From Candidatus Kaiserbacteria bacterium (GTDB lineage: Bacteria > Patescibacteriota > Minisyncoccia > Phycocordibacterales > UBA2100): DNA of 64,000 nucleotides. The notes below the pieces were generated by a model. It ran no database searches. It saw nothing but the letters and a program-made list of their open reading frames with translations, and was not told the origin of the DNA. Shown here one piece after another: positions 1 through 64,000 of this stretch. The stretch is from contig CP066682.1 in NCBI GenBank assembly GCA_016432285.1, forward strand, positions 352,933 through 416,932. Direction: 5' to 3'. The position numbers were made by a program, and so were the translations under genes. How positions within the stretch are numbered: position 1 is the stretch's first letter; every line of letters starts with the position of its first letter.

Positions 1-253
1 CGACGCCTCCGACATAGCCGAAGCAGTGCTTTCCTACAGCGGCCTCAAGAAGTTTGATTATGCGATCTGCAACACGGCCGCAATGGACAAGAAACTCGTC
101 GCCGCGTATGAGAAAGAGAAAAAGTATCCGATCCTCTGCGACGATAAGCTCTCCGCGTACGCCGACGAGGTGATCACCGGCGATTTCTTCTCGGAGGCGG
201 ACATCGCCCGCCACGATTCGGGAAAGATAGCAAAAATTATTTCCGAGTTATGA
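1..253 (+). CDS. C-terminal fragment of a YvcK/CofD-like (UPF0052, gluconeogenesis factor family) protein; the 5' end lies outside the window
   Basis: The frame is open from base 2. The C-terminal motif ...VITGDFFSEADIARHDSGKIAKIISEL resembles the conserved YvcK C-terminus (..RHD..KLA..I). The stop codon is at 251-253. Confidence 0.45.
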   Translation, partial: DASDIAEAVLSYSGLKKFDYAICNTAAMDKKLVAAYEKEKKYPILCDDKLSAYADEVITGDFFSEADIARHDSGKIAKIISEL

Positions 254-260
254 TGCTTAT

Positions 261-695
261 ATGACCGCGAAGCTTTGGATTGCCATCGGCGTCCTCTTTC
301 TCGTCGTGATTCTCGGCGCGATCCTGATCGCGCTCCCGGCTCCTGCCGAAGCTCCGGTGCAGGGCACCGCGTTCGTTTCGGAGAACGTGCGCGTGGATGC
401 TCCGCGGATGGGGGAGACAGTGGCGAGCACGATCGAAGTGCGCGGGCAGGCACGCGGCAACTGGTATTTCGAAGCATCGTTCCCCCTTGAGGTACGCGAT
501 CCGAGCGGTAAAAGGGTGGGAGAAGGGTATGCGATGACGAGCGAAGAGTGGATGACGACAAATTTTGTATCGTTTGAAGGCACCGTTGTGGCGACCGATT
601 ACAGGGGGCCGGCCACGCTCGTTCTCCATAAGGACAATCCGTCGGGCTTGCCGGAGAATGACGATTCGGTCGAGTTTTCGATCGTCATCAAATAA
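261..695 (+). CDS. membrane-anchored protein with a Gmad2/GerM-like immunoglobulin-like domain
   Basis: An N-terminal TM helix (WIAIGVLFLVVILGAILIAL) is followed by a ~110 aa beta-rich domain with the pattern ..VRVDAP..G..V.S...V.G.ARG.WYFEASFP..V.D..G typical of Gmad2 Ig-like domains. Confidence 0.5.
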   Translation: MTAKLWIAIGVLFLVVILGAILIALPAPAEAPVQGTAFVSENVRVDAPRMGETVASTIEVRGQARGNWYFEASFPLEVRDPSGKRVGEGYAMTSEEWMTTNFVSFEGTVVATDYRGPATLVLHKDNPSGLPENDDSVEFSIVIK

Positions 696-698
696 TAG

Positions 699-1361
699 AT
701 GACACCGCTCTTTCGCGAACGGCAGCGGCGGGCGGAAAGGATAGTCGAATATCTCAAAAAAACGTATCCGAGGCCGAAAAGCGAATTGAAACATACGACA
801 CCGTTCCAGTTTCTTGTGTCGGTCGTGCTCTCGGCACAGTGCACAGACAAGCTCGTGAACAGGGTAACCGAACCGCTCTACAAAAAGTACAAGACACCGG
901 GAGACTTTGCGGGGGCGAATCCGCGCACGTTCGAGAAAGAGATCTCGTCGGTCTCCTTTTTCAGGGTGAAAGCAAAGGCGGTGATCGCTGCCGCCAAAAA
1001 AGTGGAGAAAGAATTTGGCGGCGCGGTGCCGCGTACTGCGGAGGAGCTCCAGCGCCTCCCTGGTGTCGGTTACAAAACCGCTCACGTGATTTTGGGCGAG
1101 CTCTACGATCTCTGGGAGGGGATCCCCACCGACACGCACGTGAAGCGCTTCGCGTATCGCTTCGATCTTTCGGATCAGGTAGACCTTAAGAAAATATCGA
1201 AAGATCTCGAAGCGCTCGTCCCCAAAAAAGACTGGAAGTACGTCAACAACGGCCTCGTGCTCTACGGTAGATACGTCTGCCCGGCGCGGCCGCACGTCTG
1301 CATCGATCATCCGCTCACCAAGCTCTGGCCCTCCGCCGCCAAGCGATGGCGCACAGTGTAG
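699..1361 (+). CDS. nth: endonuclease III (DNA glycosylase/AP lyase)
   Basis: HhH-GPD fold with LPGVGYKTAHVIL, and the C-terminal 4Fe-4S cluster motif C-x6-C-x2-C (CPARPHVCIDHPL). Length 220 aa. Confidence 0.85.
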   Translation: MTPLFRERQRRAERIVEYLKKTYPRPKSELKHTTPFQFLVSVVLSAQCTDKLVNRVTEPLYKKYKTPGDFAGANPRTFEKEISSVSFFRVKAKAVIAAAKKVEKEFGGAVPRTAEELQRLPGVGYKTAHVILGELYDLWEGIPTDTHVKRFAYRFDLSDQVDLKKISKDLEALVPKKDWKYVNNGLVLYGRYVCPARPHVCIDHPLTKLWPSAAKRWRTV

Positions 1362-1478
1362 AATCGCGGATATAAATTCCCTCGGAATCCGGATTTTCCT
1401 GCTGGAAAATCCTCAATCCTCGCGCTCTTCGCGCTGCGGAGGTTCCTCGGAAACATATACCCGCGATTCTCTCCGCCA

Positions 1479-3845
1479 CTAGTACCCCTTGTTGCGAATG
1501 AGGATCTCGAGGAGTTGGCGCGGGAAAATTTGCGGCGATTCCGTGAGGGCCTGGTGGTAAAGCACAGTCGAGGGGGTGAGGCCTGGGAGCGTGTTGATCT
1601 CGATGATCGTCAGCTCACCCGTCCGGGTATGCACGAAGGCGTCGATGCGCGCATAGCCCGTGATACCGAGCTTTCTCGCGAGGCGTTCGATGCGCTCGCG
1701 GATTTTTTTGACGACCGCGGGCTTGATGACTTGCGGCGGTGGCGGCGTGAGGTTGACGCCGGTGCCGCCCTGGAATTTTTCTTCCACCGAAAGCACCTCG
1801 CCTTCGGCGACGGTGATAGAGGGGTTCAATGCGTGGATGCCGCCGGTTTTGCCGATTACGCCGATCGTGATCTCCACGAGACCGCTCTTTTTTGTGTGCT
1901 TCAGCCTGTTGTCGATCACGCGCAACGTGTCGGTCTCGATGAAGCGCTCGAAGATGAGATAGGGCGGCGCGGAGGGCGGCATGTCGATGATCGTCGTTTG
2001 GTTTTTGAAAGTACCGGGGTGCGCGTGCGCCGCGCGCGTGCGCACGAGCGCCAGGTAGGCCACGAGGTCGGAAGGCCCGTAGAGATGCACGACACCGGTG
2101 GAGCAGCCGTCGCCCCGGGGCTTTACGATGAGCGAGCGCGAGTGCAGCTCCTTCAAGGACGCGTGCCAGAATTTGCGCAGCGAGGCGTCGCTCATTTTGA
2201 GCAGCTCCGCCGTCTCCGCTATTTTTCCGGGGACGGCCCCGACGCCCTCGAGCTCGAGCGAGCGGACCTGCTCGGAGGTGGCCCATTTGTCGATGCAGAG
2301 CTTCGATGCTTCGGCGTCGGGGCCGTTCATCGGAATCCCGCGCTTTTGCATGAGTGTCTGGAGTGTACCATCCTCGCCTTCTCCCCCGTGGAGCGCAGCG
2401 AAGAGAAAGCGCGTCTCTTCCAAAAGCTCGTCGAGCGTCATGTGCGCGGGCTCGAAAAAGGTGGCCGCGTCTTTTTTGGCGGAAAAGCCGAGGTGGAGCC
2501 GGGCGCGCTCTTCGTAGGAGCGGAGCCGCTCCCTCGTGCGCGGATATTCCCGGCAGTTCTGGCTGATTTCCTCAACCGTGTGGTTCAAGGTGAGGTGATA
2601 CGGCAGGCGCCAGACGCTACCATCCGTATCAAGAAGGAATGGGCGGGGTTCGTAGGTGGGCGAGTTGCGCAGCTTCAGCCACACGTTGGTGCCGCTCATG
2701 AGCGACACCTGCCGCTCCGAAGTAGGGCCGCCGAAGAGCACTGAAACGGGTTTGCGCTCGGCTTTCGCAACCGACTTCTGCTGTGGCATCCTGAGGCTAT
2801 GCCGACGCGCTGCCGAACCGAGGATGTAGCGCAAGACGTCGCTGTGCGTCATGCCGACACGCGATCCCTGCTGGAAAAGGAAGCTGTTCTGCTCCATGCC
2901 GGAGACGGTGTTGAAGTCGCAAAACCAGATCTCGCCGGAAGGAAGGATCCATCCGTCGAATCGCGCGAAGTCGCGCATCCCGAAAAGCGCGAAAAGCTGC
3001 TCGGCTTGCGCCTGAATGCGCTCGATCGAGGCATCGTCGAATCGCGGCGGCGAATGGTAAGAGACGTGGCGCGAGGGAAGGTACTTCTTCCGGAAATCGA
3101 AAATCTGATGCTCGGCGTAATCGGTCTCGATCTCGGTCGGGGGGAGCGCCACGGGAATACCGAAGCGGTTTTGCAAAATAATCACCGTGAATTCCTTCCC
3201 CTCGGCAAACGGCTCCAAAACGAGCCGCGTGTCCATGCGTTTTGAAAAGAGCATACGCGCTCTCTCGAGGACCTCTCTTGGGGAGCCGACAGAGAAGACT
3301 CCGATCGACGAACCGCCACTTGCGGGCTTGATGACCGCGCGCTTGATCTTATGCTCATCAAAAAACTTCCGCGTGATCGAAGCGTGGTCGCGCCCGTATA
3401 TTTTCAGCACGACCGACGGCAGCGTGAAAAATCCATTCTCCCGGATGTACTCGTTGCCCGTGTGCTTGTCGAACGCCTTCTTGCAGCTTTCGGATCCTGA
3501 TCCGACAAACGGAATCTTGTGCTTTTCGAGAAATGCCTGCACGCCGCCATCTTCGCCATAGCTGCCGTGCATCACCGGAAAAACGATGTCGGTGCGACGC
3601 AGGGCTCGGACGAACTGTGCGGTACCGAGGGGTTTCGCCGTTTGCTTCAGCTTGAAGTCGAAATCGGAGGGAGTGTTGCTGTAGAGCTGGGCAGGGGAGA
3701 TCGCGTAGGCATTGCGTTTCTGGTCGAGGTAAAAGGGCACGATCTCAACGGAATCCGATGAGAGGTGATCGAGGACGGAGCGCGCCGAATTGAGCGATAT
3801 ACCGCGCTCCAGCGAGGGACCTCCGCAAATCAGTCCGACCTTCAT
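1479..3845 (-). CDS. ddl: tandem-fused double D-alanine--D-alanine ligase (two complete Ddl/ATP-grasp modules in one 788-aa polypeptide)
   Basis: Module 1 begins MKVGLICGGPSLERGISLNSA. Module 2 begins ~aa 385 with PVSVLFGGPTSERQVSLMSG. Both have ATP-grasp cores, and module 2 ends with the typical Ddl C-terminus (..INTLPGLT..S). Confidence 0.8.
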   Translation of the reverse strand: MKVGLICGGPSLERGISLNSARSVLDHLSSDSVEIVPFYLDQKRNAYAISPAQLYSNTPSDFDFKLKQTAKPLGTAQFVRALRRTDIVFPVMHGSYGEDGGVQAFLEKHKIPFVGSGSESCKKAFDKHTGNEYIRENGFFTLPSVVLKIYGRDHASITRKFFDEHKIKRAVIKPASGGSSIGVFSVGSPREVLERARMLFSKRMDTRLVLEPFAEGKEFTVIILQNRFGIPVALPPTEIETDYAEHQIFDFRKKYLPSRHVSYHSPPRFDDASIERIQAQAEQLFALFGMRDFARFDGWILPSGEIWFCDFNTVSGMEQNSFLFQQGSRVGMTHSDVLRYILGSAARRHSLRMPQQKSVAKAERKPVSVLFGGPTSERQVSLMSGTNVWLKLRNSPTYEPRPFLLDTDGSVWRLPYHLTLNHTVEEISQNCREYPRTRERLRSYEERARLHLGFSAKKDAATFFEPAHMTLDELLEETRFLFAALHGGEGEDGTLQTLMQKRGIPMNGPDAEASKLCIDKWATSEQVRSLELEGVGAVPGKIAETAELLKMSDASLRKFWHASLKELHSRSLIVKPRGDGCSTGVVHLYGPSDLVAYLALVRTRAAHAHPGTFKNQTTIIDMPPSAPPYLIFERFIETDTLRVIDNRLKHTKKSGLVEITIGVIGKTGGIHALNPSITVAEGEVLSVEEKFQGGTGVNLTPPPPQVIKPAVVKKIRERIERLARKLGITGYARIDAFVHTRTGELTIIEINTLPGLTPSTVLYHQALTESPQIFPRQLLEILIRNKGY

Positions 3846-3991
3846 ATTTTGCGAAATTTCCTCATTAAAAAGTGCTTATTTTAAGCGATTTTTACAACTT
3901 CGAGACGCCGATACCACGGAATATAGCATTTTTTGCAGAAAACACTATCAGCACGTGGGGAGAGGACTGGCTCTCAGTGTAGGATGAAGGC

Positions 3992-4684
3992 ATGAGCAAG
4001 AAACGCAAAGTGGCGGTATTTGATGTCGATGGCACGATATTCCGCTCCAGCCTTCTCATAGAGCTCGTCGACCGGCTCATCGAAGAGAGCGTCTTTCCGA
4101 AGTCGGCGCACAGAGAATACGGGAAAGAGTACGAGAAGTGGCTCAATCGCGAAGGTGACTACCAGGAATACATTCTCGCCGTGGTCCGCGTCTTTAATAC
4201 CTACCTCAAAGGCGTGCACTATGGGGCGCTCGCCGATGCGGCGGAAGTGGTCGTGGAGGAGCAGTGGAAGCGCGTGTACCGCTACACGCGGGATCTTTTG
4301 AAAGACCTCAAGAAGAAAGATTACTTTCTTCTTGCGGTGTCGCATTCGCCAAAAACGGTGCTCGATAAATTCTGTCCGCGCATGGGTTTCGATAAAGCGT
4401 ACGGCGTGGTGTACGAGATCGGTCCGCAGGAGCTGTTTACCGGCACGATCGTCGAGGAGCATCTCATCTTCAACAAGGCGTCGATCCTGAAGCGGGCGGC
4501 CGAAAAGGAAAATCTCACGCTCGAGGGATCGATTGGCGTGGGCGACACGGAGACCGACATTTCCTTTTTGGAAGAAGTCGCCGAGCCGATCTGCTTCAAC
4601 CCCAACGCGAAGCTCTACACCTATGCAAAGCGCATGAAGTGGAAGGTGGTAGTCGAGCGGAAAGATGTGATTTATGAGCTCTAG
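3992..4684 (+). CDS. HAD-superfamily hydrolase (HAD-IB / phosphoserine-phosphatase-like)
   Basis: Motif I is VAVFDVDGTIF. Motif IV (GVGDTETD) is near the C-terminus. A capping domain lies between them. Confidence 0.7.
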   Translation: MSKKRKVAVFDVDGTIFRSSLLIELVDRLIEESVFPKSAHREYGKEYEKWLNREGDYQEYILAVVRVFNTYLKGVHYGALADAAEVVVEEQWKRVYRYTRDLLKDLKKKDYFLLAVSHSPKTVLDKFCPRMGFDKAYGVVYEIGPQELFTGTIVEEHLIFNKASILKRAAEKENLTLEGSIGVGDTETDISFLEEVAEPICFNPNAKLYTYAKRMKWKVVVERKDVIYEL

Positions 4685-5576
4685 CTCGTCGCCGACGCAT
4701 GCCTCGATCGGGTCGCGTCGCCGTCTGCTGACGGGGCGCTCCCTCTCGCGCCGTCGCGCTGCGAAAGACCCTCACGAGGCACGCGTCGACTCCTTCCGCT
4801 CGGCAGTGTGGGGGTATTGGAAGAAGAGCGGACGGCATGAGCTGCCGTGGCGAAAGACGAAAGACCCCTACCGCATTCTCGTCTCGGAAGTGATGCTCCA
4901 GCAGACGCAGGTGCCACGGGTGATCGACAAATACAAATCTTTCCTCAAAAAATTTCCGACGGTCCGCGCGCTCGCCCGTGCGCCGCTCGTTGACGTGCTC
5001 AGCGAGTGGAATGGGCTCGGATACAACAGGCGGGCGAAATATCTCAACGATGCCGCCAAAATGATCACGGCGACCTATCGCGGAAATCTTCGAGCGGCGC
5101 TGGCGCACCCCTTGCCGGGAATCGGGCCGTACACGAAATCCGCCGTGCGCGTCTTCGCGTTCAACGAGCCCGATGCATTGCTCGAAACCAACATCCGGAG
5201 CGCCTTTATCCTCCACTTTCACAGAGGACAGTCCTCTGTGGAAGATAAGGAGATTTTGCCGATGGTGCGGGAAGCCGCAAGAGGGCAGGATCCGCGAAGG
5301 TGGCATTCGGCGCTCATGGACTACGGGGCGCATATCAAAAAACTTCATCAAAACCCCAGCAGAAAAAGCGCACACTATGTCGTGCAATCGAAATTTGAAG
5401 GTTCTCGCCGACAGGTGAGAGGTGCCATATTAAAGACGCTCAGCCTCGGCCCCCGGGGCGATCTCGCGCTCGCGCAGGAGCTCTCCTTTGATGCGCGGCG
5501 CGTGCGCGAAGCGCTCTCCGGGCTTCTCAAAGATGGTCTCGTGAGCGCCAAGAAAGGCTCCTGGAAAATCGCCTGA
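4674..5576 (+). CDS. HhH-GPD superfamily DNA glycosylase (MutY/EndoIII-like, no Fe-S cluster motif seen) with a C-terminal winged-helix-like tail; the start is uncertain
   Basis: ELPWRKTKDPYRILVSEVMLQQTQV and LPGIGPYTKSAV are typical of MutY/Nth N-lobes. The ATG at 4674 overlaps the upstream gene by 11 nt and gives a Ser/Arg-rich 45-aa leader. A GTG at ~4809 is an alternative start. Confidence 0.6.
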   Translation: MSSSSSPTHASIGSRRRLLTGRSLSRRRAAKDPHEARVDSFRSAVWGYWKKSGRHELPWRKTKDPYRILVSEVMLQQTQVPRVIDKYKSFLKKFPTVRALARAPLVDVLSEWNGLGYNRRAKYLNDAAKMITATYRGNLRAALAHPLPGIGPYTKSAVRVFAFNEPDALLETNIRSAFILHFHRGQSSVEDKEILPMVREAARGQDPRRWHSALMDYGAHIKKLHQNPSRKSAHYVVQSKFEGSRRQVRGAILKTLSLGPRGDLALAQELSFDARRVREALSGLLKDGLVSAKKGSWKIA

Positions 5577-5662
5577 GCGTTCAATTGCGGAGGCTAAGCC
5601 TCCGAAAAAAGCTTAAAAACAAAGCGGCAAGGGGACTCGCCGCCTTGCCGCCTTCGTTGACC

Positions 5663-5851
5663 TCACCGCCACATCCACATCCGCGCAAACACTGCGCCAG
5701 CGAAGAAAGTACCGGCAGTGTCGATCATTCGCGGCGACGTTAAACGGACTCCGAGAATGACGGTTTGAAAATTGAGGAAGTCCTCAGCCGCCGCCGTTAC
5801 GAAGCCCGTTGCCACCAGTATTAGCGCGGTAACAAGGAACGTCTTCACCAT
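5663..5851 (-). CDS. small (62 aa) predicted membrane protein
   Basis: A strong SD (AGGAGGTG) lies 4 nt upstream of the ATG (minus-strand sequence ctaggaggtgcgagATGgtgaag). There is one hydrophobic helix. A rho-independent terminator (GC hairpin plus T-run) sits ~5620-5660 downstream on the minus strand. Confidence 0.45.
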   Translation of the reverse strand: MVKTFLVTALILVATGFVTAAAEDFLNFQTVILGVRLTSPRMIDTAGTFFAGAVFARMWMWR

Positions 5852-5900
5852 CTCGCACCTCCTAGTTGGTTTCAAACTATAAATTGCAACTTTGAACTTG

Positions 5901-7781
5901 TCAAACGCTCACGATAACCGGAATGACAATCGGGCGTTTCATAGTGCGCTGCAAGAGGAAGCGCGAGACGCTCTCCGCGAGGTCATCGCGGGCGGCATCG
6001 AGGTCGACGGCGCGCGGATTGCGCATTGAGCCTTCGACGGACTTGCGGATGATAAGGCGCGTCTGATCCATGAGCTCTTTGTTGTCGCGCAGATACACGA
6101 AACCGCGCGAGATGATGTCGGGAGATTTGTGGAGGCGACCGGTACGCCGGTCGACGGTGGCGACGACGACGCAAAAGCCCTCCTGCCCAAGCGCTTTTCG
6201 GTCGCGCATCAGCACATCGGAGAGCTCGGATACGGTGTGGCCCTCGACGACGCGAAGCTCCGAGGGCGCCTTCATGGGAAGCGTCGAGATTTTCTCACCC
6301 TTCACAATCTCGATGATCGAACCGTTGTCGGGGACCACGACGTGGTTTTTCGGTACACCGAGCTCCATGGCAAGGTGCGAGTGTACGCGGAGCATGTAGT
6401 GGTAGCCGTGCACTGGCACGAAGAACTTCGGCTTCACCTGCTTGTGAATCCACACCGCCTCCTCGCGATTGCCGTGGCCGGAGGCGTGCACGTCGCTCGC
6501 GTGATAGGTGATGATGTGCGCTCCCTGGCGCGAGAGGTTGTCCTTCAGCTTTTGCACCGCGCGCTCGTTGCCGGGAATCACAGAGGAGGAGAGCACCACG
6601 GTGTCGGTGGGCTGGAGCCGGATGTGCTTGTGCGATTTGTTGCCGATGCGAGCGAGCGAGGCAAACTCGTCGCCCTGCGCGCCGGTCGCGAGAATCACCA
6701 TCCGCTCCGGCGGGTACTCTCCCATGCTCTCCACGGGCACCACCGTGTCGTCTTTGTATTTGACGAGCCCAAGCTCGCGCGCGATCTCGATGTTGGTGCG
6801 CATGGAGCGGCCGTCGATCACGATCTTCTTGCCGTACTTTTCGGCAAAGGCGATTACGCGGATGAGCCGCTCAAGGTGCGAGGCGAACATCGCGATGATG
6901 AGGCGGCCGGTCGCGTCTTTGATGATGTTTTCGAGCGTGGTGTAGACGTTCTTCTCGGGGATCGAGAAGCCGGGCTGCCAGACGTTGGTCGAGTCCATGA
7001 GAAGGAGGAGCACGTTGCGACTCTTGAAGACGCCGAACTCACGCACTTCCTCTTCGCTCGGCTGCCCGTTGTCGTGGTTGAGCTTGATGTCGCCGGTAAA
7101 AACGACGTCGCCCCATGCGGTCTCGATGATGATTCCCATCGAATCCGGCACGGTGTGCGTAACGCCGAAAAAGCGCACAGTGTGATCGCCGAGTTTGATG
7201 TGCTCATCTTTTTCGACTTCGCGGATCTGTACGGGAGTCGTTTGCGCGAATTCCTCCTGGCGCTTCTTGATCATCATGCCGGTGAGGCGGCGCGTGTAGA
7301 TGGTCGGATTGCCGATGCGGTCGATCACGTAGGGAATACCGCCGATGTGATCGAGGTGACCGTGCGAAATGAGAAGCCCGCGGATCTTGTCGCGGCGCTC
7401 TTCGAGGTAGCCGGTGTTCGGGAGGATGTAATCGATGCCGGGCGTTTCTTCTTCGCGGAACTGGAATCCAGCGTCGAGAATGAAAATGTCGTTGCCGATC
7501 TCGACGGCCGTCATGTTGCGGCCGATTTCTTCGACGCCGCCAAGCGGAATCACGCGGACCGTTTCGGGGCCGATCGGCGGGGGCGTGGCGCCCGCGGGAC
7601 GCGGGCGGCCGCTCGGCGCCTGGTGCTCGACGCGTGTGCGGCGCTGCCGCGGCGGGTGCGCAGAGCGGCCGCGCCCGCCGTAGAATCGGCCGGGACGGTT
7701 GCGCTGCGGTCGCGCATTCGGGGAGGCAGAGCGCGGTCTCCCGTGAGAGCCTGCGCCGGGGTTTTGAGGAGGTGGGTTCAT
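5901..7781 (-). CDS. rnj: ribonuclease J (metallo-beta-lactamase/beta-CASP RNase) with a ~75-aa Arg/Pro/Gly-rich N-terminal extension
   Basis: Contains the HGHLDHIGG motif and beta-CASP region. Its start overlaps the upstream SBP gene stop by 4 nt (ATGA). Confidence 0.85.
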   Translation of the reverse strand: MNPPPQNPGAGSHGRPRSASPNARPQRNRPGRFYGGRGRSAHPPRQRRTRVEHQAPSGRPRPAGATPPPIGPETVRVIPLGGVEEIGRNMTAVEIGNDIFILDAGFQFREEETPGIDYILPNTGYLEERRDKIRGLLISHGHLDHIGGIPYVIDRIGNPTIYTRRLTGMMIKKRQEEFAQTTPVQIREVEKDEHIKLGDHTVRFFGVTHTVPDSMGIIIETAWGDVVFTGDIKLNHDNGQPSEEEVREFGVFKSRNVLLLLMDSTNVWQPGFSIPEKNVYTTLENIIKDATGRLIIAMFASHLERLIRVIAFAEKYGKKIVIDGRSMRTNIEIARELGLVKYKDDTVVPVESMGEYPPERMVILATGAQGDEFASLARIGNKSHKHIRLQPTDTVVLSSSVIPGNERAVQKLKDNLSRQGAHIITYHASDVHASGHGNREEAVWIHKQVKPKFFVPVHGYHYMLRVHSHLAMELGVPKNHVVVPDNGSIIEIVKGEKISTLPMKAPSELRVVEGHTVSELSDVLMRDRKALGQEGFCVVVATVDRRTGRLHKSPDIISRGFVYLRDNKELMDQTRLIIRKSVEGSMRNPRAVDLDAARDDLAESVSRFLLQRTMKRPIVIPVIVSV

Positions 7782-9610
7782 AGATTGGTTGAGTCTGTTT
7801 TATCAGTAAATATATTCCAGACGCGCTCCGTGTCGGTGTACCATTCGTACACATTGAGGAAGCGCTCCGAAGGGGAGGTGAGAGAGCCGAGTGCGACGCC
7901 GCGCAATTTTTCCGGGACGATGTAGATAAATTCCGGGGCGTAGAGGAAGACAGCAGGCTGGTCCTTTTCGACCACCGATTCGAACTCCTGGTAGAGCTCG
8001 GTACGGCGGCTCTTGTCGGTCGTGGCGCGCGCCTCCGCCAAAAGCGCGTCGGCGCGCGAATTCGCATACAGCGAAAGGTTGAGGCCCGGATCGTTGCGCT
8101 GCGAGCTGTGCCAAAAGGCGAAGAGATCGAGGGATCGGCCGACGACTTCTCCAAAAAGCACCGCGTCGTAGTTTCTCGGCCGCAGGATCGCGGTGTTGAG
8201 CTCCGAGAGCGAGTACACGTGCACGTCTACCTGCGCTCCCATGGCGCGCCACGCGGCCGCGACGATGTCTGCCGTTTGCGAGAGCTCCGGTTCGTCGGCC
8301 GTCGCGAGCGCAAACGAGAGAGTGCTCTTGCCCTTCGTCCACGCGCCGCTCGCATCGTCCCACTTCCAGCCGCCGCGCCGGAGGATCTCGCGCGCCGCTT
8401 CGGTGCGCGCGCTCGCTTCCACCGGTTCGTTCTGGGAAAGCGCGGCGGGCGTCGCCGGCGGCTCTTCTCCGAGCACTCGCGGGGGGATCGGCCCGTCGAT
8501 CGGTACGCCGTATCCTTCGAGCACCGCGTCGACGAGCACGCTCTTGTCGACCGCCTCATTGAGCGCCGCACGCACCGCCGCGTCGGCGAGTACCGGATTC
8601 TTGCTCTGGTTGAAAAAGACGCCGAAGGAGCGCGGCAGCGCGACCCGCACCATCTTCGTGCTATTCGGATCGAGGTTCTGCACGGCAGCAGGAGAGATAC
8701 CGGCGAAGCTGTCGACGCGCCCTGCGTTGTACGCGTTCAAAAGCGCGGTCTCGTTGGGATAAAAGAGCAGGGTGATGCGCTTCAGATAGGGCTTTCCGAG
8801 AGCGAATCGCTCGAAGGGCACGAGCTCGAAGGAAAGCGCGGCTCCGGTGCTGTCGGTGCTCTGCTTGTCGATGCGGTACGGGCCGCTTCCCACCGGATGC
8901 GTGTTGAGGGGATTGAAGGGAAAATCTTCCGCCGACACGCTCTCCCACAGTGTCTTCGGCAGAATACCGATCGTGGTGTTCTCGAGAAACGGAGCGTACG
9001 CGCGCGGCAGCTTGAAGACAATAGTAGAAGGATCAGGCGCGCTTACGGCGACGCCCTCCCAGTCGGCGCGCCGCTGGCTCTTGATGTCGGGACTCTGTGC
9101 TTTTTGGATCGTGAAGAGTACGTCGGCGGAGGTGAGGGACGTGCCGTTGTGGAAGACGGCGTCTTCGCGGATCTTAAATGTGTACGTCGTGCCGTCTTCG
9201 GATATTTCGTATGAAGAGGCGAGGTCGGGGACGAGGCGGCCGTCGGGGAGGGCTCGCATGAGACCTGAGTAAACGAGCGTCGTGAGATCGGCGTCGGGCT
9301 GCGAGAGTGCGAGCAGCGGATTGATGAAGCGCGCGGGGCCGATCACGCCTTCGGTGAGCGTCCCGCCCTGCGACGGGACGATGGTCGAGACGCTGCTGTT
9401 GAGGCCTGCAAGAAGCGCGAACGCGCTGACCGCAAGGAGCGCCGTCAATAGATAGAGCACGAGCCGCTCGCCCGGCGAGAAACGTCGAAGCTGCCCTTCG
9501 ATCATCGCAAGGTACGGGACGCTGCGGTGGCGCATCAGCTTTTGTGAGTAGCCTTCCTCAGCTTCCTTCGGAAGCGCGGGATCGGCGGGAGAGTCGTAAT
9601 CGGAAATCAT
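7778..9610 (-). CDS. ABC-transporter substrate-binding protein, family 5 (OppA/DppA-like peptide/nickel binding), N-terminally membrane anchored
   Basis: SBP_bac_5 features (PDLASSYEISEDGTTYTFKIREDAVFHNGTSLTSADV). An N-terminal TM segment is present. No permease or ATPase genes are adjacent. Confidence 0.75.
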   Translation of the reverse strand: MISDYDSPADPALPKEAEEGYSQKLMRHRSVPYLAMIEGQLRRFSPGERLVLYLLTALLAVSAFALLAGLNSSVSTIVPSQGGTLTEGVIGPARFINPLLALSQPDADLTTLVYSGLMRALPDGRLVPDLASSYEISEDGTTYTFKIREDAVFHNGTSLTSADVLFTIQKAQSPDIKSQRRADWEGVAVSAPDPSTIVFKLPRAYAPFLENTTIGILPKTLWESVSAEDFPFNPLNTHPVGSGPYRIDKQSTDSTGAALSFELVPFERFALGKPYLKRITLLFYPNETALLNAYNAGRVDSFAGISPAAVQNLDPNSTKMVRVALPRSFGVFFNQSKNPVLADAAVRAALNEAVDKSVLVDAVLEGYGVPIDGPIPPRVLGEEPPATPAALSQNEPVEASARTEAAREILRRGGWKWDDASGAWTKGKSTLSFALATADEPELSQTADIVAAAWRAMGAQVDVHVYSLSELNTAILRPRNYDAVLFGEVVGRSLDLFAFWHSSQRNDPGLNLSLYANSRADALLAEARATTDKSRRTELYQEFESVVEKDQPAVFLYAPEFIYIVPEKLRGVALGSLTSPSERFLNVYEWYTDTERVWNIFTDKTDSTNL

Positions 9611-9662
9611 GGCGCTTGTGGAGCGCTGCGCTTCGCCGCACGGAGCGGCCTGCGCGGAGGCG

Positions 9663-9923
9663 TTAGCTTAGTAAGAGATTAATGAGTGCCGAAAAGGCAA
9701 AGAGGATACCGAGGACGATCGTAGCATAAAAGAGCGTCTTCTCCAACCCGCGGCGCGTGTGGAAGCCAGAAGAGAAGTTGTCGGCGCCAAATGCTCCGCC
9801 GAGCGAAGCGCCGGTGCGTTGCAGCACGATCGCTACAATCAAGAGTACCGAGAGCCCGATCTGTATGTAGGGCAGAACCCCTTGGAGAAAACCCATCGGC
9901 GAGAGGATAGCATACTGCCCCAT
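9663..9923 (-). CDS. secG: preprotein translocase subunit SecG
   Basis: Two-TM SecG signature (IVAIVLQRTGASLGGAFGADNFSSGFHTRRGLEKTLFYATIVLGILF). The ORF-track entry 9663..10157 was trimmed to the internal ATG at 9923. The long upstream extension is Arg/Pro-rich and overlaps the next gene. Confidence 0.7.
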   Translation of the reverse strand: MGQYAILSPMGFLQGVLPYIQIGLSVLLIVAIVLQRTGASLGGAFGADNFSSGFHTRRGLEKTLFYATIVLGILFAFSALINLLLS

Positions 9924-9978
9924 AAAAACAAGTCGCCGCGGCGGGTCCTCAAAAAGAGGTCCAGCCGCGGCGTATTTC

Positions 9979-10452
9979 TCATGCGCGCCGCCACGTGATC
10001 GCCACGACGAAACCCGCAACCGCGAAAACGAGAAGGTATGCGGATGCGTACGGAGCAGAGTTGGCCGTGGTGATCGAGACGGCGTCCCAGAATCCCCGCG
10101 CCTCATTGGTGAAGGCCGCGGTGATCGCCGCATAACCAAAGAACACGACGACCGCAACCCCCGCCGTCATCAGGAACCACGTTACGAAGAACCCGAGGAA
10201 GTGCCGGATCCATGCACCGACGAACAAGGCGAGGAAGGATGTGATGATGATGTACGCGAACGCATCGGCGTCGCTCAGTTCCAGGATCTTCCTCATGTAG
10301 CCCACGCTCACGGCCGTGGCGAAGAGCCACGCGGCAAACAGCACCAGCACCGGTAGGTGCCAAGAGCGAATCCGTGGAGGGGTGAGCATTGCCCCGGTGA
10401 TCATTGCGATGACGATCGGAGCAAGCGGAAAGAGGTAGGCGTAATTCTGCAT
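9979..10452 (-). CDS. hypothetical polytopic membrane protein (about 5 TM helices)
   Basis: Hydrophobic helices occur throughout. It is co-directional with and upstream of secG. No recognisable family. Confidence 0.45.
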   Translation of the reverse strand: MQNYAYLFPLAPIVIAMITGAMLTPPRIRSWHLPVLVLFAAWLFATAVSVGYMRKILELSDADAFAYIIITSFLALFVGAWIRHFLGFFVTWFLMTAGVAVVVFFGYAAITAAFTNEARGFWDAVSITTANSAPYASAYLLVFAVAGFVVAITWRRA

Positions 10453-10630
10453 AGCACCACCATAATTTCGAGCACCGCATTCCCGGCGGCTCGGGTATGT
10501 ACTCAGGGCACTCTGGCATTCGGTGCCCCTTTAGTCAATTTCTTCTTGACCGGGGTGCGCCACTTCATTTATAGTGCCCGCACCTACGGCGAGAGCCGTA
10601 CATCCAAGCAATTTTTAAAAGCGTAACCAT

Positions 10631-10963
10631 TTGGATATGGCAAAAGAAGCGAAGAAGGGCAGCAAGGTAAACATCGAGCCGGTAGGCGACCGGGTGCTTG
10701 TAAGGCGCATGGACGTGGATGAAAAATCGCCGTCCGGCATTATCATTCCCGACACGGCGCAGAAGGAAAAGTCGAAGCGTGGCGTGATCGTCGCGGTCGG
10801 CCCCGGCAAGTACGGCGATGAGGCCGACCTCATCCCCATGACGGTGAAGGCCGGGCAGAAAGTGTTCTTTAATTCCGGCTGGGACAACGAGATCAAGATG
10901 GAAGGCGACGAATCCGAATACTTCCTGATCCACGAAAGCGACATCCTCGCGGTTATCAAATAA
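10631..10963 (+). CDS. groES: co-chaperonin GroES
   Basis: Typical GroES (VGDRVLVRR.D.DEKS.SGIIIPDTAQEK...G.VVAVGPG). It lies immediately upstream of groEL. Confidence 0.9.
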   Translation: MDMAKEAKKGSKVNIEPVGDRVLVRRMDVDEKSPSGIIIPDTAQKEKSKRGVIVAVGPGKYGDEADLIPMTVKAGQKVFFNSGWDNEIKMEGDESEYFLIHESDILAVIK

Positions 10964-10972
10964 GCACACACC

Positions 10973-12619
10973 ATGGCAAAAAAAGTAATTTTTGAACAAG
11001 ACGTCAGAAGCGCCCTCAAGCGCGGCGTTGACATCGTCGCGAATGCGGTGAAAGTAACGATCGGCCCGCGCGGCCGCAACGTCGCCCTCTCCAAATCGTG
11101 GGGAGGCCCGACGATCACCAACGACGGCGTCTCGATCGCGAAAGAGATTTCACTCGAAGACAAATTCGAAGACATGGGCGCCTCGATCGTCAAAGAGGTG
11201 GCCACGAAAACCAACGACAAAGCGGGAGACGGCACGACGACCGCCGTGGTGCTCACGCAAGCGATCGTCCACGAAGGCCTGAAGCGCACCGCGCTCGGCG
11301 CCAACGCCATGATGGTGCGCCGCGGCATCGAAGCGGCCGCCAAAGATGCAGTGGAGGAACTTCGCAAAATGGCGAAACCGGTGAAAGGGAAAAATGAGAT
11401 CAAACAAGTGGCTTCGATCTCCGCCGAATCGGAGGAGCTCGGCAAGACCATCGCCGAGGTCGTCGAGAAAGTAGGCAAAGATGGCGTCGTAACGGTGGAG
11501 GAAGGCCAGACGACCGCAATTGAATACGAATACGTGGAAGGCCTGGAGTTCGACAAGGGATATGTTTCCGCGTACATGATCACCAACGCCGAGCGCATGG
11601 AGGCGGAAGCCAAGGATGCGCCGATTCTCGTTACGGATAAAAAGATTTCGACGGTGAAAGACATCCTGCCGCTTTTGGAAAAAGTGGCGCAGGCCGGCAA
11701 GAAGGAGCTCGTGATCATCGCCGACGACGTGGATGGGGAAGCGCTCACCACGTTTGTCTTGAATAAATTGCGCGGCGGCTTCAACGTGCTCGCCGTGAAG
11801 GCTCCCGGATACGGAGATCGCAAGAAAGAAATGCTCGCCGACATCGCGATCACGGTGGGCGCGCAGGTAGTTTCTGAAGACCTTGGAATCAAACTCGAGA
11901 CAGCGGAGCTCTCGCAGCTCGGCCGCGCGCAGCGCGTGGTGGCCACGAAGGATTCGACGGTGATCGTCGGCGGTAAGGGCAAGAAGTCGGAGATCGAGGC
12001 GCGCGTCGCATCGCTCCGCAAGCTCGCCGAGAGCACCGACTCGAAGTTCGACAAAGAAAAACTCGACGAGCGCGTCGCCAAGCTCTCGGGCGGCGTGGCG
12101 GTGATCCGCGTGGGAGCCGCGACGGAAACTGAAATGAAATATCTCAAAGACAAAATCGAAGACGCGGTGAATGCGACGAAGGCCGCGATCGCCGAAGGCA
12201 TCGTGCCGGGCGGCGGAGCCGCGCTCGCGAAGGTCTCGGAAAAATTGGGCAAGAAGGTGAGCGCGAGCGCGCACGACGAATACACCATCGGCTACCGCAT
12301 TCTGCTTTCTGCGCTCTCCGCACCCTTCCTCCAGATCGCATACAACTCGGGCCGCGAAGACGGCGTCGTGCTTCTGAAGGAAATCGCCCACAAAGGCGGC
12401 AACTTTGGATTCGATGCCTCGAAAGACGCGCGGGAGGCGCACATCGTTGACATGTACGAGGCGGGAATCATCGATCCGGTGAAGGTAACACGAAGCGGTG
12501 TGGAAAACGCTGCTTCCGCTGCGGCCGTGCTCCTCACGACAGAAGCCGCCGTTGCCGACCTGCCGGAAGAGAAGAAGGCCGCGCCGGGCGGTATGCCGGG
12601 GGGGATGGACGAAATGTAA
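10973..12619 (+). CDS. groL: chaperonin GroEL (Cpn60)
   Basis: Full-length Cpn60 with AGDGTTTA, the GGM-rich C-terminus and conserved domains throughout. Confidence 0.95.
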   Translation: MAKKVIFEQDVRSALKRGVDIVANAVKVTIGPRGRNVALSKSWGGPTITNDGVSIAKEISLEDKFEDMGASIVKEVATKTNDKAGDGTTTAVVLTQAIVHEGLKRTALGANAMMVRRGIEAAAKDAVEELRKMAKPVKGKNEIKQVASISAESEELGKTIAEVVEKVGKDGVVTVEEGQTTAIEYEYVEGLEFDKGYVSAYMITNAERMEAEAKDAPILVTDKKISTVKDILPLLEKVAQAGKKELVIIADDVDGEALTTFVLNKLRGGFNVLAVKAPGYGDRKKEMLADIAITVGAQVVSEDLGIKLETAELSQLGRAQRVVATKDSTVIVGGKGKKSEIEARVASLRKLAESTDSKFDKEKLDERVAKLSGGVAVIRVGAATETEMKYLKDKIEDAVNATKAAIAEGIVPGGGAALAKVSEKLGKKVSASAHDEYTIGYRILLSALSAPFLQIAYNSGREDGVVLLKEIAHKGGNFGFDASKDAREAHIVDMYEAGIIDPVKVTRSGVENAASAAAVLLTTEAAVADLPEEKKAAPGGMPGGMDEM

Positions 12620-12679
12620 GGTTTGAAGGGAAAAGTTTTCAACGCGGCCGCCCAGCAGGGCGGCCGCTTCGCGTTATGA

Positions 12680-15600
12680 TTGAAGCACATGGGAACAACG
12701 ACCCGTGGAATTTTCAGTGTTGCGTTTTTCCTGATTTTCTACGCCTTTTTTCTTGTGCCACCTGCGGTGGCTACAATCGACGACTCCGCCGATCGAACGT
12801 GCGTGCCATTTCTTGCTGTATGCGGATGTGGTGAGACGTTGCAAAACAATACGTGCGTGAAGGTAACTTCCGAAAACACCGGTCTTAAGTCCAACGGTGT
12901 CAACATGAACGGATGCAAGTGCCAGAGCACGGAAAAACCGGCGGGTGGCACTTGCAGAGCGGTACGGGATTGCAAAGGAGAATGGTACGAGCAAAACGGC
13001 AAACGGGTCAACATCGATCCGAACGCCGAGAAGAATTTCGCGGATCTTTTGAAAGGACTTCCAAATCAACCTCCGAGCGGAGGTTCGGGACAGCAAGGGG
13101 GCGCTACACCTGATCTCTCGCCGCCGCAGCAAGCACCTTCGGAAACGAGCGATCATCAGGATTCAGAAAGCATTCAATCAGCGTTTGATCCTCTAACAGG
13201 GCAACCAATCGATCAGGGGAAGTCCGGCGATCAAAAGAATTGGGGCGAACTTCTTTCGGAGGACGAGTGGAATGATTTGGTAAAGCAAGATCAAAATCTG
13301 AGCAATCAATATCCGCCACCGACGCTGGACGAGGCGACACGGCTGCAACCAGGCTCGCCGGATACGCCATTTGATGTAGCGAAAATTGATCCGATCACGG
13401 GAGAGCCGACATACAGTGGTTTTCAAAACGGTCCGGTCCCAAACGATGAAACTGCTTCGGGGGATGAACCACGATCCGAACCGTCGTGGATGGATTCGGT
13501 CCGTGACTATGCCGGGAAAGCGTGGGACGCGATCAAGAATGAATTCGGCGGTGAGGCGGAGGCGGGTCAGGGATGCCCGAAATACAATTGTTGGGGCATC
13601 AAAAACGGCGGCAGCGGATATCAAAAATTCGGATCGGAAGAGGCCGCAGCCACACGATATCTTTCGAACTGGAAGGACTATGTCGACAAGGGATACAACA
13701 CTGTCGACAAGTATCTCAACCGATGGGTTGCCCCGAAGGAAGCCGGGACGGATCCCGAATACTATGGCCAGTATGTAAACGGAGTAAAACAAGCGATTGG
13801 CGGAAATCAGCTTGAGGCGGGCAACGCGGAGCAGGCGATCTCGATGATGAAAGCGCAAGCCCTCTACGAGCAGGGGGTCTCGGGCAGGAGCTTTCCGATC
13901 TCGGATCAGGCGATCGAGGCGGCTGCGCAACGAGTATTCGGATCGAGCTATTCCCGGGGGCCGGTGGAAGATATCGGCCCGGGAGCGGGAAGGAGTTTTG
14001 CCGCCGAGAGCTACGGCGACACGGATCGCTTTGCGCCGACGGAGGCACCCGCATGGGTGGCATCGACTCCCGGATCGACACCAGCTGATCTCGGTCTGCA
14101 ATCTGGGGTCTCTCCGTTTGGGTGGGGCAACAATTTCGACTCATACGGAGAGCCGTCCGATTCGCTCGTCGCGCAAACCGGTCCGGAAGAAACGTACGTA
14201 CCAAACGAGATCGCAAGCGGCGCGTTCGACATCGGTCCGCAGGATGTGCCGCCGCCTGTCCTCACAGACGCGCAAATCGGGGGAGGGTACAACGACCCGG
14301 ATTTCGACCCGTTCGGCGATTTCAATACGCCGGTAAACGAGCCCGCGACAGCGGACGCCGGGGATCAACAGCGCAACGAAGTCGATATTGCCGCCAACGA
14401 CGCCGAACGACAGGCGGAAATTGAGAGAGCACGAAACGAAGTCGACATCGCGGCCAACGATGCGGAGCGGCAGACGGAATTGGCTCGTGCCGAGGAGCGG
14501 CGCAACGAAGTCGATATTGCCGCCAGCGACGACGAGCGACGCCCGCTCCAGCCGAATCGCCAAGCGATCGAGCAGGCGCAGCGGGAGTATGTGGACGACT
14601 ACTTAAAGGAGTACGAGCAACGCCGTGAAGCGCAGCAACAGGCTGTAGCCAATGCGCAGAAGCAGAAGGCGCTCGACACCTTGAACGCGGCCGCGGCCGA
14701 TGTGAAAGATCGTGCCAATTCGATCGCGCAGACGGTCCGCGATCCGCAAAATCTCGACGTCAAGGATCTCGCCGCCGACGTGAAGAGCGCCCCCACCGAG
14801 CTCGCGCGTCTTCGCGCCGCCGCGCGCGAGGCGCTCGATAAGGGAGCGATCTCCAAAGAGCAGTACAACAACGTGATACGCGGGTCGGAAACGCTTCAGG
14901 GGATGGTCAGTGAGTACGCGAAGAATGACAAATATTTCAGCGAAGAATATAAAGGCCAGGTGCAAGGCGCTTTGCAGGGCAGGATTGAAACCGGCGAGAC
15001 GCGGGATCAGCTTGCGAAAGCCGGCAGCGCACTCGCGCAGGTAACCGACGTTCCGAAGACGTACACGCCGCCGCCGCGCACGCTCGGCTCAGACGCGAGC
15101 TCCGGCGTGAGCGATGCGGGGTACAGCCAGTCGCAGTCAGAAGGGTTGATCGACGGCGGCGCACTCGACTCGGGCTTCGGCCTCTCCTCGCAGCAGGTGG
15201 CCTCGCTCTACGACCAGCTCGAATTGGACGCGCAGGCGGATCAGCTGGTCGAGAGTGGGGCTCTCGACTCGGGCTTTGGCCTCACGTCGCCCCAGGTCGC
15301 ATCGCTCTACGACCATCTCGACTTGGAGAATAAAGTGGAGGGGATCGACTGGACGTCGGTTTCTTTCCACAGTCCATATACCGACACCGGTCTTTCGGAG
15401 GACATCAACGAGCAGATCCGCCTCGCGGCCGGTCCGCAGGAGTTCGTACCCGAAGAGCCGTTTGTGGAGGCGCGGCCTGATCGGAGCGGCCCGAACGATC
15501 AGGTTGCGATCAACGACGACAATCAAGTATTGCCGCTTGGTCAAAACAAGGAGGAGCTCGATCTTGAGCGGGGAGAATATGCGAAGTGGGACGACATCGT

Positions 15601-16822
15601 CCACTTTGCCGACGCGAAATCGTGGAACGACTTTGGGCAGGATGAGACGGATCGCAATTACCGCACCCCAGGCTTCCCGTCGGCTGCCGGTATCGACAAG
15701 GTCGCCGACGCGATCAGGGATGCCTCGAAAAACGTACTGGACGCATTTCGCAGCTCGGACGTGGAAGATGCGATCAAGAATTACAAAAGCCCCTACGGAG
15801 ACTACTTCGGCAACTACCTACAGTCACCGGATCCGTTCTCTCAAAGCGGCGAAGATCTGACGCGGCAGGTGCTGGCGTCCAACATTCCCGCGTCCGATCG
15901 CTTCACCCCAAGCGGGGAAGCGATTACTGAGGATGTCCTCGGGTCCAACTTCGCGCCGGTCGATTCGTCGGATCGAAGCGGCGAGGCGCTCACGCAAGAT
16001 GCGCTCGATTCCAGTTTCATCCCACCCGATTCGTTCGATCAGAGCGGGGAGGCTCTCACCGAATCCATCTCACTTTACAATCTGGCGGAATCGCAAAAGC
16101 TCATCGACGAAGGCTCGCTCGATTCTGGCTTCGACGGCTTCACCGGGGAGCAGGTAGCCGAAGCCTACCGAGACTACGCGCTGCGGAATACCGATTGGGA
16201 TCGACTCGTCTTGAACGACGACGTGCCGCAGGAAACACCTGAGGCCGATGTTTCCGATATACTGCCCGCGGATCCTTCCCAAATCGTTCCCGTAACGAAA
16301 CTCGCCGCACCAAATCAACTTATACCGAACGTGCCCGAGAAGCCGGCCGACGAGGTCAGTGCCGCCGACAAAACGGACGCGCAGTCTCCCGAAACTTCCG
16401 CCGAGGAAACTCCTGCGCAAAAGCCGCAGCTTCCAGCCGCCTGCTTCGGGCCGTCGGTCGCCGCGTGCAGTAAGGCGCTCGGCAAGGAGTGGAGCGAGAG
16501 CCGCAACGAGATCGCAAAGGATCTCGGAGTGAGCTGTACGCCCGGAAGCGCTTCCTGCAACAGGCAGATCCTAAAAGCGATCGTGGACCAAGGGGGCTTA
16601 CCACCGCCTTTGCCGCAGCCTCGAGATCCGTACTCGCGCGCGGCGCAGAATTATCCGACAGGGGACTCGCTCGTCAATTTCCTGAAAGCGGGAGGACTCC
16701 CGAGCGACTACCTCAGCCGCGCCGATTTCGCGAAGGAGAACGGCATCGACGGCTACAAAGGCACCGCGGCGCAAAACCTCCAGCTCCTCCAGTGTCTCCG
16801 AGACCCTTCCTGCAGGAAATAA
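12680..16822 (+). CDS. very large (1380 aa) secreted/surface protein: signal/TM anchor, N-terminal Cys-rich module, long acidic low-complexity region with several tandem repeat families, and a C-terminal Cys-containing module
   Basis: N-terminal hydrophobic segment (IFSVAFFLIFYAFFLVPPAVA). A Cys-rich segment spans aa 40-110. Tandem repeats include NEVDIAANDAERQxE (x3) and GALDSGFGLxSxQVASLYDxLxL (x2, with a third degenerate copy). The C-terminus has CFGPSVAACS...SCTPGSASC...LQCLRDPSC. Confidence 0.7.
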   Translation: MKHMGTTTRGIFSVAFFLIFYAFFLVPPAVATIDDSADRTCVPFLAVCGCGETLQNNTCVKVTSENTGLKSNGVNMNGCKCQSTEKPAGGTCRAVRDCKGEWYEQNGKRVNIDPNAEKNFADLLKGLPNQPPSGGSGQQGGATPDLSPPQQAPSETSDHQDSESIQSAFDPLTGQPIDQGKSGDQKNWGELLSEDEWNDLVKQDQNLSNQYPPPTLDEATRLQPGSPDTPFDVAKIDPITGEPTYSGFQNGPVPNDETASGDEPRSEPSWMDSVRDYAGKAWDAIKNEFGGEAEAGQGCPKYNCWGIKNGGSGYQKFGSEEAAATRYLSNWKDYVDKGYNTVDKYLNRWVAPKEAGTDPEYYGQYVNGVKQAIGGNQLEAGNAEQAISMMKAQALYEQGVSGRSFPISDQAIEAAAQRVFGSSYSRGPVEDIGPGAGRSFAAESYGDTDRFAPTEAPAWVASTPGSTPADLGLQSGVSPFGWGNNFDSYGEPSDSLVAQTGPEETYVPNEIASGAFDIGPQDVPPPVLTDAQIGGGYNDPDFDPFGDFNTPVNEPATADAGDQQRNEVDIAANDAERQAEIERARNEVDIAANDAERQTELARAEERRNEVDIAASDDERRPLQPNRQAIEQAQREYVDDYLKEYEQRREAQQQAVANAQKQKALDTLNAAAADVKDRANSIAQTVRDPQNLDVKDLAADVKSAPTELARLRAAAREALDKGAISKEQYNNVIRGSETLQGMVSEYAKNDKYFSEEYKGQVQGALQGRIETGETRDQLAKAGSALAQVTDVPKTYTPPPRTLGSDASSGVSDAGYSQSQSEGLIDGGALDSGFGLSSQQVASLYDQLELDAQADQLVESGALDSGFGLTSPQVASLYDHLDLENKVEGIDWTSVSFHSPYTDTGLSEDINEQIRLAAGPQEFVPEEPFVEARPDRSGPNDQVAINDDNQVLPLGQNKEELDLERGEYAKWDDIVHFADAKSWNDFGQDETDRNYRTPGFPSAAGIDKVADAIRDASKNVLDAFRSSDVEDAIKNYKSPYGDYFGNYLQSPDPFSQSGEDLTRQVLASNIPASDRFTPSGEAITEDVLGSNFAPVDSSDRSGEALTQDALDSSFIPPDSFDQSGEALTESISLYNLAESQKLIDEGSLDSGFDGFTGEQVAEAYRDYALRNTDWDRLVLNDDVPQETPEADVSDILPADPSQIVPVTKLAAPNQLIPNVPEKPADEVSAADKTDAQSPETSAEETPAQKPQLPAACFGPSVAACSKALGKEWSESRNEIAKDLGVSCTPGSASCNRQILKAIVDQGGLPPPLPQPRDPYSRAAQNYPTGDSLVNFLKAGGLPSDYLSRADFAKENGIDGYKGTAAQNLQLLQCLRDPSCRK

Positions 16823-16872
16823 GACACTTGGCTTCAAATAGAAAAGGAGAGTCGTTGTGATAGAATGGCGGC

Positions 16873-17430
16873 ATGACAGCCTGGATCGTCGTCGGCATTC
16901 TCGTCCTTGTCGCGCTGTGGCTCGTGTGGGCGTACAACAACTTCGTGCGTCTCACCAACCGCTCCGAAGAGGCGTGGTCGGACATCGACGTGCAGATGAA
17001 GCGCCGTTACGACCTCATCCCGAATCTCGTGGAAACAGTGAAGGGCTACATGACGCACGAGCGGCAGACCTTGGAGAGCGTGACGGAGGCGCGCACGAAG
17101 GCCATGGGAGCGCACAGCGTGGGCGAACACGCGCAGGCGGAAAATATGCTGACGGGTGCTTTGAAAACTTTGTTCGCCGTGGCGGAGAGTTATCCGGATT
17201 TGAAGGCCAACACAAATTTCGTGGAGCTCCAGCGCGAGCTCGCGGACACCGAGAATAAAATCCAGGCCGCCCGCCGTTTCTACAACAGCGTCGTGCAGGA
17301 TCTCCAAAACGCACTCGAGCAATTCCCCGGCAACCTCGTCGGCTCTACCTTCGGCTTCAAGACGCGCGAGTTCTTCCAGCTCGATGCGGGCGAAGAGGCT
17401 GCGCGACAGCCCGTGAAGGTGAGCTTCTAG
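16873..17430 (+). CDS. lemA: LemA family membrane protein
   Basis: N-terminal TM followed by the LemA signature (YNNFVRL...EAWSDIDVQMKRRYDLIPNLVETVKGY..HE..TLE.V..AR). Confidence 0.85.
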   Translation: MTAWIVVGILVLVALWLVWAYNNFVRLTNRSEEAWSDIDVQMKRRYDLIPNLVETVKGYMTHERQTLESVTEARTKAMGAHSVGEHAQAENMLTGALKTLFAVAESYPDLKANTNFVELQRELADTENKIQAARRFYNSVVQDLQNALEQFPGNLVGSTFGFKTREFFQLDAGEEAARQPVKVSF

Positions 17431-18138
17431 CTACCACTTCGCTTTTGAGTAGTCGATGGGCTTCGCGTAGAAGGAGTGTTTGTCTACGTAGCCAACAACG
17501 CGCAACGATTTGAAAAGCTTCTTGGTTTTCTCGCTCATGCGCTCTTCCTTCGGGTCGTGCTCGTTCCAGTCGGTGCGTTTGTAGAAAAGCGCGCTCGTGG
17601 GAACATACGTGATCTTGGAGAGCTCCCGTACGATGTGTGCAGGCTCCTTGCCACGCATAAACGTGCCGAGTATTTCTTGCAGTTTTTTCACAGCCTCCTG
17701 ATCTTCTGGAGAGACGCGCACTTTCTCGTCTCTCGTCCACGAAAACTGGTTTTTGGCAAGGATCACATCGCGCAGCGTGCGGCCAAACTCTCCGGCGGCG
17801 AGCCGCGCGAGTGTTACCTGCACCACCCCAAGCTGTCCCAAGGGGGACTCGCCCTTCGCCTCGTGGTAGACGTTTTCTGAAAGCAGGGTGAGATCCTCTT
17901 TTGAGTAGAGCTCCTGCTGCGCGCGCTCGATTTTTGCACCCTCACGAGCCTGCGCCGGCCCAGCATCGCTCACGGCTGCACCCGCATATACGGTGCCCGC
18001 CGCAAGGAGTGTGCGCAGCACTTTGACAGTTTCTTGAAGCGAAGGACCTTGCCCAGAAGAGGATTCATCTTTCAAAAAATCAGAGACCAATTTTTTTGCA
18101 CCCTCGATGCGCGAGCGGTCGATTCTGTCCATCCCCAT
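17431..18138 (-). CDS. cell-wall hydrolase, SleB/Hydrolase_2-like domain protein
   Basis: YHEAKGESPLGQLGVVQVTLARLAAGEFGRTLRDVILAKNQFS matches the SleB-family catalytic domain. It is convergent with lemA. Confidence 0.55.
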   Translation of the reverse strand: MGMDRIDRSRIEGAKKLVSDFLKDESSSGQGPSLQETVKVLRTLLAAGTVYAGAAVSDAGPAQAREGAKIERAQQELYSKEDLTLLSENVYHEAKGESPLGQLGVVQVTLARLAAGEFGRTLRDVILAKNQFSWTRDEKVRVSPEDQEAVKKLQEILGTFMRGKEPAHIVRELSKITYVPTSALFYKRTDWNEHDPKEERMSEKTKKLFKSLRVVGYVDKHSFYAKPIDYSKAKW

Positions 18139-18197
18139 GCCACAAGTATAGCCTTCATTCTGGATTCTTTCAGTCCGCGAGAGTATGATGACCGGCT

Positions 18198-19097
18198 ATG
18201 GCATCCCTCTACACCGAAAAGAGCAAGAACATCCAAAAGACGTGGCTTTTGATGGGCGTCTTTCTCGTCCTCATCATCGCAATCGGATATTTCGCCGGGT
18301 GGTACCTCAACAACCCTTCTATTGTATACATCGCGGTCGCATTTTCGCTTTTCATGAACGTCGCGGCGTACTGGTTTTCGGACAAAGTCGCGCTTGCCGC
18401 CACTGGCGCCAAGGAAGCTGATCCGAACCAGTTCCGTGAGCTGCATCGCATGCTCGAAAATCTCGCGATCACCGCGGGCCTTCCGAAGCCGCGGCTCTAC
18501 GTGATCGACGATCCGGCACCGAATGCCTTTGCCGCAGGAAGGAATCAGGAGAGGGCGGTCGTGGCCGTCACGACAGGCCTCCTCGGCCAGCTTGAGAAAG
18601 CGGAGCTCGAGGGAGTGATCGCGCACGAGCTCTCACACATCGGCAATCGCGACATTCTCGTGATGACCGCGGCGGTCGTGCTCGCCGGATTTATCGCGAT
18701 CATCGCCGACATATTCCTCCGCATGAGCTTTTTCGGGGGAGGAGGGGATCGCGACAACCGCAATCCCTTGTTCGCGATTCTTGGTATCGTGGCCATCATC
18801 GTGGCCCCGATCGCGGCGCAGCTCATACAGCTCGCCGTCTCGCGCCGCCGCGAATTTTTGGCCGACGCCTCGGGCGCGCTCCTCACGCGCTACCCCGACG
18901 GGCTCGCATCGGCCTTGAAAAAGATCGCGAGCTACCAGGCACCGATGAAAAGGGCCAACCACGCCACCGCGCACCTCTTTATTTCGAATCCCTTCGGCGC
19001 GCACGAGGCCGGTCGCTTTATCGCCAAGATCTTCAGCACCCACCCGCCGGTGGAGGAGCGCGTGGCGGCCCTCGTGGGGTTGCGCGGGCAGATCTAG
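18198..19097 (+). CDS. htpX: zinc metalloprotease HtpX (peptidase M48)
   Basis: HELSHIGNRD (HExxH), four TM segments and M48 topology. It lies near lemA, a common association. Confidence 0.9.
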   Translation: MASLYTEKSKNIQKTWLLMGVFLVLIIAIGYFAGWYLNNPSIVYIAVAFSLFMNVAAYWFSDKVALAATGAKEADPNQFRELHRMLENLAITAGLPKPRLYVIDDPAPNAFAAGRNQERAVVAVTTGLLGQLEKAELEGVIAHELSHIGNRDILVMTAAVVLAGFIAIIADIFLRMSFFGGGGDRDNRNPLFAILGIVAIIVAPIAAQLIQLAVSRRREFLADASGALLTRYPDGLASALKKIASYQAPMKRANHATAHLFISNPFGAHEAGRFIAKIFSTHPPVEERVAALVGLRGQI

Positions 19098-19100
19098 CGG

Positions 19101-19106
19101 TATACT
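19101..19106 (+). promoter_or_regulatory. TATACT -10-like box (cggTATACT) heading a short transcription unit
   Basis: Same extended -10 consensus as upstream of rnpB and the tRNAs. It is followed 28 nt later by GGGAGG and an ATG. Confidence 0.4.
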
Positions 19107-19133
19107 GAAAACGGTCATACGTGGGAGGTCAAG

Positions 19134-19337
19134 ATGACCGAAATCGTTGATGCGAAGAAGTTCTTCGAGCGGAAGTGGCTTTTTAATGAGAGGCGGAGAG
19201 CGCAGAACCGTGCTCCCCGGATGCAGGAAGATGCGCAGCGCATCCAATTCCCTTTATCGCAAACGCCCGAGCAGCGGCGGCGTAGCAATGAAAGGAGTGT
19301 TCGGGAAGTGCAAGCGCGGATCGTTCAGGATCAGTGA
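19134..19337 (+). CDS. small (67 aa) highly basic Arg/Gln-rich ORF, function unknown
   Basis: A good SD (GGGAGG) lies 6 nt upstream of the ATG. GC3 is consistent with coding. No homolog recognised. Confidence 0.3.
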   Translation: MTEIVDAKKFFERKWLFNERRRAQNRAPRMQEDAQRIQFPLSQTPEQRRRSNERSVREVQARIVQDQ

Positions 19338-19347
19338 GGAGTGTGTG

Positions 19348-19500
19348 ATGAATGTTCTCTACGTGGGAGCGTACTTGATCGCTCACGGGCGGGGCAGAGA
19401 GTACCGCGAGCGTGCGCGAAGATTGCGAGTCGCTCGCCGGGCGCAGCGGCGAAGCGCTCGCGAAAGCAGGGGATTCAGCAAGCGCTTCCGTCGAAAATAA
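19348..19500 (+). CDS. small (50 aa) ORF: short hydrophobic N-terminus followed by an extremely Arg-rich tail
   Basis: An SD (GAGGAG) lies 7 nt upstream of the ATG. It is immediately followed by a strong terminator. No homolog recognised. Confidence 0.25.
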   Translation: MNVLYVGAYLIAHGRGREYRERARRLRVARRAQRRSARESRGFSKRFRRK

Positions 19501-19514
19501 TCGAAAGTTAAGGT

Positions 19515-19542
19515 GGGCCGCTTCGGCGGCCCCCTCCTTTTA
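19515..19542 (+). terminator. rho-independent terminator (ggccgcTTCGgcggcc + CCTCCTTTT)
   Basis: Perfect 6-bp GC stem with a tetraloop, followed by a T-run. Confidence 0.6.
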
Positions 19543-19724
19543 ATAGGAATTGGAATGCGATATGCTCAGTGCGCGAGGAGGGTTCGAATCCGAATCGAGG
19601 ATTCGAAAGCCGGAGGCGCGTCGGCGCCGAGGCGGGGTCGCGGAAATTTTCAACAGAAAATTATCCCTGACCGCATAGTGGGCTTGTTATACGATGTTTG
19701 TCGGCTCGGTTTGCAGATATACAC

Positions 19725-19812
19725 GGAGGGTTCGCATAGTGGTCTAGTGCGCCGCATTGGAGATGCGGTGTGGGGAAACCCACCGAGAGTTCGAATCTCT
19801 CACCCTCCGCCA
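19725..19812 (+). tRNA. tRNA-Ser (anticodon GGA), class II with long variable arm; CCA encoded
   Basis: Manual fold: acceptor GGAGGGT/ACCCTCC, anticodon loop TTGGAGA, variable hairpin GTGGGGAAACCCAC, T-arm GAGAGTTCGAATCTCTC, discriminator G, then CCA. Confidence 0.85.
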
Positions 19813-19815
19813 TCT

Positions 19816-20127
19816 ATGGACGATAAGATCCAAAATCTTGAAAAAGAAATTTTAACGCTCCGCGAGCGAGGTCGCACCTTGGAGTCGCAAATCGAATTAC
19901 TGAAAGAGCGCAACGCGCGGGTGGAGAGCGAAAAGGCGTGGGAGACGAGCTACTTCCGAGTACTCTCGATCGGGCTCGTCACGTACGTCGTGGCGGCCGC
20001 GCTCCTCTTTGCGATCGGTGTCGCCAATTTTCTGCTGGCAGCTCTCATGCCCTCGATCGGGTACATTCTCTCCACGCTCTCGTTCCCGGCGTTGAAGCGC
20101 TGGTGGCTTCGGAGGCGAGTCTCGTAG
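19816..20127 (+). CDS. small (103 aa) coiled-coil plus single-TM protein, hypothetical
   Basis: The ORF-track entry 19513..20127 runs through the tRNA, so it was trimmed to the first ATG after the tRNA. It has an N-terminal coiled coil (IQNLEKEILTLRERGRTLESQIELLKERNARVESE) and a C-terminal TM. Confidence 0.45.
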   Translation: MDDKIQNLEKEILTLRERGRTLESQIELLKERNARVESEKAWETSYFRVLSIGLVTYVVAAALLFAIGVANFLLAALMPSIGYILSTLSFPALKRWWLRRRVS

Positions 20128-21045
20128 CTACACGGTCTCGTGTTTCTTGAAGATCACGATGCTTTCGCTGTCGCTTTCCGCTTCTTTCAGGGGCAGCACG
20201 GTATTCACGACGATCTCGACGGGCGCCCCATCCCTTTCCACGACGCAGGTGAGCTGCGTTTCTCCGTGGGAGACGCGTGAGGCGTTTTGCTTTTCTGCGA
20301 GCTCGATCAATTTCTTGTAACTCTCGAGGACATTCTTCGTCGAAAAGCCCGCCTCCGCGACGGCGCGCGCCGCCTCTTCGTACGATGCCTCTCCGCCTTC
20401 CGTTTGCGCTGCTTTGAAGGCCTCTTCATCGTCCACTTCACTCTTTTTCCAAAAATCTCCAGCATTCGGATCCACGGTCGTGCTGCCCGCGCGTATCACG
20501 CCCATGGTTTCGTACTTGCCGGTCCGGCGCACTGCATTCGCGCCTTTGAGGCGGCAGAGAAGCCAGCCGCCAGACTCGACATTTTTGAGAAGATGTTTGG
20601 TCATCGTTACCTCTTCGTCGAGCACGACGACGATTTTCGCCCGCTCTCCCTCGTGCCATTCCGCCGCACCCTTCTGGATCTCATCGAGGCCGCTCTTTTT
20701 GCGCAGCATGTCTGCCTCTGCCGTCCTCTCCGTGAGCATACGGAAGTGGGGGATCGAATCTCCCTTGCGAAAGGCGCGCGTGATAGCCACATTGCGCTCC
20801 GGATGCACGACGTAGATGTCGAGATCCTCGGGATTCAGTCGATTGAGATGGAAAGCGCGTCGGAACGATCGGAATTTTTTTATGTCGCTCTTGTGGACTT
20901 CGAGATACGGATCCGTCTTCAGATCTTGCTCGAGCTCGCGCTCGAAATCCGCCTCCTCTTTTTCGGCAGTCGGCTCGCCTTGCTCGCGCCCAAACTCGTT
21001 GCCTACACCTGCCTTCAACATCCTCCCAATATACCAGGTATGCAC
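20128..21045 (-). CDS. hypothetical protein (305 aa), no family recognised
   Basis: Long ORF with uniform composition. It is convergent with the preceding gene and abuts it stop-to-stop. Confidence 0.5.
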   Translation of the reverse strand: MHTWYIGRMLKAGVGNEFGREQGEPTAEKEEADFERELEQDLKTDPYLEVHKSDIKKFRSFRRAFHLNRLNPEDLDIYVVHPERNVAITRAFRKGDSIPHFRMLTERTAEADMLRKKSGLDEIQKGAAEWHEGERAKIVVVLDEEVTMTKHLLKNVESGGWLLCRLKGANAVRRTGKYETMGVIRAGSTTVDPNAGDFWKKSEVDDEEAFKAAQTEGGEASYEEAARAVAEAGFSTKNVLESYKKLIELAEKQNASRVSHGETQLTCVVERDGAPVEIVVNTVLPLKEAESDSESIVIFKKHETV

Positions 21046-21088
21046 ACCGTCAACTGGACGATGGTGAAAGTCGCGCTACGATTCACGT

Positions 21089-21493
21089 ATGACAGAAGTC
21101 AGTTTGATTTCGCTCCTCGCTTCCGGGATCGTGAGCCTTCTCATCGGTTTCGCGTGGTATCACCCGAAGGTCTTTGGAGGAATCTGGATGCGGCTCTCCA
21201 ACATCACGCCCGAATCGCAGGAGCGCGGCAAGCGTCGCATGCCGGTGAGCGCGGGAATCACTTTCCTTGCGAGCATGGTGATCGCGTACGTCATGAGCTA
21301 CTTCGGCATCGCGTGGGGTGTGTACGATCCGATCGGTGCAATCGAGCTCGCGTTCTGGATCTGGATCGGATTCGTCGCGCCGACGATGCTCGGCACGGTG
21401 CTCTGGGAACAAAAGCCCTTCCTCCTCTATGTGATCAACGTCGGCTTCTGGTTTGTCGCGCTCGTTGCTATCGCGATCGTTCTGGTTTTCTAA
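21089..21493 (+). CDS. DUF1761-like integral membrane protein
   Basis: Four TM helices. The pattern resembles DUF1761 (WYHPKVFG..W......P). Confidence 0.5.
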   Translation: MTEVSLISLLASGIVSLLIGFAWYHPKVFGGIWMRLSNITPESQERGKRRMPVSAGITFLASMVIAYVMSYFGIAWGVYDPIGAIELAFWIWIGFVAPTMLGTVLWEQKPFLLYVINVGFWFVALVAIAIVLVF

Positions 21494-21536
21494 AGAGCCG
21501 GTTCTCCTTTTTTGAGAAGTGTGCTTTGATGCGCTC

Positions 21537-22064
21537 ATGAAACGCGTATTCACCGTTGCACTTCTTCTCACCGCCGTTGCGGTGCTGATCTCGCTCGTCT
21601 ACACCAAGCTCCCCACGCCACTCACGCAGCAACAAGAGCAGCAAGAGGAACAGCAGGAGCAACGGCAAGCGCAGCAAGAGAAGCAAGGCGTCGGCGAGAC
21701 GGTGGAACTCGATGGGCAGATCATTCGCATCAGCGTCGCGGATACAGACGAGGAGCGGCAGTTGGGCTTGAGCGGCCGTGAGGGGCTTGCGCAAGACGAG
21801 GGAATGTTGTTTATTTTTCCGGAGGACGGTTTGCATGCATTTTGGATGAAGGACATGCTCTTTTCGATCGACATTTTATGGCTCTCTGCCGAGGGCAAAA
21901 TCGTCCATATTGAAAAGAGCGTCTCTCCCGACACCTTCCCCTCGTCGTTTTCCCCATCCGCGCCGGCGAGATACGTTTTGGAGTTGCCAGCGGGCTTTTC
22001 CGAGCGGTATACTGTGATGCAAGGGGACGTGGTGCATCTCGGAAGCGCGACGCTTTTTGATTAG
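21537..22064 (+). CDS. DUF192 (COG1430) domain protein with N-terminal TM anchor and Gln/Glu-rich linker
   Basis: Core ISVADTDEERQLGLSGREGLAQDEGMLFIFPEDGLHAFWMKDMLFSIDILWL is typical of DUF192. The start may alternatively be the ATG at 21519. Confidence 0.65.
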   Translation: MKRVFTVALLLTAVAVLISLVYTKLPTPLTQQQEQQEEQQEQRQAQQEKQGVGETVELDGQIIRISVADTDEERQLGLSGREGLAQDEGMLFIFPEDGLHAFWMKDMLFSIDILWLSAEGKIVHIEKSVSPDTFPSSFSPSAPARYVLELPAGFSERYTVMQGDVVHLGSATLFD

Positions 22065-22108
22065 CTTCGCGATATTGCCTCATGCAGCTTGCAGGGGGTG
22101 GTTGTCCA

Positions 22109-22126
22109 CACTATCGCGATAGCGAG
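22109..22126 (+). promoter_or_regulatory. NrdR-box-like palindrome (ACACTATCGCGATAGCG) upstream of nrdJ
   Basis: Perfect 12-bp palindrome CTATCGCGATAG embedded in ACACTAT...ATAG.G, resembling the NrdR operator consensus acaCTATATATAGtgt. It lies ~50 nt upstream of the nrdJ ATG. Confidence 0.35.
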
Positions 22127-22176
22127 CTCGCAAAAGCGCGGGAGTACAATAAACCTCCGATTAAAAATCTAGGTCA

Positions 22177-24534
22177 ATGCGCATGACAAAAACAATCGCC
22201 GCACGCGCGGCACGTGAGAAAGGTTCGGCAGGGGTCGTCGACGGCTCCGCGCTTCGCGTGTACAAAAAATATTTACCGCAGATCCAGAAACGCGACGGAC
22301 GAATCGTGCCGTTTGAATTTGAAAAAATCGTGCGCGTGATCGAGAAGGCGATGAAAGCCTCCAACGAAGGCTCCGCGGAGGAAGCGATGGTCGTGGCCCA
22401 CAAGGTCGCGGGCGAGATGATGCGCATCGCCAAGACCTACAAGAACTTCCTGCCGACCGTCGAGGGCTGCCAGGACGAGGTAGAGCGTCAGCTCATCCTC
22501 TCCGACTACGTGGCGACCGCGAAGAACTACATTCTCTACCGCGCGGAGCGCTCCAAGATCCGCAAAGAGCAGGGAGAGGTGCCGGAGCATGTCCGCAAGC
22601 TCGCCGAGGAGTCGAAAAAGTATTTCAAAAGCAATCCGCTCGGAGAGTTTGTGTACCTCCGGACCTACGCGCGCTGGATCGAGAGCGAGCAGCGCCGCGA
22701 GACGTGGATCGAGACAGTCGATCGCTACGTCAATTTCATGAAAGAGAATCTCGGCGAAAAGCTCACGAAGCGCGAGTACGCGGAGGTGCGCGAAGCGATC
22801 CTCAAGCAGGAGGTGATGCCCTCGATGCGCGCGATGCAGTTTGCGGGCGCGCCTGCCAAAAAGTGCAACACGTGTTTCTACAACTGCTCTTTCACCGCAC
22901 CAGTGAAGCTCGAAGATTTCGCGGAGATCATGTATCTCTCGATGCAGGGATGCGGCGTGGGGTATTCGGTGGAAAGCCAGAACATCCAGCAGCTTCCGCA
23001 GATCGAAAAGCAAACCAGCGAGAAGCTCCCGACGCACGTCGTGCAAGACACGAAAGAAGGGTGGTGCGACGCGCTCACGCTTGGCCTTCGGACCTGGTAT
23101 TCCGGCAAAGACATCGAATTTGATTTCTCACTCATTCGCCCCGCAGGCGCGCGCTTGAAGACGATGGGCGGCAAGGCCTCCGGTCCTGAGCCCCTGCGCT
23201 CGCTCCTCGCCTTCGCGCGGGAGCGCATTTTGAAGCGGCAGGGGAGGCGCCTTCGCAACATCGACGCGCACGACATCATCTGCAAGATCGGCGAGTGCGT
23301 GGTGGCGGGCGGCGTGCGCCGCACGGCCATGATCTCGCTCTCGGACCTCGACGACGTGGAAATCCGCGACGCGAAAAAGGGCCAATTCTTCCTCACCGAT
23401 CCGTACCGCTCGGTCGCCAACAACTCCGCCGTCTACGAATCGAAGCCGACCAACGCCGAGCTCATGGACGAGTGGGTCGCCCTTATGAAATCGGGCACCG
23501 GCGAGCGCGGCATCTTCAACCGCGGTTCGCTCGAGAAGACCATGCCCGAGCGCCGTATCAAGCTCTTGCAGAAAAAGTACAAGCGCAAAGGCTACATCGG
23601 GCAGGTGGGCACTAATCCGTGCGGCGAGATCATTCTGCAATCAAAACAGTTCTGCAATCTCTCCGAAGTGATCGCGCGCGCCGACGACACCGAGAAAACC
23701 CTGCTGCGGAAAGCGAGGCTCGCGACATTGCTCGGCACCTACCAGTCGACGCTCACGAATTTCAACTACATCTCGCAGGAGTGGACCGACAACTGCCGCG
23801 CGGAGCGACTCCTCGGTGTCTCGATCACCGGCCAGTGGGATTCTCCCGCGGTGCGCAATCCGAAGGTGATGAAAAAAATGCGCGACGCTGCGGTGAAGAC
23901 CAACGCTTCGTACGCCAAACGTTTCGGGGTGAATCCCTCAAGCTCGATCACATGCGTGAAGCCCTCGGGAACCGTCTCGCAGACCTTCGATTGCTCCTCC
24001 GGCATCCACCCGCGTCACTCGCAGTACTACATCCGCCGCGTGCGCATCTCGGCTACCGACTCGCTCTTCAAGATGGTCCGCGACCAGGGGATCCCGCACC
24101 AGCCTGAAGTGGGGCAGAATCCGGGCGAGGCCAACACCTACGTCTTGGAGTTCCCGGTCAAATCTCCCACAGGGTCGGTTTTCAAGAACGACCTCACCGC
24201 GCTCCAGCAGCTCGAATACTGGAAGATGGTGAAAGTGAATTTCACGGAGCACAATCCTTCGGCCACGATCTCGGTGGGCGACGAGGAGTGGGTGGAGGTG
24301 GTCTCGTGGCTCTACGCCAATTGGGACATCATCGGCGGCCTCTCCTTCCTGCCGCGCGAAAACCACGTCTACCGTCTCGCACCGTACGAATCAATCGACA
24401 AAAAGACGTACGAGCAGCTCGCTGCGAAGTTCCCGAAGATCGACTACTCGAAGCTCGTCATCTACGAGCGCACCGACGAAACCGAGCAGAAAAAGGAGCT
24501 CGCCTGCGCTGGCGGCACCTGCGAAATTATTTAA
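22177..24534 (+). CDS. nrdJ: ribonucleotide reductase, class II (adenosylcobalamin-dependent), with N-terminal ATP-cone
   Basis: ATP-cone at the N-terminus (VPFEFEKIVRVIEKAMKA). Contains the NPCGEI active-site region and the class II C-terminal Cys pair (CAGGTCEI). Length 785 aa. Confidence 0.85.
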   Translation: MRMTKTIAARAAREKGSAGVVDGSALRVYKKYLPQIQKRDGRIVPFEFEKIVRVIEKAMKASNEGSAEEAMVVAHKVAGEMMRIAKTYKNFLPTVEGCQDEVERQLILSDYVATAKNYILYRAERSKIRKEQGEVPEHVRKLAEESKKYFKSNPLGEFVYLRTYARWIESEQRRETWIETVDRYVNFMKENLGEKLTKREYAEVREAILKQEVMPSMRAMQFAGAPAKKCNTCFYNCSFTAPVKLEDFAEIMYLSMQGCGVGYSVESQNIQQLPQIEKQTSEKLPTHVVQDTKEGWCDALTLGLRTWYSGKDIEFDFSLIRPAGARLKTMGGKASGPEPLRSLLAFARERILKRQGRRLRNIDAHDIICKIGECVVAGGVRRTAMISLSDLDDVEIRDAKKGQFFLTDPYRSVANNSAVYESKPTNAELMDEWVALMKSGTGERGIFNRGSLEKTMPERRIKLLQKKYKRKGYIGQVGTNPCGEIILQSKQFCNLSEVIARADDTEKTLLRKARLATLLGTYQSTLTNFNYISQEWTDNCRAERLLGVSITGQWDSPAVRNPKVMKKMRDAAVKTNASYAKRFGVNPSSSITCVKPSGTVSQTFDCSSGIHPRHSQYYIRRVRISATDSLFKMVRDQGIPHQPEVGQNPGEANTYVLEFPVKSPTGSVFKNDLTALQQLEYWKMVKVNFTEHNPSATISVGDEEWVEVVSWLYANWDIIGGLSFLPRENHVYRLAPYESIDKKTYEQLAAKFPKIDYSKLVIYERTDETEQKKELACAGGTCEII

Positions 24535-24556
24535 TTCTGCTCTCTTAAAAAGTGGA

Positions 24557-24582
24557 AAGCCCCGCGATCCTCGCGGGGCTTT
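24557..24582. terminator. bidirectional rho-independent terminator between nrdJ and the convergent small gene
   Basis: gccccgcgatcctcgcggggc hairpin flanked by an A-run upstream and a T-run downstream. Confidence 0.6.
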
Positions 24583-24589
24583 TCGTGCG

Positions 24590-24847
24590 TCAGATGTCGA
24601 TGACGATCTTTTCGGTGTCGTCGCGCTCCGTGACGCAGATCAGGCGGGCTCTTCCGATTGCGACCTCGCCTTCTTTCTCGTCAGGCATCTTGTGCCTGCC
24701 GTAGGTTACATGCCTTTTTTCGGGGATCCTGAGACCCTGGGATTTAGCCTGCATGAGCGTCAAATACACGCTCGACCCGGGCGCCATCCACACCTCGACC
24801 GACGTTTCGGTGCCGGCGAGCGTCAGCGTTACCGTAATCCTTGGCAT
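24590..24847 (-). CDS. small (85 aa) hypothetical protein, possibly beta-barrel (Mop/TOBE-like)
   Basis: The ORF ends at the bidirectional terminator. Weak resemblance only. The first ATG at 24868 is an alternative start. Confidence 0.3.
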   Translation of the reverse strand: MPRITVTLTLAGTETSVEVWMAPGSSVYLTLMQAKSQGLRIPEKRHVTYGRHKMPDEKEGEVAIGRARLICVTERDDTEKIVIDI

Positions 24848-24912
24848 CGTATCTCCTCCAATGAACAACGTCGCTCACAAGAAAACACGATTGCCAGAGC
24901 GCGTCAAATTGG

Positions 24913-24918
24913 TATACT
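24913..24918 (+). promoter_or_regulatory. extended -10 box TGgTATACT for rnpB
   Basis: ttggTATACTac lies 6-7 nt upstream of the P1 5' strand. Confidence 0.5.
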
Positions 24919-24922
24919 ACCC

Positions 24923-25342
24923 GTCTGCGTCAGGCAATCGCCCCGCGTAAGCGGGGAGGAAAGTCCGGACACGCACATTGTTCTTACGATGTAGCAGGGT
25001 AGCGGGTAACGCCCGTCCGAGTAATTCGAGGGATGCGAACAGAGACGCCGAAGCCGAGAGGCGACGGCTCCTACCGAGGTTTAACCTCGGTCGGATGAGG
25101 CCCGCAGCAATGCGGGAGTGCAACGGCAAAAATCCTACCTGCGTGCAAGGTCGTGACCCATGGGATAATGCGCTCCGAATAGTTCGGCTGATCCGGAGAG
25201 ATGAATAAAATCCGATTTTCCGAAATGTGCGGATCGCGTTATCCCACGGGTAGAACCGCTCGAGGTGATCGGCAACGATCATCCCAGATACATGATTGCC
25301 TCGTCCTTCGGGATCAGACAGAATCCGGCTCATGACGCAGAA
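24923..25342 (+). ncRNA. rnpB: RNase P RNA (bacterial type A)
   Basis: Conserved P4 motifs GGAGGAAAGTCCGGAC (5') and ACAGAATCCGGCT (3'). P1 pairs ctgcgtcagg (24925-34) with catgacgcag (25331-40). A terminator follows. Confidence 0.85.
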
Positions 25343-25346
25343 CGAA

Positions 25347-25376
25347 CCCCGCCGCAAGGCGGGGTTTGCTTTTTTA
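25347..25376 (+). terminator. rho-independent terminator after rnpB
   Basis: ccccgccgcaaggcgggg hairpin followed by tttgctttttt. Confidence 0.65.
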
Positions 25377-25519
25377 ACTCAGGATGGCGGCACTTTCTGC
25401 TTTGACAACAGACGATCTTATGGGCGAACGGCACAACTTGTAAGAAAAACGCTTGCGGGGTATCATGTGCCTTATGATAGATAACCTGGTTGAGTAGACC
25501 TCGTTGTGAGCCAGGAGGA

Positions 25520-26293
25520 TTAACGTTGTAGGTCAAGAGGAGGGTTCACGGAGAACACCTTCCGGACCCATTCGCGCGTGTCGTCCACGCGCTTTATGAG
25601 GTTAGCGCGTCTGTTTGGATCGGAAATCTCTTTAGCCACCTGGATATACTGGAGATTTGACTCGGCAATTTTTTTGTCGATCGCGTACTCACGTGCATGA
25701 TTTTTTTCAACGAGGAATTTTATGAATTCGTCGTCCTTCTTCTCCTCTCTGAAGTAGTTCCACTTCAGCGCAAGAAAAAAAGCCTGGTTGTTCTTGCCGA
25801 TTAGGTTCTCGTAGTGGTAGAGGTTTCCAACATTCGCTATTTGCATGTGCACGCTCGCCAGATCTTCGTGGATTAAGGCGCGGTCGATTCGCTCTTTTGC
25901 TTTTCCTCCCTTGTCCGTAGATGCAGTTTGCCAGTCGTAAAGCGTCTTGTAGAGAAGTGCGTGTATGTATCCGAGAATGTTGTTCACCTTCACGCTCACG
26001 TATGCCTTTTCCTGGCCGTGGGTTCGTGCCATCTCTTCAGCGATGGTTTTTGAAATCCAAAGATAGACGCCATACCCAGCGACACCGACAAAAGCCATTA
26101 CGATGCTCAAGATGTCTAGAACGTCAGATGTCTCAATGGGAGCCAAAAGTGGCGAGGATATCTGAGCCAGACGAAGGAAGTCAGGCACGTACAAGAAGCC
26201 GACGGCAAAAATAAAAACCGTCGCTAAAATGCCGATTAGTTCGAAGACCTTTCTCATGCGCGGATCCATTCTACGCTCCAAAGTTAGGTCCAC
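25520..26293 (-). CDS. hypothetical membrane protein (2-3 N-terminal TM helices plus soluble C-terminal domain)
   Basis: Long ORF with N-terminal TM helices. No family recognised. Confidence 0.5.
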   Translation of the reverse strand: MDLTLERRMDPRMRKVFELIGILATVFIFAVGFLYVPDFLRLAQISSPLLAPIETSDVLDILSIVMAFVGVAGYGVYLWISKTIAEEMARTHGQEKAYVSVKVNNILGYIHALLYKTLYDWQTASTDKGGKAKERIDRALIHEDLASVHMQIANVGNLYHYENLIGKNNQAFFLALKWNYFREEKKDDEFIKFLVEKNHAREYAIDKKIAESNLQYIQVAKEISDPNRRANLIKRVDDTREWVRKVFSVNPPLDLQR

Positions 26294-26311
26294 AAGTGCT
26301 CGTTTTCGTGC

Positions 26312-28612
26312 ATGTTATACTCGACAACGATGCAGTATCTCGGATACGCGGAAAAGGTGTCCTGGTATTCCTTCCTCGCCCTCCTCACGCTCGCGCCCTT
26401 CTTTTTCGTTCCGGTCGCCTCGCTCACCGTGCCCGCCGCAAAGATGGCGCTTGCCGCGATTCTCACCGCAGTTGCGGCAGTGACCGCCGTACTCTCCATT
26501 CTTTCGCGTGGCTCGCTTCGTCTCCCGCGACACCTGCTGCTTCCCGCCGCGGCGCTGTTGCCGCTCGCGTATTTCGTCTCTGCGCTCTCGACCGGGCTCT
26601 CGCGCGAATCGATCCTCGGAAGCGGTGAGCAAGACACGGTTGTCGCGATGATCATCTTTGTCGCGCTCTTTTTCGTCGGCGTCGTGGTCCTCATCAGCGA
26701 CGAGCGGCTCCTTGCGGGCCTCAAGGCTTTCCTCTTGGGTCTCGGTGCCATGCTCCTACTCCAGATTGTGCACCTTGCTGCGCCTTCGTTTACGTTCGGG
26801 GGAGCGATCATCGGCGTCGCGGGAAGCGCCGCCGGAAGCTGGCACGATCTCGCGATACTTGCAGGCCTCTCACTCTTCCTCTCACTCGCGCTCAAGCCCA
26901 CGCGCGTCGCGGAAAATCCGCGTGTGCGGTACGGACTCTATGCGCTTGCCGCAGTGTCGGCGATTTTTTTGATCCTCACCAACGCGTCCGACGTGTGGCT
27001 CGGCCTTACGCTGCTTTCGATCTTGTACGCAATCTATGCCTGGCGGTATGTGCCGCCGCAGGGGGACCCAGGGAATCCTGGTGCGGTTCGCGGCGTACTC
27101 TTCTGGATCGTACTCGCGATCCTTTTCGCAGGACTTTTTTGGGGCGGGTCAGTGATCCAGTCGCGGTTCCCCCAGCAGCTTCAAGTAACGCAGCTTGAAG
27201 TACGTCCGTCGTGGCAGGGGACGCTCGCCATCGGGCGGCAGGTTTTCAGCGAAGCGAGCAGCATCTTTTTTGGCTCGGGCCCCAACACGTTTACGCAGCA
27301 GTGGGGACTCTACAAGCCGCTCTCGGTCAACGAGACGCAGTTTTGGAACACCGATTTCTACTTCGGCGTGGGCTTCATACCCACCTCGATCGTGTCACTC
27401 GGCGCGATCGGCCTCGTCGCGTGGCTGATCGTACTCTTCGCGCTCCTCGCAGCTTTAAGGCGCACGTTTACGGGCGAGGCGCAGGGGATTGGGAGATTGC
27501 GGATCGCGCTCCTTTCGGGTGCCGTGTATCTCACCGTGTTGCAAATACTCTACGCGCCGGGAAGCGCCATCGCGATTCTCACGTTTGTTTTCTATGCGTT
27601 TCTCGTCGCCGACGAATATCTCACGAAGTCGGTGCGTGAAATCAACGTCGCTTTTTCGTGGATTGGCGCGCGCGCAAGGATATTCTCCGGCGCCCTCTCT
27701 GTGCTGGCGCTCGTCGTACTCCTCTCGGGAGCACAATCTGCACGCGTGCTCTTTTCGGACGCCTTCGTGAATCGCGCGATCATCATCAACGCTTCGCGGC
27801 AAGACCTTCCTGCCGCGTCCCGCGCCATATCGATGGCGCTTTTGGTCGATTCCAAAAACGATCGGGCGCATCGAGCGGCTGTCGAGCTTGGCATACTCGA
27901 GCTTGCCCGCCTTGCGAACTCCGGAGATCAGAGCGATGCCGCGAGGGCGCAGCTACAGCAAACGCTGTCCGACACGATCCGGCATGGCCTCGCGGCGATT
28001 ACCATCGAGGATCGGAATTATCAAAACTGGCTTTCGCTCGCGTACCTCTACCGTGAGCTCGCGGGAGTGGGCGTCGAGGGGGCCGCCCAAAATGCGCGCG
28101 ACGCGTACGGGAAGGCTCTCGAAGACAACCCGACCAATCCGCTGCCGTACCTCGGGCTCGCGCAGCTTGATCTCCTCGCGGGCAGCGATGCGGCGGGGAA
28201 GGAGAATCTCGCGAAGGCGCTGGAGCTGAAGCCGGATTTGGCGATCGCACACTACCTCCTGTCGCAAATCGAAGCGCGCGCGGGCAATTTGCAGGCGGCG
28301 GCCGATGCGGCCGCAAAGGCCGTCCAGATTTTGCCGGAAGATCCGCTCGGCTGGTACAACGTGGCGACCGTCCTCTACGCGCAGGCTAACTACCCGGCTG
28401 CCGCGGCGGCGCTTGAACGAGCCGTCGGTCTCCAGAACGACTACGCCAATGCGCTCTTTTTGCTCGGCCTCACGTACTACCGCCTTGGCCGTACCGATGA
28501 CGCGCTCACGGTCTTGCGCGCAGTCGTGGCGCTGAATCCGGAGAATGCGGATGTCCGCGGCATCGTGGCTGCGATCGAAGCGGGAGAAGATCCATTCGCG
28601 AAGGGCCGGTAG
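26312..28612 (+). CDS. polytopic membrane protein with C-terminal TPR repeats (O-antigen ligase/Wzy_C-like plus TPR)
   Basis: About 12 TM helices in the first ~480 aa. The C-terminal ~250 aa contain tandem TPR-like Ala-rich repeats (AYGKALEDNPTNPLPYLGLAQL..; ALELKPDLAIAHYLLSQIEARAGNLQAA..; ERAVGLQNDYANALFLLGLTYYRLGRTDDAL). Confidence 0.55.
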   Translation: MLYSTTMQYLGYAEKVSWYSFLALLTLAPFFFVPVASLTVPAAKMALAAILTAVAAVTAVLSILSRGSLRLPRHLLLPAAALLPLAYFVSALSTGLSRESILGSGEQDTVVAMIIFVALFFVGVVVLISDERLLAGLKAFLLGLGAMLLLQIVHLAAPSFTFGGAIIGVAGSAAGSWHDLAILAGLSLFLSLALKPTRVAENPRVRYGLYALAAVSAIFLILTNASDVWLGLTLLSILYAIYAWRYVPPQGDPGNPGAVRGVLFWIVLAILFAGLFWGGSVIQSRFPQQLQVTQLEVRPSWQGTLAIGRQVFSEASSIFFGSGPNTFTQQWGLYKPLSVNETQFWNTDFYFGVGFIPTSIVSLGAIGLVAWLIVLFALLAALRRTFTGEAQGIGRLRIALLSGAVYLTVLQILYAPGSAIAILTFVFYAFLVADEYLTKSVREINVAFSWIGARARIFSGALSVLALVVLLSGAQSARVLFSDAFVNRAIIINASRQDLPAASRAISMALLVDSKNDRAHRAAVELGILELARLANSGDQSDAARAQLQQTLSDTIRHGLAAITIEDRNYQNWLSLAYLYRELAGVGVEGAAQNARDAYGKALEDNPTNPLPYLGLAQLDLLAGSDAAGKENLAKALELKPDLAIAHYLLSQIEARAGNLQAAADAAAKAVQILPEDPLGWYNVATVLYAQANYPAAAAALERAVGLQNDYANALFLLGLTYYRLGRTDDALTVLRAVVALNPENADVRGIVAAIEAGEDPFAKGR

Positions 28613-28613
28613 T

Positions 28614-30320
28614 ATGCCAGGCTTCGTTCGCGGAGGCATCAGATTTCTTTCCTCCGAAGTGCGAGGACTTCAGGCAGCTGTGTACATCCTCGCTTTGAGC
28701 GCCCTCCTCTCGTCATTGCTCGCGCTGGTGCGCGACCGCTTGTTTGCAGCGCAATTCGGCGCGGGTGCGGAGCTCGACCTCTACTACGCCGCGTTCCGGA
28801 TTCCTGATCTTCTCTTTGTAGCGACAGGCGCGCTTGTGTCTGTGTACGTGCTGATTCCACAATTGAGTGCGCGCGACAGGGAAGGGCAGCTCCGGTACAT
28901 CGACACGATCATCGCGGGCTTCTCGGCGCTTGCGCTCCTCTGCGCCGGTGTGGCCGCCTTTTTTGCGCCCTCGCTGCTCCGCTTCTTTTTTCCCGTTTTC
29001 TTCGCCGAAGGGTGGGGCGACGCGCTCGTCGGTATTACGCGCATCCTCCTTTTGCAGCCGATCTTTCTCGGGCTTTCAAATATTCTCGCCGCGATCACGC
29101 AGGCGAGGCAACGGTACGCGCTCTACGCTATTTCGCCGCTCCTGTATAACCTCGGGATCATATTCGGCCTCCTCGTCTTCTTTCCTCTCTGGGGGCTCTC
29201 GGGACTCGCGTGGGGAGTCGTGCTCGGTTCACTCCTCCACGCCGGCATCCAGCTGCCCTCGATTATCGCTGACGGTTTTTTGAAATCACTCCCGTGGATT
29301 CGGGAGCCCCAGGCCCTGCTTGCGACAGCCGTCGTCTCGGTGCCGCGGGCACTCACGCTCGCGATGAGCCAGATAATCTTTTTGGGACTGACCGCGCTTG
29401 CCTCAGCGCTTGCGCCCGGTTCGATCGCAGTCTTTATGTTCGCCTTCAATCTTCAGGCAGTTCCGCTCTCAATCGTCGGAGCTTCGTACTCGGTCGCCGC
29501 GTTCCCGACGCTTGCCTCGGCGCTCTCAGAGGGGCGACGCGAGGAGTTTGTCGAGCACATTACGATTGCCGCACGGTACGTGTTCTTCTGGTCGCTCCCC
29601 ATTTCGGCGCTCGTACTCGTTTTGCGCGCGCATCTCGTGCGCGTGGTGCTTGGCTCCGGCGCCTTCGACTGGACCGACACGCGTCTTACGGCGGCGGCGT
29701 TTGCGCTCATGGCGCTTTCGCTTGCCGCGCAGGGTCTGACGCTTCTCCTCGCGCGCGGCTACTATGCGGCTGGTCGCACGCTCGTGCCGCTCTTTGTGGC
29801 CCTCGGAAGTGCGATAGCCACCATCGCACTGGCAATGCAATTCATCGAGCTTCTCAAGGACGAGCGTCTGCTCGTTACTCTTCAACAGCTCCTCCGGCTC
29901 GAGGATGTCTCGGGCAGCTCCGTGCTCGCGCTTGCGCTTGCGTATGCGATCGTCTCCATCATCGGCTGTATTGTTCTCGTTGCGCACTTCGAGTACGCCT
30001 TTGGCGGATTTATGGTGCGAACGCGCGATTCGCTGCTCCACGCCCTCGCGGCCGCTCTCGCCGCCGCAGGCGCGGCGTACCTTGTGCTCACTGTCGTGGG
30101 GCCGCTCACGCTCTCGTCGACCCTCCTTTCAGTCTTCTTGAGGGGAGCGGCTGGCGGTGTTGCGGGTATCCTTGCGGCGGCACTCGCGTACGCACTCCTT
30201 GGTAATCGAGAGTATGCGGAGACGATTTCGGGCATACGCTCGCGTCTGTGGCGCGGCTCCCTGAAGAAAACACCGCCGATCGCCTCAGCGGAGGAGGCAA
30301 CGGTTTCTGGTCCGCAGTAG
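28614..30320 (+). CDS. murJ: lipid II flippase MurJ (MviN)
   Basis: The MurJ N-terminus (RDRLFAAQFGAGAELDLYYAAFRIPDLLF), 14 TM helices and ~570 aa length fit MurJ. The ORF-track entry 28545 overlaps the previous gene, so the ATG at 28614 (2 nt after the upstream stop) was chosen. Confidence 0.8.
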   Translation: MPGFVRGGIRFLSSEVRGLQAAVYILALSALLSSLLALVRDRLFAAQFGAGAELDLYYAAFRIPDLLFVATGALVSVYVLIPQLSARDREGQLRYIDTIIAGFSALALLCAGVAAFFAPSLLRFFFPVFFAEGWGDALVGITRILLLQPIFLGLSNILAAITQARQRYALYAISPLLYNLGIIFGLLVFFPLWGLSGLAWGVVLGSLLHAGIQLPSIIADGFLKSLPWIREPQALLATAVVSVPRALTLAMSQIIFLGLTALASALAPGSIAVFMFAFNLQAVPLSIVGASYSVAAFPTLASALSEGRREEFVEHITIAARYVFFWSLPISALVLVLRAHLVRVVLGSGAFDWTDTRLTAAAFALMALSLAAQGLTLLLARGYYAAGRTLVPLFVALGSAIATIALAMQFIELLKDERLLVTLQQLLRLEDVSGSSVLALALAYAIVSIIGCIVLVAHFEYAFGGFMVRTRDSLLHALAAALAAAGAAYLVLTVVGPLTLSSTLLSVFLRGAAGGVAGILAAALAYALLGNREYAETISGIRSRLWRGSLKKTPPIASAEEATVSGPQ

Positions 30321-30405
30321 GAGGCTCTCGGCACTCTGCGGCTCGCTGAGATGAAAAAAGGGGAATCGGCATTAGGGTGGTTGTCTGTTAGGATAGGGCT
30401 TCTTA

Positions 30406-30443
30406 CATGAATATCCGCAACTTCTCAATCATCGCACCCATCG
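30406..30443 (+). pseudogene. degenerate duplicate of the lepA 5' end (pseudo-start MNIRNFSIIAPIV...), part of an att-like direct repeat
   Basis: 30406-30443 aligns to 30577-30614 (real lepA start) with 33/38 identities, including a 19-bp perfect DR aacttctcaatcatcgcac (30419-30437 and 30589-30607). The frame terminates after 55 codons. Confidence 0.6.
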
Positions 30444-30465
30444 TCGCGGCACGCCGCTCCCTGAG

Positions 30466-30555
30466 AACCCACGGTTCTCAGCGGTCGACCTGCGCGCACT
30501 CGGTCGACCTGCTCTCCGTCACGGGAAAACTACAGTTTTCCCGACCCCTTTCGAA
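30466..30555. repeat. copy A of a conserved ~90-nt structured intergenic element (perfect 9-bp stem hairpin cgggaaaac-N4-gttttcccg at 30522-30543)
   Basis: Shares aacccacggttYtc...cacgggaaaacNNNNgttttcccgacccctttcRaa with copy B at 35082-35160. The middle segment differs between copies but is palindromic in both. Confidence 0.7.
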
Positions 30556-30576
30556 CGATGTGAGCGATTTCTGAAT

Positions 30577-32358
30577 ATGCACATCAGAAACTTCTCAATC
30601 ATCGCACACATCGATCATGGCAAGTCGACGCTTGCGGATCGTATGCTCGAAATCACGGGTACGATCGAGCCGCGCCGCATGCAGGAGCAGGTGCTCGATC
30701 GCATGGACTTGGAGCGCGAGCGCGGCATCACGATCAAAATGCAGCCCGTGCGGATGCGGTGGAATCATGAGGGCGCCGATTACATTCTCAATCTTATCGA
30801 CACGCCCGGACACGTTGATTTTGCATACGAAGTCTCGCGAGCGCTCTCCGCGGTCGAGGGCGTGATTCTGCTCGTGGACGCGACGCAGGGCGTGGAGGCA
30901 CAGACGCTCTCCGTGCTTTCGGTGGCAAAGAGCCTCGGCCGCACCATCATTCCGGTCGTGTCGAAGATCGACGCGCCGGCGGCGCGTGTGGAGGAACATG
31001 TGGCGGAGCTTGCGCTCCTTTTGGGGTGCGAGGAGCGCGACGTGCTCCGGAGCTCCGGCAAGACGGGCGAAGGCGTGCCCGCTCTCTTGAACGCGATTGT
31101 CGAGCGGATCGCGCCGCCCGAGAGCACGGGCGAGAAGACCCAGGCCCTCGTCTTCGATTTCGGCTATTCGGATCATCGCGGCGTGATCATCTACATGCGC
31201 GTCTTTGGCGGTTCCGTAAAAAAGGGCGACGAGCTGCGCCTCGCGGCGGCCGACGCCTCGTTCACTGCGCTCGAAGTGGGAGTTTTGATGCCTGAAGAAA
31301 AGCCGTGCGGAGAGTTGCTCGCGGGAGAGATTGGCTACGTCGTTACCGGCATCAAAAAACCGGGCATCGCCTCCGTCGGCGACACGGTTACGGCCGCAAA
31401 AAATGCCGCGCCCCCGTTTTCTGGCTACCAAGCGCCGTCGCCCGTCATCTGGGCTTCCGCGTATCCGGAGTCGCAAGACGATTTGCCGCTCCTACGGCAG
31501 TCGCTCGAGCGCCTGCGGCTCTCGGATTCGTCGCTTTCGTATGAAGAAGAATCTTCGGGCGTGATGGGCAAGGGATTCCGCTGCGGCTTCCTTGGCATGC
31601 TGCACCTCGAGATCGTTATCGAGCGGCTCCGCCGGGAGTTTGGTCTCTCACTCGTCGTCACGCAACCGACGACCGTCTACGAAATCACACGCACCAACGG
31701 CAAGGTGGAGGAAATCTACGCGCCCGCGCGTTTTCCCGACGACGGAACGGTGGCGAAAGTGCGGGAAGTCTGGGCGAAGGTATTCGTGATCTCGCCGCCA
31801 GATTATATCGGTGGTGTGTCGCAGCTTTTGTATGAGCATGAGGCGAAGGTGGGGGAGACGGAAACGATGCCCGACGGCAAGATGCAGCTTTCGGCCGAGA
31901 TGCCGCTGCGGGAGCTCATGCGGGGATTCTTCGATCGACTCAAGAGCATCTCATCCGGATTCGCCTCGCTCTCGTACGAGCTTCAGGGATTGCGCGAGGC
32001 CGACGTCACGCGGCTCGACGTACTGGTGGCGGAAGAGCTCGTCCCGGCTTTTGCGCGCATCGTGAGCCGCCGGCGACTCCAGACGGAGGCCGAGGCCATG
32101 GTGGAAAGACTCGAAAAGCTTTTGCCGCGGCAGCTCTTCGAGCTGAAGATTCAGGCGAAGGTAGCCGGGAGGATCATCGCCTCACGTAGAAAATCAGCGA
32201 TGCGCAAAGACGTGACGGGCTATCTCTATGGCGGCGACGTGACGCGAAAGATGAAACTGCTCGAAAAACAAAAACGCGGCAAAAAGAAAATGCTCGCGCG
32301 CGGCAAGGTGGATATACCCCACGATGTTTTCCTAAAGGTGGTGCGGGAGACCAACTAG
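30577..32358 (+). CDS. lepA: elongation factor 4 (LepA)
   Basis: N-terminus IRNFSIIAHIDHGKSTLADR, G-domain motifs and the LepA C-terminal domain. Length 593 aa. Confidence 0.9.
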   Translation: MHIRNFSIIAHIDHGKSTLADRMLEITGTIEPRRMQEQVLDRMDLERERGITIKMQPVRMRWNHEGADYILNLIDTPGHVDFAYEVSRALSAVEGVILLVDATQGVEAQTLSVLSVAKSLGRTIIPVVSKIDAPAARVEEHVAELALLLGCEERDVLRSSGKTGEGVPALLNAIVERIAPPESTGEKTQALVFDFGYSDHRGVIIYMRVFGGSVKKGDELRLAAADASFTALEVGVLMPEEKPCGELLAGEIGYVVTGIKKPGIASVGDTVTAAKNAAPPFSGYQAPSPVIWASAYPESQDDLPLLRQSLERLRLSDSSLSYEEESSGVMGKGFRCGFLGMLHLEIVIERLRREFGLSLVVTQPTTVYEITRTNGKVEEIYAPARFPDDGTVAKVREVWAKVFVISPPDYIGGVSQLLYEHEAKVGETETMPDGKMQLSAEMPLRELMRGFFDRLKSISSGFASLSYELQGLREADVTRLDVLVAEELVPAFARIVSRRRLQTEAEAMVERLEKLLPRQLFELKIQAKVAGRIIASRRKSAMRKDVTGYLYGGDVTRKMKLLEKQKRGKKKMLARGKVDIPHDVFLKVVRETN

Positions 32359-32508
32359 CCCGTGATGATCGCGAGGACGCCCGGCGCAAAGAAAATCACC
32401 ATGCCGATGATGATGAGGACGGCGACGACGCTCCAGATGGCGTTGACGATCCGTTTGGTACGCTTGTGAAAAAGAAAGCTCATAGGTGAAGTGGTACGAT
32501 TATAGCGT

Positions 32509-32886
32509 ATGAGCTGGAGTCGGCAAAGGAACGATCTCGGCCGCAGGCTCTTGAGGCGGCTGGGGCTCCTCGCGCTTCTTGGGGTCGTCGTTTTTGCCAT
32601 CTCGGGCGTATGGGGAGTCTTTGGCAAGGCGCGGGACTCGCAGACACTCCGCGCGGAGGCAGAAGTGGCACGCAACGACCTCCTTTCGCGCGAGGCGCAG
32701 CTCGAAGCCGATTTGGAGAAGCTGCGTACCGACCGCGGCGTCGAGGAAGAGCTCCGTACGCAGTATTCGCTCGCCGGGGAAGGCGAGCGGCTCATCGTAA
32801 TCGTCGATCCCTCGAGCACGACCCCGATCAAGGCGACCTCTTCGCCGATCAAGCTGTGGTTCCAAAAGATTTTCCCCTGGTGGTGA
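32509..32886 (+). CDS. septum formation initiator family protein (FtsB/DivIC-like)
   Basis: Single TM, then a coiled coil, then the conserved EEELRTQYSLAGEGERLIVIVD motif. The minus-strand ORF 32355..32852 is its antisense shadow. Confidence 0.7.
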   Translation: MSWSRQRNDLGRRLLRRLGLLALLGVVVFAISGVWGVFGKARDSQTLRAEAEVARNDLLSREAQLEADLEKLRTDRGVEEELRTQYSLAGEGERLIVIVDPSSTTPIKATSSPIKLWFQKIFPWW

Positions 32887-32888
32887 TG

Positions 32889-32894
32889 TATAGT
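32889..32894 (+). promoter_or_regulatory. -10 box TGTATAGT for tRNA-Gly
   Basis: gatgTATAGTatt lies 9 nt upstream of the tRNA 5' end. Confidence 0.45.
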
Positions 32895-32903
32895 ATTCCG
32901 ACC

Positions 32904-32974
32904 GCGGGATTAGTTTAGTGGTAGAACGGCTGCTTCCCAAGCAGCAGATACGGGTTCGATTCCCGTATCCCGCA
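32904..32974 (+). tRNA. tRNA-Gly (anticodon CCC); CCA not encoded
   Basis: Acceptor GCGGGAT/ATCCCGC, anticodon stem GCTGC/GCAGC with loop TTCCCAA, T-arm CGGGTTCGATTCCCG. Confidence 0.85.
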
Positions 32975-33010
32975 CACGAGCGAGCGCTTGGCCGATTTCC
33001 CGTACTCGCA

Positions 33011-33364
33011 CTACAGGTACTTTTTTCCGTATGTCCGCATTTCGTCCACCACCTTCCGGAGGGCCCTGCCTTGCGAAGTGAGGCGATACTCCACGTAAGG
33101 TGGGAGGCGCTTCAGCGCAGTGCGAGCCACGAGGCCGCGCCTTTCGAGCCGGCGGAGCGTCTTGGTGAGCGTGCGGGTACTCATACCGAGCGATTCGTCG
33201 AGATGTCCAAAACGGCGCGGGCCGTCCAAAAGATCGCGCACGACGAGGAGGGAGCAGGCGTCCCCGAGGAGATCGGCCACCCGGGCGACGGGGCAGTCGG
33301 CGCAGAGGTCTTCGCGTTGCTTTTTGGTGCGCAACATCAGACCACGGTAGCACGAGTTATCCAC
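33011..33364 (-). CDS. HxlR-family (MarR-like winged-helix) transcriptional regulator
   Basis: CPVARVADLLGDACSLLVVRDLLDGPRRFGHLDESLGMSTRTLTKTLRRLERRGLV is a typical HxlR helix-turn-helix. The start may be the internal ATG 27 nt downstream. Confidence 0.8.
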   Translation of the reverse strand: MDNSCYRGLMLRTKKQREDLCADCPVARVADLLGDACSLLVVRDLLDGPRRFGHLDESLGMSTRTLTKTLRRLERRGLVARTALKRLPPYVEYRLTSQGRALRKVVDEMRTYGKKYL

Positions 33365-33424
33365 TTTACAAAGTAAAGCGACTATCTATACTGAGTCTCT
33401 ACCAACAAACTTTACTAAGTAAAG
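33364..33424. promoter_or_regulatory. two palindromic operator boxes CTTTAC-N3-GTAAAG (33364-33378 and 33410-33424) in the divergent hxlR/LUD promoter region
   Basis: Both boxes are perfect 6+6 inverted repeats with identical half-sites, 46 bp apart. A TATACT -10-like box lies between them (33388-33393). Confidence 0.55.
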
Positions 33425-33467
33425 CAACTGAAATCGAGCGGCGTCAGCAGAAGCGCCACATCAACGT

Positions 33468-34085
33468 ATGGAATATACGAAACTTGCAACTGAAGAGATC
33501 ATCGAGAAGGCAGTGCACGAGCTCGAAGCGAGGCGTTTCAAGACCGCCCGTGTGCAGAATCGCGCCGAAGCGCTCGAATACATCAAGAAGACTATTCCCG
33601 CAGGTGCGTCGGTCATGAACGGTTCGTCGGTGACGCTCGAGGAGATCGGCTTTGTCGATTACCTCAAAGCTGGCGGGCACCCGTGGAGAAATCTGCACGA
33701 GGAAATTCTTAATGAGCCCGACAAAGACAAGCGCGCGCAGGCGCGCATGCATGCGGTCGTTTCCGATTACTATCTCGGCAGCGTGCATGCGCTTACGGAG
33801 GGTGGTGAGATGGTGATCGGCTCCAACACCGGAAGCCAACAGCCGCACCTCTCGTACACCTCACAAAATCTCATCTTGGTCGTCGGCACACAAAAGATCG
33901 TACCGGACCTGCCGGCGGCCTTGGAGCGGCTCGAAAAGCACGTCATCCCCCTCGAAGACGAGCACATGAAGGGGCTGTACGGCTCTGGCACGCAGCACAA
34001 CAAGACGCTGATTCTGTACGGGGAGAGCAGCATGATGAAGCGGAATGCCACCGTGCTCCTCGTAGAGGAAAAACTCGGTTTCTAG
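33468..34085 (+). CDS. LUD-domain protein (LutC/YkgG, DUF162-like lactate-utilisation family)
   Basis: Conserved LUD-domain pattern (..G.S.T..E.G.....L......H...YY.GS.HA.TE.G..V..S..GS.....). It is divergent from hxlR. Confidence 0.65.
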   Translation: MEYTKLATEEIIEKAVHELEARRFKTARVQNRAEALEYIKKTIPAGASVMNGSSVTLEEIGFVDYLKAGGHPWRNLHEEILNEPDKDKRAQARMHAVVSDYYLGSVHALTEGGEMVIGSNTGSQQPHLSYTSQNLILVVGTQKIVPDLPAALERLEKHVIPLEDEHMKGLYGSGTQHNKTLILYGESSMMKRNATVLLVEEKLGF

Positions 34086-34124
34086 GCGATATGGTATTAT
34101 CAGGTATCACTAAAAAATAATCGT

Positions 34125-34367
34125 ATGGCTACAAAACAAAACGTAACTATTTACTCGACCCCGACCTGCCACTTCTGCCACATGGCGAAGGACTTTTTTG
34201 CCGCCAACAAGATTCAGTTCACCGACTACAACGTTGCGACCGATCTCGAAAAGCGCAAAGAGATGGTAGAAAAGAGCGGTCAGATGGGCGTGCCCGTCAT
34301 CACGATCGGCAAAGAGACCATCGTCGGCTACGACGAGGATCGCCTCAAGGAGCTGCTCGCAGTCTAG
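34125..34367 (+). CDS. glutaredoxin-like protein (NrdH/YruB type, CxxC = CHFC)
   Basis: 80 aa. IYSTPTCHFCHMAKDFF...GVPVITIGKETIVGYDEDRLKELL is a classic Grx fold. Confidence 0.85.
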   Translation: MATKQNVTIYSTPTCHFCHMAKDFFAANKIQFTDYNVATDLEKRKEMVEKSGQMGVPVITIGKETIVGYDEDRLKELLAV

Positions 34368-34384
34368 TGCCCTCGGCAGGAATC
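34366..34384. repeat. 19-bp perfect direct repeat agtgccctcggcaggaatc duplicating the 3' end of tRNA-Arg (second copy 34525-34543, inside the tRNA)
   Basis: Exact 19/19 match 159 bp apart. The intervening DNA also holds an inverted partial copy of the tRNA T-arm (34470-34485, ttcgattcctgc). Confidence 0.7.
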
Positions 34385-34526
34385 TCCCTCGACTCTCGGC
34401 TCGCCGTCGCTCGCCTCGGTCTGGGCACCGCCTCGCTGCTCGGCCTGCTGGCCTCGCATCGCTCCGGCGTTCGATTCCTGCACGCGCCATGCAGCGGCAC
34501 GGCGCTCTCGATCACTTGCTTCGCAG

Positions 34527-34598
34527 TGCCCTCGGCAGGAATCGAACCCACATCTCTCCCTTAGGACGGGATAGCTCTATCCATTGAGCTACGAGGGC
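34527..34598 (-). tRNA. tRNA-Arg (anticodon CCT); CCA not encoded
   Basis: Reverse complement folds as acceptor GCCCTCG/CGAGGGC, D-arm GCTCAATGGATAGAGC, anticodon loop GTCCTAA, T-loop TTCGATT. Confidence 0.8.
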
Positions 34599-34632
34599 GA
34601 GGCCGCAACTATAGCATGCTAAGATTTCAGGC

Positions 34633-34923
34633 ATGGATCCGAGTCAGGAAACGCTGAGAGAGATTCTTCGTCTCACACAGGAGAACAACCGCATGCTCCA
34701 CAAAATGCGCCGCAGCGCGTTTTGGGGCGGGATCCTGAAGCTCCTTCTGTACGCCGCGCTCCTCGGAATTCCGCTGTGGCTCTACATCACGTACCTTGGC
34801 CCCATGATGCAGGAGGTCATACAAACGTATCGCGACATCCAGGGCACCGGCGCCAACGTCTCGGCGCAGTTCACTGATTTTCAGGGAATGCTTCAGCAGT
34901 TCAAGGATAATTTCTCGCAGTAA
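34633..34923 (+). CDS. small (96 aa) hypothetical membrane protein
   Basis: Helical N-terminus plus one TM (ILKLLLYAALLGIPLWLYITYL). No family recognised. Confidence 0.4.
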   Translation: MDPSQETLREILRLTQENNRMLHKMRRSAFWGGILKLLLYAALLGIPLWLYITYLGPMMQEVIQTYRDIQGTGANVSAQFTDFQGMLQQFKDNFSQ

Positions 34924-34953
34924 AACAGGTCGACTTCCAATAAAAAGATCTGG

Positions 34954-34959
34954 TATAGT
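34954..34959 (+). promoter_or_regulatory. extended -10 box TGgTATAGT upstream of tRNA-Phe
   Basis: atctggTATAGTacc, ~40 nt upstream of the tRNA. Confidence 0.4.
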
Positions 34960-34999
34960 ACCGCAATCGCCCGGAGAGGTTCGTTTCTGGGCGTCGCTT

Positions 35000-35073
35000 G
35001 CCCAGATAGCTCAGGTAGTAGAGCATTCCCCTGAAGAGGGAAGGGTCGTCAGTGCAAATCTGACTCTGGGCAC
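35000..35073 (+). tRNA. tRNA-Phe (anticodon GAA)
   Basis: Acceptor GCCCAGA/TCTGGGC, D-arm GCTCAGGTAGTAGAGC, anticodon loop CTGAAGA, T-arm GTCAGTGCAAATCTGAC, discriminator A. Confidence 0.85.
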
Positions 35074-35081
35074 CTCTTGGA

Positions 35082-35160
35082 AACCCACGGTTTTCCAACG
35101 CTCGCTTCGCGAGCTGTCTTCCTCCACGGGAAAACAATTGTTTTCCCGACCCCTTTCAAA
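35082..35160. repeat. copy B of the conserved structured element (hairpin cgggaaaac-aatt-gttttcccg at 35127-35148), 8 nt downstream of the tRNA-Phe 3' end
   Basis: Aligns with copy A (30466-30555). Flanks and hairpin stems are identical. The central segment holds a different palindrome (gctcgcttcgcgagc). Confidence 0.7.
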
Positions 35161-35296
35161 GCCCAGAAGAGCCGTGCCTGCGCACGGCTCGTGTCGGATT
35201 TGCAAGCCGGAGCCATGTCGCCTTGGCGACAGGCGAGGCCGGGCAGGAGCCACTTAACGAGCGCAGCGAGTTTAGTGAGCTGTCGCCAAATCTGAC

Positions 35297-35315
35297 TCTG
35301 GGCACACAAAAAAAT
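35297..35315. repeat. 19-bp perfect direct repeat caaatctgactctgggcac duplicating the tRNA-Phe 3' end (first copy 35055-35073)
   Basis: Exact 19/19 match 242 bp downstream. This is an att-like duplication bracketing element copy B. Confidence 0.7.
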
Positions 35316-35355
35316 CCGGCCTGTCAGTCGACAGGCCGGTGCACACTTCGTTTGT

Positions 35356-35775
35356 TCAGGCGGCATTTTGTTCGCGCCTCCGGGTTTCTGAGGATCGCGC
35401 TTTTCGACGCTCAGCCTCCTGCCGCGCGGCTTTTCCCGGCCACAAAATCCCCGCTCCCCGGTGTTCGCGGTTCAGGTACAGCGCCAGAACGGACATTCCG
35501 TACGAGTACCACCCGCAGAGGGTCAGCAGAATGAACATCACCTCGTTGGACGTTCCGTTCTTTAAGAAGTTGTGTGGATACTTGCGAACCGTGATCGCGT
35601 ACACAACTCCGGCTCCCGCGAATCCGGCCGGGAGCCAGGTGACCCCGATCACGCCGATGAGGATATACGAAAAGTTGGACCACGCTTCTGTCATGGGATT
35701 CCCCCGCGCTGAAAAACGTATGCGGATCAGCCCGCACCTAGTGGAGAAGCCTACGGATTTGGGGCGGAAGGTCAA
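35356..35775 (-). CDS. hypothetical membrane protein (3 TM helices), basic C-terminal tail
   Basis: A terminator (ccggcctgtc..gacaggccgg plus T7) sits immediately after its stop on the minus strand. The start may be the internal ATG (MTEAWSNF...). Confidence 0.4.
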   Translation of the reverse strand: MTFRPKSVGFSTRCGLIRIRFSARGNPMTEAWSNFSYILIGVIGVTWLPAGFAGAGVVYAITVRKYPHNFLKNGTSNEVMFILLTLCGWYSYGMSVLALYLNREHRGAGILWPGKAARQEAERRKARSSETRRREQNAA

Positions 35776-35776
35776 G

Positions 35777-36352
35777 CTACAGCCCCAGGGTAAACGTCAT
35801 TGGCTTTGCGCCCGCGACGAGCCACTTTGAGGTGTCGAGCTTGATCTCGCGTGTGGTTCCGAGATCCTTGTATTTCAAGCTGCCTTTCTGGAGTGCGTAG
35901 TCGAAGACCCGCTTCGTGAGCTCCACGTCTTTTTGGCAGTACATCTTCACTTTTTCCACCTCTCCCTGCTTCCACCATTTCAGCGACAGCGAGCCGTCGC
36001 CACTCTTGCCCTCGCCGAGCGTCCCGGCTGCCACCGAATCGAGCTTCAGCCGCCGCCCGAGCGATGAGTAGATCTCCTGCAAGAGGTCGAGGCTCTTGAT
36101 GCGTTTCAAATCCCCCGGGTAGTATTTATTGAGAAGCGGAATGTCAAAATAATCAGAATTGTAACCCACGAGCATGTCGGTACGCTCCAAAATGGGCCAG
36201 AGCTGCGGCAGCTCGTTCTCCAAAAAGCAGGAGTACTGATTCGTCTCCGAATCGTGAATCCCGACGACTGCAATCGTGAGGTCGGACGGATCTCCCGAGC
36301 CCGTCTCGCTCATCCAGTTCGCGGTCTCAATGTCAAAAACAACCGTTCGCAT
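35777..36352 (-). CDS. RNase H-like 3'-5' exonuclease (DnaQ/PolB-exo-like domain protein)
   Basis: Exo motif I (VVFDIETAN), motif II (LVGYNSDYFDIPLL) and motif III (YCQKDVELT). Confidence 0.65.
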   Translation of the reverse strand: MRTVVFDIETANWMSETGSGDPSDLTIAVVGIHDSETNQYSCFLENELPQLWPILERTDMLVGYNSDYFDIPLLNKYYPGDLKRIKSLDLLQEIYSSLGRRLKLDSVAAGTLGEGKSGDGSLSLKWWKQGEVEKVKMYCQKDVELTKRVFDYALQKGSLKYKDLGTTREIKLDTSKWLVAGAKPMTFTLGL

Positions 36353-36389
36353 CGGGGTAGTATATCGCGATACGCTCGCGGTCCAAAAA

Positions 36390-37667
36390 TCAGCCGAGCG
36401 AGGAGAAGAGGTGTTCGGCGATTCTGTCGGCGGGAAGCGTGATTTCGTTGCCGGTCGCGAGATTTTTCACGGTGTACCGGCCACTCTCGCGCTCCTTCGA
36501 GCCCACCGCAAGCACAAAGGGGATTTTCATTTTGTCGCCCTGCCGGATCTGATCGCCGATGCGCTTTCCCGAAAAGTTGAGCGCGACGGTTACGTCTTCG
36601 CGCCGCAAGTCCTGCGCGAGCTTCACCGCATGGCTCGTGGCGTCTTCGTCGACGATCGCGATCATAAGCTCGGTGGCGGGCGCGTAGGCGGGCATCAGGT
36701 TGTGGGTTTCCAAAAAGTCGCGTGCGGTTACATCGCCCATGGCAAAGCCGACCGCCGGTATCGATCCTCCTCCAAAGAGCGAGAGCAGGTTGTCGTATCT
36801 GCCGCCGCCAAACATTGAGCGGCGGTTGGATTCGTCGGTGTCGTACACTTCGAAGACCATGCCGGTGTAGTAGTCGAATCCGCGCGTGATCTTGGTGTCC
36901 ACGATCATGTTGTGCACGCCCATGTACTCGAGCTGACGCCGAAGCTCCTCGAGGTAGGCGGTCGACGTGGTGCGGTCGAGCTGATCGATGAGCGAGAGCG
37001 CCGTCTTGGCCCCGAGCACATCGGAAAGCGCTTTTTCAAAATTCTCGTGCTTGGCGCGCCGGTCGAGAAGCCGGGTCGTTTCGGCACGGAGCGAGGCGTC
37101 GATGCCGGTGGCGTCGTAGATCGTGTCGAGGATGCGGCGATCGGAGACGCGAATCTCGAAATCGCGCTCTTCTGCGCCGAGGCTGCGGAGGATGCCGTGC
37201 GCGATTGCGATCACCTCCGCATCTGCTTCCACGCTGTTTACCCCCACGATGTCGGCGTTGAGCTGCCAATGCTCGCGAAGGCGACCGCGCTGCGGACGCT
37301 CGTAGCGGAAGACGTTGGCAATCGTGTACCAGCGTGCCGGAAGCGGAATCTCGCGCGAGCGCGCCGCGACCATACGCGCGAAGGTCGGGGTCATCTCAGG
37401 ACGGAGTGTTACCTCCCGCTCGCCACGGTCCCGAAAGGTGTAGGTCTGCTCGTTGACGATTTCCTCCGAGGTTTTGCTGCGGTAGAGCTCCGACGGCTCT
37501 AAGACCGAGGCGTTGTATTCCTCGTAGCCGAACAGCTCGCACACGCGCTCCATGTGCTCGAAGATGTAGCGTTGCAGGAACTGATCTTCGGGGTAAAAGT
37601 CGCGCACGCCCTTGTAGCTTTCGGTCGAGAGCTTTTCTCGCTTGGTCATTCCCCGTATTATACTCAC
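36390..37667 (-). CDS. hisS: histidine--tRNA ligase
   Basis: Class II aaRS motifs and the HisRS N-terminus (YKGVRDFYPEDQFLQRYIFEHM..). Length 425 aa. A C-terminal anticodon-binding domain is present. Confidence 0.9.
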   Translation of the reverse strand: MSIIRGMTKREKLSTESYKGVRDFYPEDQFLQRYIFEHMERVCELFGYEEYNASVLEPSELYRSKTSEEIVNEQTYTFRDRGEREVTLRPEMTPTFARMVAARSREIPLPARWYTIANVFRYERPQRGRLREHWQLNADIVGVNSVEADAEVIAIAHGILRSLGAEERDFEIRVSDRRILDTIYDATGIDASLRAETTRLLDRRAKHENFEKALSDVLGAKTALSLIDQLDRTTSTAYLEELRRQLEYMGVHNMIVDTKITRGFDYYTGMVFEVYDTDESNRRSMFGGGRYDNLLSLFGGGSIPAVGFAMGDVTARDFLETHNLMPAYAPATELMIAIVDEDATSHAVKLAQDLRREDVTVALNFSGKRIGDQIRQGDKMKIPFVLAVGSKERESGRYTVKNLATGNEITLPADRIAEHLFSSLG

Positions 37668-37672
37668 GCGCC

Positions 37673-38071
37673 ATGGAAACGACAGCCAACCTCGGGATAG
37701 TGAGAAAATCGCGCGCCGGATTAGGGCACGGCTTTTTTGCCACGCGGAAGATCGAAAGAGGCGAGTGCGTCGCCGAATACACGGGGAAGCGCATAGCTAC
37801 GACGTACGCGGATACCCTCAAGAGCCGCTACCTTTTTGAAATCGACGAGTCGTGGACGATCGACGGCTCCGGGCGCGAGAATGTCGCGCGCTACATCAAT
37901 CACTCCTGCGAGCCGAATGCGGAAGCGGAAATACACGACGGCCGCATCTACATCCTCGCGACGCGAACGATCCGCAAAGGCGAGGAAATCACAATCGACT
38001 ACGGAGACGAGTACTACGACGAGTTCATCCGCCCCGTCGGCTGCAAGTGCGCGGCGCAAAAGCACCGCTAA
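37673..38071 (+). CDS. SET-domain protein (putative protein-lysine methyltransferase)
   Basis: 132 aa. The NHSCEPN...GEEITIDYG SET signature plus a C-terminal Cys cluster (post-SET-like CKCAAQKH). Confidence 0.8.
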   Translation: METTANLGIVRKSRAGLGHGFFATRKIERGECVAEYTGKRIATTYADTLKSRYLFEIDESWTIDGSGRENVARYINHSCEPNAEAEIHDGRIYILATRTIRKGEEITIDYGDEYYDEFIRPVGCKCAAQKHR

Positions 38072-38557
38072 CTAGGCGCTGCCGATCAAGATCCCAGCCA
38101 AAAAGACGAGCGCGCCGCCAAAGACTACTTGCGCGACCGAAAACCAGAAGCCCGCTTTGAAATAACGGTAACGAATGTAGCCGATCGAGAGGAGCTCGAT
38201 CCCGACGACGACGTAGGCGACGTAGAGGGCGATTGAAAAATCAGAGATGAGAAAGGGGAGCGTGTGAAAAACGCCTCCCACGAACGTAGTGCCGCCGACG
38301 ATAGCGCCGCGCACAAAGGGGTGCCCGCGGCCCGTGTGGTGGCCTGGGTCCGAGAGCGCTTCGGCGAACGCCATGCTGATCGCCGCGCCGACGGCGGCGG
38401 CGGAGCCGACGAGAAACGCGACGTGCGGGCTCCCGCTCGCGAAGGCGGCCGCAAAGAGCGGGGCGAGCGTAGAGACCGAGCCGTCGATGAGGCCAATGAG
38501 AGCCGGCTGGACCACCTGGAGGAGAAATTCTTTGTCGATGTGTTCCTCTTGAGACAC
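38072..38557 (-). CDS. VIT1/CCC1-family (DUF125) Fe/Mn transporter; start assigned to GTG (alternative TTG 9 nt upstream)
   Basis: The N-terminal EEHIDKEFLLQ..IDGSVSTLAPLFA and 5-TM topology are typical of the VIT family. The first ATG in the ORF-track entry (38707) would add an Arg/Pro-rich extension antisense to the next gene. Confidence 0.65.
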   Translation of the reverse strand: MSQEEHIDKEFLLQVVQPALIGLIDGSVSTLAPLFAAAFASGSPHVAFLVGSAAAVGAAISMAFAEALSDPGHHTGRGHPFVRGAIVGGTTFVGGVFHTLPFLISDFSIALYVAYVVVGIELLSIGYIRYRYFKAGFWFSVAQVVFGGALVFLAGILIGSA

Positions 38558-38564
38558 TCGCGCA

Positions 38565-38966
38565 TTGTACGCTATACTCAACTCGATGAAAAAAGGCACC
38601 CTGATCTTCTCGCTCGCGGTGCTCGCTCTGCTCGTGGCGGGGATCGGCGTGGCGTTTACCGTGCGGGCGCGACCGGGGGATCTCGATTCGTTTGCCACCT
38701 GCCTCAAGGATCGGGGCGCGGTATTCTACGGCGCCTTCTGGTGCCCGCACTGCAAGCGCACGAAGGATCTCTTTGGCGCTTCCGCCAAGCTGCTCCCGTA
38801 CGTGGAGTGCTCCACGCCCGACGGACAAACGCAGCTCGATGCCTGCAAAGAAAAGGGGATTGACCAGTACCCCACATGGATTTTTGCCGATGGATCGCGG
38901 CTTACCGGCGAGCGCACGTTAGAGGAACTTTCCGAAAAAACCTCCTGCGCGCTCCCGCAGTCGTGA
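38565..38966 (+). CDS. membrane-anchored thioredoxin-fold protein (CPHC active site), candidate extracytoplasmic partner of DsbB
   Basis: Signal-anchor, then AFWCPHCKRTK.. Trx fold. It is immediately upstream of a DsbB homolog. A TATACT box lies 7 nt before the ATG. Confidence 0.7.
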   Translation: MYAILNSMKKGTLIFSLAVLALLVAGIGVAFTVRARPGDLDSFATCLKDRGAVFYGAFWCPHCKRTKDLFGASAKLLPYVECSTPDGQTQLDACKEKGIDQYPTWIFADGSRLTGERTLEELSEKTSCALPQS

Positions 38967-38973
38967 TTTTTTC

Positions 38974-39510
38974 ATGCTCGAAACGGTCAACTACATCCTT
39001 GGCCTCAAAGTGATCGCACTTCAGATCGTTACGCTTGCGCTACTCGGGCTCTACCTGCTGAAGGATCGCTTTCCGGATCTGCGTGAGGCCGCGGGCTTCG
39101 TAGGACGATGGGGTCTGTGGGTCGGCTTTTTCACGGCGCTTGGTGCGAGCGCGGTATCGCTCGTGCACTCCACAATCTTCAACCTTCCGCCGTGTCCTTT
39201 GTGCTGGTGGCAGCGTATCTTCCTGTATCCGCAGGTCTTCCTGTTTGCGCTCGCGCTGTGGAAGCGGGATCGTGGTATTGCGGATTATTCGATCCTCCTT
39301 TCCGTCCTTGGCCTCGGGTTTGCCCTCTACCACCACGCGCTTCAGATGTTTCCCTCGAGCTTCGCGCCGTGCTCCGCCGAGGGCGTAAGCTGCGTGCAGA
39401 TTCTCTATCTTGAGTTCGGCTACATCACGTACCCCCTCATGGCGGCGAGCGCCTTCGCTTTCTTAATCGTCCTCATGCTCTTTGTACGCACGCGAGTCGT
39501 GCAATTCTAA
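38974..39510 (+). CDS. dsbB: disulfide bond formation protein DsbB (BdbC type)
   Basis: 4 TM. First periplasmic loop CPLCWWQR, second loop Cys pair (CSAEGVSC), as in Bacillus BdbC/DsbB. Confidence 0.8.
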   Translation: MLETVNYILGLKVIALQIVTLALLGLYLLKDRFPDLREAAGFVGRWGLWVGFFTALGASAVSLVHSTIFNLPPCPLCWWQRIFLYPQVFLFALALWKRDRGIADYSILLSVLGLGFALYHHALQMFPSSFAPCSAEGVSCVQILYLEFGYITYPLMAASAFAFLIVLMLFVRTRVVQF

Positions 39511-39517
39511 AATCCCA

Positions 39518-40543
39518 TCACAGCAACGGCTCGCGGCCGCGTCGCTTCAGCAGGAGTCCTTCGAGCGAGTAGCGGTCGTACCCGTGACAGAAGATCGCAA
39601 GTCCGAGACCGATGAGAATGAGGTGTGGCCACACGGCCTCTTGGAAGTAGAGGAGGCTCAGCGTGAGCCAAAAGAGGAGAAAGAGCGACGTCCAGCGCAC
39701 CGCGATCCCGAGTAAGAGCATGAGCCCTGCCAAGAATTCGATGATGAGTGCGCCGAGCACCACGAAGAGCGGGTCGAAGGGAAAGTAGCGGGTGAGATCG
39801 TTCTCGATCACTACATCGAGCGCGAGCTGGCTGTGGATGTATTTCGCGTAGACCGCGGCAAACATGATCCCGAAACCGAAGAGGATGCGCATCAGCGGGA
39901 ACGCAAAGCGTGAGAGTCTCGAAAACGCGAGGAGTGCGCGAGGGCGGTCGCGAATCGATTGATCGACCGACCACACGCCGCCGCCGAGAATCAGGAGGAG
40001 GAGCGCGCCTCCTAAGTGATCCGTGTACGTCAGAAGGTACGAGCCGTGCACGAATGCGGCGTACAGATAGATCAGCACGGCACAGAGCGCGGCGAGGCGC
40101 GTGTACGCGCCGAGCGTCAGAAACGCGCCGAGCGCGATGAGGAAAATCTGGGCCGCATTCTGAAAAGATCCGAAGAGATCCTGAAGTGGCATCTCCGGTC
40201 CGTAGAGCGAACCCATAATGCCGAAGGAGATGAAGCAGAGCCCGATCGTAACGCGGGCGAGGGGAAGAGCGAAGCGCTTCAATTTGAAGAAGAGCGGGTC
40301 GAGCGTCCTTTCAAATATGCCGAATATACTCGCGGCGATGATCGTTGAGAGGACGACGGCTGATACAAAGCCCCAGAAGAAGAATTGGTATTCGTTGCCG
40401 AAGTACGCGAGAAAGGGATTCGGGGAGCTCGTTGCCATTCCCGCGGCCACGCTTGCTGGATCGAGTACGTACACCTCGTGCGCAAAGACGCTACCCGGAA
40501 TCACGAGCACGGACGCGAGCAGTGTGAGGAGTAGCCTACCCAT
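39518..40543 (-). CDS. DoxX-family membrane protein (duplicated DoxX-like module, N-terminal signal peptide)
   Basis: 341 aa, about 8 TM helices with a DoxX-like pattern. It overlaps the upstream FAD-oxidase gene by 8 nt (operon). Confidence 0.55.
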   Translation of the reverse strand: MGRLLLTLLASVLVIPGSVFAHEVYVLDPASVAAGMATSSPNPFLAYFGNEYQFFFWGFVSAVVLSTIIAASIFGIFERTLDPLFFKLKRFALPLARVTIGLCFISFGIMGSLYGPEMPLQDLFGSFQNAAQIFLIALGAFLTLGAYTRLAALCAVLIYLYAAFVHGSYLLTYTDHLGGALLLLILGGGVWSVDQSIRDRPRALLAFSRLSRFAFPLMRILFGFGIMFAAVYAKYIHSQLALDVVIENDLTRYFPFDPLFVVLGALIIEFLAGLMLLLGIAVRWTSLFLLFWLTLSLLYFQEAVWPHLILIGLGLAIFCHGYDRYSLEGLLLKRRGREPLL

Positions 40544-42185
40544 GGCGGATCATGTCGCGCTCGATATCTGCAAGCGTACCACCAACTTTTTTTCCGGGGT
40601 TCAGAATGCCCGCCGGATCGAATATGCGCTTCACCTTCGCGAAAAGATCGCACATCTTCTCTCCAAACATGATCGGCAGGTAGGGCGTGCGCACGATTCC
40701 GTCGTTGTGCTCGCCCGTGATCGATCCGTGGTATTTCGCGACGAGCCGGTACACACGATCGTCGAGCTCCATGATCGTCTGCCGCGACTTCGGCTCCCCG
40801 AGATTCATCAGGGGGATGATGTGAAAATCCGCGTCGCCGATGTGCCCCGCGATCGTGTAGATCAGATCGTACTCACCGAGGAGCTCCTGTAGTTCCGGCA
40901 GGAAGGCGGGATAGTCGGCAGGATGCACGACGATGTCGTCGATAAAAGGTGCCGCGTGGAGGCCCCGGAGGTTTTTCCGCAGCAGCGAGAAGCTTTCGCG
41001 GCGGATTGTCCAGTACTTTGCGGCAGCGGTCTCGCTCCCCGCTACCGTGGCCTTCACCGGGATCCCGTGGAGCGAGTCGGCCGCGCGGTGCGCTTTTTTT
41101 CGCGCCTCTGCGAGCGAATCTTCCGCAAACTCCGCAAGCAAGACCAGCTTCGGCACGCCGCCCGTGAGGGCCATCCAGGTTTCTGGAATGAACGAAAAGC
41201 CCAGTTTGACCATCTGCAAGAAACCGAAGTGCCTGATGATCTGCGGCATGAAGCGCACCGCGAGCCGGAAGGTCTGATCGTCGTAGCTCTCGAAGGATTC
41301 GGGAGAAAGCGCGAGCACGCGGCGCACGATTTCGGGCAGCGTGTTGAGATCCGAGAGAAAGATCACGAGCATGGATTTTTCGGGCTTCAGCTTCACGAGG
41401 CCGATCTTTGCTTTAGTCACGATCCCAAGTGTTCCTTGGGAGCCCGTGATCAGCTGCGTGATGTCGAATGTGTCGTGCTCGCGATCCCACACTTCCCAAA
41501 GCGCGTAGCCAGCCGAGTTTTTGGAAACGCTTGGCCGCGCTTTTTCGATTTCGTCGATATGCTCCTCGATAAGCGCGCGGACCTCGCGGTATACGGCCCC
41601 TTCGAAATCGTGTTGCGACTCCTTCTGCTCCCACTCCGGCCTCGTGAGAGGCCGCATAATCACTTTCGATCCGTCGGAGAGGATCACGTCGAGCGCGCGG
41701 ACATACTTTCTCGTCTGTCCGTACTTCAACGTGAGCTCGCCGCCGGAGTTGTTGCCGATCATGCCGCCAAGGGCGCAGATCTCGCGCGAAGCGGGGTACG
41801 AGGGGATCAGCGCGCCCGCCTTCGAAAGTGTGATCTTCTCGAAATCGCGGTAGTACACGCCCGGCTCCGCGATTGCATAGTCGGTGCCTACGTCTTCGAT
41901 CGTTTGCATGTATTTTGTGAACACGAGTGATATTGAGCTGGTGAGCGGCCCACCCGTCATGTCGGTGCCGGCGGAGCGCGGTGCGATGCTGATGTCTTCA
42001 CCCTTTTCTTTTGCCTCGCGTACGAAACGAACGACCGCGGCCACGTCATCGGCATCTTTCGGAAAGACCACGACGCTCGGGCGCCTCTCGAAAATGCTTG
42101 TGTCGTGGCTGTAGAGAGCGCGCGTGTTATCGTCGTCGGCGACATCGCCTTTGAGGAGGGGAGCGAGCCGCTCGCGCAGTGTCAT
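40536..42185 (-). CDS. FAD-linked oxidase (GlcD/D-lactate dehydrogenase-like, FAD_binding_4 + FAD-oxidase_C)
   Basis: FAD_binding_4 motifs (PRSAGTDMTGG..., ALGGMIGNNSGG) and a C-terminal oxidase domain. Length 549 aa. Confidence 0.8.
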   Translation of the reverse strand: MTLRERLAPLLKGDVADDDNTRALYSHDTSIFERRPSVVVFPKDADDVAAVVRFVREAKEKGEDISIAPRSAGTDMTGGPLTSSISLVFTKYMQTIEDVGTDYAIAEPGVYYRDFEKITLSKAGALIPSYPASREICALGGMIGNNSGGELTLKYGQTRKYVRALDVILSDGSKVIMRPLTRPEWEQKESQHDFEGAVYREVRALIEEHIDEIEKARPSVSKNSAGYALWEVWDREHDTFDITQLITGSQGTLGIVTKAKIGLVKLKPEKSMLVIFLSDLNTLPEIVRRVLALSPESFESYDDQTFRLAVRFMPQIIRHFGFLQMVKLGFSFIPETWMALTGGVPKLVLLAEFAEDSLAEARKKAHRAADSLHGIPVKATVAGSETAAAKYWTIRRESFSLLRKNLRGLHAAPFIDDIVVHPADYPAFLPELQELLGEYDLIYTIAGHIGDADFHIIPLMNLGEPKSRQTIMELDDRVYRLVAKYHGSITGEHNDGIVRTPYLPIMFGEKMCDLFAKVKRIFDPAGILNPGKKVGGTLADIERDMIRHG

Positions 42186-42205
42186 CGTATGAAGTATAGC
42201 AATGA

Positions 42206-42236
42206 AAAAACGGCAGACCGGAGCCTGCCGCTTTTT
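42206..42236. terminator. bidirectional rho-independent terminator (A6-cggcagACCGGAGCctgccg-T6)
   Basis: Perfect 6-bp stem flanked by an A-run and a T-run. It separates the small minus-strand gene from the FAD-oxidase gene. Confidence 0.55.
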
Positions 42237-42251
42237 TGGTGGTTCGCGAGA

Positions 42252-42461
42252 TTACTTCGCGAACCGATAGCTCAGCGCGCCTGCCGGAAAGTCTTTCGGC
42301 AAGGCACCGCGCTTGATCATCGCGTCGCAACGCGTCGCCACTTCGGGTTCGCCCATGCTACCCGTCGGAAAGATCGCCCCAGTCCTATTCGGAGTATCCG
42401 CCTCCGATTCAACCGCGTACGGGATGAGGGGAGGAACTTTCGTTGTTTTGCCACGTGCCAT
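42252..42461 (-). CDS. small (69 aa) hypothetical protein
   Basis: An SD-like AGAGGA lies 7 nt upstream of the ATG (MARGKTTKVPP...). It ends 15 nt before the bidirectional terminator. The longer ORF-track version overlaps the XRE gene. Confidence 0.35.
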   Translation of the reverse strand: MARGKTTKVPPLIPYAVESEADTPNRTGAIFPTGSMGEPEVATRCDAMIKRGALPKDFPAGALSYRFAK

Positions 42462-42583
42462 CGCACATCCTCTCATTTCGAGCGCCATGCTCGGTTTGCG
42501 AATGTTGCCAGACTTGTAACGATAGTCAACTGATAAAGTAAAGTTCACTTGACCGGCGCCTGCGCCGTAGGCAAGATAGGCAA

Positions 42584-42790
42584 ATGCAGGAGCGCGTTGC
42601 AAATACCGTACAGTCCGCACGGATGAAGGCTGCCATCACGCAGGAGGAGCTGGCCGCCGCGGTCGGCGTCAGTCGTCAGACGATTATCGCCATCGAGAAG
42701 GGTAACTATGCTCCTTCGATCCTGTTGGCGCTCCGGCTCGCGCGCTACTTCAAGACGCCCGTCGAAAAATTATTCGCTATCGAATCGTAG
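42584..42790 (+). CDS. XRE-family helix-turn-helix transcriptional regulator (Cro/C1 type)
   Basis: [39 protein letters not shown] is a classic HTH_3. Length 68 aa. Confidence 0.85.
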
Positions 42791-42791
42791 T

Positions 42792-43142
42792 ATGAAGGAA
42801 ATCCTCGCATCGCTCGCTCTCATCGTGCTCCTCGTGTTCATTCTCAACCCGTTCCACTTTTGGATGCCGATGCCGATACAGATTGCAGTCCTGGGAGGTC
42901 TTGCGGCGGCGTTCGGGGCGATTGCGGTCTTCGCGTTGCGAGAGCGGGCGGCTGACGAGCGGGAGGCGGCCCACCGCAGCTTCGCAGGGAGAATCGCATA
43001 TCTTTCTGGAGCCGCGGTGCTGCTCGCGGGTATCACACTCCAGAGTCTCGACCATAGTATCGATCCGTGGCTCGTGGGCGCCCTCGCCTTCATGGTGGTC
43101 GCAAAGACGGCTGCACGCATATACAGCGACCTCTACAGTTGA
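42792..43142 (+). CDS. small (116 aa) membrane protein, 3 TM, cotranscribed with the XRE regulator
   Basis: The ATG lies 2 nt after the XRE stop. The protein is hydrophobic throughout. The longer ORF-track version was trimmed. Confidence 0.55.
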   Translation: MKEILASLALIVLLVFILNPFHFWMPMPIQIAVLGGLAAAFGAIAVFALRERAADEREAAHRSFAGRIAYLSGAAVLLAGITLQSLDHSIDPWLVGALAFMVVAKTAARIYSDLYS

Positions 43143-43227
43143 GATTGTCCACAGGCGGATGTAAAGTCAATTTGACATTCACCGGACGCTTTTTATACTG
43201 ACCTTTATTAGTCTTTAGCGCGATACT

Positions 43228-43782
43228 ATGGCGACACAAAAAATATTCGTGTGGATAGCGGGTGTGATTATCATCCTCGGCGGCGGCTACTTCCTCTTCT
43301 GGGGCAGCGCACCGAAATCGGATGACTCGATGATGAAAGGGGAGACGATGGAGCAGAAAGATGCGATGCAGGCTGGGGGACAGACGATGCAGAAAGATGA
43401 AATGATGCAGAAGGAAGACGGCGCGATGATGGAAGGAGATACAATGATGGAAGGCGACGCCATGATGCAAAAGAGCGGCTCGTATGAGGCGTATGCTCCC
43501 GAAAAGCTGGCGAGGGCCGAAAGCGGCGACGTCGTACTTTTTTTCCGGGCGTCGTGGTGCCCCACCTGTAAGGCGGTCGACACCGATATTCGCGCGAATC
43601 TCGGTTCGATCCCGGCTGGGCTCACGATCCTCGACATCGACTACGATAACTCCGCGGCGCTGAAGCAAAAGTACGGCATCACCTACCAGCACACTTTCGT
43701 GCAGGTGGATTCTAAGGGTACTCTGATCAAGAAGTGGAGCGGTTCCCCGACGCTCGCCGCGCTCGCGCGGGAGGTGCAATAA
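43228..43782 (+). CDS. membrane-anchored thioredoxin-like protein (WCPTC) with a ~50-aa Met-rich linker
   Basis: N-terminal TM. The linker MMKGETMEQKDAMQAGGQTMQKDEMMQKEDGAMMEGDTMMEGDAMMQK contains 14 Met. A Trx fold with a CxxC follows. Confidence 0.7.
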   Translation: MATQKIFVWIAGVIIILGGGYFLFWGSAPKSDDSMMKGETMEQKDAMQAGGQTMQKDEMMQKEDGAMMEGDTMMEGDAMMQKSGSYEAYAPEKLARAESGDVVLFFRASWCPTCKAVDTDIRANLGSIPAGLTILDIDYDNSAALKQKYGITYQHTFVQVDSKGTLIKKWSGSPTLAALAREVQ

Positions 43783-43784
43783 GC

Positions 43785-45515
43785 ATGGTATTGCTTCTCG
43801 TCTCGTTCGTCGCCGGCGTGCTGACCGTGCTCGCTCCGTGCGTGCTGCCGCTCCTTCCCGTCATCGTCGGCGGCTCTTTGGCGGGCGGATCTCGCCGGCG
43901 CGCGTATGTGATCACCGCATCGCTCGCGCTCTCGATCGTCGTCTTCACGCTCGTGCTGAAGGCCTCGACCGCGCTCATCGGGGTTCCTGAAGAGATCTGG
44001 CGGTATCTTTCTGGGATCATCGTGATGGTCTTCGGCCTCTTTCTCCTTTTCCCCGACGTGTGGGCCTCAATTCCCGGCGTGAACGCCTTGAATATCGGCT
44101 CGAACAAGCTGCTGGCGAGAGGGTATCAAAAGGGGAGCTTCTGGGGAGACGCGCTCATGGGCGCTGCGCTCGGCCCAGTGTTTGCCGGCTGCTCGCCGAC
44201 CTACTTCATCATTCTCGCGACCGTGCTTCCGGTACAGCCGCTTGTCGGGATCGTGTATCTCGCAGCATACGCCGCGGGCCTCTCGCTCATGCTCCTCTTG
44301 ATAGCGTTCCTCGGGGATCGACTCGTGCAAAAGCTTGGGATCACCATCGAGCCGAGGGGATGGTTCCGGCGTGGCATTGGAGCACTCTTCGTGATTGTGG
44401 GCGTACTGGTTTTCACCGGCGTGATGCGGGACATCGAGGTGTGGTTCGTTGAAAAGGGACTGAACTTCAGCCAACTCGAGTATTTGCTCCTTGGCAACGA
44501 AGAAGCGCGTGCCGCCGCATCGGTCACGGATCTTTCGCCCGAAGCGAAAGCGACTGCCTACGAGAAGGCGCCCGAGCTTGTCTCTCCCGCGGGTTACCTC
44601 AACACGGAAGGCGAGCCGATCACACTCGAGAGCCTCCGGGGCAAAGTGGTACTGTTGGACTTTTGGACGTACAGCTGCATCAACTGCCAGCGCACCTTCC
44701 CGTACCTGCGGATGTGGTACGAGAAGTACAAAGATCAGGGCCTTGAGATCGTCGGTATTCACACGCCCGAGTTCGCTTTCGAAAAAGTGAAAGCCAACGT
44801 CGAGAACGCCGCCACCCGTTTCGGATTGACCTATCCGATCGTGCAGGACAACGACTACGAGACCTGGCGTGCATACGGCAATCAGTACTGGCCGCGAAAG
44901 TATCTCGTCGATATCGACGGTTACATCGTGTACGACCACATCGGCGAAGGCGCATACGAGGAAACCGAGCAAGCGATTCAGCGCGCGCTCGCGGAGCGGG
45001 CACGGCGACTCGGGCAGGAGATGCCGCAGCAAGCGGCTGGTGAGGCTCCGGAAACGGTCGCCGTTGAGCCGGGCCGTGTCGGAAGTCCGGAAATCTATTT
45101 CGGATCATCTCGCAACGAGTACCTCGGCAACGGGGTGCAGTATCGAAGTGGCACGCAAAATTTCACGCTTCCAGATCGTATTTTTCCAAATGTTCTTTAC
45201 CTCGGCGGCAGGTGGGAATTTACCGACGAGGCCGCTCGCAGCGCGTCGGCGGGCGCGGAGATCCGCTTTACGTACACAGCCAAAAACGTCTACCTCGTGG
45301 CCTCGGCAGAGAGCGGCGTGCGAATCAAAGTAACGCACGATGGGGGAAAGGCTCTCGGTGCGACGCGCGGGGCGGATGTCGATGCAGACGGGTACGTGAG
45401 AGTCACTGAAAGTGGCCTCTACCACCTCGTGGAGAATGATGACTACGAAACGCACCTACTGGAGATCACGATTGAAGGCGCGGGGCTCGAGGCGTACACC
45501 TTCACCTTCGGCTAG
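43785..45515 (+). CDS. DipZ-like fusion: CcdA/DsbD-type transmembrane electron transporter + thioredoxin-like (TlpA/redoxin, CINC) domain + C-terminal beta-rich domain
   Basis: The N-terminal 6-TM part has the two CcdA Cys (LAPCVLPLLP and FAGCSPTY). The middle has WTYSCINCQRTFP. The C-terminal ~190 aa is beta-rich, as in mycobacterial DipZ. The ATG at 43785 lies 2 nt after the upstream stop. Confidence 0.75.
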   Translation: MVLLLVSFVAGVLTVLAPCVLPLLPVIVGGSLAGGSRRRAYVITASLALSIVVFTLVLKASTALIGVPEEIWRYLSGIIVMVFGLFLLFPDVWASIPGVNALNIGSNKLLARGYQKGSFWGDALMGAALGPVFAGCSPTYFIILATVLPVQPLVGIVYLAAYAAGLSLMLLLIAFLGDRLVQKLGITIEPRGWFRRGIGALFVIVGVLVFTGVMRDIEVWFVEKGLNFSQLEYLLLGNEEARAAASVTDLSPEAKATAYEKAPELVSPAGYLNTEGEPITLESLRGKVVLLDFWTYSCINCQRTFPYLRMWYEKYKDQGLEIVGIHTPEFAFEKVKANVENAATRFGLTYPIVQDNDYETWRAYGNQYWPRKYLVDIDGYIVYDHIGEGAYEETEQAIQRALAERARRLGQEMPQQAAGEAPETVAVEPGRVGSPEIYFGSSRNEYLGNGVQYRSGTQNFTLPDRIFPNVLYLGGRWEFTDEAARSASAGAEIRFTYTAKNVYLVASAESGVRIKVTHDGGKALGATRGADVDADGYVRVTESGLYHLVENDDYETHLLEITIEGAGLEAYTFTFG

Positions 45516-46867
45516 AGGCCGCAGACGGAGCAGAGCTCCCGCAAGATGCGCGCGGTTTCCGCAGGGCCCGCGACTTCGCGCGTTTTGATGCCGGTCGGGA
45601 TCACCATCGCGTCGTTGCCCCCGCGCTTCAGATCGTCGCCCACAAAGAGCATATCCTTCGGCTCCACGCCGAGGCGCTTGCTGAACCAGCGGACACCCAT
45701 CGCCTTGTCGACTCCCTTATGGGTGATGTCGATCGCCGTGCGACCCGAGACGCGCACGTCAAAATCCTTGAGGCGCCTTCGGAGGTAGCGCGCCAGCTTG
45801 TTGCGCTTCTTGCGATCCGGATCCCATGCGGCCTTCAGATCGGCAGGTGCATCGATGCCGATCGCGGCGAGCGTTACCTGATTGTCGCGCGCGAGTATTT
45901 TCTCACCGTACTGCGGCGTGTTTTCCATAATCCCGGTCTCCGAGATGCCTGCCTCGAGTGTTTTCGTCACGCGCTCAAACTCACCAGAGCCGAAGGAATG
46001 GTTGAACTCCCGCGTCCATGCGCCGTCCTTGCAGAGGAAACAGCTGGCGCACGTGTCGGGGAAGAGATGCAAGTTGGCAAGATTCGCGTCCGGCGGGAGC
46101 GCCGAGAGGAGGTACGTTTGCATGCGCTCAAAAGATGCGCCGCTCATGACTGCGACGGGCAGGCCCCTGAGGAGCCGGGCGAGATGCTGTGCGACTTCGG
46201 GCGTGGGTTTCTGGAAGCTCTCGGCGAGCGTGTTGTCGAGATCGAAGATGATCGCCTTGGGGCAGCGCTTCACGGGCGCGTGGCGGCGCCACCACTCAAA
46301 GAGAAGCGGGATCGAGCTCAAGACGATGATTGCGAGCACGATCGGCGTGATGTAATTTTCGGCATCTGGGATTGCGCGCCCGAGGGTGTAGCCTGCGAGC
46401 GTGACGCCGCCCGCCCAGAGGAGCGCACCCACGGCGTTGTAGAAGAAAAACACTCGGTACTCCATGCTTCCCACGCCAGCAAGGATCGGCGCGAAGGTAC
46501 GTACCACCGGTACGAAACGGGCGAGTAAAATCGTCGACTTGCCGTAGCGTTTGAAGAAAGCGTTGGTCTGTTCCAGGTGCTGCTGCTTAAAAAAGCGCGA
46601 GTCAGCGCGCTTGAAGAGCGCGAGCCCGACCTTCGCGCCAAACCAGTATCCGACGTTGTCGCCGAGGATCGCGGCGAGCACCAAAAGCGGCGCGAGGATC
46701 CAGATATTGAAGATACCCGCCGAGGCGAGCACCCCCGAGGTAAAAAGGAGACTGCCGCCGGGCAGAAAAAAACCGAAGAACACGCCGGATTCGAGGAAAA
46801 TGATCCCAAAGAGACCGGGGTAGCCGATGAGCTGGACGAGCTGAAGGAGGTCGATCTCGAAGGGCAT
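45512..46867 (-). CDS. DedA (SNARE-associated/TVP38) membrane domain fused to a C-terminal HAD-IIB-like (Cof/phosphomannomutase-type) hydrolase domain
   Basis: N-terminal GYPGLFGIIFLESGVFFGFFLPG.S.LF..G (DedA). C-terminal CPKAIIFDLDNTLAE ... GDDLKRGGND (HAD motifs I and IV). The start was trimmed to MPFEIDLL. Confidence 0.6.
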   Translation of the reverse strand: MPFEIDLLQLVQLIGYPGLFGIIFLESGVFFGFFLPGGSLLFTSGVLASAGIFNIWILAPLLVLAAILGDNVGYWFGAKVGLALFKRADSRFFKQQHLEQTNAFFKRYGKSTILLARFVPVVRTFAPILAGVGSMEYRVFFFYNAVGALLWAGGVTLAGYTLGRAIPDAENYITPIVLAIIVLSSIPLLFEWWRRHAPVKRCPKAIIFDLDNTLAESFQKPTPEVAQHLARLLRGLPVAVMSGASFERMQTYLLSALPPDANLANLHLFPDTCASCFLCKDGAWTREFNHSFGSGEFERVTKTLEAGISETGIMENTPQYGEKILARDNQVTLAAIGIDAPADLKAAWDPDRKKRNKLARYLRRRLKDFDVRVSGRTAIDITHKGVDKAMGVRWFSKRLGVEPKDMLFVGDDLKRGGNDAMVIPTGIKTREVAGPAETARILRELCSVCGL

Positions 46868-46898
46868 GGAGACCTCGCATTCTACCAGGTCGCGTGTT

Positions 46899-48176
46899 TT
46901 AGACGAAAGATTCGGGGATGGGGAATTTCTGACACATTGACCGGATCTCTTCACGGATCTCTTCATGCCTCTTCTTGTCGTCCTTATTTTTCATCGTCTC
47001 CACCATGAGATCTGCAACGCGGCCGCACTCTTTTTCCGTGAATCCGCGCGTCGTGATCGCGGGCGGGCCGAAACGGATGCCGGAAGGATCCATGGGGCCG
47101 CGAGGATCGTCGGCGATCGAGTTTTTGTTGAGGGTGATGCCGACCTCATCGAGCAGCGTCTCGGCTTCCTTGCCGGTGAGCCCCAGGGAGCCGAAGACAT
47201 CGGCGAGAATGAGATGGCTGTCGGTGCCGCCGGTTAGCATGCGGACGCCGGAGTCCTTGAACACGGCCTCCATGGCTTTCGCGTTCTTGAGGATTTGTGC
47301 GGCATACTCGCGGTACTGCGGGGTGAGCGCCTCGCCGAAGCACACGGCCTTCGCCGCGATCGTGTTCATGAGCGGGCCTCCCTGAAGGCCGGGGAAGATA
47401 CTCTTGTCGATCTTTTTCGCCACCTCTTCGTTTTCTCGCGTGAGAATCATGCCGCCGCGGGGGCCGCGGAGGGTCTTGTGCGTCGTGGTCGTCATCACGT
47501 CGAATCCGAAATCGAAGGGGTTCTTCATGGCCTTCCCGGCAATGAGACCCGCGATGTGCGCGACGTCCATGACCGCATACGCGCCTACCTCGCGCGCGAT
47601 GTCCACGAATTTCTGATAGTTGAGCTCGCGCGGATACGCGGAGTAGCCCGCGAGCACGATTTTCGGCTTCTCCTTCTTGGCAACCTCGCGCATTTCGTCG
47701 TAGTCGATCTCGCCCGTGTCGACGTTTTTCATCTTGTAGCGGACGAATCGGAAAATCTTGGTGAGGTAGGTAACGGGGTGGCCGTGCGTAAGGTGCCCGC
47801 CGTGCGAGAGATCCATTCCAAGAACGGTGTCGCCCGGCTCAAGAAGCGCGAAGTAGAGGCCGATGTTGGCGTTGGCGCCCGCGTGCGGTTGCACGTTGGC
47901 GAACTTGCAGTTGAAGAGCTCTTTGGCGCGATCTCTCGCGAGGTTTTCCACGACATCGGTGTAGGTCTGGCCGCCGTAGTAGCGTTTGCCAGGGTACCCT
48001 TCGGAATATTTGTTGGTGAGGATGGAGCTGTTGGCTTCCCGCACCGCGCGAGAGACGTAGTTTTCGGAGGGAATCAGCTCGATGCCTTCAGCTTCGCGCT
48101 TCTCCTCGCCTTCGAGCGCTGCGTACACGTCCGGATCCTGTTTTTTGACGCTCCCGTACAGGTCGGTGCTTCTCAT
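46899..48176 (-). CDS. glyA: serine hydroxymethyltransferase
   Basis: Full-length SHMT with the PLP-Lys region (TTTTHKTLRGPRGG). Length 425 aa. Confidence 0.95.
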   Translation of the reverse strand: MRSTDLYGSVKKQDPDVYAALEGEEKREAEGIELIPSENYVSRAVREANSSILTNKYSEGYPGKRYYGGQTYTDVVENLARDRAKELFNCKFANVQPHAGANANIGLYFALLEPGDTVLGMDLSHGGHLTHGHPVTYLTKIFRFVRYKMKNVDTGEIDYDEMREVAKKEKPKIVLAGYSAYPRELNYQKFVDIAREVGAYAVMDVAHIAGLIAGKAMKNPFDFGFDVMTTTTHKTLRGPRGGMILTRENEEVAKKIDKSIFPGLQGGPLMNTIAAKAVCFGEALTPQYREYAAQILKNAKAMEAVFKDSGVRMLTGGTDSHLILADVFGSLGLTGKEAETLLDEVGITLNKNSIADDPRGPMDPSGIRFGPPAITTRGFTEKECGRVADLMVETMKNKDDKKRHEEIREEIRSMCQKFPIPESFV

Positions 48177-48796
48177 AAAAGCGATTGTACCGTCTTCAAG
48201 ACTTCCGTCCAGACCTCCTCGAGAGGTTTGTCTGCGTCGATGACGACGGGCGTCCCGAATTCGGCGAGGTGTTTCTTGTAACCCTCCCGTACGCGCGTGT
48301 GAAATTCGATCGATTCGTTGTCGAAGCGCGTCGGCTCCTCCTCGCGGGAGTGGACGCGTGCGATACCGACTTCCGGCGACACGTCGAGAAAAATCGTCGC
48401 GTCGGGTTTGCAGTTTTCGAGAATGATATCCGAGACTTTCGTGTAGAGCGGCAGCAGCTCCGGTTTTTGCCGGCCGTAGATCTGGTAGGCGATGGAGGAG
48501 AGCGCGAAGCGGTTGGAGATTACATGTGTACCGCTCTCGAGCGCGGGCACGATGATCTCGGAGACCATCTGCGCGCGTGCCGCGAGAAAGAGGAGAAGCT
48601 CAGCGCGCACGTCGATTCCTTTCGTGCGCTCCGACATGAGGAGGTCGCGAATCTGATGCCCCAGGGCCGTGCCGCCTGGATCCTGCGTGTAGACGAAATC
48701 CGAAAATTCTTTCCTCAGCATGTCGACGATCGTGGTCTTGCCGGATCCCTCGCCGCCCTCGAACACGATGAATTTTCCACGCTGCATAGGCGGCAA
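48173..48796 (-). CDS. tmk: thymidylate kinase
   Basis: P-loop FIVFEGGEGSGKTT, the DRY/LID region and ~207 aa. Its stop overlaps the glyA start by 4 nt. Confidence 0.9.
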   Translation of the reverse strand: MPPMQRGKFIVFEGGEGSGKTTIVDMLRKEFSDFVYTQDPGGTALGHQIRDLLMSERTKGIDVRAELLLFLAARAQMVSEIIVPALESGTHVISNRFALSSIAYQIYGRQKPELLPLYTKVSDIILENCKPDATIFLDVSPEVGIARVHSREEEPTRFDNESIEFHTRVREGYKKHLAEFGTPVVIDADKPLEEVWTEVLKTVQSLL

Positions 48797-48801
48797 TTGT
48801 A

Positions 48802-49281
48802 CTACTCAAACTGATGTCCGATAACGTTGTCGGGATCGGATTTATTGAAAAGCTTTTCGCTGCCCTCAAGAAGGTACACACTTTTGATGCCCGCATCGAT
48901 CATCGTGCTCCAGCACGGCTCGCAGCACCACCAGTGGCCCCATAAATACAAATCTGCGCCCTTTGTATCTGCGCCGCTCTCCTTTGCGTTGCGGATCGCG
49001 GATGCCTCACTGTGATTCTCGTAGCCGCAGCCTGCGCAGAGCTCGTATCCGGTGCCCGTCGGGACGTTGTGCTTCTCACGCTCGCAGCCGTTTGTGTGCG
49101 GACCGGCGCCGATCGATCCGCGACCAATGATCGCGCCGTCTTTCACGATCACCGCCGCGCCCACGTGCCGGATCGTGTTGTTCTCCTTCGCGAAATCGCG
49201 CGCCGCCGCCATCCACGGATTCTCGAGGCGTACATACTCGATCGATCGGCCGGCGGGAAGATACGGGTAGGGGATCGTCAT
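48802..49281 (-). CDS. dCMP deaminase (cytidine/deoxycytidylate deaminase family)
   Basis: HSEASAI ... CCEPC zinc-binding motifs. The ORF-track entry 48802..50178 is chimeric: its 5' 900 nt is antisense to thyA. The start was trimmed to ATG 49281 (MTIPYPY). Confidence 0.85.
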   Translation of the reverse strand: MTIPYPYLPAGRSIEYVRLENPWMAAARDFAKENNTIRHVGAAVIVKDGAIIGRGSIGAGPHTNGCEREKHNVPTGTGYELCAGCGYENHSEASAIRNAKESGADTKGADLYLWGHWWCCEPCWSTMIDAGIKSVYLLEGSEKLFNKSDPDNVIGHQFE

Positions 49282-49305
49282 TGCCAAAATGTAGCACGTA
49301 GTACA

Positions 49306-50154
49306 ATGAGTCTCCTTATGGCCCGGTTCGACGAGATCTACCAGGAGATGCTCGGGAAGATCATGAAAGAGGGCGTGCGGCAGGTTTCGGGCCGCAACCA
49401 GCACGAAACGGTCGCGATCCCGGGGATGCACTTTTCGATAGACGTGGAAAAGGAGGGCTTCCCGCTTCTCACGCTCCGCAAGATACCGGTCAAGATGTTC
49501 GTGGCGGAGCAGATCTGGTTTATCGCGGGAGTGCGGAAGCCGTCGGATTTTTTGGAGGATTTCACGAAAATTTGGAATGAGTTCACGAATCCCGCGGGCG
49601 TCGTCACGGTGGCCTACGGCTACCGCTGGCGCAAGCACTTCGGCCGCGATCAGCTCGGCCTCCTCGTGAAATTGTTGAAGAAGGATCCGAGCTCTCGCCA
49701 CGGCGTGATCGTTACATGGGACCCCTCTGAAGACGGACTCGGTGGCACCAAAAGAATGAACGTGCCATGCCCGTACTCGTTTACCGTCAACATCATCGGC
49801 GGGCGGCTGCACCTCCACAACATCGTGCGCTCCAACGACATGGTGCTCGGATTTCCATCCGACGTCGCGGGCTTTGCGCTTTTGCAGTGCATCCTCGCGC
49901 AAAAGCTCGGCGTCGCTCCGGGCATATACAGCCACTCGATCTCCAACGCACACGTCTGGGACAATCAGTATCCGGTTGCCGAAGAGCTCTTGAAGCGAAA
50001 AAGCGAACATCCTGCGATCAAAGTGGTGTTGCCCAAAAACACGTTCGATCGCGCGGAGAAAAAAGACAAGAAATTGGTCGACGAGATCGTGAATCCGATC
50101 GCCGCGCAGTACCAGCCGCTTCCCGCGATTTCCGGCATGCAAATTGTGCTTTGA
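49306..50154 (+). CDS. thyA: thymidylate synthase (ThyA, folate-dependent)
   Basis: ThyA motifs (RLHLHNIVRSNDMVLGFPSDVAGFALLQ, PCPYSF). The start is ATG 49306 or the in-frame ATG at 49318 (MARFDEIYQ aligns with E. coli M1). A -10-like TACAAT overlaps the start. Confidence 0.9.
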   Translation: MSLLMARFDEIYQEMLGKIMKEGVRQVSGRNQHETVAIPGMHFSIDVEKEGFPLLTLRKIPVKMFVAEQIWFIAGVRKPSDFLEDFTKIWNEFTNPAGVVTVAYGYRWRKHFGRDQLGLLVKLLKKDPSSRHGVIVTWDPSEDGLGGTKRMNVPCPYSFTVNIIGGRLHLHNIVRSNDMVLGFPSDVAGFALLQCILAQKLGVAPGIYSHSISNAHVWDNQYPVAEELLKRKSEHPAIKVVLPKNTFDRAEKKDKKLVDEIVNPIAAQYQPLPAISGMQIVL

Positions 50155-50157
50155 GCA

Positions 50158-50774
50158 TGGATGATCTAAATAAGCCACTTACGGCGAGACAGGGTATTGA
50201 GCGAGAAGCCCAGCTTTCCTTTTTGAAGAAAATTTTTGAGAGTCAGCTTCCGGTGTATTTGGTAGGCGGCCTTGCGGATGACGCACTCCTCCATAAAAAG
50301 GCCACAAGACGTCACCAAGATGTCGACTTTTTGGCATCGCGCCACGATTCGGACCTGTTAATAGAGGAACTTTCGCGTATGGGCTACAGAGTTCGTGAAG
50401 AGGGACCGGTCCCGCTGCGAGAGAGCCCATATAAGCTGTCTATCCTGGGGAATAACATCAAAGCGGAAGTCGTTTTTTACGATAGAGATCAAAACGGCGA
50501 ATCTTATGTCGCACTATCGAACCCCATGATGGGTGAAAGGTTGCGGGTGTATGTCGATATGAAGGAAGCGATGCCTGCTCAGCAGATCAATGGTATCGAA
50601 GTGAAGACGGTTTCCACACTTACCCTCATACGTCTAAAAGACGAATACCATCAGGCGGGAGCGCCCGAATCCAACCCTCAACAGGTTCGAACTAGGAATA
50701 GACTCATTGACAAGTTCTACCCCGGAGAAAATCCTGATTCTGACAAATTCAAGCTTCGGATCGAGAAAGAGTGA
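50158..50774 (+). CDS. Pol-beta-superfamily nucleotidyltransferase (ANT(2'')/LinB-like small NTase); lower-GC gene inserted between thyA and dcd
   Basis: The GG-x-DDAL...HQDVDFL motif (GS...D-x-D) of minimal nucleotidyltransferases. Local GC is ~48% against ~62% in the flanks. Its ATG is 4 nt after the thyA stop, and its stop overlaps the dcd ATG. Confidence 0.65.
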
Positions 50775-51445
50775 TGGTTCGACGGTTGCTGGAAGCAAGA
50801 TATAATGCCAAGTCCATGGCCATCCTTACCGGCGAAGAGATCCTGGCGCGCGTGAAGAAAGGCAACATCGCCTTCTCTCCTGGGCTCGACCAGTTCCAGC
50901 TCCAGACCCACGCCGTCGACCTCCGGCTCGGCTTCACCTTCCTCATCCCGAAGTCGTGGCACATGACCGCGAAAGGTCGCGAAGCGTACCGCATCGATCC
51001 CTTGAAGGATCACGGTCCCGAATACTTCGACATCATCGAGCTCGAACAGGGGCAGTGTTTTGAACTCCTGCCGCAGGAGTACGTGCTCGTCTCCACCTTT
51101 GAGACGATCAAAGTGCCGGACGATCTCATGGCCGTGCTCTACCCGCGCTCGTCGGTGAACCGCAAGGGTCTTTCCGTCGATCTCACGGGCATCATCGACT
51201 CGGGCTACGAAGGGCCCCTCACGCTTCCCGTCAAAAACAACACACGCTCGCAGGTGATCCAGTTGCACCCGGGGGAGCGCTTCTGCCAAGTCGTCTTCGA
51301 GCAGCTTTCCAAAAAGGTGAAGCCTCGCCGCAGTCGGTGGCACCAGAAAGACGTGGTGGAAAAGGGCGCAAAAGAAAAGAGCGTGGAGATGAAGATGGTC
51401 TTTGGGGGAGATCTGAAGAAGCTGAAAAAAGATTTTGCAGCATGA
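50771..51445 (+). CDS. dcd: dCTP deaminase
   Basis: dUTPase-fold dCTP deaminase motifs (VDLTGIIDSGYEGPLTLPVKN, ERFCQVVF). The true start may be the ATG at 50813 (MAILTGEEIL). Confidence 0.8.
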   Translation: MMVRRLLEARYNAKSMAILTGEEILARVKKGNIAFSPGLDQFQLQTHAVDLRLGFTFLIPKSWHMTAKGREAYRIDPLKDHGPEYFDIIELEQGQCFELLPQEYVLVSTFETIKVPDDLMAVLYPRSSVNRKGLSVDLTGIIDSGYEGPLTLPVKNNTRSQVIQLHPGERFCQVVFEQLSKKVKPRRSRWHQKDVVEKGAKEKSVEMKMVFGGDLKKLKKDFAA

Positions 51446-51947
51446 TATGGCTGCGAGAATCTGTGCGGTCGTAGCGATCGGAAAAAATCGGGAACTCGGC
51501 AAAGACGGCAAGCTCCTCTGGCACATTCCCGCCGACCTGAAGCGCTTCAAAGAGCTGACGCTCGGGCATCCCGTGATCATGGGGCGTAAAACCTTCGAGT
51601 CGATCGTGGACTACCTCGGCGGCCCGTTGCCTGATCGCACCAATATCGTCGTGACGCGGGATCGTAGCTGGAAGCACGAGGGCGTGATTGCGGTGGGATC
51701 ACTGGACGAGGCTATCGCGCAGGCCCGGCAGCTCGATGACCAAGAAATTCACATCGGCGGCGGTGCGGACATATACGCGCAAGCGCTCCCGCAGATCGAT
51801 CGGCTCTACCTTACGCTCATCGATGCAAAAGGGGATGCGGACACTTTTTTCCCGGCATACGAAGACGAGTTTACGAAAAAGACGCTCGAAGAGGCGCACG
51901 AGTGGAATGGTTTGAAGTATCGCTACGTGAATCTCGAGCGTTCATAA
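51435..51947 (+). CDS. folA: dihydrofolate reductase
   Basis: ICAVVAIGKNRELGKDGKLLWHIPADLKRFKELTLGHPVIMGRKTFESI is a canonical DHFR. Length ~165 aa. Confidence 0.9.
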   Translation: MQHDMAARICAVVAIGKNRELGKDGKLLWHIPADLKRFKELTLGHPVIMGRKTFESIVDYLGGPLPDRTNIVVTRDRSWKHEGVIAVGSLDEAIAQARQLDDQEIHIGGGADIYAQALPQIDRLYLTLIDAKGDADTFFPAYEDEFTKKTLEEAHEWNGLKYRYVNLERS

Positions 51948-52374
51948 AAACGCGCCCCGGAGAAGACTCCGAGGCGCGGGAAAGATCCAGCTCGCATGCG
52001 ACGTAGAAGGTCGGCCGACCGGTGAAGCGGTTCACGCGCGCGTAGATGTGCGCCGTGCGCTCGGTGATCCGGGGCTTGAGGCAGGCGACGATTGCTTCAT
52101 GGTGCCCGCCCGACTCGTCTCTGAAGCCGAGACGCCGGATCGTGCCCCGCGTGGTGATTTCTGGCGAGAGCAGCGAGCGGATGCCGATGTCGTAGACTGC
52201 CTCCGCGCCGGTAAAGACCGCGATGCCGAGCCGCTGCCGTTGTTCGGCGAACGGGATTCCGGCGGACATGTCTTGCGCGATCTCCCGCGTCTTGGATCTC
52301 GGGTCGCCGAATGCGGTCATCAAGATCATGATCACAAATGCGCTCGCCATACCGGCGACAATGGATTTCTGCAT
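51871..52374 (-). CDS. hypothetical protein with an N-terminal signal-like hydrophobic segment (low confidence; its 3' end overlaps folA by 77 nt)
   Basis: ORF only, no homology recognised. The convergent overlap with folA and a hairpin after folA make it doubtful. Confidence 0.25.
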   Translation of the reverse strand: MQKSIVAGMASAFVIMILMTAFGDPRSKTREIAQDMSAGIPFAEQRQRLGIAVFTGAEAVYDIGIRSLLSPEITTRGTIRRLGFRDESGGHHEAIVACLKPRITERTAHIYARVNRFTGRPTFYVACELDLSRASESSPGRVFMNARDSRSDTSNHSTRAPLRASFS

Positions 52375-52442
52375 CTCACGTCTCCTCGTGCTGTGTTGCC
52401 GTCCGAAAACATTTATGCGTCCGGAGAGGAAGATTGTCAAAA

Positions 52443-53444
52443 TCACGAACGAGAGAGACTCTTCAAAACCTTGAGATACAAGTTTTCGACGATTTTTTCC
52501 TGTGCCTTGCCTGCTTTTACGTAGTGATCGAGGCCGGGCGCGGCGTTGATTTCGAGCACGACGTACCTGTGCGGTGTCTGCTCGATGCCGCCCTCCGTCA
52601 TAATATCGACGCCACAGAGCCGGAGCCCCATGTCCTTGGTGAGACGTATCGCGAGACGCTTCCAGCCCGGATGGATCGATTGCGTGACATCGACTGCATC
52701 GCCGCCGCTCGAGAGGTTCGCATTGTCGAGCAAGAAAATCCGCTCGCCGCGCGCGGGCACTGATCGCATCGAGCGTTTCTGCGCGCGCAACTTTGCTTTC
52801 ATGCGCGCGTCGTCGAGCTGTATGTTCGTGTCGCGGCTCGCGGCAAGAAAGGCGCGCGCTTTCTTGCGAAGAAGCTGCCCGATCGTCGATCTGCCGTCGC
52901 CGACGACGCTGAGGGGGATTCGCTCGTACGCGGAGATCACGTTCGTATCGAGCACCACGATGCGGTAGTCGCGGCCGCGCGCGAGTCGCTGCACCAGAGC
53001 CACGCGGTCGTTTGCGAAGACGTGCTTCAGCGCCGCTTTCAGCTCCCGATCGCTGCGAACCACGAGGACTCCCGTCCCGTGACTGCCGCTGTTGGGCTTC
53101 ACCACGAGCGGGTAGCCAATTTTTTTTGCGTAGGCAGCCGCTGCTTTGCCCGAGCGCTTCGACCGGAGGATTTTCGCGAAATCGTCGCGGAAAAAAGTTT
53201 TGCCCTCGATCGCCCTGTAGCCCATCCTTCGCATGAAGAAGGCCGCATAATCTTTGTCCTTGGCGATGTCGGACGAGCCCACTCTATTCAGGTCGAGCGT
53301 GTTGTACCGGAAGTAGCTCTTCCTGCCGTTTCGGAAAATGATTTGGCCAGCCACGCCCCATGTAGGCTCAAGCAGCACACGCGCGCCCACCTGCGGCGCG
53401 ATTTTCTTCAGCAATTTTCCGAGAAGCAGGCTCTCTTTTTGCAT
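52443..53444 (-). CDS. RimK-like ATP-grasp ligase (alpha-L-glutamate ligase / cyanophycin-synthetase-like)
   Basis: ATP-grasp motifs (YPLVVKPNSGSHGTGV..., VLEINAAPGL). Length 333 aa. Confidence 0.7.
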   Translation of the reverse strand: MQKESLLLGKLLKKIAPQVGARVLLEPTWGVAGQIIFRNGRKSYFRYNTLDLNRVGSSDIAKDKDYAAFFMRRMGYRAIEGKTFFRDDFAKILRSKRSGKAAAAYAKKIGYPLVVKPNSGSHGTGVLVVRSDRELKAALKHVFANDRVALVQRLARGRDYRIVVLDTNVISAYERIPLSVVGDGRSTIGQLLRKKARAFLAASRDTNIQLDDARMKAKLRAQKRSMRSVPARGERIFLLDNANLSSGGDAVDVTQSIHPGWKRLAIRLTKDMGLRLCGVDIMTEGGIEQTPHRYVVLEINAAPGLDHYVKAGKAQEKIVENLYLKVLKSLSRS

Positions 53445-53495
53445 ACCGTGGGCGCATCATACATCGTTGATTTTTTTCGCAAATGGCGTAGTATT

Positions 53496-56423
53496 ATGAA
53501 AATCATGGCCCATCGTATCGCGGTCTACCCATCGAAAGTGGGGGACGCGCGTGCCGAGGGGGTGCTCCGGTCCCTGAAAGCGGTTTTTCCCACAGCACAT
53601 CTTGATCGGGTCGCCAGTGTGGCGACCTACGTCGTTGAAGCGGCGCTCACCGATCGCGACCTGGAGGTGGCGGCCGTTCGGCTTACGAACCCGATCATCG
53701 AACACTCCTCGAGAGAATCCGTCGACGCACCTGCGGGGTACGCATTCGCGATCGAGATCGGCTACCTGCCGGGCGTGACGGACAACGTGGGCAAAACCGC
53801 GCGCGAGACGATCGAAGATGCGCTTTCAAAAAAGTTCAGCGGGGGCGAGGCCGTCTATTCCTCCACTCTCTATTTTTTCTTCGGTGATCTCACCAAAAAA
53901 GACGCGGAGGCGTTCGCGAAAGAGCTCCACAACCCCTTGATCCAACGCACTATCGTATATGGTAGTGGCGAAAAAGAATTTCCGATTGTCGTTCCTCGCG
54001 TTGATCTCCATGCGCCACCGGAGGCGGATCTAGTCGATCTCGACGTCGACGACGCAGAGCTCCTGCGGATCGGCAAAGAGGGAATACAAAACAGAGATGG
54101 CACAAGGCGCGGCCCGCTCGCACTTTCGGTGCGGGCGCTGAAGGTGATCCGCGATTATTTCAAACAGGAGGGCCGCAAGCCAAGCGATATAGAGCTCGAA
54201 GCGCTCGCACAGGCGTGGTCGGAGCACTGCAAGCACACGATCTTCGCCGATCCGCTCGACGAGATTGAAGACGGGATCTACCGCCGCTACATCAAAGGCG
54301 CCACGGAGAAAATCCGCAAAGAAAAGGGGAAGAGGGATTTTTGCGTATCGGTGTTCAAAGACAATTCCGGCGCGATCGCGTTCGACGAAAAATACCTCGT
54401 CACGCACAAGGTGGAGACGCACAACTCACCCTCGGGGCTCGACCCCTTCGGCGGCTCGGTCACGGCGATCGTGGGCGTCAATCGCGATTGCCTCGGCTTC
54501 GGGCTCGGCGCGAAGCCGATCGCCAATACGTACGGCTTTTGCGTAGCCGACCCCACCGATGCTACCGAGCTCTTTCGCGATAAAGAAAAAACACAGCCGC
54601 TTCTTCCGGCACGCCGCATACTCGAAGGCGTGATCGCCGGTGTGAACGCGGGAGGCAACCAAAGCGGCATCCCCACGATGGACGGCTTCGTGATCGCAGA
54701 CCCTTCCTACCGCGGCAAACCGCTCGTGTACGGCGGCACCGTCGGGCTCATCCCTCGTAAGAAAGGCTCGCGTACGTTGTATGAAAAAAAGGCCAAGGCG
54801 GGCGATTACATCGTGATGATCGGCGGCAGGGTCGGCCTCGACGGGATCCACGGCGCGACCTTTTCTTCAGAATCGCTCTCGTCCGGCTCGCCCGCGACCG
54901 CGGTGCAGATTGGAGATCCGATCACGCAAAAGAAATTCTCCGATGCGCTCGTGCGCGAGGCGCGTGATGCGGGACTCTACTCCAGCATCACTGACGACGG
55001 CGCGGGCGGACTCTCTGGATCGGTGGGAGAGATGGCGCGCGAGAGCGATGGAGCACTGGTGGATCTCGAAACCGTCCCACTGAAGTACCCGGGCCTCTCG
55101 CCGTGGCAGATCTGGCTCTCCGAATCCCAAGAGCGCATGACGCTCGCGGTCCCGAAATCGAAATGGAGCGCCTTCCAAAAAATCTGCGAGCGACACGACG
55201 TGGAGGCCACGCGCATCGGGGAGTTTACTTCCTCCGGGCGGTGCATCGTCCGCCACAAAGGGCAAACGGTGCTCGACATCTCGCTCGATTTTCTACATGA
55301 GGGCCGCCCGATCGAAGCACAAAAGAGCGCACGACCCGAGCCGAAATCGCTTTCGACACAAAAGCACGCCGACCTTGGCGAAGCGCTGCTCGATATGCTC
55401 TCTCGTCCGAGTATCGGTTCGATCTCTTTTATCTCGCAGCAGTACGATCACGAGGTGCAGGGCACGTCTGTCACAAAGCCGCTCCAAGGGAAAGGGCGCG
55501 TCAATGCGGAGGCCACTGTCTTGAAGCCGCTCGCGGAAAGCGATAAGGGAGTCGTGCTCGCGCACGGTATTGCGCCGTGGTACTCGAAGATCGACACGTA
55601 CGCCATGGCGGCCGCCGCGATCGACACGGTGGTGCGCAATGCCATCATCGCAGGAGCCTCGCGCGATTATCTCGCGATCCTCGACAATTTCTGCTGGTCA
55701 TCGAGCGATGCGCCCGAGCGCCTCTTCGAGCTGAAAATGGCGTCGAAAGCGTGTTACGACGTCGCCACCGCGTACGGCACCCCTTTCATTTCTGGTAAAG
55801 ACTCGATGTTCAACGACTTCCGCGGATACACGGCGGAAGGAAAGCCGACGCATATCGCCGCGCTTCCGACGCTGCTCGTCTCCGCCATCGGCGTGATCCC
55901 CAACGTGGAGAAAGCAATGACGATCGATCTGAAGCGAGTGGGGGACCTCCTGTATGTGGCAGGCGAGACCAACGATGAGCTCGGCGCTTCCGAGTATTCG
56001 GAGGCGGGCGACGTGCCGATTGTCGATACGAAGAAAAATGCGGCCGTCTACGATGCCGTGGCAAAGGCGATCGGAAACGGACTCGTGGCTTCTGCGATCG
56101 GCGTCGGCCGTGGCGGTCTTGCGGTCGCCCTCGCGAAATCCGTTATCGCAGGGAAACTCGGGGCCGCAATCGACCTCTCGAAGCTTGCGGGTAGAGCGAA
56201 AGGCGACGCCGAGAAGCTCTTTTCCGAAAGCCAGGGCCGCATTTTGCTTTCGGTACCACGCACTTCGAAAGCCGCATTCGAGAAAATGTGTCAAGGTGTC
56301 ACCGTGACAGAGGTCGGTGAGGTGCTCGAGGCGGCTTCGCTTTCCGTCGAGGGAGACAAGTCGATTGAGATTCCGCTCTCAAAACTCACCGAGGCATATC
56401 GGTCCTTCTTCAAAAAATGGTAG
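53496..56423 (+). CDS. purL: phosphoribosylformylglycinamidine synthase, PurS-like domains fused N-terminally to PurL (synthetase subunit); the glutaminase PurQ is separate
   Basis: aa 1-80 look like PurS (RIAVYPSKVGDARAEGVLRSLKA...NPIIE) and aa 90-170 are a second PurS-like module. An AIRS-type duplicated PurL body follows. Total 975 aa. The ORF-track N-terminal extension (53022-53495) is antisense to the RimK-like gene. The start ATG at 53496 is preceded by TAGTAT. Confidence 0.85.
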   Translation: MKIMAHRIAVYPSKVGDARAEGVLRSLKAVFPTAHLDRVASVATYVVEAALTDRDLEVAAVRLTNPIIEHSSRESVDAPAGYAFAIEIGYLPGVTDNVGKTARETIEDALSKKFSGGEAVYSSTLYFFFGDLTKKDAEAFAKELHNPLIQRTIVYGSGEKEFPIVVPRVDLHAPPEADLVDLDVDDAELLRIGKEGIQNRDGTRRGPLALSVRALKVIRDYFKQEGRKPSDIELEALAQAWSEHCKHTIFADPLDEIEDGIYRRYIKGATEKIRKEKGKRDFCVSVFKDNSGAIAFDEKYLVTHKVETHNSPSGLDPFGGSVTAIVGVNRDCLGFGLGAKPIANTYGFCVADPTDATELFRDKEKTQPLLPARRILEGVIAGVNAGGNQSGIPTMDGFVIADPSYRGKPLVYGGTVGLIPRKKGSRTLYEKKAKAGDYIVMIGGRVGLDGIHGATFSSESLSSGSPATAVQIGDPITQKKFSDALVREARDAGLYSSITDDGAGGLSGSVGEMARESDGALVDLETVPLKYPGLSPWQIWLSESQERMTLAVPKSKWSAFQKICERHDVEATRIGEFTSSGRCIVRHKGQTVLDISLDFLHEGRPIEAQKSARPEPKSLSTQKHADLGEALLDMLSRPSIGSISFISQQYDHEVQGTSVTKPLQGKGRVNAEATVLKPLAESDKGVVLAHGIAPWYSKIDTYAMAAAAIDTVVRNAIIAGASRDYLAILDNFCWSSSDAPERLFELKMASKACYDVATAYGTPFISGKDSMFNDFRGYTAEGKPTHIAALPTLLVSAIGVIPNVEKAMTIDLKRVGDLLYVAGETNDELGASEYSEAGDVPIVDTKKNAAVYDAVAKAIGNGLVASAIGVGRGGLAVALAKSVIAGKLGAAIDLSKLAGRAKGDAEKLFSESQGRILLSVPRTSKAAFEKMCQGVTVTEVGEVLEAASLSVEGDKSIEIPLSKLTEAYRSFFKKW

Positions 56424-56439
56424 TTTCACTGCGCTCACT

Positions 56440-57213
56440 ATGAAAAAGAAACCACATGTCATTCTATTTTCGGGATACGGGCTCAACACCGAGGACGAAA
56501 CCAAGTGTGCGTTCGAGTTGGTGGGCGCAACGGCGGACATCGTGCACATCAACGATCTCATCGCCGATCCGAAGTTGCTCGGGAAGGCGCAGGTACTCGT
56601 GATGCCCGGAGGATTTTCGTACGGCGACGATACGGGCGCCGGCAAGGCGTACGGCAACAGGGTAAAGCAGCATCTCAGCGGTGCGATCGAGCAGTTCCTC
56701 GCACGGGATACGCTCATGATCGGCATCTGCAACGGCTTCCAGATCATCACGAATGCGGGTTTCGTGCCGGGCGCGCTTTTGCAAAACGACTCGGGTCGTT
56801 ACAGCTGCCGCTGGGTCGACCTCGAAGTGACGGGCGAGAGTCCGTGGCTCACCGGAATCAAGTCGCTCAGCGTGCCGATCGCCCATGGCGAGGGGAAGTA
56901 TTTCGCGCCCCCGGAAACGCTCGCGCAGCTCAAAAAGGAGGGCGCGATCGCCCTCCGGTACGTGCGTGGGGAGACGGCGAATTATTTCGACATGCCGGAG
57001 AATCCGAACGGCTCGCTCGAGAATATCGCGGGTGTTACATCTCACGGTGGCCGCGTCCTCGGGCTCATGCCCCACCCCGAGCGGGCCGTGCGCTTCACGC
57101 AGCTGCCGCACTGGACCTACCTGCGGGAAGGATATGTCCGGGACGGCAAGGAGCTCCCCGCGGAAGGGCCGGGGCTTCAGCTTTTTAGAAATGCGGTACA
57201 CTACTTCTCATGA
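56440..57213 (+). CDS. purQ: phosphoribosylformylglycinamidine synthase glutaminase subunit PurQ
   Basis: Class I glutamine amidotransferase with GICNGFQ (catalytic Cys) and the His (HGEG). Trimmed from the ORF-track entry 56317 to MKKKPHVILFSG. Confidence 0.85.
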   Translation: MKKKPHVILFSGYGLNTEDETKCAFELVGATADIVHINDLIADPKLLGKAQVLVMPGGFSYGDDTGAGKAYGNRVKQHLSGAIEQFLARDTLMIGICNGFQIITNAGFVPGALLQNDSGRYSCRWVDLEVTGESPWLTGIKSLSVPIAHGEGKYFAPPETLAQLKKEGAIALRYVRGETANYFDMPENPNGSLENIAGVTSHGGRVLGLMPHPERAVRFTQLPHWTYLREGYVRDGKELPAEGPGLQLFRNAVHYFS

Positions 57214-57743
57214 ACAAACCACTTGTCGGCATCCTGATGGGCTCTGATTCGGATCTTCCGGTCATGCAGGAGGCGTTGAAGGCGCTTGAAGAATTCGGCA
57301 TTCCGTCCGAAGTGCACACGCTCTCCGCGCACCGCACGCCCGAAGCCGTCGTCGACTATGTGCGCAAAAGTGAAGCGGCAGGCTACAAAGCCTTCATCTG
57401 CGGTGCCGGCGGCGCGGCGCATCTTGCCGGAGTGGTGGCCGCACACACGACGCTTCCCGTGATCGGCGTGCCGCTGGAGAGCGCCAAGATGGGCGCCGCC
57501 GGCGTTGACGCGCTCTTTTCCACCGTGCAAATGCCGCCGGGAATCCCTGTTGCCACCGTGGCGATCAACGGCGCGAAAAATGCTGGAATTCTTGCCGCGC
57601 AGATAATCGGCGCGGGAGATGAGTCGGTGCGCGCGAAGGTAGTAGCGTACAAAGAAAAAATGGCGAAAGACATTTCGGCCAAAGATCTGGAACTTCAAGA
57701 GAAAGGTTTTAAGAAATATCTTGAAGACAAGGGGCTGATATGA
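57210..57743 (+). CDS. purE: N5-carboxyaminoimidazole ribonucleotide mutase
   Basis: [14 protein letters not shown]...SAHRTP...[10 protein letters not shown] is a canonical PurE. Its start overlaps the purQ stop by 4 nt. Confidence 0.9.
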
Positions 57744-58783
57744 GTATCAAGAAATCACTCACGTACAAAGTGGCGGGAGTCGATATAGATACGGCCAACG
57801 AAACCAAGAGCGAGTTGAAGGGAATTCTTGATACCGCTGATCAGCGTGTCCTCAACAGGGTGGGCGCGTTCGCCACGCTCTTCGACGGCCGCTTTCCCGA
57901 ATACGAGCATCCCGTGCTCGTTTTCAAGACCGAGGAGCCCGGCTCCAAGCAAAAGATCGCACTCGATCATGGGAGTGTAGAGACGATTTGCCAGGATTTG
58001 ATCAACCACCTCATCAACGACGCCATCGTCATGGGCGCGAAGCCGCTTTCGGTCCAGGACTGTGTCGTCTGCGGCAAGCTGGAGAAAGACGTGATCCTGC
58101 GGATGGTGAAGGCGCTCTCGGAGGCGTGCAAGGCGCAAGGCGCAGTGTTGACGGGCGGGGAGACCTCGGAGCAGCCGAGCGTCGTGCCGGCAGGCACCTA
58201 CGTTCTCACTGCGAGCATCGTGGGCGTCGTCGACAAAAAGAACCTGATCGACGGCTCCAAGATTAAAGAGGGAGACACCGTGCTCGCGCTCGCTTCGAGC
58301 GGTATTCACACCAACGGTTACTCGCTGGTGCGGAAGATCATGGAAACGGCTCCGGAGATTCTAAAAGAATCGATCGACGGCAAGCCCTTTATCGAAACGA
58401 TCCTGACGCCGCATCGGTGTTACTACAGCGCGCTCAAAGACCTGTTCGGCAACGACGGACTCGTCGGGCTCGCGCACATCACCGGGGGCGGTATCAAAGA
58501 AAATCTCAACCGCATTCTGCCGAAAAATCTTTCGTCCCGCATCGATCTCTCGAAGATCCGCGTGTTGCCGATTTTTAAGACGCTCAAAAAGTTCGGCAAT
58601 CTCGATGATGCGGATATGCTGCGCACCTTCAATCTCGGCGTCGGCATGATGGCCGTGGTCAAGCCGGAATATGCCTCCGAAGCGATTGCGCACCTCCAGA
58701 AAACCGGCATCGATACGTACGTGGTGGGCACCATTGCGGCGGGGGATGGGTCGGTCGCGACCGAAGGCGAGCTCACGTGGTGA
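57740..58783 (+). CDS. purM: phosphoribosylformylglycinamidine cyclo-ligase (AIR synthetase)
   Basis: AIRS N- and C-domains. Length 347 aa. Its start overlaps the purE stop. Confidence 0.9.
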   Translation: MSIKKSLTYKVAGVDIDTANETKSELKGILDTADQRVLNRVGAFATLFDGRFPEYEHPVLVFKTEEPGSKQKIALDHGSVETICQDLINHLINDAIVMGAKPLSVQDCVVCGKLEKDVILRMVKALSEACKAQGAVLTGGETSEQPSVVPAGTYVLTASIVGVVDKKNLIDGSKIKEGDTVLALASSGIHTNGYSLVRKIMETAPEILKESIDGKPFIETILTPHRCYYSALKDLFGNDGLVGLAHITGGGIKENLNRILPKNLSSRIDLSKIRVLPIFKTLKKFGNLDDADMLRTFNLGVGMMAVVKPEYASEAIAHLQKTGIDTYVVGTIAAGDGSVATEGELTW

Positions 58784-58817
58784 TTGACATCATAGTAAAT
58801 ATGATGTATACTCAAAT

Positions 58818-59753
58818 ATGACTGAAGTACTTCGAGAAACCAACTTCAACTTCCTCGGCGAAAAAAAGACAGGAAAGGTGCGCGACATCTACGAACAGCC
58901 GGACCGGCTGATTTTGATAACGACCGATCGCCACTCCTCCTTCGACCGCATCATTGCCCACATTCCTCACAAAGGGCAGGTCTTGAATCAGGTCAGCGCA
59001 TGGTGGTTCGAGCACACGAGGGACATCGTCCCGAACCATATTCTCGCCACGCCGGACCCGAACGTTACGGTCGGCAAAAAATACCAAACGGTGCCGGTGG
59101 AAGCCGTCGTGCGCGGTTACCTCACCGGCGTTACCGACACCGCGATCTGGACTCGCTACGAAAAGGGAATGCGTGATTTCGGAGGCGCGAAGCTCGCGAA
59201 CGGGCTCAAGAAAAATCAGAGATTGCCGCAACCGATTTTCGATCCGACGACCAAGGAGGACACACATGACCGCGCGATTTCCCCAGAAGAGATGATCGCC
59301 GAAGGGCTCATCACGAGGGATCTCTTTGAAAACGTAAAACAAACGGCGCTTGAGCTCTTTGCGCGCGGGCAGGAGCTCGCCGCAAAAAACGGTCTCATAC
59401 TTGTCGACACGAAGTACGAGTTCGGTCTCGACGAAAAAGGCGCGCTCGTTCTCATCGATGAGATTCACACACCGGATTCCTCACGCTACTGGATGCTCGA
59501 TACCTACGAGGACCGTTTCGCAAAAGGAGAAGAGCCGCAGTATTTTGACAAGGAGTTCCTTCGCCTGTGGTTTAAGGAGCACTGTGATCCGTACAAAGAC
59601 GCCGTGCTACCGGAGGCGCCGAAGGAGCTTGTGGAGGAAATGAGTCGCCGCTACATACAGATGTATGAGAAAATAACGGGGCAGGCGTTTCTGGCCGGCG
59701 CGGAGCCAATTATTTCGAGAATGGAGAACAATCTAAGAGAGTATGCCATTTGA
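58818..59753 (+). CDS. purC: phosphoribosylaminoimidazole-succinocarboxamide synthase (SAICAR synthetase)
   Basis: Long-form PurC, 311 aa. A TATACT box lies 5 nt upstream of the ATG (leaderless candidate). Confidence 0.9.
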   Translation: MTEVLRETNFNFLGEKKTGKVRDIYEQPDRLILITTDRHSSFDRIIAHIPHKGQVLNQVSAWWFEHTRDIVPNHILATPDPNVTVGKKYQTVPVEAVVRGYLTGVTDTAIWTRYEKGMRDFGGAKLANGLKKNQRLPQPIFDPTTKEDTHDRAISPEEMIAEGLITRDLFENVKQTALELFARGQELAAKNGLILVDTKYEFGLDEKGALVLIDEIHTPDSSRYWMLDTYEDRFAKGEEPQYFDKEFLRLWFKEHCDPYKDAVLPEAPKELVEEMSRRYIQMYEKITGQAFLAGAEPIISRMENNLREYAI

Positions 59754-61155
59754 TCAACTGACAGCAATCACACCAATCGACGGCCGCTACCGGGACGCGG
59801 CCTCGGGGCTTGCCGAGTATTTCAGCGAGTATGCGCTCATACGGGCACGGGTGCGCATGGAGTGCGAATACTTGATCGCGCTTTCGGAAACGCCCCACGT
59901 CGGCGTGCGCTCGCTCTCTGCCGAGGAAAAGAAACTACTCCAAAGAATGGCTGCGGTCTCGCTCGACGATGCGCGAGTGGTGAAGAAAATCGAGAAGGAG
60001 GGCTATGAGGAAATCCCCGCCACCAACCACGATGTGAAAGCGGTCGAGTACTTCCTCAAGAAACGACTGGCGGGCACCTCGCTCGTCGATCTTTCGGAGT
60101 GGATACACTTCGCCACCACCTCCGAAGATACCAACAGCATCGCGTACGGGCTTCTCCTGCGGGATTTTTTGGAAGGCATGTTCCTCGATTCGCTTGGCGA
60201 GATCGAAAAGCACCTCGGAGAGTACGCAAAAAAATATGCGGCCGCTCCCATGCTCGCGCGCACCCACGGCCAGCCAGCCACCCCGACCACCTTTGGCAAG
60301 GAGATGAAAGTATTTCTCAATCGTCTGGAGCGGCAAGTGGAAATCTTGAAGGCAGGCACGATTTTGGTGAAGCTCGGCGGAGCTACCGGTAATTGGAGCG
60401 CGCACGTGGCGGCAGCGCCCGAGGTGGACTGGATCGATTTTTCGCGGAAGTTTATCGAGCAGCTCAACGAAGCGGGAAAGGGCAAGCAGCATGTGGTCCG
60501 TCTCGCGCTCAATCCGTACACGACGCAGATCGAGCCGCACGACACGTATGCAGAGCTTTTCGATGCGGTGCGGCGTATCAATACGATTTTGCTCGATCTT
60601 TCGCAGGATTACTGGCGGTACATCAGCGACGGATGGCTCACGCAAAAGCCGAAGGCCGGGGAAGTGGGCTCTTCGACGATGCCGCACAAAATAAACCCGA
60701 TTGATTTCGAGAACGCCGAGGGCAATCTTGGCGCCGCCAACGCGCTCTTCGAATTCTTTTCCCGCAAACTCCCGATCTCGCGCTTGCAGCGCGACCTTTC
60801 GGATTCTACGGTCGAGCGTATCTTCGGCACCGCCTTCGCCCATACGGTGATCGGCTGGAAGGCCCTGACGCGCGGCCTCGGCAAGGTGGGAGTCAATGAG
60901 AAGGCGATGCTCGCGGATCTCCAGAAGCATCCGGAAGTGATCGCAGAGGCGATCCAGACGGTGCTCCGCAAAGAGGGAGTCGAGGTGCCTTATGAAAAAT
61001 TGAAAGCGCTCACCCGCGGCAGAGAAGTGACGCTCGAAGATTTCGCAGCATTTATCGACGGTCTCGACGTGTCCGCCGAAGTGAAGAAGCGCCTTAAATC
61101 ATTCGCTCCCGAAAGCTACATCGGCCTTGCCGAAAAAATCGCGAGGAGCGACTAA
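59743..61155 (+). CDS. purB: adenylosuccinate lyase
   Basis: Fumarate-lyase signature region (GSSTMPHKINPIDFEN). Length 470 aa. Its start overlaps the purC stop. Confidence 0.9.
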   Translation: MPFDQLTAITPIDGRYRDAASGLAEYFSEYALIRARVRMECEYLIALSETPHVGVRSLSAEEKKLLQRMAAVSLDDARVVKKIEKEGYEEIPATNHDVKAVEYFLKKRLAGTSLVDLSEWIHFATTSEDTNSIAYGLLLRDFLEGMFLDSLGEIEKHLGEYAKKYAAAPMLARTHGQPATPTTFGKEMKVFLNRLERQVEILKAGTILVKLGGATGNWSAHVAAAPEVDWIDFSRKFIEQLNEAGKGKQHVVRLALNPYTTQIEPHDTYAELFDAVRRINTILLDLSQDYWRYISDGWLTQKPKAGEVGSSTMPHKINPIDFENAEGNLGAANALFEFFSRKLPISRLQRDLSDSTVERIFGTAFAHTVIGWKALTRGLGKVGVNEKAMLADLQKHPEVIAEAIQTVLRKEGVEVPYEKLKALTRGREVTLEDFAAFIDGLDVSAEVKKRLKSFAPESYIGLAEKIARSD

Positions 61156-61553
61156 TCAACGTCGTCAGTCGGGGGATTTTCGGCACGCTCACGCGTTTCG
61201 TTAATTTTGTCGTGTAAGACACGCGCTATGGCGACGTAGTACGTGGGGTGCTGTTGCCAGACATGTTCCTCGCTGATCAAAATCATGTTGCGCAAATCCG
61301 CTATTTCATAGACCTTGAGTCCGACTGCGCGCTGCTGAATGTCCGTTTCCGAAATGACGAGCGGGTCTCCATTTTTATCGTGCAGAGATCCTATGAATTC
61401 GTACATTTTTTTAACGTGCGCAAGGAATTCCTTTTCCGTCGGGTAACGATCATAACCTTCATTGTCTCTCTTCACTCCCGAAGAGTCTGGAGACCGTTGT
61501 TTCCACGGGCCCTTGATGACGTTTTTGCCGGGGTCGAAAGAATCCTTGACCAT
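61152..61553 (-). CDS. hypothetical protein (133 aa), lower-GC gene at the distal end of the ABC operon
   Basis: Uniform ORF with ~50% GC in a ~62% GC background. No family recognised. It starts 19 nt after the permease stop and converges on purB with a 4-nt overlap. Confidence 0.5.
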   Translation of the reverse strand: MVKDSFDPGKNVIKGPWKQRSPDSSGVKRDNEGYDRYPTEKEFLAHVKKMYEFIGSLHDKNGDPLVISETDIQQRAVGLKVYEIADLRNMILISEEHVWQQHPTYYVAIARVLHDKINETRERAENPPTDDVD

Positions 61554-61572
61554 GCGCGAAATGATACCAAGG

Positions 61573-62364
61573 TTATTGCTTGAGCCCGAGGCCGGTACGG
61601 ATCAGGTACCAGTTGATCACCGCGAGCGCAAGGATGAGCACGCCAAGCACACCGACCGAAACGGCAAGCGAGATGTCGGCGATACCGAGGAAGCCGTAGC
61701 GGAAACCGTTGATGAGGTAAAAGAGCGGATTGGCGTAGGTGATCGCCTGCCACCAGGCGGGGAGCGTGTGCACGGAATAAAAGATGCCGCCGAGGTAGAC
61801 CAGGGGAGTGAGGACGAAGGTGGGCACGAGGTTGATGCCGTCGATTGTCTTGGCGTAGACGCCATTGACCAATCCCGCGAGCGCGAAGACGAGCGAGGTG
61901 AGGATCGCGAAGGCAAGGATGATCAGCGCGTTGTGGATGGTGATCGAGAGCCCCGTGAAAAAGAGCGAGATCGTCATCACGAGCGCGCCCACCAAGACGC
62001 CGCGCACGACGCCGCCTGCGATGAAGCCCGCGATGATAAGCCACGGCGGCATGGGGGAGACGAGCATCTCGTCGATCGATCGCATGAAGAATTTCGACTG
62101 GAAGAAGGTGAACGAGGAATTGGCATACGCGCTCGTTACGATCGCGAGCATGACGAGCCCCGGCACCACGAACTGCATGTAGTCGAAGCCCTGCATATCT
62201 CCAATGCGGGAGCCAAGCACCGTCCCGAAGACCGTGAAGTAGAGGGCGGAAGTGATCACGCTCGGCAAAAAGGTCTGCACCCAGATGCGGAACATGCGCA
62301 CCACGTCCTTGCGGAGCATGGTGTAGAAGGCGATCCATTTTCTGCGGGCAGGCATACCTGTCAC
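61573..62364 (-). CDS. ABC-2 type transporter permease
   Basis: 6 TM helices with the ABC-2 pattern. Length 263 aa. It is downstream of the cognate ATPase. Confidence 0.8.
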   Translation of the reverse strand: MTGMPARRKWIAFYTMLRKDVVRMFRIWVQTFLPSVITSALYFTVFGTVLGSRIGDMQGFDYMQFVVPGLVMLAIVTSAYANSSFTFFQSKFFMRSIDEMLVSPMPPWLIIAGFIAGGVVRGVLVGALVMTISLFFTGLSITIHNALIILAFAILTSLVFALAGLVNGVYAKTIDGINLVPTFVLTPLVYLGGIFYSVHTLPAWWQAITYANPLFYLINGFRYGFLGIADISLAVSVGVLGVLILALAVINWYLIRTGLGLKQ

Positions 62365-62630
62365 ACGAAATGACCTGATCGCAGGCCGGTAGTAAGTCGA
62401 CGTTTTAAAGCAGTTCTTGCACCAGCGGATTTCTTCAGCATTTGCTCCCGCCGCTCGGCATCGGCCTGCGATGAGTACGCCTCATAGTACAGGAGTTTGA
62501 ACGGTACCCGAGGTTTCGTTGACTTGTTTAGGCCGTCGTTATGTTCGGAAAAACGTCTGCGCAGGTCCGATGTATACCCGGCGTAGAGCTTTGTATCTTT
62601 TGAACTTTGCAAGATGTATACGTAGAACAT
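62361..62630 (-). CDS. small GIY-YIG nuclease-domain protein (UPF0213/YhbQ-like, 89 aa), lower-GC gene wedged between the ABC ATPase and permease genes
   Basis: FYVYILQSSKDTKLYAGYTSDLRRRFSEHN shows the GIY-YIG, Arg and Glu/Asn catalytic positions. Its stop overlaps the permease ATG (ATGA). GC is ~50%. The ORF-track entry 62361..62897 was trimmed to ATG 62630. Confidence 0.75.
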   Translation of the reverse strand: MFYVYILQSSKDTKLYAGYTSDLRRRFSEHNDGLNKSTKPRVPFKLLYYEAYSSQADAERREQMLKKSAGARTALKRRLTTGLRSGHFV

Positions 62631-62659
62631 AACTAGGTCATTTCGTGTGAACAGGCATA

Positions 62660-63427
62660 CTATTTTTCTTGCGTGAGCTTCAAAAAGACTTCCTCCAGCC
62701 GGCCGCCTCGATAGCCGTCTTTCGCGGCGCCCGTATCGTCGTGCATGGCGAGCACCTCCTGCATCGTGCCGTTGGCGACGATCTCGCCTTTGTTGATGAT
62801 CGCCACGCGCTTCGCGAGCTGCTCCGCTTCTTCGAGATAGTGCGTGGTGAGGAGGATGGTTACGCCTTCTCCGGTGAGCTTGCGGAGGTAGTCCCACATC
62901 CCGCGCCGCAGCTCCACGTCGACGCCCGCTGTCGGCTCGTCCAAGACGAGAAAGCGCGGCTTGTGTATCAACGCGCGGGCAATCATGAGGCGGCGCTTCA
63001 TGCCGCCCGAGAGCTGCATGCCGTTCTGCTCCATTTTCTCTCCGAGCCCGAGGTCGGTAAGGAGCTGCCTGGCGCGCGGAAGCGCCTCGCTGCGGGGGAG
63101 CCCATAGTAGCCGCCCTGGTTGACGACGATGTCGATGAGTTTCTCAAAGGGGTTGAAGTTGATTTCCTGCCCGACGAGGCCGATGAAGGTTTTGGCCACT
63201 TCGGGCTCTTTGTCGATCGAATGCCCGAAGACCTCCACCGTGCCGCTCGTTTTATTGACGAGGCCGGTCGCGATGCCGATGATCGTCGTTTTGCCCGCGC
63301 CGTTGGGGCCAAGCAGCGCAAAAAAGTCGCCCTGCGGAATGTCGAGCGAGACGCCTTTCAAGGCGACGGTCCCGCTCCGGTAGGTTTTCTTGAGGTCCTT
63401 GATCGAAAGTGCGTGCATGGGTTTCAA
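62660..63427 (-). CDS. ABC transporter ATP-binding protein
   Basis: Walker A (GPNGAGKTT), ABC signature (LSGGMKRR), Walker B (LVLDEPTAGVD) and the H-loop. Confidence 0.9.
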   Translation of the reverse strand: MKPMHALSIKDLKKTYRSGTVALKGVSLDIPQGDFFALLGPNGAGKTTIIGIATGLVNKTSGTVEVFGHSIDKEPEVAKTFIGLVGQEINFNPFEKLIDIVVNQGGYYGLPRSEALPRARQLLTDLGLGEKMEQNGMQLSGGMKRRLMIARALIHKPRFLVLDEPTAGVDVELRRGMWDYLRKLTGEGVTILLTTHYLEEAEQLAKRVAIINKGEIVANGTMQEVLAMHDDTGAAKDGYRGGRLEEVFLKLTQEK

Positions 63428-64000
63428 GATAGTAGGCTAGTCTCTACAAAATGAAAAGCGTCGGAAGGATCTTTGACTGCCTGCGTGGGGATGACGCCGA
63501 TCACGGTGGCATCGTTGCCGCCGGTGAAGAGCGCGTCGCCCACGTAGAGGCAGTCCTCTTTTTTCCACCCCTCGTGCTCCAAAAGGCGCAGGATGTTGTA
63601 GCCCTTGTGCTTGCCATCGAGAATGAAGTTGAAGCTCGTGGTGCCGGCGGGCTCTACTGAAATCCCGAGTTCGCGGAGCTTGCGGACGTCCGCATCGTGC
63701 CGCGCGAGCGCGGCCTGCCGCTTTTTGTCATCCGGATCGAATGCGTATTTTTCGTTGATGTCGGCGTGGAAGCCGGTAACGCTCGCGGTCAACTGCGCAC
63801 CGCGATTTTCTTCCTCGAGTGGATAGCCGTGAAAATCTTCTCTCCGCAGGAGAGAGACGAATGCTTTGATTGCCGCCGTCTGCTTTGTGGAGAGCTCCTC
63901 GATCCAGAGCGGCGCGCCGTTTTTCGTGCGCGCATCGTTGCCGCTCTGCGCGAGCACGTAGTACTTACCATCGAATCGCGACGTCACTTGCTCGCGTATC
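63424..64000 (-). CDS. HAD-superfamily hydrolase, C-terminal part (N-terminus beyond the window end)
   Basis: HAD motif IV (CLYVGDALFTGGNDATV). No motif I (DxD) is seen before the first in-window ATG, so the CDS probably continues past 64000. Its stop overlaps the ABC ATPase start by 4 nt. Confidence 0.5.
   Translation of the reverse strand, partial: IREQVTSRFDGKYYVLAQSGNDARTKNGAPLWIEELSTKQTAAIKAFVSLLRREDFHGYPLEEENRGAQLTASVTGFHADINEKYAFDPDDKKRQAALARHDADVRKLRELGISVEPAGTTSFNFILDGKHKGYNILRLLEHEGWKKEDCLYVGDALFTGGNDATVIGVIPTQAVKDPSDAFHFVETSLLS

Follow-up and report, generated by a model that had tools for sequence, protein, structure and literature searches.

The endolysin of Hafnia phage Enc34 (ORF39, PDB 7q47) is muralytic in vitro, and three of its residues, Glu131, Tyr95 and Trp79, have been named as catalytic or important (PMC8943055). 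One of the domain types given as wall-binding in Bacillus phage endolysins is DUF3597; this wall binding is presumed and has never been demonstrated (PMC11674121). The CPR predator Vampirococcus has secreted peptidoglycan hydrolases and giant surface proteins, for which a use on the host has been proposed (PMC8080830).

The window analyzed here, a stretch of 64,000 nucleotides from the genome of an uncultured, ultra-small Candidatus Kaiserbacteria bacterium (contig CP066682.1), encodes a large protein in the slot between groEL and lemA. The gene product is read, with somewhat better than even confidence, as a Sec-exported modular peptidoglycan hydrolase of the Kaiserbacteria cell. Its most probable role is that of a surface protein that cuts cell walls, and not that of a structural adhesin or an S-layer protein. 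This reading draws on domain homologies, conserved catalytic residues, architecture, synteny and variability.

The reading frame spans positions 12680-16822 of the forward strand, the strand of all the protein features given below, and encodes 1380 aa from a TTG start with an alternative in-frame ATG at 12689. The preliminary description was right to take it as a real ORF for a large, acidic, repeat-bearing protein, and the strong acidity is evident from 225 D+E against 117 K+R residues. The sole other copy of the gene found, on Logan contig L081, is 100% identical over the whole ORF, and searches of the large databases found no close relative besides this copy. Such isolation, and a GC3 of 0.67 compared with 0.72-0.82 in the flanking core genes, would suit a chance open reading frame or a decaying pseudogene. 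That explanation is considered excluded: the frame continues for 4.1 kb without interruption, and three modules are conserved elsewhere at the protein level, including conserved cysteines and catalytic residues.

The neighbors are groESL, lemA, htpX and other housekeeping genes, and no phage genes were found among them. GroEL is 84-87% identical to that of metagenome-assembled Kaiserbacteria genomes. Downstream of the groEL stop (12619) and ahead of the ORF start is a GC hairpin (12644-12667, forward strand) with a perfect stem of 10 bp and a loop of 4 nt, which lacks a T tail; the intergenic fold has an energy of -30.4 kcal/mol (z = -2.9). The stem-loop is possibly a terminator or stabilizer of groESL.

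The protein begins with a signal peptide (aa 1-31, 12680-12772), read from the sequence as a basic n-region, a 16-18 aa hydrophobic core and the site AVA↓T. The hydrophobic segment (aa 10-27) is single, with no second hydrophobic or membrane segment elsewhere in the 1380 aa. This Sec-type N-terminus supports export of the protein, in agreement with the secreted status first assigned to it, and its layout is shared by 45 of the 69 slot ORFs of related genomes. Neither LPXTG nor any other sortase motif is present in the protein sequence, which answers the sortase part of the anchoring-motif check suggested earlier in the negative. A Cys-rich N module follows (aa 32-105, 12773-12994) with eight cysteines, at aa 41, 48, 50, 59, 79, 81, 92 and 98. 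In the family alignment A3 (22 sequences) C41, C81 and C92 are invariant, and 90% or more of the members keep C98 and G90. The module, already recognized in the preliminary description, has no match in Pfam or PHROG. The search for it in other proteins that had been proposed there, done as a local iterated HMM search, matched 23 further syntenic ORFs besides the target's own copy. It was found only in large secreted proteins of the groEL-lemA slot of related Kaiserbacteria. As the only part common to nearly all proteins encoded there, it is the hallmark of the slot family. A DsbD-thioredoxin fusion is encoded in the window and could service extracytoplasmic disulfides.

The region from aa 292 to 420 (13553-13939) is a globular, all-helical domain with two cysteines, which profile and fold matches place in the Enc34/PHA02564 lysozyme-like endolysin family. 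Family profile A2 matches Gp29 in the PDB (9vvp, E 1.9e-16), and the window segment combined with P0002 matches 9vvp (3.5e-18) and the Enc34 endolysin 7q47 (9.1e-11). The segment alone has a borderline match to 9vvp (E 0.0067), none in PHROG or Pfam, and matches to eight phage proteins (E 3e-3 to 9e-3) that carry lysozyme, transglycosylase or internal virion protein annotations; it is the most divergent family member seen. An exhaustive search gave 8532 cluster representatives at E <= 1e-3. The AlphaFold model consists of five helices with a pLDDT above 90 for 72 of 147 residues. Of the PDB structures only 7q47 matches its fold with confidence (prob 1.00, TM 0.55-0.59; the runner-up has prob 0.08). 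This match is not independent of the sequence assignment, since the model's input was the alignment of family members. Among viral models, the AlphaFold model matches virion proteins.

The putative catalytic residue E397 (13868-13870) is invariant in the family alignment (50/50). Y365 (13772-13774) is conserved in 49 of the 50 sequences, and the position of W349 (13724-13726) is aromatic in every one. These three residues align with Glu131, Tyr95 and Trp79 of Enc34. A Cys-x4-Cys insertion (C299, C304) precedes the conserved W-G. The near-invariant NNPGN motif of the family is degenerate here (KNEFGG, aa 286-291), and the equivalent part of the model has a pLDDT below 50, so that the domain might bind glycans without catalysis.

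The last 130 aa are filled by an internal duplication of a ~45-aa unit of the DUF3597 type. Unit 2 (aa 1318-1380, 16631-16819), a putative peptidoglycan-binding unit, carries the canonical S-x-V-x-F-L...Y-x-G-T-A-x-Q-N-x-x-L-L motif. Unit 1 (16430-16579) is a Cys-substituted variant (C1255, C1263, C1286, C1293), also seen in L017 and P0152. With C1372 and C1378 the module holds six cysteines, not the four first counted. The C-terminus matches PHROG 2307 (E 3.3e-11), PDB 2gqb (E 1.2e-4) and Pfam DUF3597 (E 2.6e-5; at 25.2 bits, under the gathering score of 29.8), and its predicted structure is of low confidence (pLDDT 60). A tblastn search with it returned 114 records, all Bacillus phages, the best at 49% identity over 55 aa (E 1e-8). 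Nearly every listed match overlies a lysin or endolysin gene, for example one with Amidase_2 followed C-terminally by 2 x DUF3597. The view that the protein has no obvious characterized homolog is thus wrong for aa 292-420 and for the C-terminus.

Both recognizable modules are typical of phages (PHROGs 873, 2276, 7182 and 2307; Gp29; the Bacillus phage lysins), as they would be if the gene were not cellular and came from a prophage remnant encoding a lysin-bearing tape-measure or DNA-ejection protein. This origin is very improbable in view of the Sec signal peptide, the housekeeping neighborhood and the related secreted proteins in the groEL-lemA slot of dozens of genomes; the family alignment, scanned against viral contigs, also gave no match.

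The middle of the protein, first described as ~1000 aa of repeat-laden sequence, in fact holds the globular domain and two stretches of ~170 aa along with linkers and repeats. Linker 1 (aa 106-291, 12995-13552; net charge -19) is acidic and of low complexity, 68% P/G/S/Q/N/T/D/E, with the lowest GC3 of the gene. Linker 2 (aa 421-563, 13940-14368), also acidic, has a net charge of -20. The first stretch (aa 627-800, 14558-15079) is non-repetitive and rich in A/Q/K/E; it has no match in the PDB and is, from composition only, probably helical. The second (aa 885-1055, 15332-15844) has no detectable relative.

Three repeat families occur where they had been reported, all repeat pairs scoring z = 4.5-20 against shuffles. 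Repeat A (NEVDIAANDAERQ; RNEVDIAANDAERQ) has the three expected copies of ~20 aa, at aa 564, 584 and 607 (14369-14557), and recurs elsewhere with five copies in L022 and three in L001. Repeat B (GALDSGFGL..QVASLYD) is present, as described, in two copies of 33 aa at aa 819 and 852 (15134-15331) and a degenerate third at aa 1137-1169 (16088-16186) that overlaps the last repeat C unit; related units occur in L011 and L047. Repeat C (SGEA[LI]T-x-D-L-x-S-x-F) does recur, and its extent is corrected to four units of 22 aa at aa 1056, 1078, 1100 and 1122 (15845-16108). The DNA of the copies is not near-identical as had been stated: the best cores are 78-81% and whole units 41-75% identical. Tandem Repeats Finder reported none of the three families, its sole match being a trivial 20-nt, 2-copy repeat at 14392-14411. 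The predicted polymorphism in repeat number presupposes such near-identity and is left unsupported.

A long, acidic, repeat-bearing protein might instead be a non-enzymatic surface fibril or adhesin, in which the acidic repeats make up an extended filament on the surface, while the lysozyme-like domain, having lost catalysis, and the DUF3597 units only bind glycans. The degenerate NNPGN motif and the divergence of the domain fit this explanation, as does a slot family defined by the N module and not by the enzyme, and CPR giant surface proteins are thought to mediate attachment (PMC8080830). It is nevertheless unlikely. Had the domain decayed, retention of the catalytic glutamate together with both key aromatics would be unexpected, and scans of Pfam and NCBIfam found no S-layer or adhesin family, so that the surface adhesin or S-layer-like protein of the preliminary description gains nothing from them; no sortase feature supports it either.

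The slot itself varies greatly between related species. The groEL-lemA gap is below 1 kb, an empty slot, in 21 loci; another 27 have a gap of 1.2-9.6 kb, and in 11 loci there is no lemA within at least 9 kb of groEL. Mosaic genes of 1-10 kb or more occupy it in ~38 loci, and the target and the slot proteins of other genomes have only isolated modules in common. The lower GC3 of the target relative to the flanking core genes goes with this variability. With the slot unoccupied in 21 relatives, a gene at this position is dispensable across the lineage; of the two outcomes raised beforehand, dispensability and pseudogenization, the former was found. The enzyme domain occurs in only four slot proteins; wall cleavage is therefore not the common function of the slot family.

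These observations bear on whose wall would be cut. MurJ and a double Ddl encoded in the window indicate that the cell makes its own peptidoglycan, and two genes from the ORF there is another gene for a wall hydrolase (SleB-like Hydrolase_2, 17431-18138). An enzyme joined to a wall-binding domain is also the standard layout of Gram-positive autolysins. The protein could, with lower probability, be such a self-directed autolysin, held on the producer's own wall by its C-terminal units and remodeling or splitting the producer's peptidoglycan, for example in cell separation or for the passage of pili or other machines. Housekeeping autolysins are normally conserved, however, whereas this position is empty in 21 genomes, the occupied slots share scattered modules only and few of them hold the enzyme; a spacer of ~1000 acidic residues would also be superfluous for action on the producer's own wall. 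The content of the slot is replaced, shuffled or absent between species while the flanking genes stay 65-90% identical, and the wall of a host or neighbor cell is for that reason the more likely substrate.

The preferred secreted hydrolase would probably act at the symbiont-host interface. The signal peptide would be cleaved off, and the disulfide-rich N module may have a family-wide role, for example in keeping the protein on the producer's envelope or passing it on to that envelope. The Enc34-type domain would cut the glycan strands of peptidoglycan with E397 as the catalytic residue, and the two DUF3597-type units would retain the protein on peptidoglycan, as is presumed for the Bacillus phage lysins. 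From the enzyme to the binding units, ~800 residues of acidic sequence with repeats would serve as an extended spacer.

Compared with the described systems, the enzyme domain has profile homology over ~120 residues to the Enc34 endolysin and Gp29, shares with 7q47 a predicted all-helical fold, and conserves the glutamate and the two aromatics. In Enc34 the domain forms the N-terminal part of a phage endolysin of 26 kDa, which carries its membrane anchor at the C-terminus; in Gp29 it is also N-terminal, and in other phages it lies inside a virion or tape-measure protein. In the window it lies, with putative activity, inside a protein of 1380 aa that has a signal peptide and is encoded by a cellular genome, and it differs by the degenerate NNPGN motif and the Cys-x4-Cys insertion. 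The Bacillus phage lysins (Amidase_2 or L-Ala-D-Glu peptidase plus 2 x DUF3597, e.g. 000TH008 gp211) likewise have one wall-cleaving domain and a tandem pair of putative wall-binding units at the extreme C-terminus. However, they have an amidase or peptidase in place of a glycosidase-like lysozyme fold, ~100 instead of ~830 residues between enzyme and binding units, no Cys-substituted first unit, and a reliance on holin where the window protein has its own signal peptide. With Vampirococcus lugosii (PMC8080830) the likeness is one of analogy: a large exported protein of an ultra-small bacterium with an elaborate surface and a proposed role in contact with, or opening of, the host wall. In Vampirococcus the giants have interaction domains of the WD40, TPR and PKD types and the hydrolases are separate proteins, whereas here a single chain joins enzyme, spacer and binding units to a Cys-rich N module specific to the lineage. 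Finally, the slot resembles polymorphic toxin or contact-dependent loci in its conserved N-terminal export-associated module, its long repetitive middle and the shuffling of modules at a fixed chromosomal position, sometimes with tandem paralogues. It differs from those loci in that no recognized toxin domain or immunity gene adjoins it, nor does a dedicated secretion system, and its variable part is not confined to the C-terminus; the likeness, an analogy, is one of logic and not of membership.

The open reading frame at 12680-16822 (+) lies between groES-groEL (10631-12619) and lemA (16873-17430) and is open for 1380 codons. It starts with a TTG right behind an in-frame TGA, and an ATG follows at 12689, three codons in. 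As the preliminary description stated, the protein is acidic (Asp+Glu 225 vs Lys+Arg 117) and appears to be secreted. The N-terminus has the n-h-c layout of a Sec signal peptide, read by rule from the sequence: a basic n-region (K2, R9), a core at aa 10-27 that is the sole hydrophobic segment of the protein, and small residues at -3/-1 (AVA/T). Of the 16 cysteines, eight fall within aa 41-98 and six within aa 1255-1378; the other two are C299 and C304. The further reading as a surface adhesin or S-layer-like protein lost ground. For a sortase-anchored (LPXTG) adhesin, neither an LPXTG-like motif nor a second hydrophobic segment was found, and the C-terminal end reads ...LRDPSCRK. Pfam and NCBIfam gave no SLH or S-layer domain for the protein. 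Lipoprotein anchoring was rejected as well, the N-terminus being without a lipobox.

The three repeat families described earlier were recovered where they had been placed, and all repeat pairs score z = 4.5-20 against shuffles. Repeat A has three copies (aa 564, 584 and 607) and Repeat C four 22-aa units (aa 1056-1143); Repeat B has two copies (aa 819 and 852) and a third, degenerate one at aa 1137. The other regions are two acidic linkers, an A/Q/K/E-rich stretch at aa 627-800, and aa 885-1055; the 822-aa middle of the protein (aa 423-1244) has no sequence match in the PDB. The repeat DNA, previously thought to be near-identical between copies, is 41-81% identical. Tandem Repeats Finder reports 0/3 families, returning only a trivial 20-nt match at 14392-14411. 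The repeats are old and diverged and not prone to slippage. The only other sizeable repeat in the 64-kb window is an unrelated 51-nt direct pair (30505-30555 and 35110-35160; 80% identical) with a hairpin, GGGAAAAC-N4-GTTTTCCC. One copy lies upstream of a GTPase gene (start 30577) and the other just past tRNA-Phe (35000-35074); the repeat may serve at both places as a regulatory element or terminator.

With the whole protein as query, nothing significant was found in Pfam or NCBIfam, and a word-indexed set of 5.8 billion proteins returned only P0001, an identical fragment. Word-indexed protein searches with a mid-domain alignment and with a chimeric alignment of the N- and C-terminal modules returned one protein each, P0002 and P0152. 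Metagenome contig scans with the whole protein, and with the N module of the window and of the related locus L002, gave no relatives, nor did a viral contig scan with the mid-domain alignment. No paralogue was found elsewhere in the 64-kb window.

Because the whole-protein searches (Pfam, NCBIfam, word-indexed set) were unproductive, synteny was used instead. The region downstream of groEL was compared among 80 GroEL loci with 10 kb of flank each, and the ORFs in this slot were compared by local tblastn, blastp and iterated HMM searches. The protein has separate modules in common with the large ORFs 3' of groEL in other genomes, and nothing more. The mid domain (aa 292-419) occurs in loci L001, L056 and L064 at quite different positions (aa 292, 2108, 1383), a C-terminal module of ~88 aa (aa 1288-1374) in L004, L013, L017 and L011, Repeat A (aa 564-626) in L022 and L001, and Repeat B (aa 819-884) in L011 and L047. 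The module most often shared is the N-terminal one (aa 21-101).

Behind the signal peptide, the N module has the pattern A-[DN]-x-x-C ... C-x-C ... G-x-C-x(5)-C. Across the 22 aligned sequences (alignment A3), C41, C81 and C92 never vary and C98 and G90 are kept in at least 90%; identity to the window copy is otherwise 16-39%. A local HMM of the module detects the window copy at E 1e-24 and, apart from it, 23 further ORFs in syntenic position. No relative was found in Pfam, PHROG or the PDB, and since the word-indexed searches were nearly empty, the module appears to be without relatives beyond the 80 fetched GroEL-anchored loci. The slot family is defined here by two features, the signal peptide and the Cys-rich module, in a product whose gene comes immediately after groEL, and the protein is a member of this Kaiserbacteria groEL-lemA family. 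Elsewhere in the window, at 43734-45515 (+), a 593-aa fusion joins a DsbD/CcdA-type membrane domain to Redoxin and Thioredoxin_10. This is a candidate extracytoplasmic thiol-disulfide system that could service Cys-rich secreted proteins.

The mid domain resembles phage lysis and virion proteins. A four-sequence profile matched PDB entry 9vvp chain L ("Gp29", 1295 aa, residues 4-117) at E 1.9e-16 and 7q47, the catalytic domain of the phage Enc34 endolysin, at E 0.02. When the window segment was combined with P0002, a 169-aa protein built like Enc34, with a membrane helix at its C-terminus, the profile matched 9vvp at 3.5e-18 and 7q47 at 9.1e-11. The window segment alone gave a borderline match to 9vvp (E 0.0067) and, at E 3e-3 to 9e-3, matches to eight phage proteins whose annotations read lysozyme, transglycosylase or internal virion protein. 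Relatives of the domain match the PHROGs endolysin, tape measure protein and tail injection transglycosylase; the protein's own copy matched no PHROG. An exhaustive HMMER search found 8532 cluster representatives at E <= 1e-3, most of them 150-200 aa long or carrying the domain inside proteins of 600-1300 aa. By similarity the domain is predicted to be of the Enc34/PHA02564 type, with the window copy on its own at the border.

The AlphaFold model, for which a 50-sequence alignment was used, contains helices only and has a mean pLDDT of 76, with values >90 for 72 residues. In a PDB fold search 7q47 was its sole confident match (probability 1.00, TM 0.55-0.59; next probability 0.08), a match that is not independent of the sequence assignment because the model was built from the family alignment. 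Matches among viral models were virion proteins, including "internal virion protein D". The model predicts an all-helical fold like the alpha-lobe of lysozyme. The Enc34 endolysin has muralytic activity and a fold resembling that lobe; Glu131 is catalytic, Trp79 and Tyr95 are important, and a GH73-like N-acetylglucosaminidase activity has been argued for (PMC8943055). The window protein has E397, W349 and Y365 at the positions of these three in the HMM alignment. E397 is present in 50/50 sequences of the mid-domain alignment and Y365 in 49/50, and position 349, W in the window, is always aromatic (Y 39, W 9, F 2). The putative lysozyme-like domain appears to have its catalytic triad of residues intact.

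One feature counts against the assignment. The N-terminal motif R-N-N-N-P-G-N, at least 90% conserved in the 50 sequences, is degenerate in the window, which reads K-N-E-F-G-G followed by a short Cys-x4-Cys insertion; this segment of the model has pLDDT <50. One of the two main rivals to the reading favoured below is a surface fibril or adhesin without catalysis, whose divergent lysozyme-like domain would do no more than bind glycan.

The C-terminal module is an internal duplication of a ~45-aa unit. Unit 2 has the motif S-x-V-x-F-L-x(3)-G-L-P-S-D...Y-x-G-T-A-x-Q-N-x-x-L-L, and unit 1 is a variant with Cys at four positions that also occurs in L017 and P0152. The module matches Pfam DUF3597 (PF12200) at E 2.6e-5 and 25.2 bits, under the 29.8-bit gathering cut-off, and the match is weak for 8/8 aligned family members. 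It also matches PDB 2gqb at 1.2e-4 and PHROG 2307 "L-alanyl-D-glutamate peptidase" at 3.3e-11. A tblastn search with the last 63 aa found 114 phage records, all Bacillus phages (best 49% identical, E 1e-8), and nearly all of the matches listed lie over lysin or endolysin genes. One such Bacillus phage lysin consists of an Amidase_2 domain followed by two DUF3597 units at the C-terminus. Judged by similarity and by tandem C-terminal placement, the protein appears to end in lysin-type units. A survey of Bacillus phage endolysins regards DUF3597 as a presumed, experimentally uncharacterised wall-binding domain (PMC11674121). The AlphaFold model of the module, from 2 sequences only, is of low confidence (pLDDT 60), and its fold search was uninformative.

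The genes around the slot are conserved and its content is not. The window GroEL is 84-87% identical to those of genomes labelled Candidatus Kaiserbacteria or Paceibacterota, lineages that are part of the CPR or Patescibacteria. Among the 80 loci, groEL and lemA are under 1 kb apart with no gene between them in 21 and 1.2-9.6 kb apart in 27, and in 11 there is no lemA within 9 kb or more of groEL. The insert consists of one to three same-strand ORFs of 300 to >3291 aa. Among the 69 slot ORFs that reach 300 aa, 45 show both a signal-like segment and four or more Cys within their first 140 aa. The flanking LemA and HtpX (htpX, 18198-19097) are 65-91% identical; the slot proteins cannot be aligned outside the modules. 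GC3 is 0.67 for the target gene and 0.50-0.58 for its first 290 codons, compared with 0.72-0.82 for core neighbours and 0.66 for a gene for a SleB-like wall hydrolase (17431-18138, -; Pfam Hydrolase_2, E 4.7e-10) between lemA and htpX. Logan contig L081 matches window 11695-19657 at 100% identity and so is uninformative on variation. It is very unlikely that the gene is a prophage remnant. The lysin-type modules recall phage, but the protein has a signal peptide, the gene context is housekeeping, and the slot recurs in many genomes.

The SleB-like gene is equally patchy, with a ~43% identical copy at the same position in only 4/80 loci (L001, L002, L011, L037). Several loci have two or three slot genes in tandem, each with its own signal peptide and Cys-rich module (L009 3843-12196, L031 11710-21614, L053 12329-21618, L017 11766-16952); these point to local duplication as well as replacement. 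The large slot proteins of other genomes gave no further recognisable domains save one sub-threshold match in L056. There, a slot protein of at least 2657 aa (13631-21604, +), which runs off the fetched locus, carries the N module, an Enc34-type domain at aa 2108-2225 and, at aa 1159-1302, a Pfam DEAD/DEAH helicase match (E 4.2e-5, 23.8 bits vs a 26-bit cut-off) that is odd in a signal-peptide protein. A diversity-generating retroelement does not explain the variability of the slot, as no template/variable repeat pair was found in the 64-kb window. The gene context gave no support for a link to the type IV secretion hydrolase of Patescibacteria (PMC12102498).

The 60-nt spacer between groEL and the target gene is filled by two hairpins, 12623-12642 and 12644-12667. 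The second has a perfect 10-bp GC stem, GCGGCCGCCC-AGCA-GGGCGGCCGC, and lacks a T tail. For the intergenic sequence the folding energy is -30.4 kcal/mol (z = -2.9); the hairpin may terminate or stabilise the groESL transcript, limiting read-through into the target gene. No CIRCE heat-shock operator was found near groESL. The remaining window is ordinary bacterial chromosome, with RNase J, RNase P RNA, tRNAs, ribonucleotide reductase, MurJ and purine synthesis. It also encodes a double Ddl, a 788-aa ORF at 1479-3845 (-) in which two N and two C domain matches make up two complete, tandem-fused D-Ala-D-Ala ligase units. A 458-aa ORF at 48802-50178 (-) has a C-terminal cytidine/deoxycytidylate deaminase domain that also matches a MafB19-like toxin deaminase (E 6.6e-7).

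Read from the N-terminus, the protein consists of a signal peptide, a family-specific disulfide module, a lysozyme-like domain, a long acidic spacer and two lysin-type units. The joining of an enzyme to a binding domain is textbook logic. Because the architecture follows it, we lean slightly towards a Sec-exported modular cell-wall hydrolase with its enzymatic and wall-binding domains stretched over 1380 residues; its activity, wall binding and target cell are what we infer. The other main rival is a self-directed autolysin. Three things favour a role directed at a host or neighbour over such housekeeping autolysis: the slot is filled in some loci and empty in others, its proteins are mosaic, and the spacer is long. 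Such a role would agree with what has been suggested for Vampirococcus, a predator among the CPR (PMC8080830).

None of the recognisable modules is of a new kind. New are the combination of an Enc34-type domain with DUF3597 units, the presence of both in a giant cellular CPR protein exported by Sec, the lineage-specific Cys-rich N module, and the fixed, hypervariable groEL-lemA slot. The protein takes the Enc34/PHA02564 domain and the DUF3597 unit, itself uncharacterised, beyond phage lysins to a protein that a cell secretes. To our knowledge, outside a few cultured Saccharibacteria little is understood of the way in which the ultra-small cells of the CPR (Patescibacteria) recognise a host and open it, and we know of no cultured member of the Kaiserbacteria. 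The hydrolase proposed here is a concrete candidate for host contact: one exported protein with a phage-type putative wall-cleaving domain and phage-lysin-type putative wall-binding units, encoded at a fixed chromosomal position where the content is exchanged from one species to the next. Should the slot proteins determine host range, the hosts of uncultured lineages might be predicted by matching what the slot contains to the taxa that co-occur.

A bolder and rather unlikely proposal makes the slot a dedicated cassette site where genes for host-interaction or host-range proteins, built from phage-derived modules, are rapidly exchanged. A conserved signal peptide and Cys-rich "handle" would be fused to shuffled payload modules, some of them (Enc34-type lysozyme, DUF3597 units) borrowed from phage proteins for lysis and DNA ejection. 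If so, the content of the slot would decide which host wall an episymbiont lineage binds and breaches, and the slot would be a cellular counterpart of the receptor-binding and lysin modularity of phages.

What the first reader, a model, noticed from the sequence alone, without database searches (positions are those of the whole stretch)
19101..19545. Compact transcription unit with promoter, two SD-led Arg-rich mini-ORFs (67 and 50 aa) and a strong terminator, between htpX and tRNA-Ser
A TATACT -10 box at 19101 is followed by GGGAGG-N6-ATG (ORF 19134-19337, pI very high, RRRAQNR/RRRSNER-type content). Then GAGGAG-N7-ATG (ORF 19348-19500: MNVLYVGAYLIAHG followed by 36 residues of which 17 are Arg/Lys). 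A textbook terminator follows at 19515-19542. Neither product resembles a known ribosomal protein, toxin or leader peptide that I can recall. The whole unit could alternatively be a structured ncRNA. I tested and rejected tmRNA: there is no tRNA-like 3' end and no ..AA-stop tag frame.
Basis: partly seen in the sequence, partly recalled or inferred. Interest (0 to 1): 0.55.

Follow-up and report, generated by a model that had tools for sequence, protein, structure and literature searches.

The report
Unannotated two-gene small basic protein operon
Between htpX and tRNA-Ser, this uncultivated Kaiserbacteria-like (CPR) bacterium carries a compact, unannotated operon for two tiny, very basic proteins; the second (50 aa) is a real, selected gene found in only a few related lineages, and its function is unknown.

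Summary

- **Not a known RNA.** No Rfam family, tRNA or tmRNA matches the region, and its folding energy is unremarkable (z = -1.8).
- **ORF2 is a real gene.** Three other Kaiserbacteria lineages carry the same layout directly after htpX: -10 box, SD-ORF-A (70-71 aa), ORF-B (51 aa), terminator. ORF2 is homologous to ORF-B (40-43% identity, ungapped, BLASTP E = 3e-11).
- **Selection is frame-specific.** ORF-B evolves with dN/dS 0.17 in its own frame against 1.1-1.3 in the other frames. ORF-A gives 0.18-0.29 against 0.75-0.82.
- **ORF1 is only probable.** It sits where ORF-A sits, but homology is not demonstrable (hhalign P = 0.058).
- **No family assignment.** Neither protein matches Pfam, NCBIfam, PHROGs, PADLOC, the PDB or phage genomes. 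A search of 5.8 billion proteins finds only the same small clade.
- **Patchy distribution.** The pair lies in a variable htpX/tRNA-Ser gap and is missing there from closer relatives.

My best reading is an accessory, fast-evolving bicistronic operon for two small basic proteins. ORF2 is probably an arginine-rich helical nucleic-acid binder, but that part is inference. Interest is moderate.

The parts
19101..19106 (+). -10-like promoter box TATACT, 4 nt after the htpX stop codon
   Evidence: Read directly from the sequence. The equivalent position in relatives reads TGCTACTCT (L106), TGCTATTCT (L167) and TGTTATTCT (L168), which are extended -10-like. No -35 box passes the consensus scan. Promoter function is inferred, not shown.
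19123..19128 (+). Shine-Dalgarno GGGAGG for ORF1, 5 nt before the ATG
   Evidence: Relatives have AAGGAGG, GGGAGGG or GGGAGG at the same place.
19134..19337 (+). ORF1, 67 aa, basic (16 Arg/Lys against 10 Asp/Glu). It is the positional counterpart of ORF-A (70-71 aa) in relatives.
   Evidence: ORF listed. GC by codon position is 0.62/0.40/0.63, close to the genome's coding pattern of 0.64/0.42/0.69, but the Markov score is ambiguous at -0.07. No homologue was found in 5.8 billion proteins. BLASTP and HMM comparisons with ORF-A are negative, and hhalign is marginal at P = 0.058, aligning M..VD..F..W.F...FPL. ORF-A itself is under purifying selection in relatives.
19336..19341 (+). Shine-Dalgarno GAGGAG for ORF2. 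It overlaps ORF1's TGA stop, a layout that allows translational coupling.
   Evidence: In L106 and L167 the two ORFs overlap by 13 nt, and GGAGA lies before the second ATG.
19348..19500 (+). ORF2, 50 aa. It has a short hydrophobic N-terminal helix (VLYVGAYLIA), a GRG turn and a 33-residue Arg-rich helix (18 of the last 36 residues are basic). It belongs to the new ORF-B small-protein family.
   Evidence: Found by tblastx against L106. BLASTP against P0001 and P0002 gives 40-43% identity over 47 ungapped residues, E = 3e-11. ORF-B between L106 and L167 has dN/dS 0.17 in frame, against 1.1-1.3 out of frame, with differences by codon position of 8/7/22. The AlphaFold2 model has helices at 3-12 and 16-48 with mean pLDDT 65.
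19515..19544 (+). Intrinsic terminator: 7 G-C pairs, a UUCG loop and a T-rich tail
   Evidence: L106 and L167 have a different but equivalent hairpin with a T-run (GACGGCCGC-GCGYA-GCGGCCGTC..ATTTTG) at the same position after ORF-B.

Best explanation
The segment is an autonomous bicistronic operon with a -10 box, two SD-led cistrons and an intrinsic terminator. It encodes two small, strongly basic proteins.

Shown here:
- ORF2 (50 aa) is a genuine protein-coding gene. It belongs to a previously undescribed family that I detected in only four Kaiserbacteria lineages, counting the window, always directly downstream of htpX or of an htpX remnant.
- In the relatives, the upstream cistron (ORF-A) is also under purifying selection.

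Probable:
- ORF1 is the fast-diverged ORF-A counterpart in the window. It is probably translated, and ORF2's translation is probably coupled to it, because the stop codon overlaps the SD here and the two ORFs overlap by 13 nt in relatives.

Inferred mechanism:
- ORF2 folds into a short hydrophobic helix followed by a long arginine-rich helix with a net charge of about +14.
- The Arg-rich helix would bind nucleic acid, most plausibly RNA.
- The hydrophobic N-terminal helix would mediate self-association or pairing with the ORF1 product.

The pair is accessory and evolves quickly. It sits in an indel-prone and recombination-prone gap between htpX and tRNA-Ser and has been lost or replaced in closer relatives.
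For: - **Architecture confirmed:**
- **Organism and synteny:** the window is a Kaiserbacteria/Paceibacterota relative, and htpX followed by tRNA-Ser(GGA) is conserved.
- **ORF2 homologues:** P0001 (in L106 and L162-L166) and P0002 (in L167) lie in the same position. BLASTP gives E = 3e-11 over an ungapped, near-full-length alignment with compositional adjustment.
- **No indels:** L106 and L167 align over 359 nt at 75% identity without a single gap.
- **ORF-B selection:** dN/dS is 0.17 in frame and 1.1-1.3 off frame, with third-position excess 8/7/22.
- **ORF-A selection:** dN/dS is 0.18-0.29 in frame and 0.75-0.82 off frame when L168 is compared. In the invariant block FPLKPEAVLRNPRKRL, all 5 nucleotide differences between L106 and L168 are synonymous.
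- **Short form of ORF-B is the real one:** in L167 the ORF-B frame is closed 17 codons upstream of its ATG.
- **Conserved signals:** the -10-like box, both SDs and the terminator recur.
- **Model:** ORF2 is predicted as helix-turn-long helix.
- **Analogy only:** arginine-rich small DUF1127 proteins such as CcaF1 bind RNA through their arginines (PMC11707872).
Against: - ORF1 has no detectable homologue. It does not match ORF-A by BLASTP or HMM, and hhalign gives only P = 0.058.
- The only relative close enough to test selection on ORF1 is a 100% identical contig (L081).
- Coding-potential scores for both window ORFs fall below those of typical genes. For ORF2 the Arg-rich composition explains part of this.
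- Neither window ORF was ever called as a gene in the 15-billion-protein collection.
- There is no expression evidence of any kind.
- The nucleic-acid-binding role rests on composition and a low-confidence model (pLDDT 65 for ORF2, 53 for ORF-A). There were no fold or family matches.
- ORF-A shows no clear selection between the two closest relatives, L106 and L167 (0.59 against 0.66 and 0.77).
Confidence: 0.57

Rival explanations
1. Only ORF2 is a functional gene in this genome. The 19107-19347 stretch would be its 5' leader, and ORF1 would be either a chance ORF or a regulatory upstream ORF whose peptide sequence does not matter.
For: - ORF1 has no homologue.
- The ORF-A HMM does not detect it.
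- Its coding score is ambiguous, and a minus-strand ORF in the same place scores about the same.
- The same region carries other long ORFs by chance.
Against: - ORF1 has a strong SD at correct spacing.
- Its length (67 aa against 70-71), its start position after htpX, and its end at ORF2's SD all match ORF-A, which is under selection in relatives.
- Its GC1/2/3 pattern matches coding genes.
- hhalign aligns the N-terminal M..VD..F..W.F and FPL motifs, marginally, at P = 0.058.
- ORF-A evolves faster than ORF-B within the L106 clade (51-61% identity against 76%). With ORF-B at 40% identity to the window, ORF-A homology would be expected to fall below detection.
Confidence: 0.22
2. The pair is a selfish or defensive two-peptide module of the toxin-antitoxin kind. 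One basic peptide would be harmful, for example by binding nucleic acid, and the other would neutralise it.
For: - The two cistrons are small and overlap or are coupled.
- They evolve very fast.
- Their distribution is patchy. At least 20 HtpX sequences are closer to the window than L162 is, and their htpX/tRNA-Ser gaps hold unrelated genes or nothing instead of the pair.
- The pair lies in a variable gap next to a tRNA gene that shows recombination scars.
Against: - No PADLOC, Pfam, NCBIfam or PHROGs match.
- Both products are basic, so there is no acidic antitoxin.
- Neither has a transmembrane-length hydrophobic segment like type I toxins.
- The pair is not multi-copy, no mobility genes lie beside it, and it has no phage relatives.
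Confidence: 0.13
3. The unit is a structured non-coding RNA of about 440 nt, and its ORFs are incidental.
For: - The region is G-rich (GC skew +0.17 to +0.27).
- It is bounded by a promoter-like box and a strong terminator.
- Its MFE is slightly better than that of shuffles (z = -1.82).
- Gene callers ignored it.
Against: - No Rfam family matches, even at E <= 10, and ARAGORN finds no tmRNA.
- Substitutions between relatives concentrate at third codon positions and are synonymous in one frame only. An RNA structure does not predict that pattern.
- The protein-level similarity between the window and L106/L167 (E = 3e-11) persists where blastn detects no DNA similarity.
Confidence: 0.04
4. ORF2, perhaps with ORF1, is a lineage-specific ribosome-associated small basic protein. 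It would be a divergent bS21-like protein or a new r-protein.
For: - The products are very basic and about 50-70 aa long.
- The unit has strong SDs, a strong terminator and a location next to a tRNA gene.
- bS21 is often not detected in Parcubacteria (PMC9297842).
- A short RGREYxER motif resembles RRREFYEK of E. coli bS21.
Against: - No Pfam S21 hit, nor any other r-protein hit.
- The PDB sequence search gives only E about 0.8.
- The family appears in only four lineages, counting the window, and is absent from this locus in closer relatives. A ribosomal component would not be expected to behave that way.
Confidence: 0.04

Closest known systems
Arginine-rich small proteins of the DUF1127 family (CcaF1 of Rhodobacter, YjiS of Salmonella, the Agrobacterium small DUF1127 proteins)
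   Same: They are about 50 aa or shorter, Arg-rich and often missed by annotation. For CcaF1, RNA binding was attributed to the arginines (PMC11707872). ORF2 has the same size class and an Arg-rich helix.
   Different: ORF2 and its homologues give no Pfam DUF1127 match at E <= 1. ORF2 also has a hydrophobic N-terminal helix and is paired with a second small basic ORF. The resemblance is in composition and size only.
Type II toxin-antitoxin operons
   Same: Two small, overlapping or coupled cistrons with their own promoter, a patchy phylogenetic distribution, fast evolution, and a location in a variable region.
   Different: No toxin or antitoxin domain was detected. Both products are basic and much smaller than typical type II toxins. 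Nothing tested here shows toxicity or autoregulation.
Small basic ribosomal proteins (bS21, bL33/bL28 operon, bL34, bL36; the mycobacterial bS22 and bL37, recalled from memory)
   Same: Similar size, very high pI and strong translation signals. The rpmB-rpmG operon also encodes a two-gene pair of small basic proteins.
   Different: No sequence or profile similarity. The distribution is restricted and patchy rather than lineage-wide.
tmRNA (ssrA)
   Same: An RNA-sized unit of about 400 nt next to a tRNA gene, ending in a strong terminator. A T-loop-like GGTTCGAATCC lies just downstream, at 19581-19591.
   Different: ARAGORN and Rfam are negative. There is no acceptor/T-arm pair and no tag reading frame. 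The substitutions are those of protein-coding sequence. The T-loop-like piece belongs to a decayed tRNA-Ser fragment.

Membership tests
tmRNA | tRNA-like domain (acceptor stem plus T-arm formed by the 5' and 3' ends) detectable by ARAGORN or by the Rfam tmRNA models | tested here: not met
   ARAGORN finds only four tRNAs in the window. Rfam finds no tmRNA, either at gathering threshold or at E <= 10 in 19050-19850.
tmRNA | Internal tag-peptide reading frame ending in a stop, evolving as RNA outside the tag | tested here: not met
   Long frame-specific purifying selection over 51 and 71 codons in the homologous units is incompatible with this feature.
Any Rfam family (structured ncRNA) | Covariance-model match | tested here: not met
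   Only noise in 19101-19545 (Clostridiales-2 at 13.5 bits and IRES_Bag1 at 10.1 bits, E > 4). MFE z-score is -1.82.
Ribosomal protein bS21 (PF01165) | Profile match to the S21 family | tested here: not met
   No Pfam hit at E <= 1 for ORF2, P0001 or P0002. hhalign of the ORF-B alignment against E. coli bS21 gives P = 0.29 over 10 columns.
DUF1127 arginine-rich small proteins (PF06568) | Profile match to the DUF1127 domain | tested here: not met
   No Pfam hit at E <= 1.
Type I toxins (Hok/Fst/TxpA-like) | Hydrophobic transmembrane helix of about 18 residues or more | tested here: not met
   The sequence shows only 10-12 hydrophobic residues at the N-terminus of ORF2 and ORF-B (VLYVGAYLIA, VIAIGVYLF). 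The rest is Arg/Lys-rich.
Type I toxins (Hok/Fst/TxpA-like) | Overlapping antisense RNA antitoxin | not testable with these tools
   This needs transcript mapping. The promoter scan found no promoter-like site on either strand.
Type II toxin-antitoxin systems | Recognisable toxin and antitoxin domains | tested here: not met
   No hits in PADLOC, Pfam, NCBIfam or PHROGs for ORF1, ORF2, P0001, P0002, P0004 or P0005.
Type II toxin-antitoxin systems | Bicistronic layout with overlapping or coupled small genes and a patchy distribution | tested here: met
   The stop codon overlaps the SD in the window, and the ORFs overlap by 13 nt in L106 and L167. The pair is absent from this locus in closer HtpX relatives.
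Type II toxin-antitoxin systems | Toxicity of one product that is neutralised by the other | not testable with these tools
   This needs expression experiments.
ORF-B small-protein family (defined here: window ORF2, P0001, P0002) | A protein of about 50 aa with the pattern M..V...G.YL...(G/K)RG.EY.ER.R..R..R, encoded after htpX, with an SD and a terminator | tested here: met
   Alignment A7 has 18 invariant columns. BLASTP gives E = 3e-11. Synteny is shown.

The most novel reading that the evidence does not exclude
The two basic peptides form a new kind of minimal two-component module. The Arg-rich helical ORF2 product would bind RNA, such as tRNA or rRNA, or DNA. The rapidly evolving ORF1/ORF-A product would modulate or neutralise it. 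This would amount to a toxin-antitoxin-like or anti-phage pair built only from peptides of about 50-70 aa with no known domains. It would travel as a cassette in the htpX/tRNA-Ser recombination hot spot of Kaiserbacteria.
Probability: 0.12. Interest if true: 0.6.

Novelty: new variant of a known kind. Interest (0 to 1): 0.4.

Why it matters
Small proteins are systematically missed in genome annotation. Neither ORF of this window exists as a called gene among about 15 billion predicted proteins. CPR bacteria are uncultivated and have reduced genomes, so every retained gene is informative.

This analysis adds a new small-protein family (ORF-B, with its partner ORF-A) that shows clear purifying selection, and it shows that comparative genomics can validate such ORFs without expression data. 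If the products bind RNA or act as a selfish or defensive pair, they would be among the smallest such systems known.

On present evidence, however, this is a lineage-restricted orphan operon of unknown function. It is of moderate, not high, interest.

Tried and rejected
1. **Known ncRNA or tmRNA.** Rfam at gathering threshold and at E <= 10, and ARAGORN, found nothing in 19101-19545.
2. **Strong RNA structure.** The MFE z-score is only -1.82.
3. **Decayed copy of the 166-182-aa membrane protein** that fills the same gap in L002, L005, L007 and L008. tblastn gave no match in the region.
4. **DNA-level orthology.** blastn of 19098-19725 against 80 and then 161 related loci found only the identical Logan contig L081 and short chance hits.
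5. **ORF1 homologues.** None among 5.8 billion proteins. BLASTP against P0004 and P0005 is negative. The ORF-A HMM does not hit the window.
6. **Exhaustive phmmer with ORF2 over 1.84 billion representatives.** The only hit is P0003, a 420-aa tandem-repeat artefact.
7. **Viral origin.** The one IMG/VR hit (L169) is a 26-residue GRGKEYREKK stretch inside a 1139-aa tape-measure-like ORF, which I read as chance. tblastn against 50,697 phage genomes found nothing.
8. **Family libraries.** Pfam, NCBIfam, PHROGs and PADLOC gave no hits.
9. **PDB.** The sequence search gave only E of about 0.8-1.5. Foldseek with the ORF2 model found 0 matches. The ORF-A model was too poor to search (pLDDT 53).
10. **bS21 lead.** Not supported.
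11. **The 117-aa ORF in ORF2's frame (19147-19500).** Rejected as a chance upstream extension. Its upstream part is not conserved, and the frame is closed in L167.

Full report
**Observation**

- htpX (18198-19097, Peptidase_M48, E = 1e-35) ends with TAG at 19095-19097.
- TATACT lies at 19101-19106.
- GGGAGG lies at 19123-19128, 5 nt before the ATG of ORF1 (19134-19337, 67 aa).
- GAGGAG lies at 19336-19341. It overlaps ORF1's TGA and sits 6 nt before the ATG of ORF2 (19348-19500, 50 aa).
- 18 of ORF2's last 36 residues are Arg or Lys.
- A hairpin with 7 G-C pairs and a UUCG loop (19515-19532) and a T-rich tail follow.
- tRNA-Ser(GGA) is at 19725-19812.

On their own these features are not beyond chance.
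- The same 627 nt hold four ORFs of 57-117 codons in different frames.
- A 3-periodic Markov model trained on the window's long genes scores ORF1 at -0.07 and ORF2 at -0.21 per codon.
- Real genes score 0.156 +/- 0.105, and wrong frames about -0.35.

**Is it a known RNA?**

No.
- Rfam finds only the tRNA, both at gathering threshold over the whole window and at E <= 10 over 19050-19850.
- ARAGORN finds no tmRNA.
- The 445-nt transcript would fold only marginally better than shuffles (z = -1.82).

**Organism and locus**

HtpX places the window among Candidatus Kaiserbacteria (Paceibacterota, CPR). The best matches are 84-85% identical.

The order htpX followed by tRNA-Ser(GGA) is conserved across this group, but the gap between them varies widely. 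Of 163 related loci, the gap falls as follows:

| Gap between htpX and tRNA-Ser | Loci |
|---|---|
| under 100 nt | 38 |
| 100-299 nt | 7 |
| 300-799 nt | 38 |
| 800 nt or more | 38 |
| tRNA-Ser on the minus strand | 9 |
| no tRNA-Ser within the locus | 33 |

The larger gaps hold unrelated genes:
- a 166-182-aa membrane protein;
- a TrpR/YerC-like gene on the other strand;
- a CDP-alcohol phosphatidyltransferase;
- GGDEF proteins.

The window's 627-nt gap matches none of these, at either the DNA or the protein level.

**Homologues of the unit**

- A tblastx search of the gap against all fetched loci hit one place, L106:1773-1928, in ORF2's frame.
- That locus, and its near-identical copies L162-L166, has a -10-like box, an AAGGAGG-led 71-aa ORF-A, a 51-aa ORF-B overlapping it by 13 nt, and a terminator, followed by the tRNA-Ser promoter and gene.
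- Searching 5.8 billion proteins with ORF2 plus ORF-B found only P0001 (= L106) and a second variant, P0002.
- P0002 lies on a 930-nt contig (L167) that carries the unit immediately after the htpX stop, as in the window.
- Searching with ORF-A found a third variant, P0005 (L168), again just after htpX.
- ORF1 itself had no hit.
- An exhaustive phmmer of ORF2 against 1.84 billion representatives found only a repeat artefact.
- Neither window ORF has ever been called as a gene.

**Coding or not?**

- L106 and L167 align over the 359-nt two-ORF span without a single indel at 75% identity.
- In ORF-B's frame dN/dS is 0.17, against 1.12 and 1.32 in the other frames. Differences by codon position are 8/7/22.
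- For ORF-A the two closest relatives are uninformative (0.59 against 0.66 and 0.77).
- With L168, the in-frame values are 0.29 and 0.18, against 0.75-0.82 off frame.
- In the invariant peptide block FPLKPEAVLRNPRKRL, all five nucleotide differences between L106 and L168 are synonymous.
- In L167 the ORF-B frame is closed 17 codons upstream of the ATG. The 107- and 117-aa extended ORFs are therefore chance extensions.
- Window ORF2 aligns to P0001 and P0002 without gaps over 47 of 50 residues (40-43% identity, E = 3e-11 with compositional adjustment). There are 18 invariant columns, including G.YL, RG.EY.ER and spaced arginines.

ORF2 is therefore a real gene of a real family, and the ncRNA alternative is effectively excluded.

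**ORF1**

ORF1 matches ORF-A in position, length (67 aa against 70-71), SD and its end at the second SD. Its GC1/2/3 pattern is typical of coding sequence.

Sequence homology is not demonstrable. BLASTP and HMM comparisons are negative, and hhalign gives P = 0.058, aligning M..VD..F..W.F and FPL.

ORF-A evolves faster than ORF-B within the L106 clade (51-61% identity against 76%). With ORF-B only 40% identical to the window, loss of detectable similarity is expected. I rate ORF1 as probably, but not certainly, coding.

**What are the proteins?**

- Pfam, NCBIfam, PHROGs and PADLOC gave no hits.
- The PDB sequence search gave nothing significant.
- Phage genomes gave nothing.
- The one IMG/VR hit is a chance stretch inside a tape-measure-like ORF.
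- AlphaFold2 models ORF2 as a short helix (residues 3-12) plus a long helix (16-48) with mean pLDDT 65. Foldseek finds no PDB match.
- The ORF-A model is unreliable (pLDDT 53).
- The bS21 lead was worth testing because bS21 is often undetected in Parcubacteria (PMC9297842). It fails.
- The nearest functional analogy is the Arg-rich DUF1127 small proteins, of which CcaF1 binds RNA through its arginines (PMC11707872). There is no DUF1127 domain here.

**Distribution**

At least 20 HtpX sequences are closer to the window than L162 is. Their htpX/tRNA-Ser gaps hold unrelated genes or nothing instead of the unit. The pair is therefore accessory, and has been either repeatedly replaced or exchanged by recombination in this gap.

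**Mechanism**

Shown:
- the signals expected of an autonomous small operon are present;
- ORF2 is protein-coding and under selection;
- in relatives the upstream cistron is too.

Inferred:
- translation of the two cistrons is coupled;
- ORF2's Arg-rich helix binds nucleic acid, probably RNA;
- its hydrophobic N-terminal helix mediates dimerisation or pairing with the ORF1 product.

A TA-like or defensive role is a minority alternative. The layout and the patchiness favour it. The absence of known domains and the basic character of both partners count against it.

**Verdict**

This is a real, previously unannotated, lineage-restricted two-gene small-protein operon. The family is new, but the function is unknown and the context is ordinary. 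Interest is moderate.

**Seen on the way**

The stretch between the terminator and tRNA-Ser is not plain spacer.
- 19561-19591 repeats the usual tRNA-Ser promoter and the first 10 nt of the tRNA, fused to a T-arm-like piece.
- 19599-19672 is a Y-shaped, RNA-like module.
- The module recurs next to tRNA-Ser in at least seven other loci (L118, L063, L067, L069, L100, L055, L043).
- It also recurs in this window downstream of tRNA-Arg, at 34367-34482 on the minus strand.
- The tRNA-Arg copy ends in an exact 18-nt repeat of the tRNA's 3' end.
- No Rfam family matches it.

Noticed in passing
window 19599-19672 (+) and window 34367-34482 (-); also L118:2674-2745, L063, L067 (two tandem copies, about 2629-2744 and 2795-2870), L069:5712-5840, L100:4970-5085, L055, L043: A conserved Y-shaped, RNA-like module of about 75-135 nt that always lies beside a tRNA gene.

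- The closing helix is GGGAUUCG/CGAAUCCC, which is T-arm-like. Its 3' strand continues as a copy of the neighbouring tRNA's 3' end.
- The junction reads GAA(A/C).
- One arm is GCC-GGA-[variable hairpin]-GA-GGC.
- The other arm is GGUCG-[variable hairpin]-YGACC.
- The hairpin sequences differ between genomes, but RNAfold predicts the same shape for the copies that have both closing strands.
- The copy next to tRNA-Arg(CCT) in this window ends in an exact 18-nt repeat of the tRNA's 3' end, GATTCCTGCCGAGGGCAC, at 34367-34384 and 34526-34543.
- The copy at 19599-19672 is rearranged. Both closing strands lie upstream as a local hairpin (19583-19591 and 19599-19607).
- No Rfam match.

It could be a new small RNA. 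Several copies lie between terminator-like hairpins. It could instead be an integration scar or a mini-element at tRNA genes.
   Followed up: partly
window 19561-19591: A decayed tRNA-Ser 5' fragment. TATGCT-CAGTGCGCGA-GGAGGGTTCG copies the usual tRNA-Ser -10 box, spacer and first 10 nt (compare L111 and L106). It runs straight into a T-arm-like GAGGGTTCGAATCC. The intact tRNA-Ser 140 nt downstream has a different T-arm and anticodon stem from those of relatives, which suggests replacement by recombination.
   Followed up: partly
htpX/tRNA-Ser(GGA) gap: window 19098-19724 and 163 related loci: The gap is a hot spot for gene turnover. It is under 100 nt in 38 loci, 300-799 nt in 38, and 800 nt or more in 38. 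It holds unrelated small genes: a 166-182-aa membrane protein, a TrpR/YerC-like gene, a CDP-alcohol phosphatidyltransferase and GGDEF proteins.
   Followed up: partly
L106:1455-1540 (= L162:2084-2169): A remnant copy of the htpX 3' end, still reading KVFSTHRPMAERTAALKGMDV*, lies between the inserted 166-aa membrane-protein gene and the two-ORF unit. The membrane-protein gene therefore arrived together with a new htpX 3' end, by recombination inside htpX.
   Followed up: partly
window 19816-20127 (+): A 103-aa ORF starts 4 nt after tRNA-Ser. It has a good coding score (0.099), a coiled-coil N-terminus (weak DivIC/ZapB-like hits, E about 0.006-0.02) and a hydrophobic C-terminus. It is probably a real small membrane protein.
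   Followed up: no
window 24922-25348 (+): The bacterial RNase P RNA (class A) scores only 117 bits, against a gathering threshold of 100. From memory, this fits the divergent RNAs of CPR bacteria.
   Followed up: no

Follow-up and report, generated by a model that had tools for sequence, protein, structure and literature searches.

Why is the start of lepA present twice in a Candidatus Kaiserbacteria genome, and what is the DNA that separates the two copies? The question arises in a 64-kb window (64,000 nucleotides of contig CP066682.1, the whole stretch that was analysed), in which lepA, the 593-aa elongation factor 4 gene at 30577-32358, is preceded by a second copy of its own 5' end. Positions refer to the window, and all features listed below lie on its plus strand. 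The analysis led us to conclude that the duplication probably marks the insertion of a single unit belonging to a family not described before, that of miniature, protein-less, non-autonomous integrative elements of Patescibacteria that target gene termini.

The lepA insertion and its empty sites in relatives

The original prediction described a duplicated lepA start beginning at 30406, with 33 of 38 identical positions. The duplication is real, but the upstream ATG lies at 30407 and the 38-nt register gives 32/38 identities; in a 37-nt register the lepA start (30577-30613) is matched by 30407-30443 at 32 of 37 positions (86%). A sequence search confirmed the perfect 19-nt repeat AACTTCTCAATCATCGCAC at 30419-30437 and 30589-30607, of which the left copy is the probable crossover region. 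No further copy of this 19-mer occurs in the 64 kb, and the number expected in shuffled sequence of this length is 0.04. The upstream copy, X1 (T1; 30407-30443), consists of an ATG and 12 codons (MNIRNFSIIAPI) and reads MNIRNFSIIAPIV; as had been claimed, it opens with ATG, and its CGC/AGA difference from the working copy is a synonymous Arg change. The repeats are separated by 133 nt (30444-30576), in which the expected hairpin element is located, and the whole insertion just 5' of lepA amounts to 170 bp, delimited as 30444-30613 or, equivalently, as 30407-30576. No ORF is contained in it; a 55-codon upstream ORF (30407-30574) runs from the native ATG through the element to a TGA at 30572-30574 and ends 2 nt ahead of the lepA ATG.

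Comparison with relatives that are about 80-85% identical to the window at the protein level revealed clean empty sites, in which murJ and lepA are separated by only 68 bp (L120) or 50 bp (L128). A third relative (L129) carries a decayed relic of a unit at lepA, so that the unit is missing in three of the four relatives examined. Zero matches to a filled or empty lepA allele of the same species were obtained in the metagenome scan, which we count against our reading. The upstream DNA of both empty sites, together with their MNIR/ATGAATATCCGC start, aligns with the window flank and X1. The native murJ-lepA intergenic DNA (flank 'a', 30321-30406) aligns with the lepA upstream region of L120 and includes a TAGGAT motif that is also found in L128, X1 aligns to the real start of L120, and the closest LepA relatives begin with MNIRNFSIIAH, like the orphan copy. 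Since upstream DNA and start of the empty sites match the orphan, the orphan is the native, once-coding start of the gene, whereas the codons with which lepA begins today (ATGCACATCAGA) were brought in by the insert. Of the two origins that had been proposed for the upstream copy, a once-coding sequence is thus favoured, and an origin from a lepA of another genome is not, because the copy matches the relatives' start and upstream DNA. Within the functional start, X2 (T2; 30577-30613, with the right 19-nt core copy at 30589-30607), the first 12 nt, which encode MHIR, are element-borne; the same applies to the last bases of X1, CCCATCG, which constitute a mutated arm.

Structure of the core, the inverted target copy and a second unit

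The conserved core, E, spans 30444-30555 at lepA (copy A). It comprises hp0 (30446-30457), hp1 (30461-30481; CTGAGAACC CAC GGTTCTCAG), the optional hp1b (30483-30509), a linker CTCTCCGTCAC, hp2 (30523-30542; GGGAAAAC TACA GTTTTCCC) followed by the near-invariant GACCCCTTTC, and the tail GACCCCTTTCGAA (30543-30555). Compensatory changes support both hp1 and hp2: among 121 distinct copies, double compensatory changes were observed at 8 of 8 hp1 pairs and 6 of 9 hp2 pairs. In the covariation test 96.3% of the cells were paired, as compared to 87.4% after shuffling, and covariation between loop and linker was also detected. The invariance of hp2 is in part a product of the search pattern, but compensatory hp2 variants are also present in copies retrieved without it. 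A protein-coding role of E was rejected, as conservation is found at the nucleotide and not at the codon level and three reading frames are in use.

Most units are accompanied by a feature that the original prediction did not describe: the target sequence recurs in inverted orientation, as X'. At lepA it occupies 30556-30567 (CGATGTGAGCGA), is complementary to TCGCaCACATCG and can pair with X1 or X2. The adjoining spacer TTTCTGAAT (30568-30576) is complementary to the new lepA start at codons 3-5, and this pairing places the ATG in a hairpin loop. Across the family X' pairs with X in most loci and also with X2 in 92% of 66 loci, while in some, for instance L003 and L023, it is poorly matched or derived from another tRNA, which speaks against our reading. 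In most loci the X1:X' and X':X2 duplexes can give an imperfect hairpin with a target-like stem. The sole terminal inverted repeats of the units are these target-derived X/X' sequences, which differ from locus to locus.

According to nhmmer and the covariance model, the window holds only one other E copy (copy B, 35075-35160). It belongs to a second unit (35075-35306) located after tRNA-Phe(GAA) (35000-35074), whose 3' end, 35056-35074, represents X1 of a 19-nt direct repeat of its own. The second core consists of hp1 (about 35078-35099), hp1b, hp2 (35128-35147) and the tail (35148-35160). Its X' (35161-35204) is split by a 9-bp hairpin into the halves GCCCAGA (35161-35167) and GTCGGATTTGCA (35193-35204), which are jointly complementary to the entire 19-nt tRNA-Phe repeat. 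X' and the spacer (35205-35287) form a 125-nt block that is about 90% identical in L122 and for which the metagenome scan gave zero matches. X2 (35288-35306), the displaced copy of the tRNA-Phe 3' end (CAAATCTGACTCTGGGCAC), is followed by the original terminator.

Here, too, a clean empty site was found: in L123 tRNA-Phe directly abuts the terminator that follows X2 in the window. In L122 the insertion at tRNA-Phe is present without the E core, with X', spacer and X2 kept; the modules of a unit can therefore be separated, which we count against the reading of these insertions as one integrative family. L125 and L127 carry E at tRNA-Phe in the opposite orientation, and L122 has an E unit at tRNA-Arg where the window has none, so E presence differs among Kaiserbacteria. 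An RNase_H_2-fold gene beside copy B was considered as a partner of the element and rejected: it is syntenic in relatives in which E is absent from this site and is thus not linked to the element.

Distribution of the units and the genes they adjoin

Patescibacteria have genomes of about 1 Mb and are usually considered poor in mobile DNA. The E core motif was nevertheless detected in at least 119 contigs of species-representative genomes, nearly all labelled Patescibacteria (CPR), including genomes labelled Saccharibacteria, Parcubacteria, Berkelbacteria and Kazan. Gene-end duplications, defined as flanking repeats scoring at least 12, bracket E in 72 of 105 loci, the tRNA-Phe copy of the window among them, compared with 0 of 105 in shuffled controls. 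Like the empty sites and the missing recombinase, this outcome supports the original prediction, which had proposed all three checks. Units have a median length of 176 bp (range 94-398 bp), and their flanking repeats measure 13 to 85 nt. About 70 of 122 units adjoin the 3' end of a tRNA gene, with about 19 tRNA types represented. At least seven protein genes are also targeted, at the 5' ends of lepA, typA and fusA, at the 3' ends of rpmG and uvrB, and at dinB-like and murD-like genes; the X1/X2 differences at protein targets are synonymous. The junction sequences differ and have no att core in common. The genes next to E number in the dozens and are unrelated, and E may share the strand of the gene or lie on the opposite one. 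At loci at the 5' ends of GTPase genes, the read-through ORF is open in 13 of 13 cases, as against 42% of frames overall.

The core of copy A is 80-81% identical to GTPase-associated copies in MAGs labelled Saccharibacteria but only 73% identical to copy B of the same genome. The same E subfamily is found at paralogous GTPases of distant hosts, and the element appears to move between such hosts.

The original prediction had stated that no recombinase is present, and this proved correct for the DNA covered: none is encoded in or beside the element, and a Pfam scan of the 27 mid-size ORFs of the window returned no recombinase, transposase or reverse transcriptase (RT), nor do the units encode any; this negative result weighs against our reading. 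Among the matches listed, no protein-coding relative of the units occurred in 122 contexts, and neither cargo nor distant repeats were found in units that lack nearby repeats. We were able to substantiate the proposal that the insert is miniature, lacks autonomy and brings a gene end as replacement, on the basis of the empty sites, the 72 bracketed loci and the lack of a recombinase just described. The alternative proposal of a CIME-like remnant found no support, since the small size and the conserved structured core are common to more than 100 independent units, which implies a family of its own rather than deletion debris.

Known families gave no counterpart. Rfam yielded no match over both window copies, either at the gathering threshold or at E<=10, and no family match at gathering thresholds in 18 other loci; its output was confined to tRNAs, RNase P and noise, including a chance 18.8-bit match to AaHKsRNA22. 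Hammerhead, HDV-like and other known ribozymes were rejected because their core motifs are absent and no Rfam signal was seen, a T-box or tRNA-like mimic because the GTPase targets do not fit, and a casposon or CRISPR-type duplication on account of missing TIRs and variable repeat length. IMG/VR was scanned for exact patterns, and phage and plasmid sequences were compared by blastn; no match was listed, and no free form, circular form, phage carrier or plasmid carrier was found in the collections scanned, which likewise weighs against our reading. Our literature search found no description of such an element, and a preprint on intergenic features from a gLM makes no mention of CPR, Candidate Phyla, tRNA, mobile or duplication.

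It follows from these distributions that a gene-less element of 94-398 bp has colonised the ends of highly conserved genes, namely those of tRNAs, EF-G, LepA, TypA, L33 and UvrB. This offers an explanation for odd annotations such as N-terminally extended LepA proteins and orphan tRNA 3' halves, as well as for strongly divergent tRNA T-arms among close relatives. The units can also be used as markers when horizontal DNA flow is traced among symbionts that have not been cultivated.

Possible route of integration and competing explanations

Four parts make up each unit. The multi-hairpin core E (about 90-115 nt) is accompanied by X', in which 10-20 nt of the target recur in inverted orientation, by a short spacer, and by a copy of the terminal segment of the target gene, X. 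Expression signals are found in the spacer, namely a terminator where a tRNA is targeted and an AT-rich promoter-like stretch at 5' gene ends. Integration probably proceeds by one reciprocal exchange within X, at lepA within the 19-nt core, which leaves the native gene end orphaned as X1 and joins the element-borne end to the gene body as X2; through this joining the essential gene remains intact. lepA is probably still driven by its native promoter, and translational coupling may occur, with ribosomes starting at the orphan ATG, crossing E, stopping 2 nt before the new ATG and re-initiating there. In the mechanism that we prefer, the integrating form would be a circular or hairpin intermediate, possibly single-stranded, in which pairing of X with X' produces a stem resembling the target duplex and E acts as a structured cap, in analogy to the single-stranded attP of the CTX phage or to integron attC. 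An enzyme acting in trans, or the recombination machinery of the host, would then swap strands with the homologous chromosomal sequence. Two observations hint indirectly at a single-stranded form: G-T wobbles outnumber A-C wobbles on the E strand by 31 to 11, and unit orientation has no significant bias with respect to GC skew (63 vs 44, p=0.08). The weakness of the strand preference of E and the lack of an orientation bias are, however, also counted against our reading.

The likeness to attP(+) of the CTX phage, used by XerCD (PMC3442271), and to attC extends to several features: inverted target-like copies lie about 90-120 nt apart and can be folded into an imperfect hairpin, the stem mimics the chromosomal site with mismatches near the cap, and the inverted copy stays beside one junction after integration. 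In contrast to these systems, the stem of the units differs for each target, is not dif-like and has no R/L boxes, the cap itself is highly conserved, and the single-stranded state is presumed. By inspection, neither dif-like arms nor R''/L''-L'/R' boxes (GTTRRRY) occur at the junctions, the stems being tRNA or GTPase sequences. The units raise the mechanistic question of how a structured core of about 100 nt with a target-complementary arm is inserted at many different sequences. The units might even represent a natural, reprogrammable and protein-less insertion cassette, whose conserved, structured scaffold (ssDNA or RNA) presents a copy of whichever sequence is chosen (X/X') as a stem or guide, so that a single trans-acting enzyme of Patescibacteria, or host machinery alone, would insert it at a matching sequence and rebuild the gene end. 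We put this forward tentatively and consider it doubtful. If true, it would define a new guide- or structure-directed class apart from integrases, transposases, IS110 bridge-RNA and CRISPR-associated systems, and if the X/X' arms really program targeting, they could matter for genome engineering.

In one competing explanation the unit is a hitch-hiker that spreads purely by homology between naturally competent Patescibacteria, through ordinary RecA recombination: X1 would be a short left arm, X2 with the conserved gene body the right arm, and E a passenger that is neutral or regulatory for the host. The variable-length repeats, always within highly conserved gene termini, the imported gene-end codons, the synonymous X1/X2 differences and the single E subfamily at paralogous GTPases in distant hosts are all in line with this explanation. 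We nevertheless judge it unlikely, given that it explains neither the strong conservation and covariation of E nor the near-universal matched X', and that RecA would have to work with very short arms, of only 13-20 nt; the source of matched X/X' pairs for about 19 tRNAs is accounted for neither by RecA-driven spread nor by our own reading. Segments from the T-loop to the 3' end of tRNA genes are typical targets of tyrosine integrases and are favoured by the units as well as by integrative elements and CIMEs. A classical site-specific element or CIME, moved by an integrase of the tyrosine or serine type that acts in trans on one att core, and represented in the window by non-autonomous or remnant copies, would also fit the attL/attR-like geometry, the regenerated gene end and a crossover in an identity block. 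The integrases of dusA-5'-end islands are known to insert at the 5' end of a gene and to bring a substitute for it (PMC4482086). In integrative elements that target tRNA genes and gene ends, direct repeats of the gene terminus flank the insertion; there, as in the units, the supplied end keeps the gene functional. Target repeats likewise bracket our inserts, with a single copy at the empty sites of L120, L128 and L123. The units, however, are gene-free and about 100 times smaller than integrative elements, possess a conserved multi-hairpin core plus inverted target copy, and adjoin dozens of unrelated targets. Against an integrase there also stand the missing cognate recombinase in the units and the 27 window ORFs, the lack of a common junction or core among about 19 tRNA types and at least seven protein genes, the variable repeat length, the missing long-range repeats and cargo, and a uniformity of size and core in more than 100 units that is unlike deletion remnants, all of which makes this explanation quite unlikely. 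The attL/attR-type geometry that had originally been proposed is thus retained in its repeats and empty sites, but a classical recombinase with one att core is a poor fit, as no junction is shared.

An RNA-mediated origin, in which an RT copies the E transcript and X'-turn-X2 is a snap-back or template-switch scar at the transcript end, would agree with repeat boundaries at transcript ends (tRNA CCA or discriminator; 0-8 nt before ATG), with an X'-spacer-X2 palindrome whose turn, located in terminator loops or around ATG, is about 16 nt away from the repeat on its outer side, and with an orphan TGG (the CCA complement) that the gene lacks at some loci, such as L007 and L028. We hold it to be very unlikely: no RT was seen among the window ORFs scanned or in the units, Patescibacteria are reported to lack group II introns (PMC13011429), and the reverse CCA pattern is found at other loci, such as L079. 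Moreover, the crossover in the window falls within X, and the outer sequence to either side is native, which fits reciprocal exchange better than end-primed copying. An ancient conserved regulatory leader of lepA, either a uORF or an RNA switch, would involve no insertion at all. A uORF presumably coupled to lepA and open through E at 13 of 13 GTPase loci, and an X' able to sequester X1 or the real start region, would suit such a leader, but it is already contradicted by the empty sites: the orthologous position is not kept, with L120 and L128 empty and L129 a decaying relic, and the same core accompanies dozens of genes that are unrelated, in either orientation to them. We therefore regard it as extremely improbable.

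Within the integrative family that we favour, the units share with MITEs, Correia elements, RPE, REP/BIME and IS200/IS605-derived PATEs the small size, the non-coding and hairpin-rich nature, the occurrence in multiple copies and the lack of autonomy; like RPE elements, they are tolerated in or beside genes. They differ from MITEs in having neither family-wide terminal inverted repeats nor a target-site duplication of fixed length, nor a known parent IS, and in being flanked by gene-end copies of 13-85 nt that carry foreign alleles. Group I introns of Patescibacteria tRNA genes (PMC13011429) are likewise abundant, RNA-structured insertions associated with tRNA genes of the same phylum. These introns lie in the anticodon loop, cause no exon duplication and match Rfam intron models, whereas E lies outside the functional gene, is accompanied by a duplicated gene end and corresponds to no Rfam model.

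An inserted element at the start of lepA

The lepA gene (30577-32358, plus strand, 593 aa) is preceded by an orphan copy of its own 5' end. In a repeat comparison within the window, its first 37 nt recurred at 30407-30443 with 32/37 identities, and a perfect 19-mer was found at 30419-30437 and 30589-30607, with no third copy in the window (chance expectation 0.04). The duplicated start described in the original prediction was thus confirmed, its 19-mer included; the left coordinate had been off by one and the identity count one too high. The orphan copy has an ATG start, encodes MNIRNFSIIAPIV and opens a 55-codon ORF (30407-30574), whose TGA ends 2 nt 5' of the lepA ATG.

The LepA of the window is 100% identical to a Candidatus Kaiserbacteria MAG protein. 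Of the nearest other LepA homologues (79-85% identity), the majority begin MNIRNFSIIAH, as the orphan does; the LepA of the window begins MHIR. In the closest relative (L120, 85%) the element is absent and murJ is followed by 68 bp and lepA. The upstream DNA and start region of this locus (..TAGGAT..TTCTGGCATGAATATCCGCAA..) match the window flank and the orphan base for base, after which 170 bp are skipped. The site is likewise empty in a second relative (L128), so that the clean empty site anticipated earlier is present in both. Since the starts of the relatives and the empty-site alignment match the orphan side, the orphan copy is the resident lepA 5' end, and the working gene owes its initial 12 nt (ATGCACATCAGA) to the insert, the exchange probably falling in or near the 19-nt core. 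A third relative (L129, 1440-1600) carries a decayed relic of the element 5' of lepA, in which hairpin hp2 is destroyed but an inverted copy of the P-loop survives, as does the tail CCCGACCCCTTTCG. Gene calling at this locus fused the tail and the inverted copy to LepA, giving a 617-aa product with a spurious N-terminal extension (..SPDPFRDVGDD..); elements of this type can corrupt annotations.

The unit at lepA (copy A) lies on the plus strand and consists of the orphan gene end (X1), a conserved multi-hairpin core (E), an inverted target copy (X') and, as its last part, the functional lepA start (X2). The terminal bases of X1 are changed from GCACAC to GCACCC. The E core (30444-30555) comprises hp0 (30446-30457), hp1 (30461-30481), an optional hp1b, a pyrimidine-rich linker, hp2 (30523-30542; GGGAAAAC-TACA-GTTTTCCC) and the tail GACCCCTTTCGAA. 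X' (30556-30567; CGATGTGAGCGA) is the reverse complement of the IAHID codons and is separated from X2 by a 9-nt spacer. In predicted foldings the pairing partner of X' can be X1, with E closed as a multi-branch loop, or alternatively X2, in which case the lepA ATG lies in a hairpin loop (z = -4.9).

Consequences for the host gene may be read from the frame of the orphan ATG, which is open through E in all 13 GTPase 5'-end loci and ends anywhere from 27 nt 5' of the true start codon to slightly overlapping this codon (TGA-AT-ATG in the window). Since only 42% of frames are generally open over the same span (nominal probability of 13/13 about 1e-5, the loci being non-independent), this suggests selection against polarity, with termination-reinitiation coupling.

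Copy B and the tRNA-Phe site in relatives

The sole other E copy in the window (copy B) starts right after tRNA-Phe (35000-35074), the final 19 nt of which (35056-35074) recur at 35288-35306; the interval between these repeats contains E, then an X' in two parts that complements the entire 19-mer, then a spacer. The relative L123 provides a clean empty site, where tRNA-Phe abuts the terminator that in the window comes after X2. The insertion of the window is shared by L122, whose X', spacer and X2 are about 90% identical to those of copy B, with 19 nt replacing the E core. In two further relatives (L125, L127) the E unit at tRNA-Phe is oppositely oriented. In L124 (about 4850-4964, minus strand) an orphan copy of the full T-arm and acceptor 3' part lies 11 nt after tRNA-Phe with no E, and the orphan copy in L126 (about 5100-5257) is decayed; the two resemble scars left when the gene end was replaced earlier. 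Moreover, L122 carries a compact E unit at tRNA-Arg(CCT) (6969-7049, minus strand), with a 7-bp hp2 (GGGAAAC/GTTTCCC) and hp0 absent, where the window has none. Given these differences between relatives at the two tRNA sites, E units are gained, lost and eroded within this bacterial family.

The 125-nt block 3' of the copy B core (window 35161-35287; L122 about 6270-6395) is about 90% identical between the two genomes, a conservation exceeding what the neighbouring protein genes suggest; the 19-nt replacement in L122 is unrelated. The block contains a perfect 9-bp hairpin (about 35169-35190) beside the split X' and the spacer. The tRNA-Phe T-loop is non-canonical (UGCAAAU, without the usual UUC) in the window, in L122 (6405-6478) and in L123 (6533-6606), and the tRNA-Phe T-arms of other Kaiserbacteria relatives are quite different, which is consistent with repeated 3'-end replacement. 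Nearby, a 191-aa gene with an RNase_H_2 fold (PF13482, PolB-exonuclease-like; 35777-36352, minus strand) directly follows hisS, an order found in the window and in 6/6 relatives examined (L122-L127), with or without an E unit nearby.

Distribution and structure of the E family

Among species-representative genomes, at least 119 contigs contain the motif GGGAAAACNNNNGTTTTCCCGACCCC. Because variants such as the tRNA-Arg(CCT) unit escaped the exact-pattern search, the family extends beyond these matches. Labels among the matches listed are nearly all Patescibacteria (Saccharibacteria, many Parcubacteria lineages, Berkelbacteria, Kazan); the few others listed possibly reflect mis-binning. A direct repeat scoring at least 12 brackets the unit in 72/105 analysable loci, compared with 0/105 after shuffling, and unit length has a median of 176 bp (range 94-398). 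About 70 of 122 units sit 60-110 nt from a tRNA 3' end, representing about 19 tRNA types, and there the repeat spans the tRNA 3' end to the T-loop. Protein targets, inferred by translating the flanking sequence, include the P-loop-proximal 5' ends of lepA, typA and fusA, dinB-like and murD-like 5' ends, and the 3' ends of rpmG and uvrB. Their X1 and X2 differ by synonymous or conservative changes, as expected if the copies are different functional alleles. Where a tRNA is targeted, the spacer is a bidirectional terminator; at 5' gene ends it is instead AT-rich and resembles a promoter. L004, L019, L076 and L098 have units in tandem. A subgroup with distinct context (L006, L021, L024, L031, L058, L083, L103, L114) has the left flank ..CCACCCTCCCCC, an hp0 of the form GCAAAT..ATTTGC, and a small terminator directly after E followed by GGGTACTCCCTCC..GGGAGAC; in these eight loci a gene-end repeat is not obvious.

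With GTPase 5'-end units of Saccharibacteria-labelled MAGs (L005, L008) the copy A core shares 80-81% identity, as against only 73% with copy B in the window. Together with the signature of the GTPase-associated subfamily (GAGAACC hp1, hp1b present, TACA loop), this indicates that, across distant hosts, E lineages track the class of target.

A covariance model trained on 61 E copies finds every pattern-defined copy and several divergent ones. In its alignment, compensatory double changes occur at 8/8 hp1 and 6/9 hp2 pairs, paired cells amount to 96.3% as against 87.4% after shuffling, and the signal collapses once partners are shifted by one column. Pairing is kept in variants such as GGGGAAAA/TTTTCCCC (L012) and the 7-bp hp2 of L122. 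The first base of the hp1 loop and a linker base show Watson-Crick covariation (C-G 23/29, T-A 15/23), which hints at a tertiary contact, to which subfamily structure could contribute. G-T wobbles exceed A-C mismatches on the E strand (31 vs 11), which weakly suggests that this strand folds, as RNA or ssDNA. No Rfam family matches E.

In most loci the 10-20 nt that come after the E tail match, in reverse complement, the part of X nearest to E. This X' pairs with X2 as well in 92% of 66 loci (median 12.5 bp), with the hairpin tip about 16 nt beyond the repeat. At its E-proximal end, X1 is changed lineage-consistently (T-loop TTCGAAC to TCTCAC; GCACAC to GCACCC), leaving a mismatched zone beside the cap. 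Exceptions are L003 and L023, where X' comes from another tRNA or from the T-arm only.

Possible routes of integration

The E family raises the question of how integration takes place. The geometry of the units is that of a reciprocal exchange within a stretch identical to the target: both outer flanks are native, and both inner ones belong to the element. We favour a mechanism in which an X:X' stem, capped by E, would present the target as a hairpin to a putative enzyme through a putative intermediate; CTX-phage attP(+) (PMC3442271) and integron attC are analogues for a target presented in this way. A classical integrase using a single att core, the site-specific reading of the original prediction, fits poorly because the junctions are too diverse, and no recombinase was found among the 27 window ORFs scanned. 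Spread by RecA only would leave E and X' unexplained. The palindrome formed by X', the turn and X2 might possibly have a retro or snap-back origin; however, no RT was seen, and group II introns have been reported to be absent from the Patescibacteria phylum (PMC13011429).

The earlier description of the insert as a miniature, non-autonomous element that brings a replacement for the gene end proved right in substance; its reading as a remnant was not supported. Units share att-like geometry with integrative elements and CIMEs, small size with MITEs, and folded inverted repeats with attC and CTX, but none of these closest known systems has all three features together with dozens of targets and a structured core that is conserved. 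No carrier of E was found in phage and plasmid collections, and a full-text literature search found no paper describing such an element; the family is widespread in Patescibacteria and apparently undescribed.

Elsewhere in the window, spurious ORFs on both strands overlap the gene for a class A bacterial RNase P RNA (24922-25348, 117 bits). A 1380-aa ORF (12680-16822), probably a repeat-containing surface protein, has internal tandem DNA repeats at 14371-14540 and 15132-15327 (three copies about 60-69 nt apart and two 99-nt copies; identity 78-93%). In a 458-aa ORF (48802-50178, minus strand) the sole domain, of cytidine/deoxycytidylate deaminase type (also MafB19-like), lies at the C terminus, which recalls polymorphic toxin modules.
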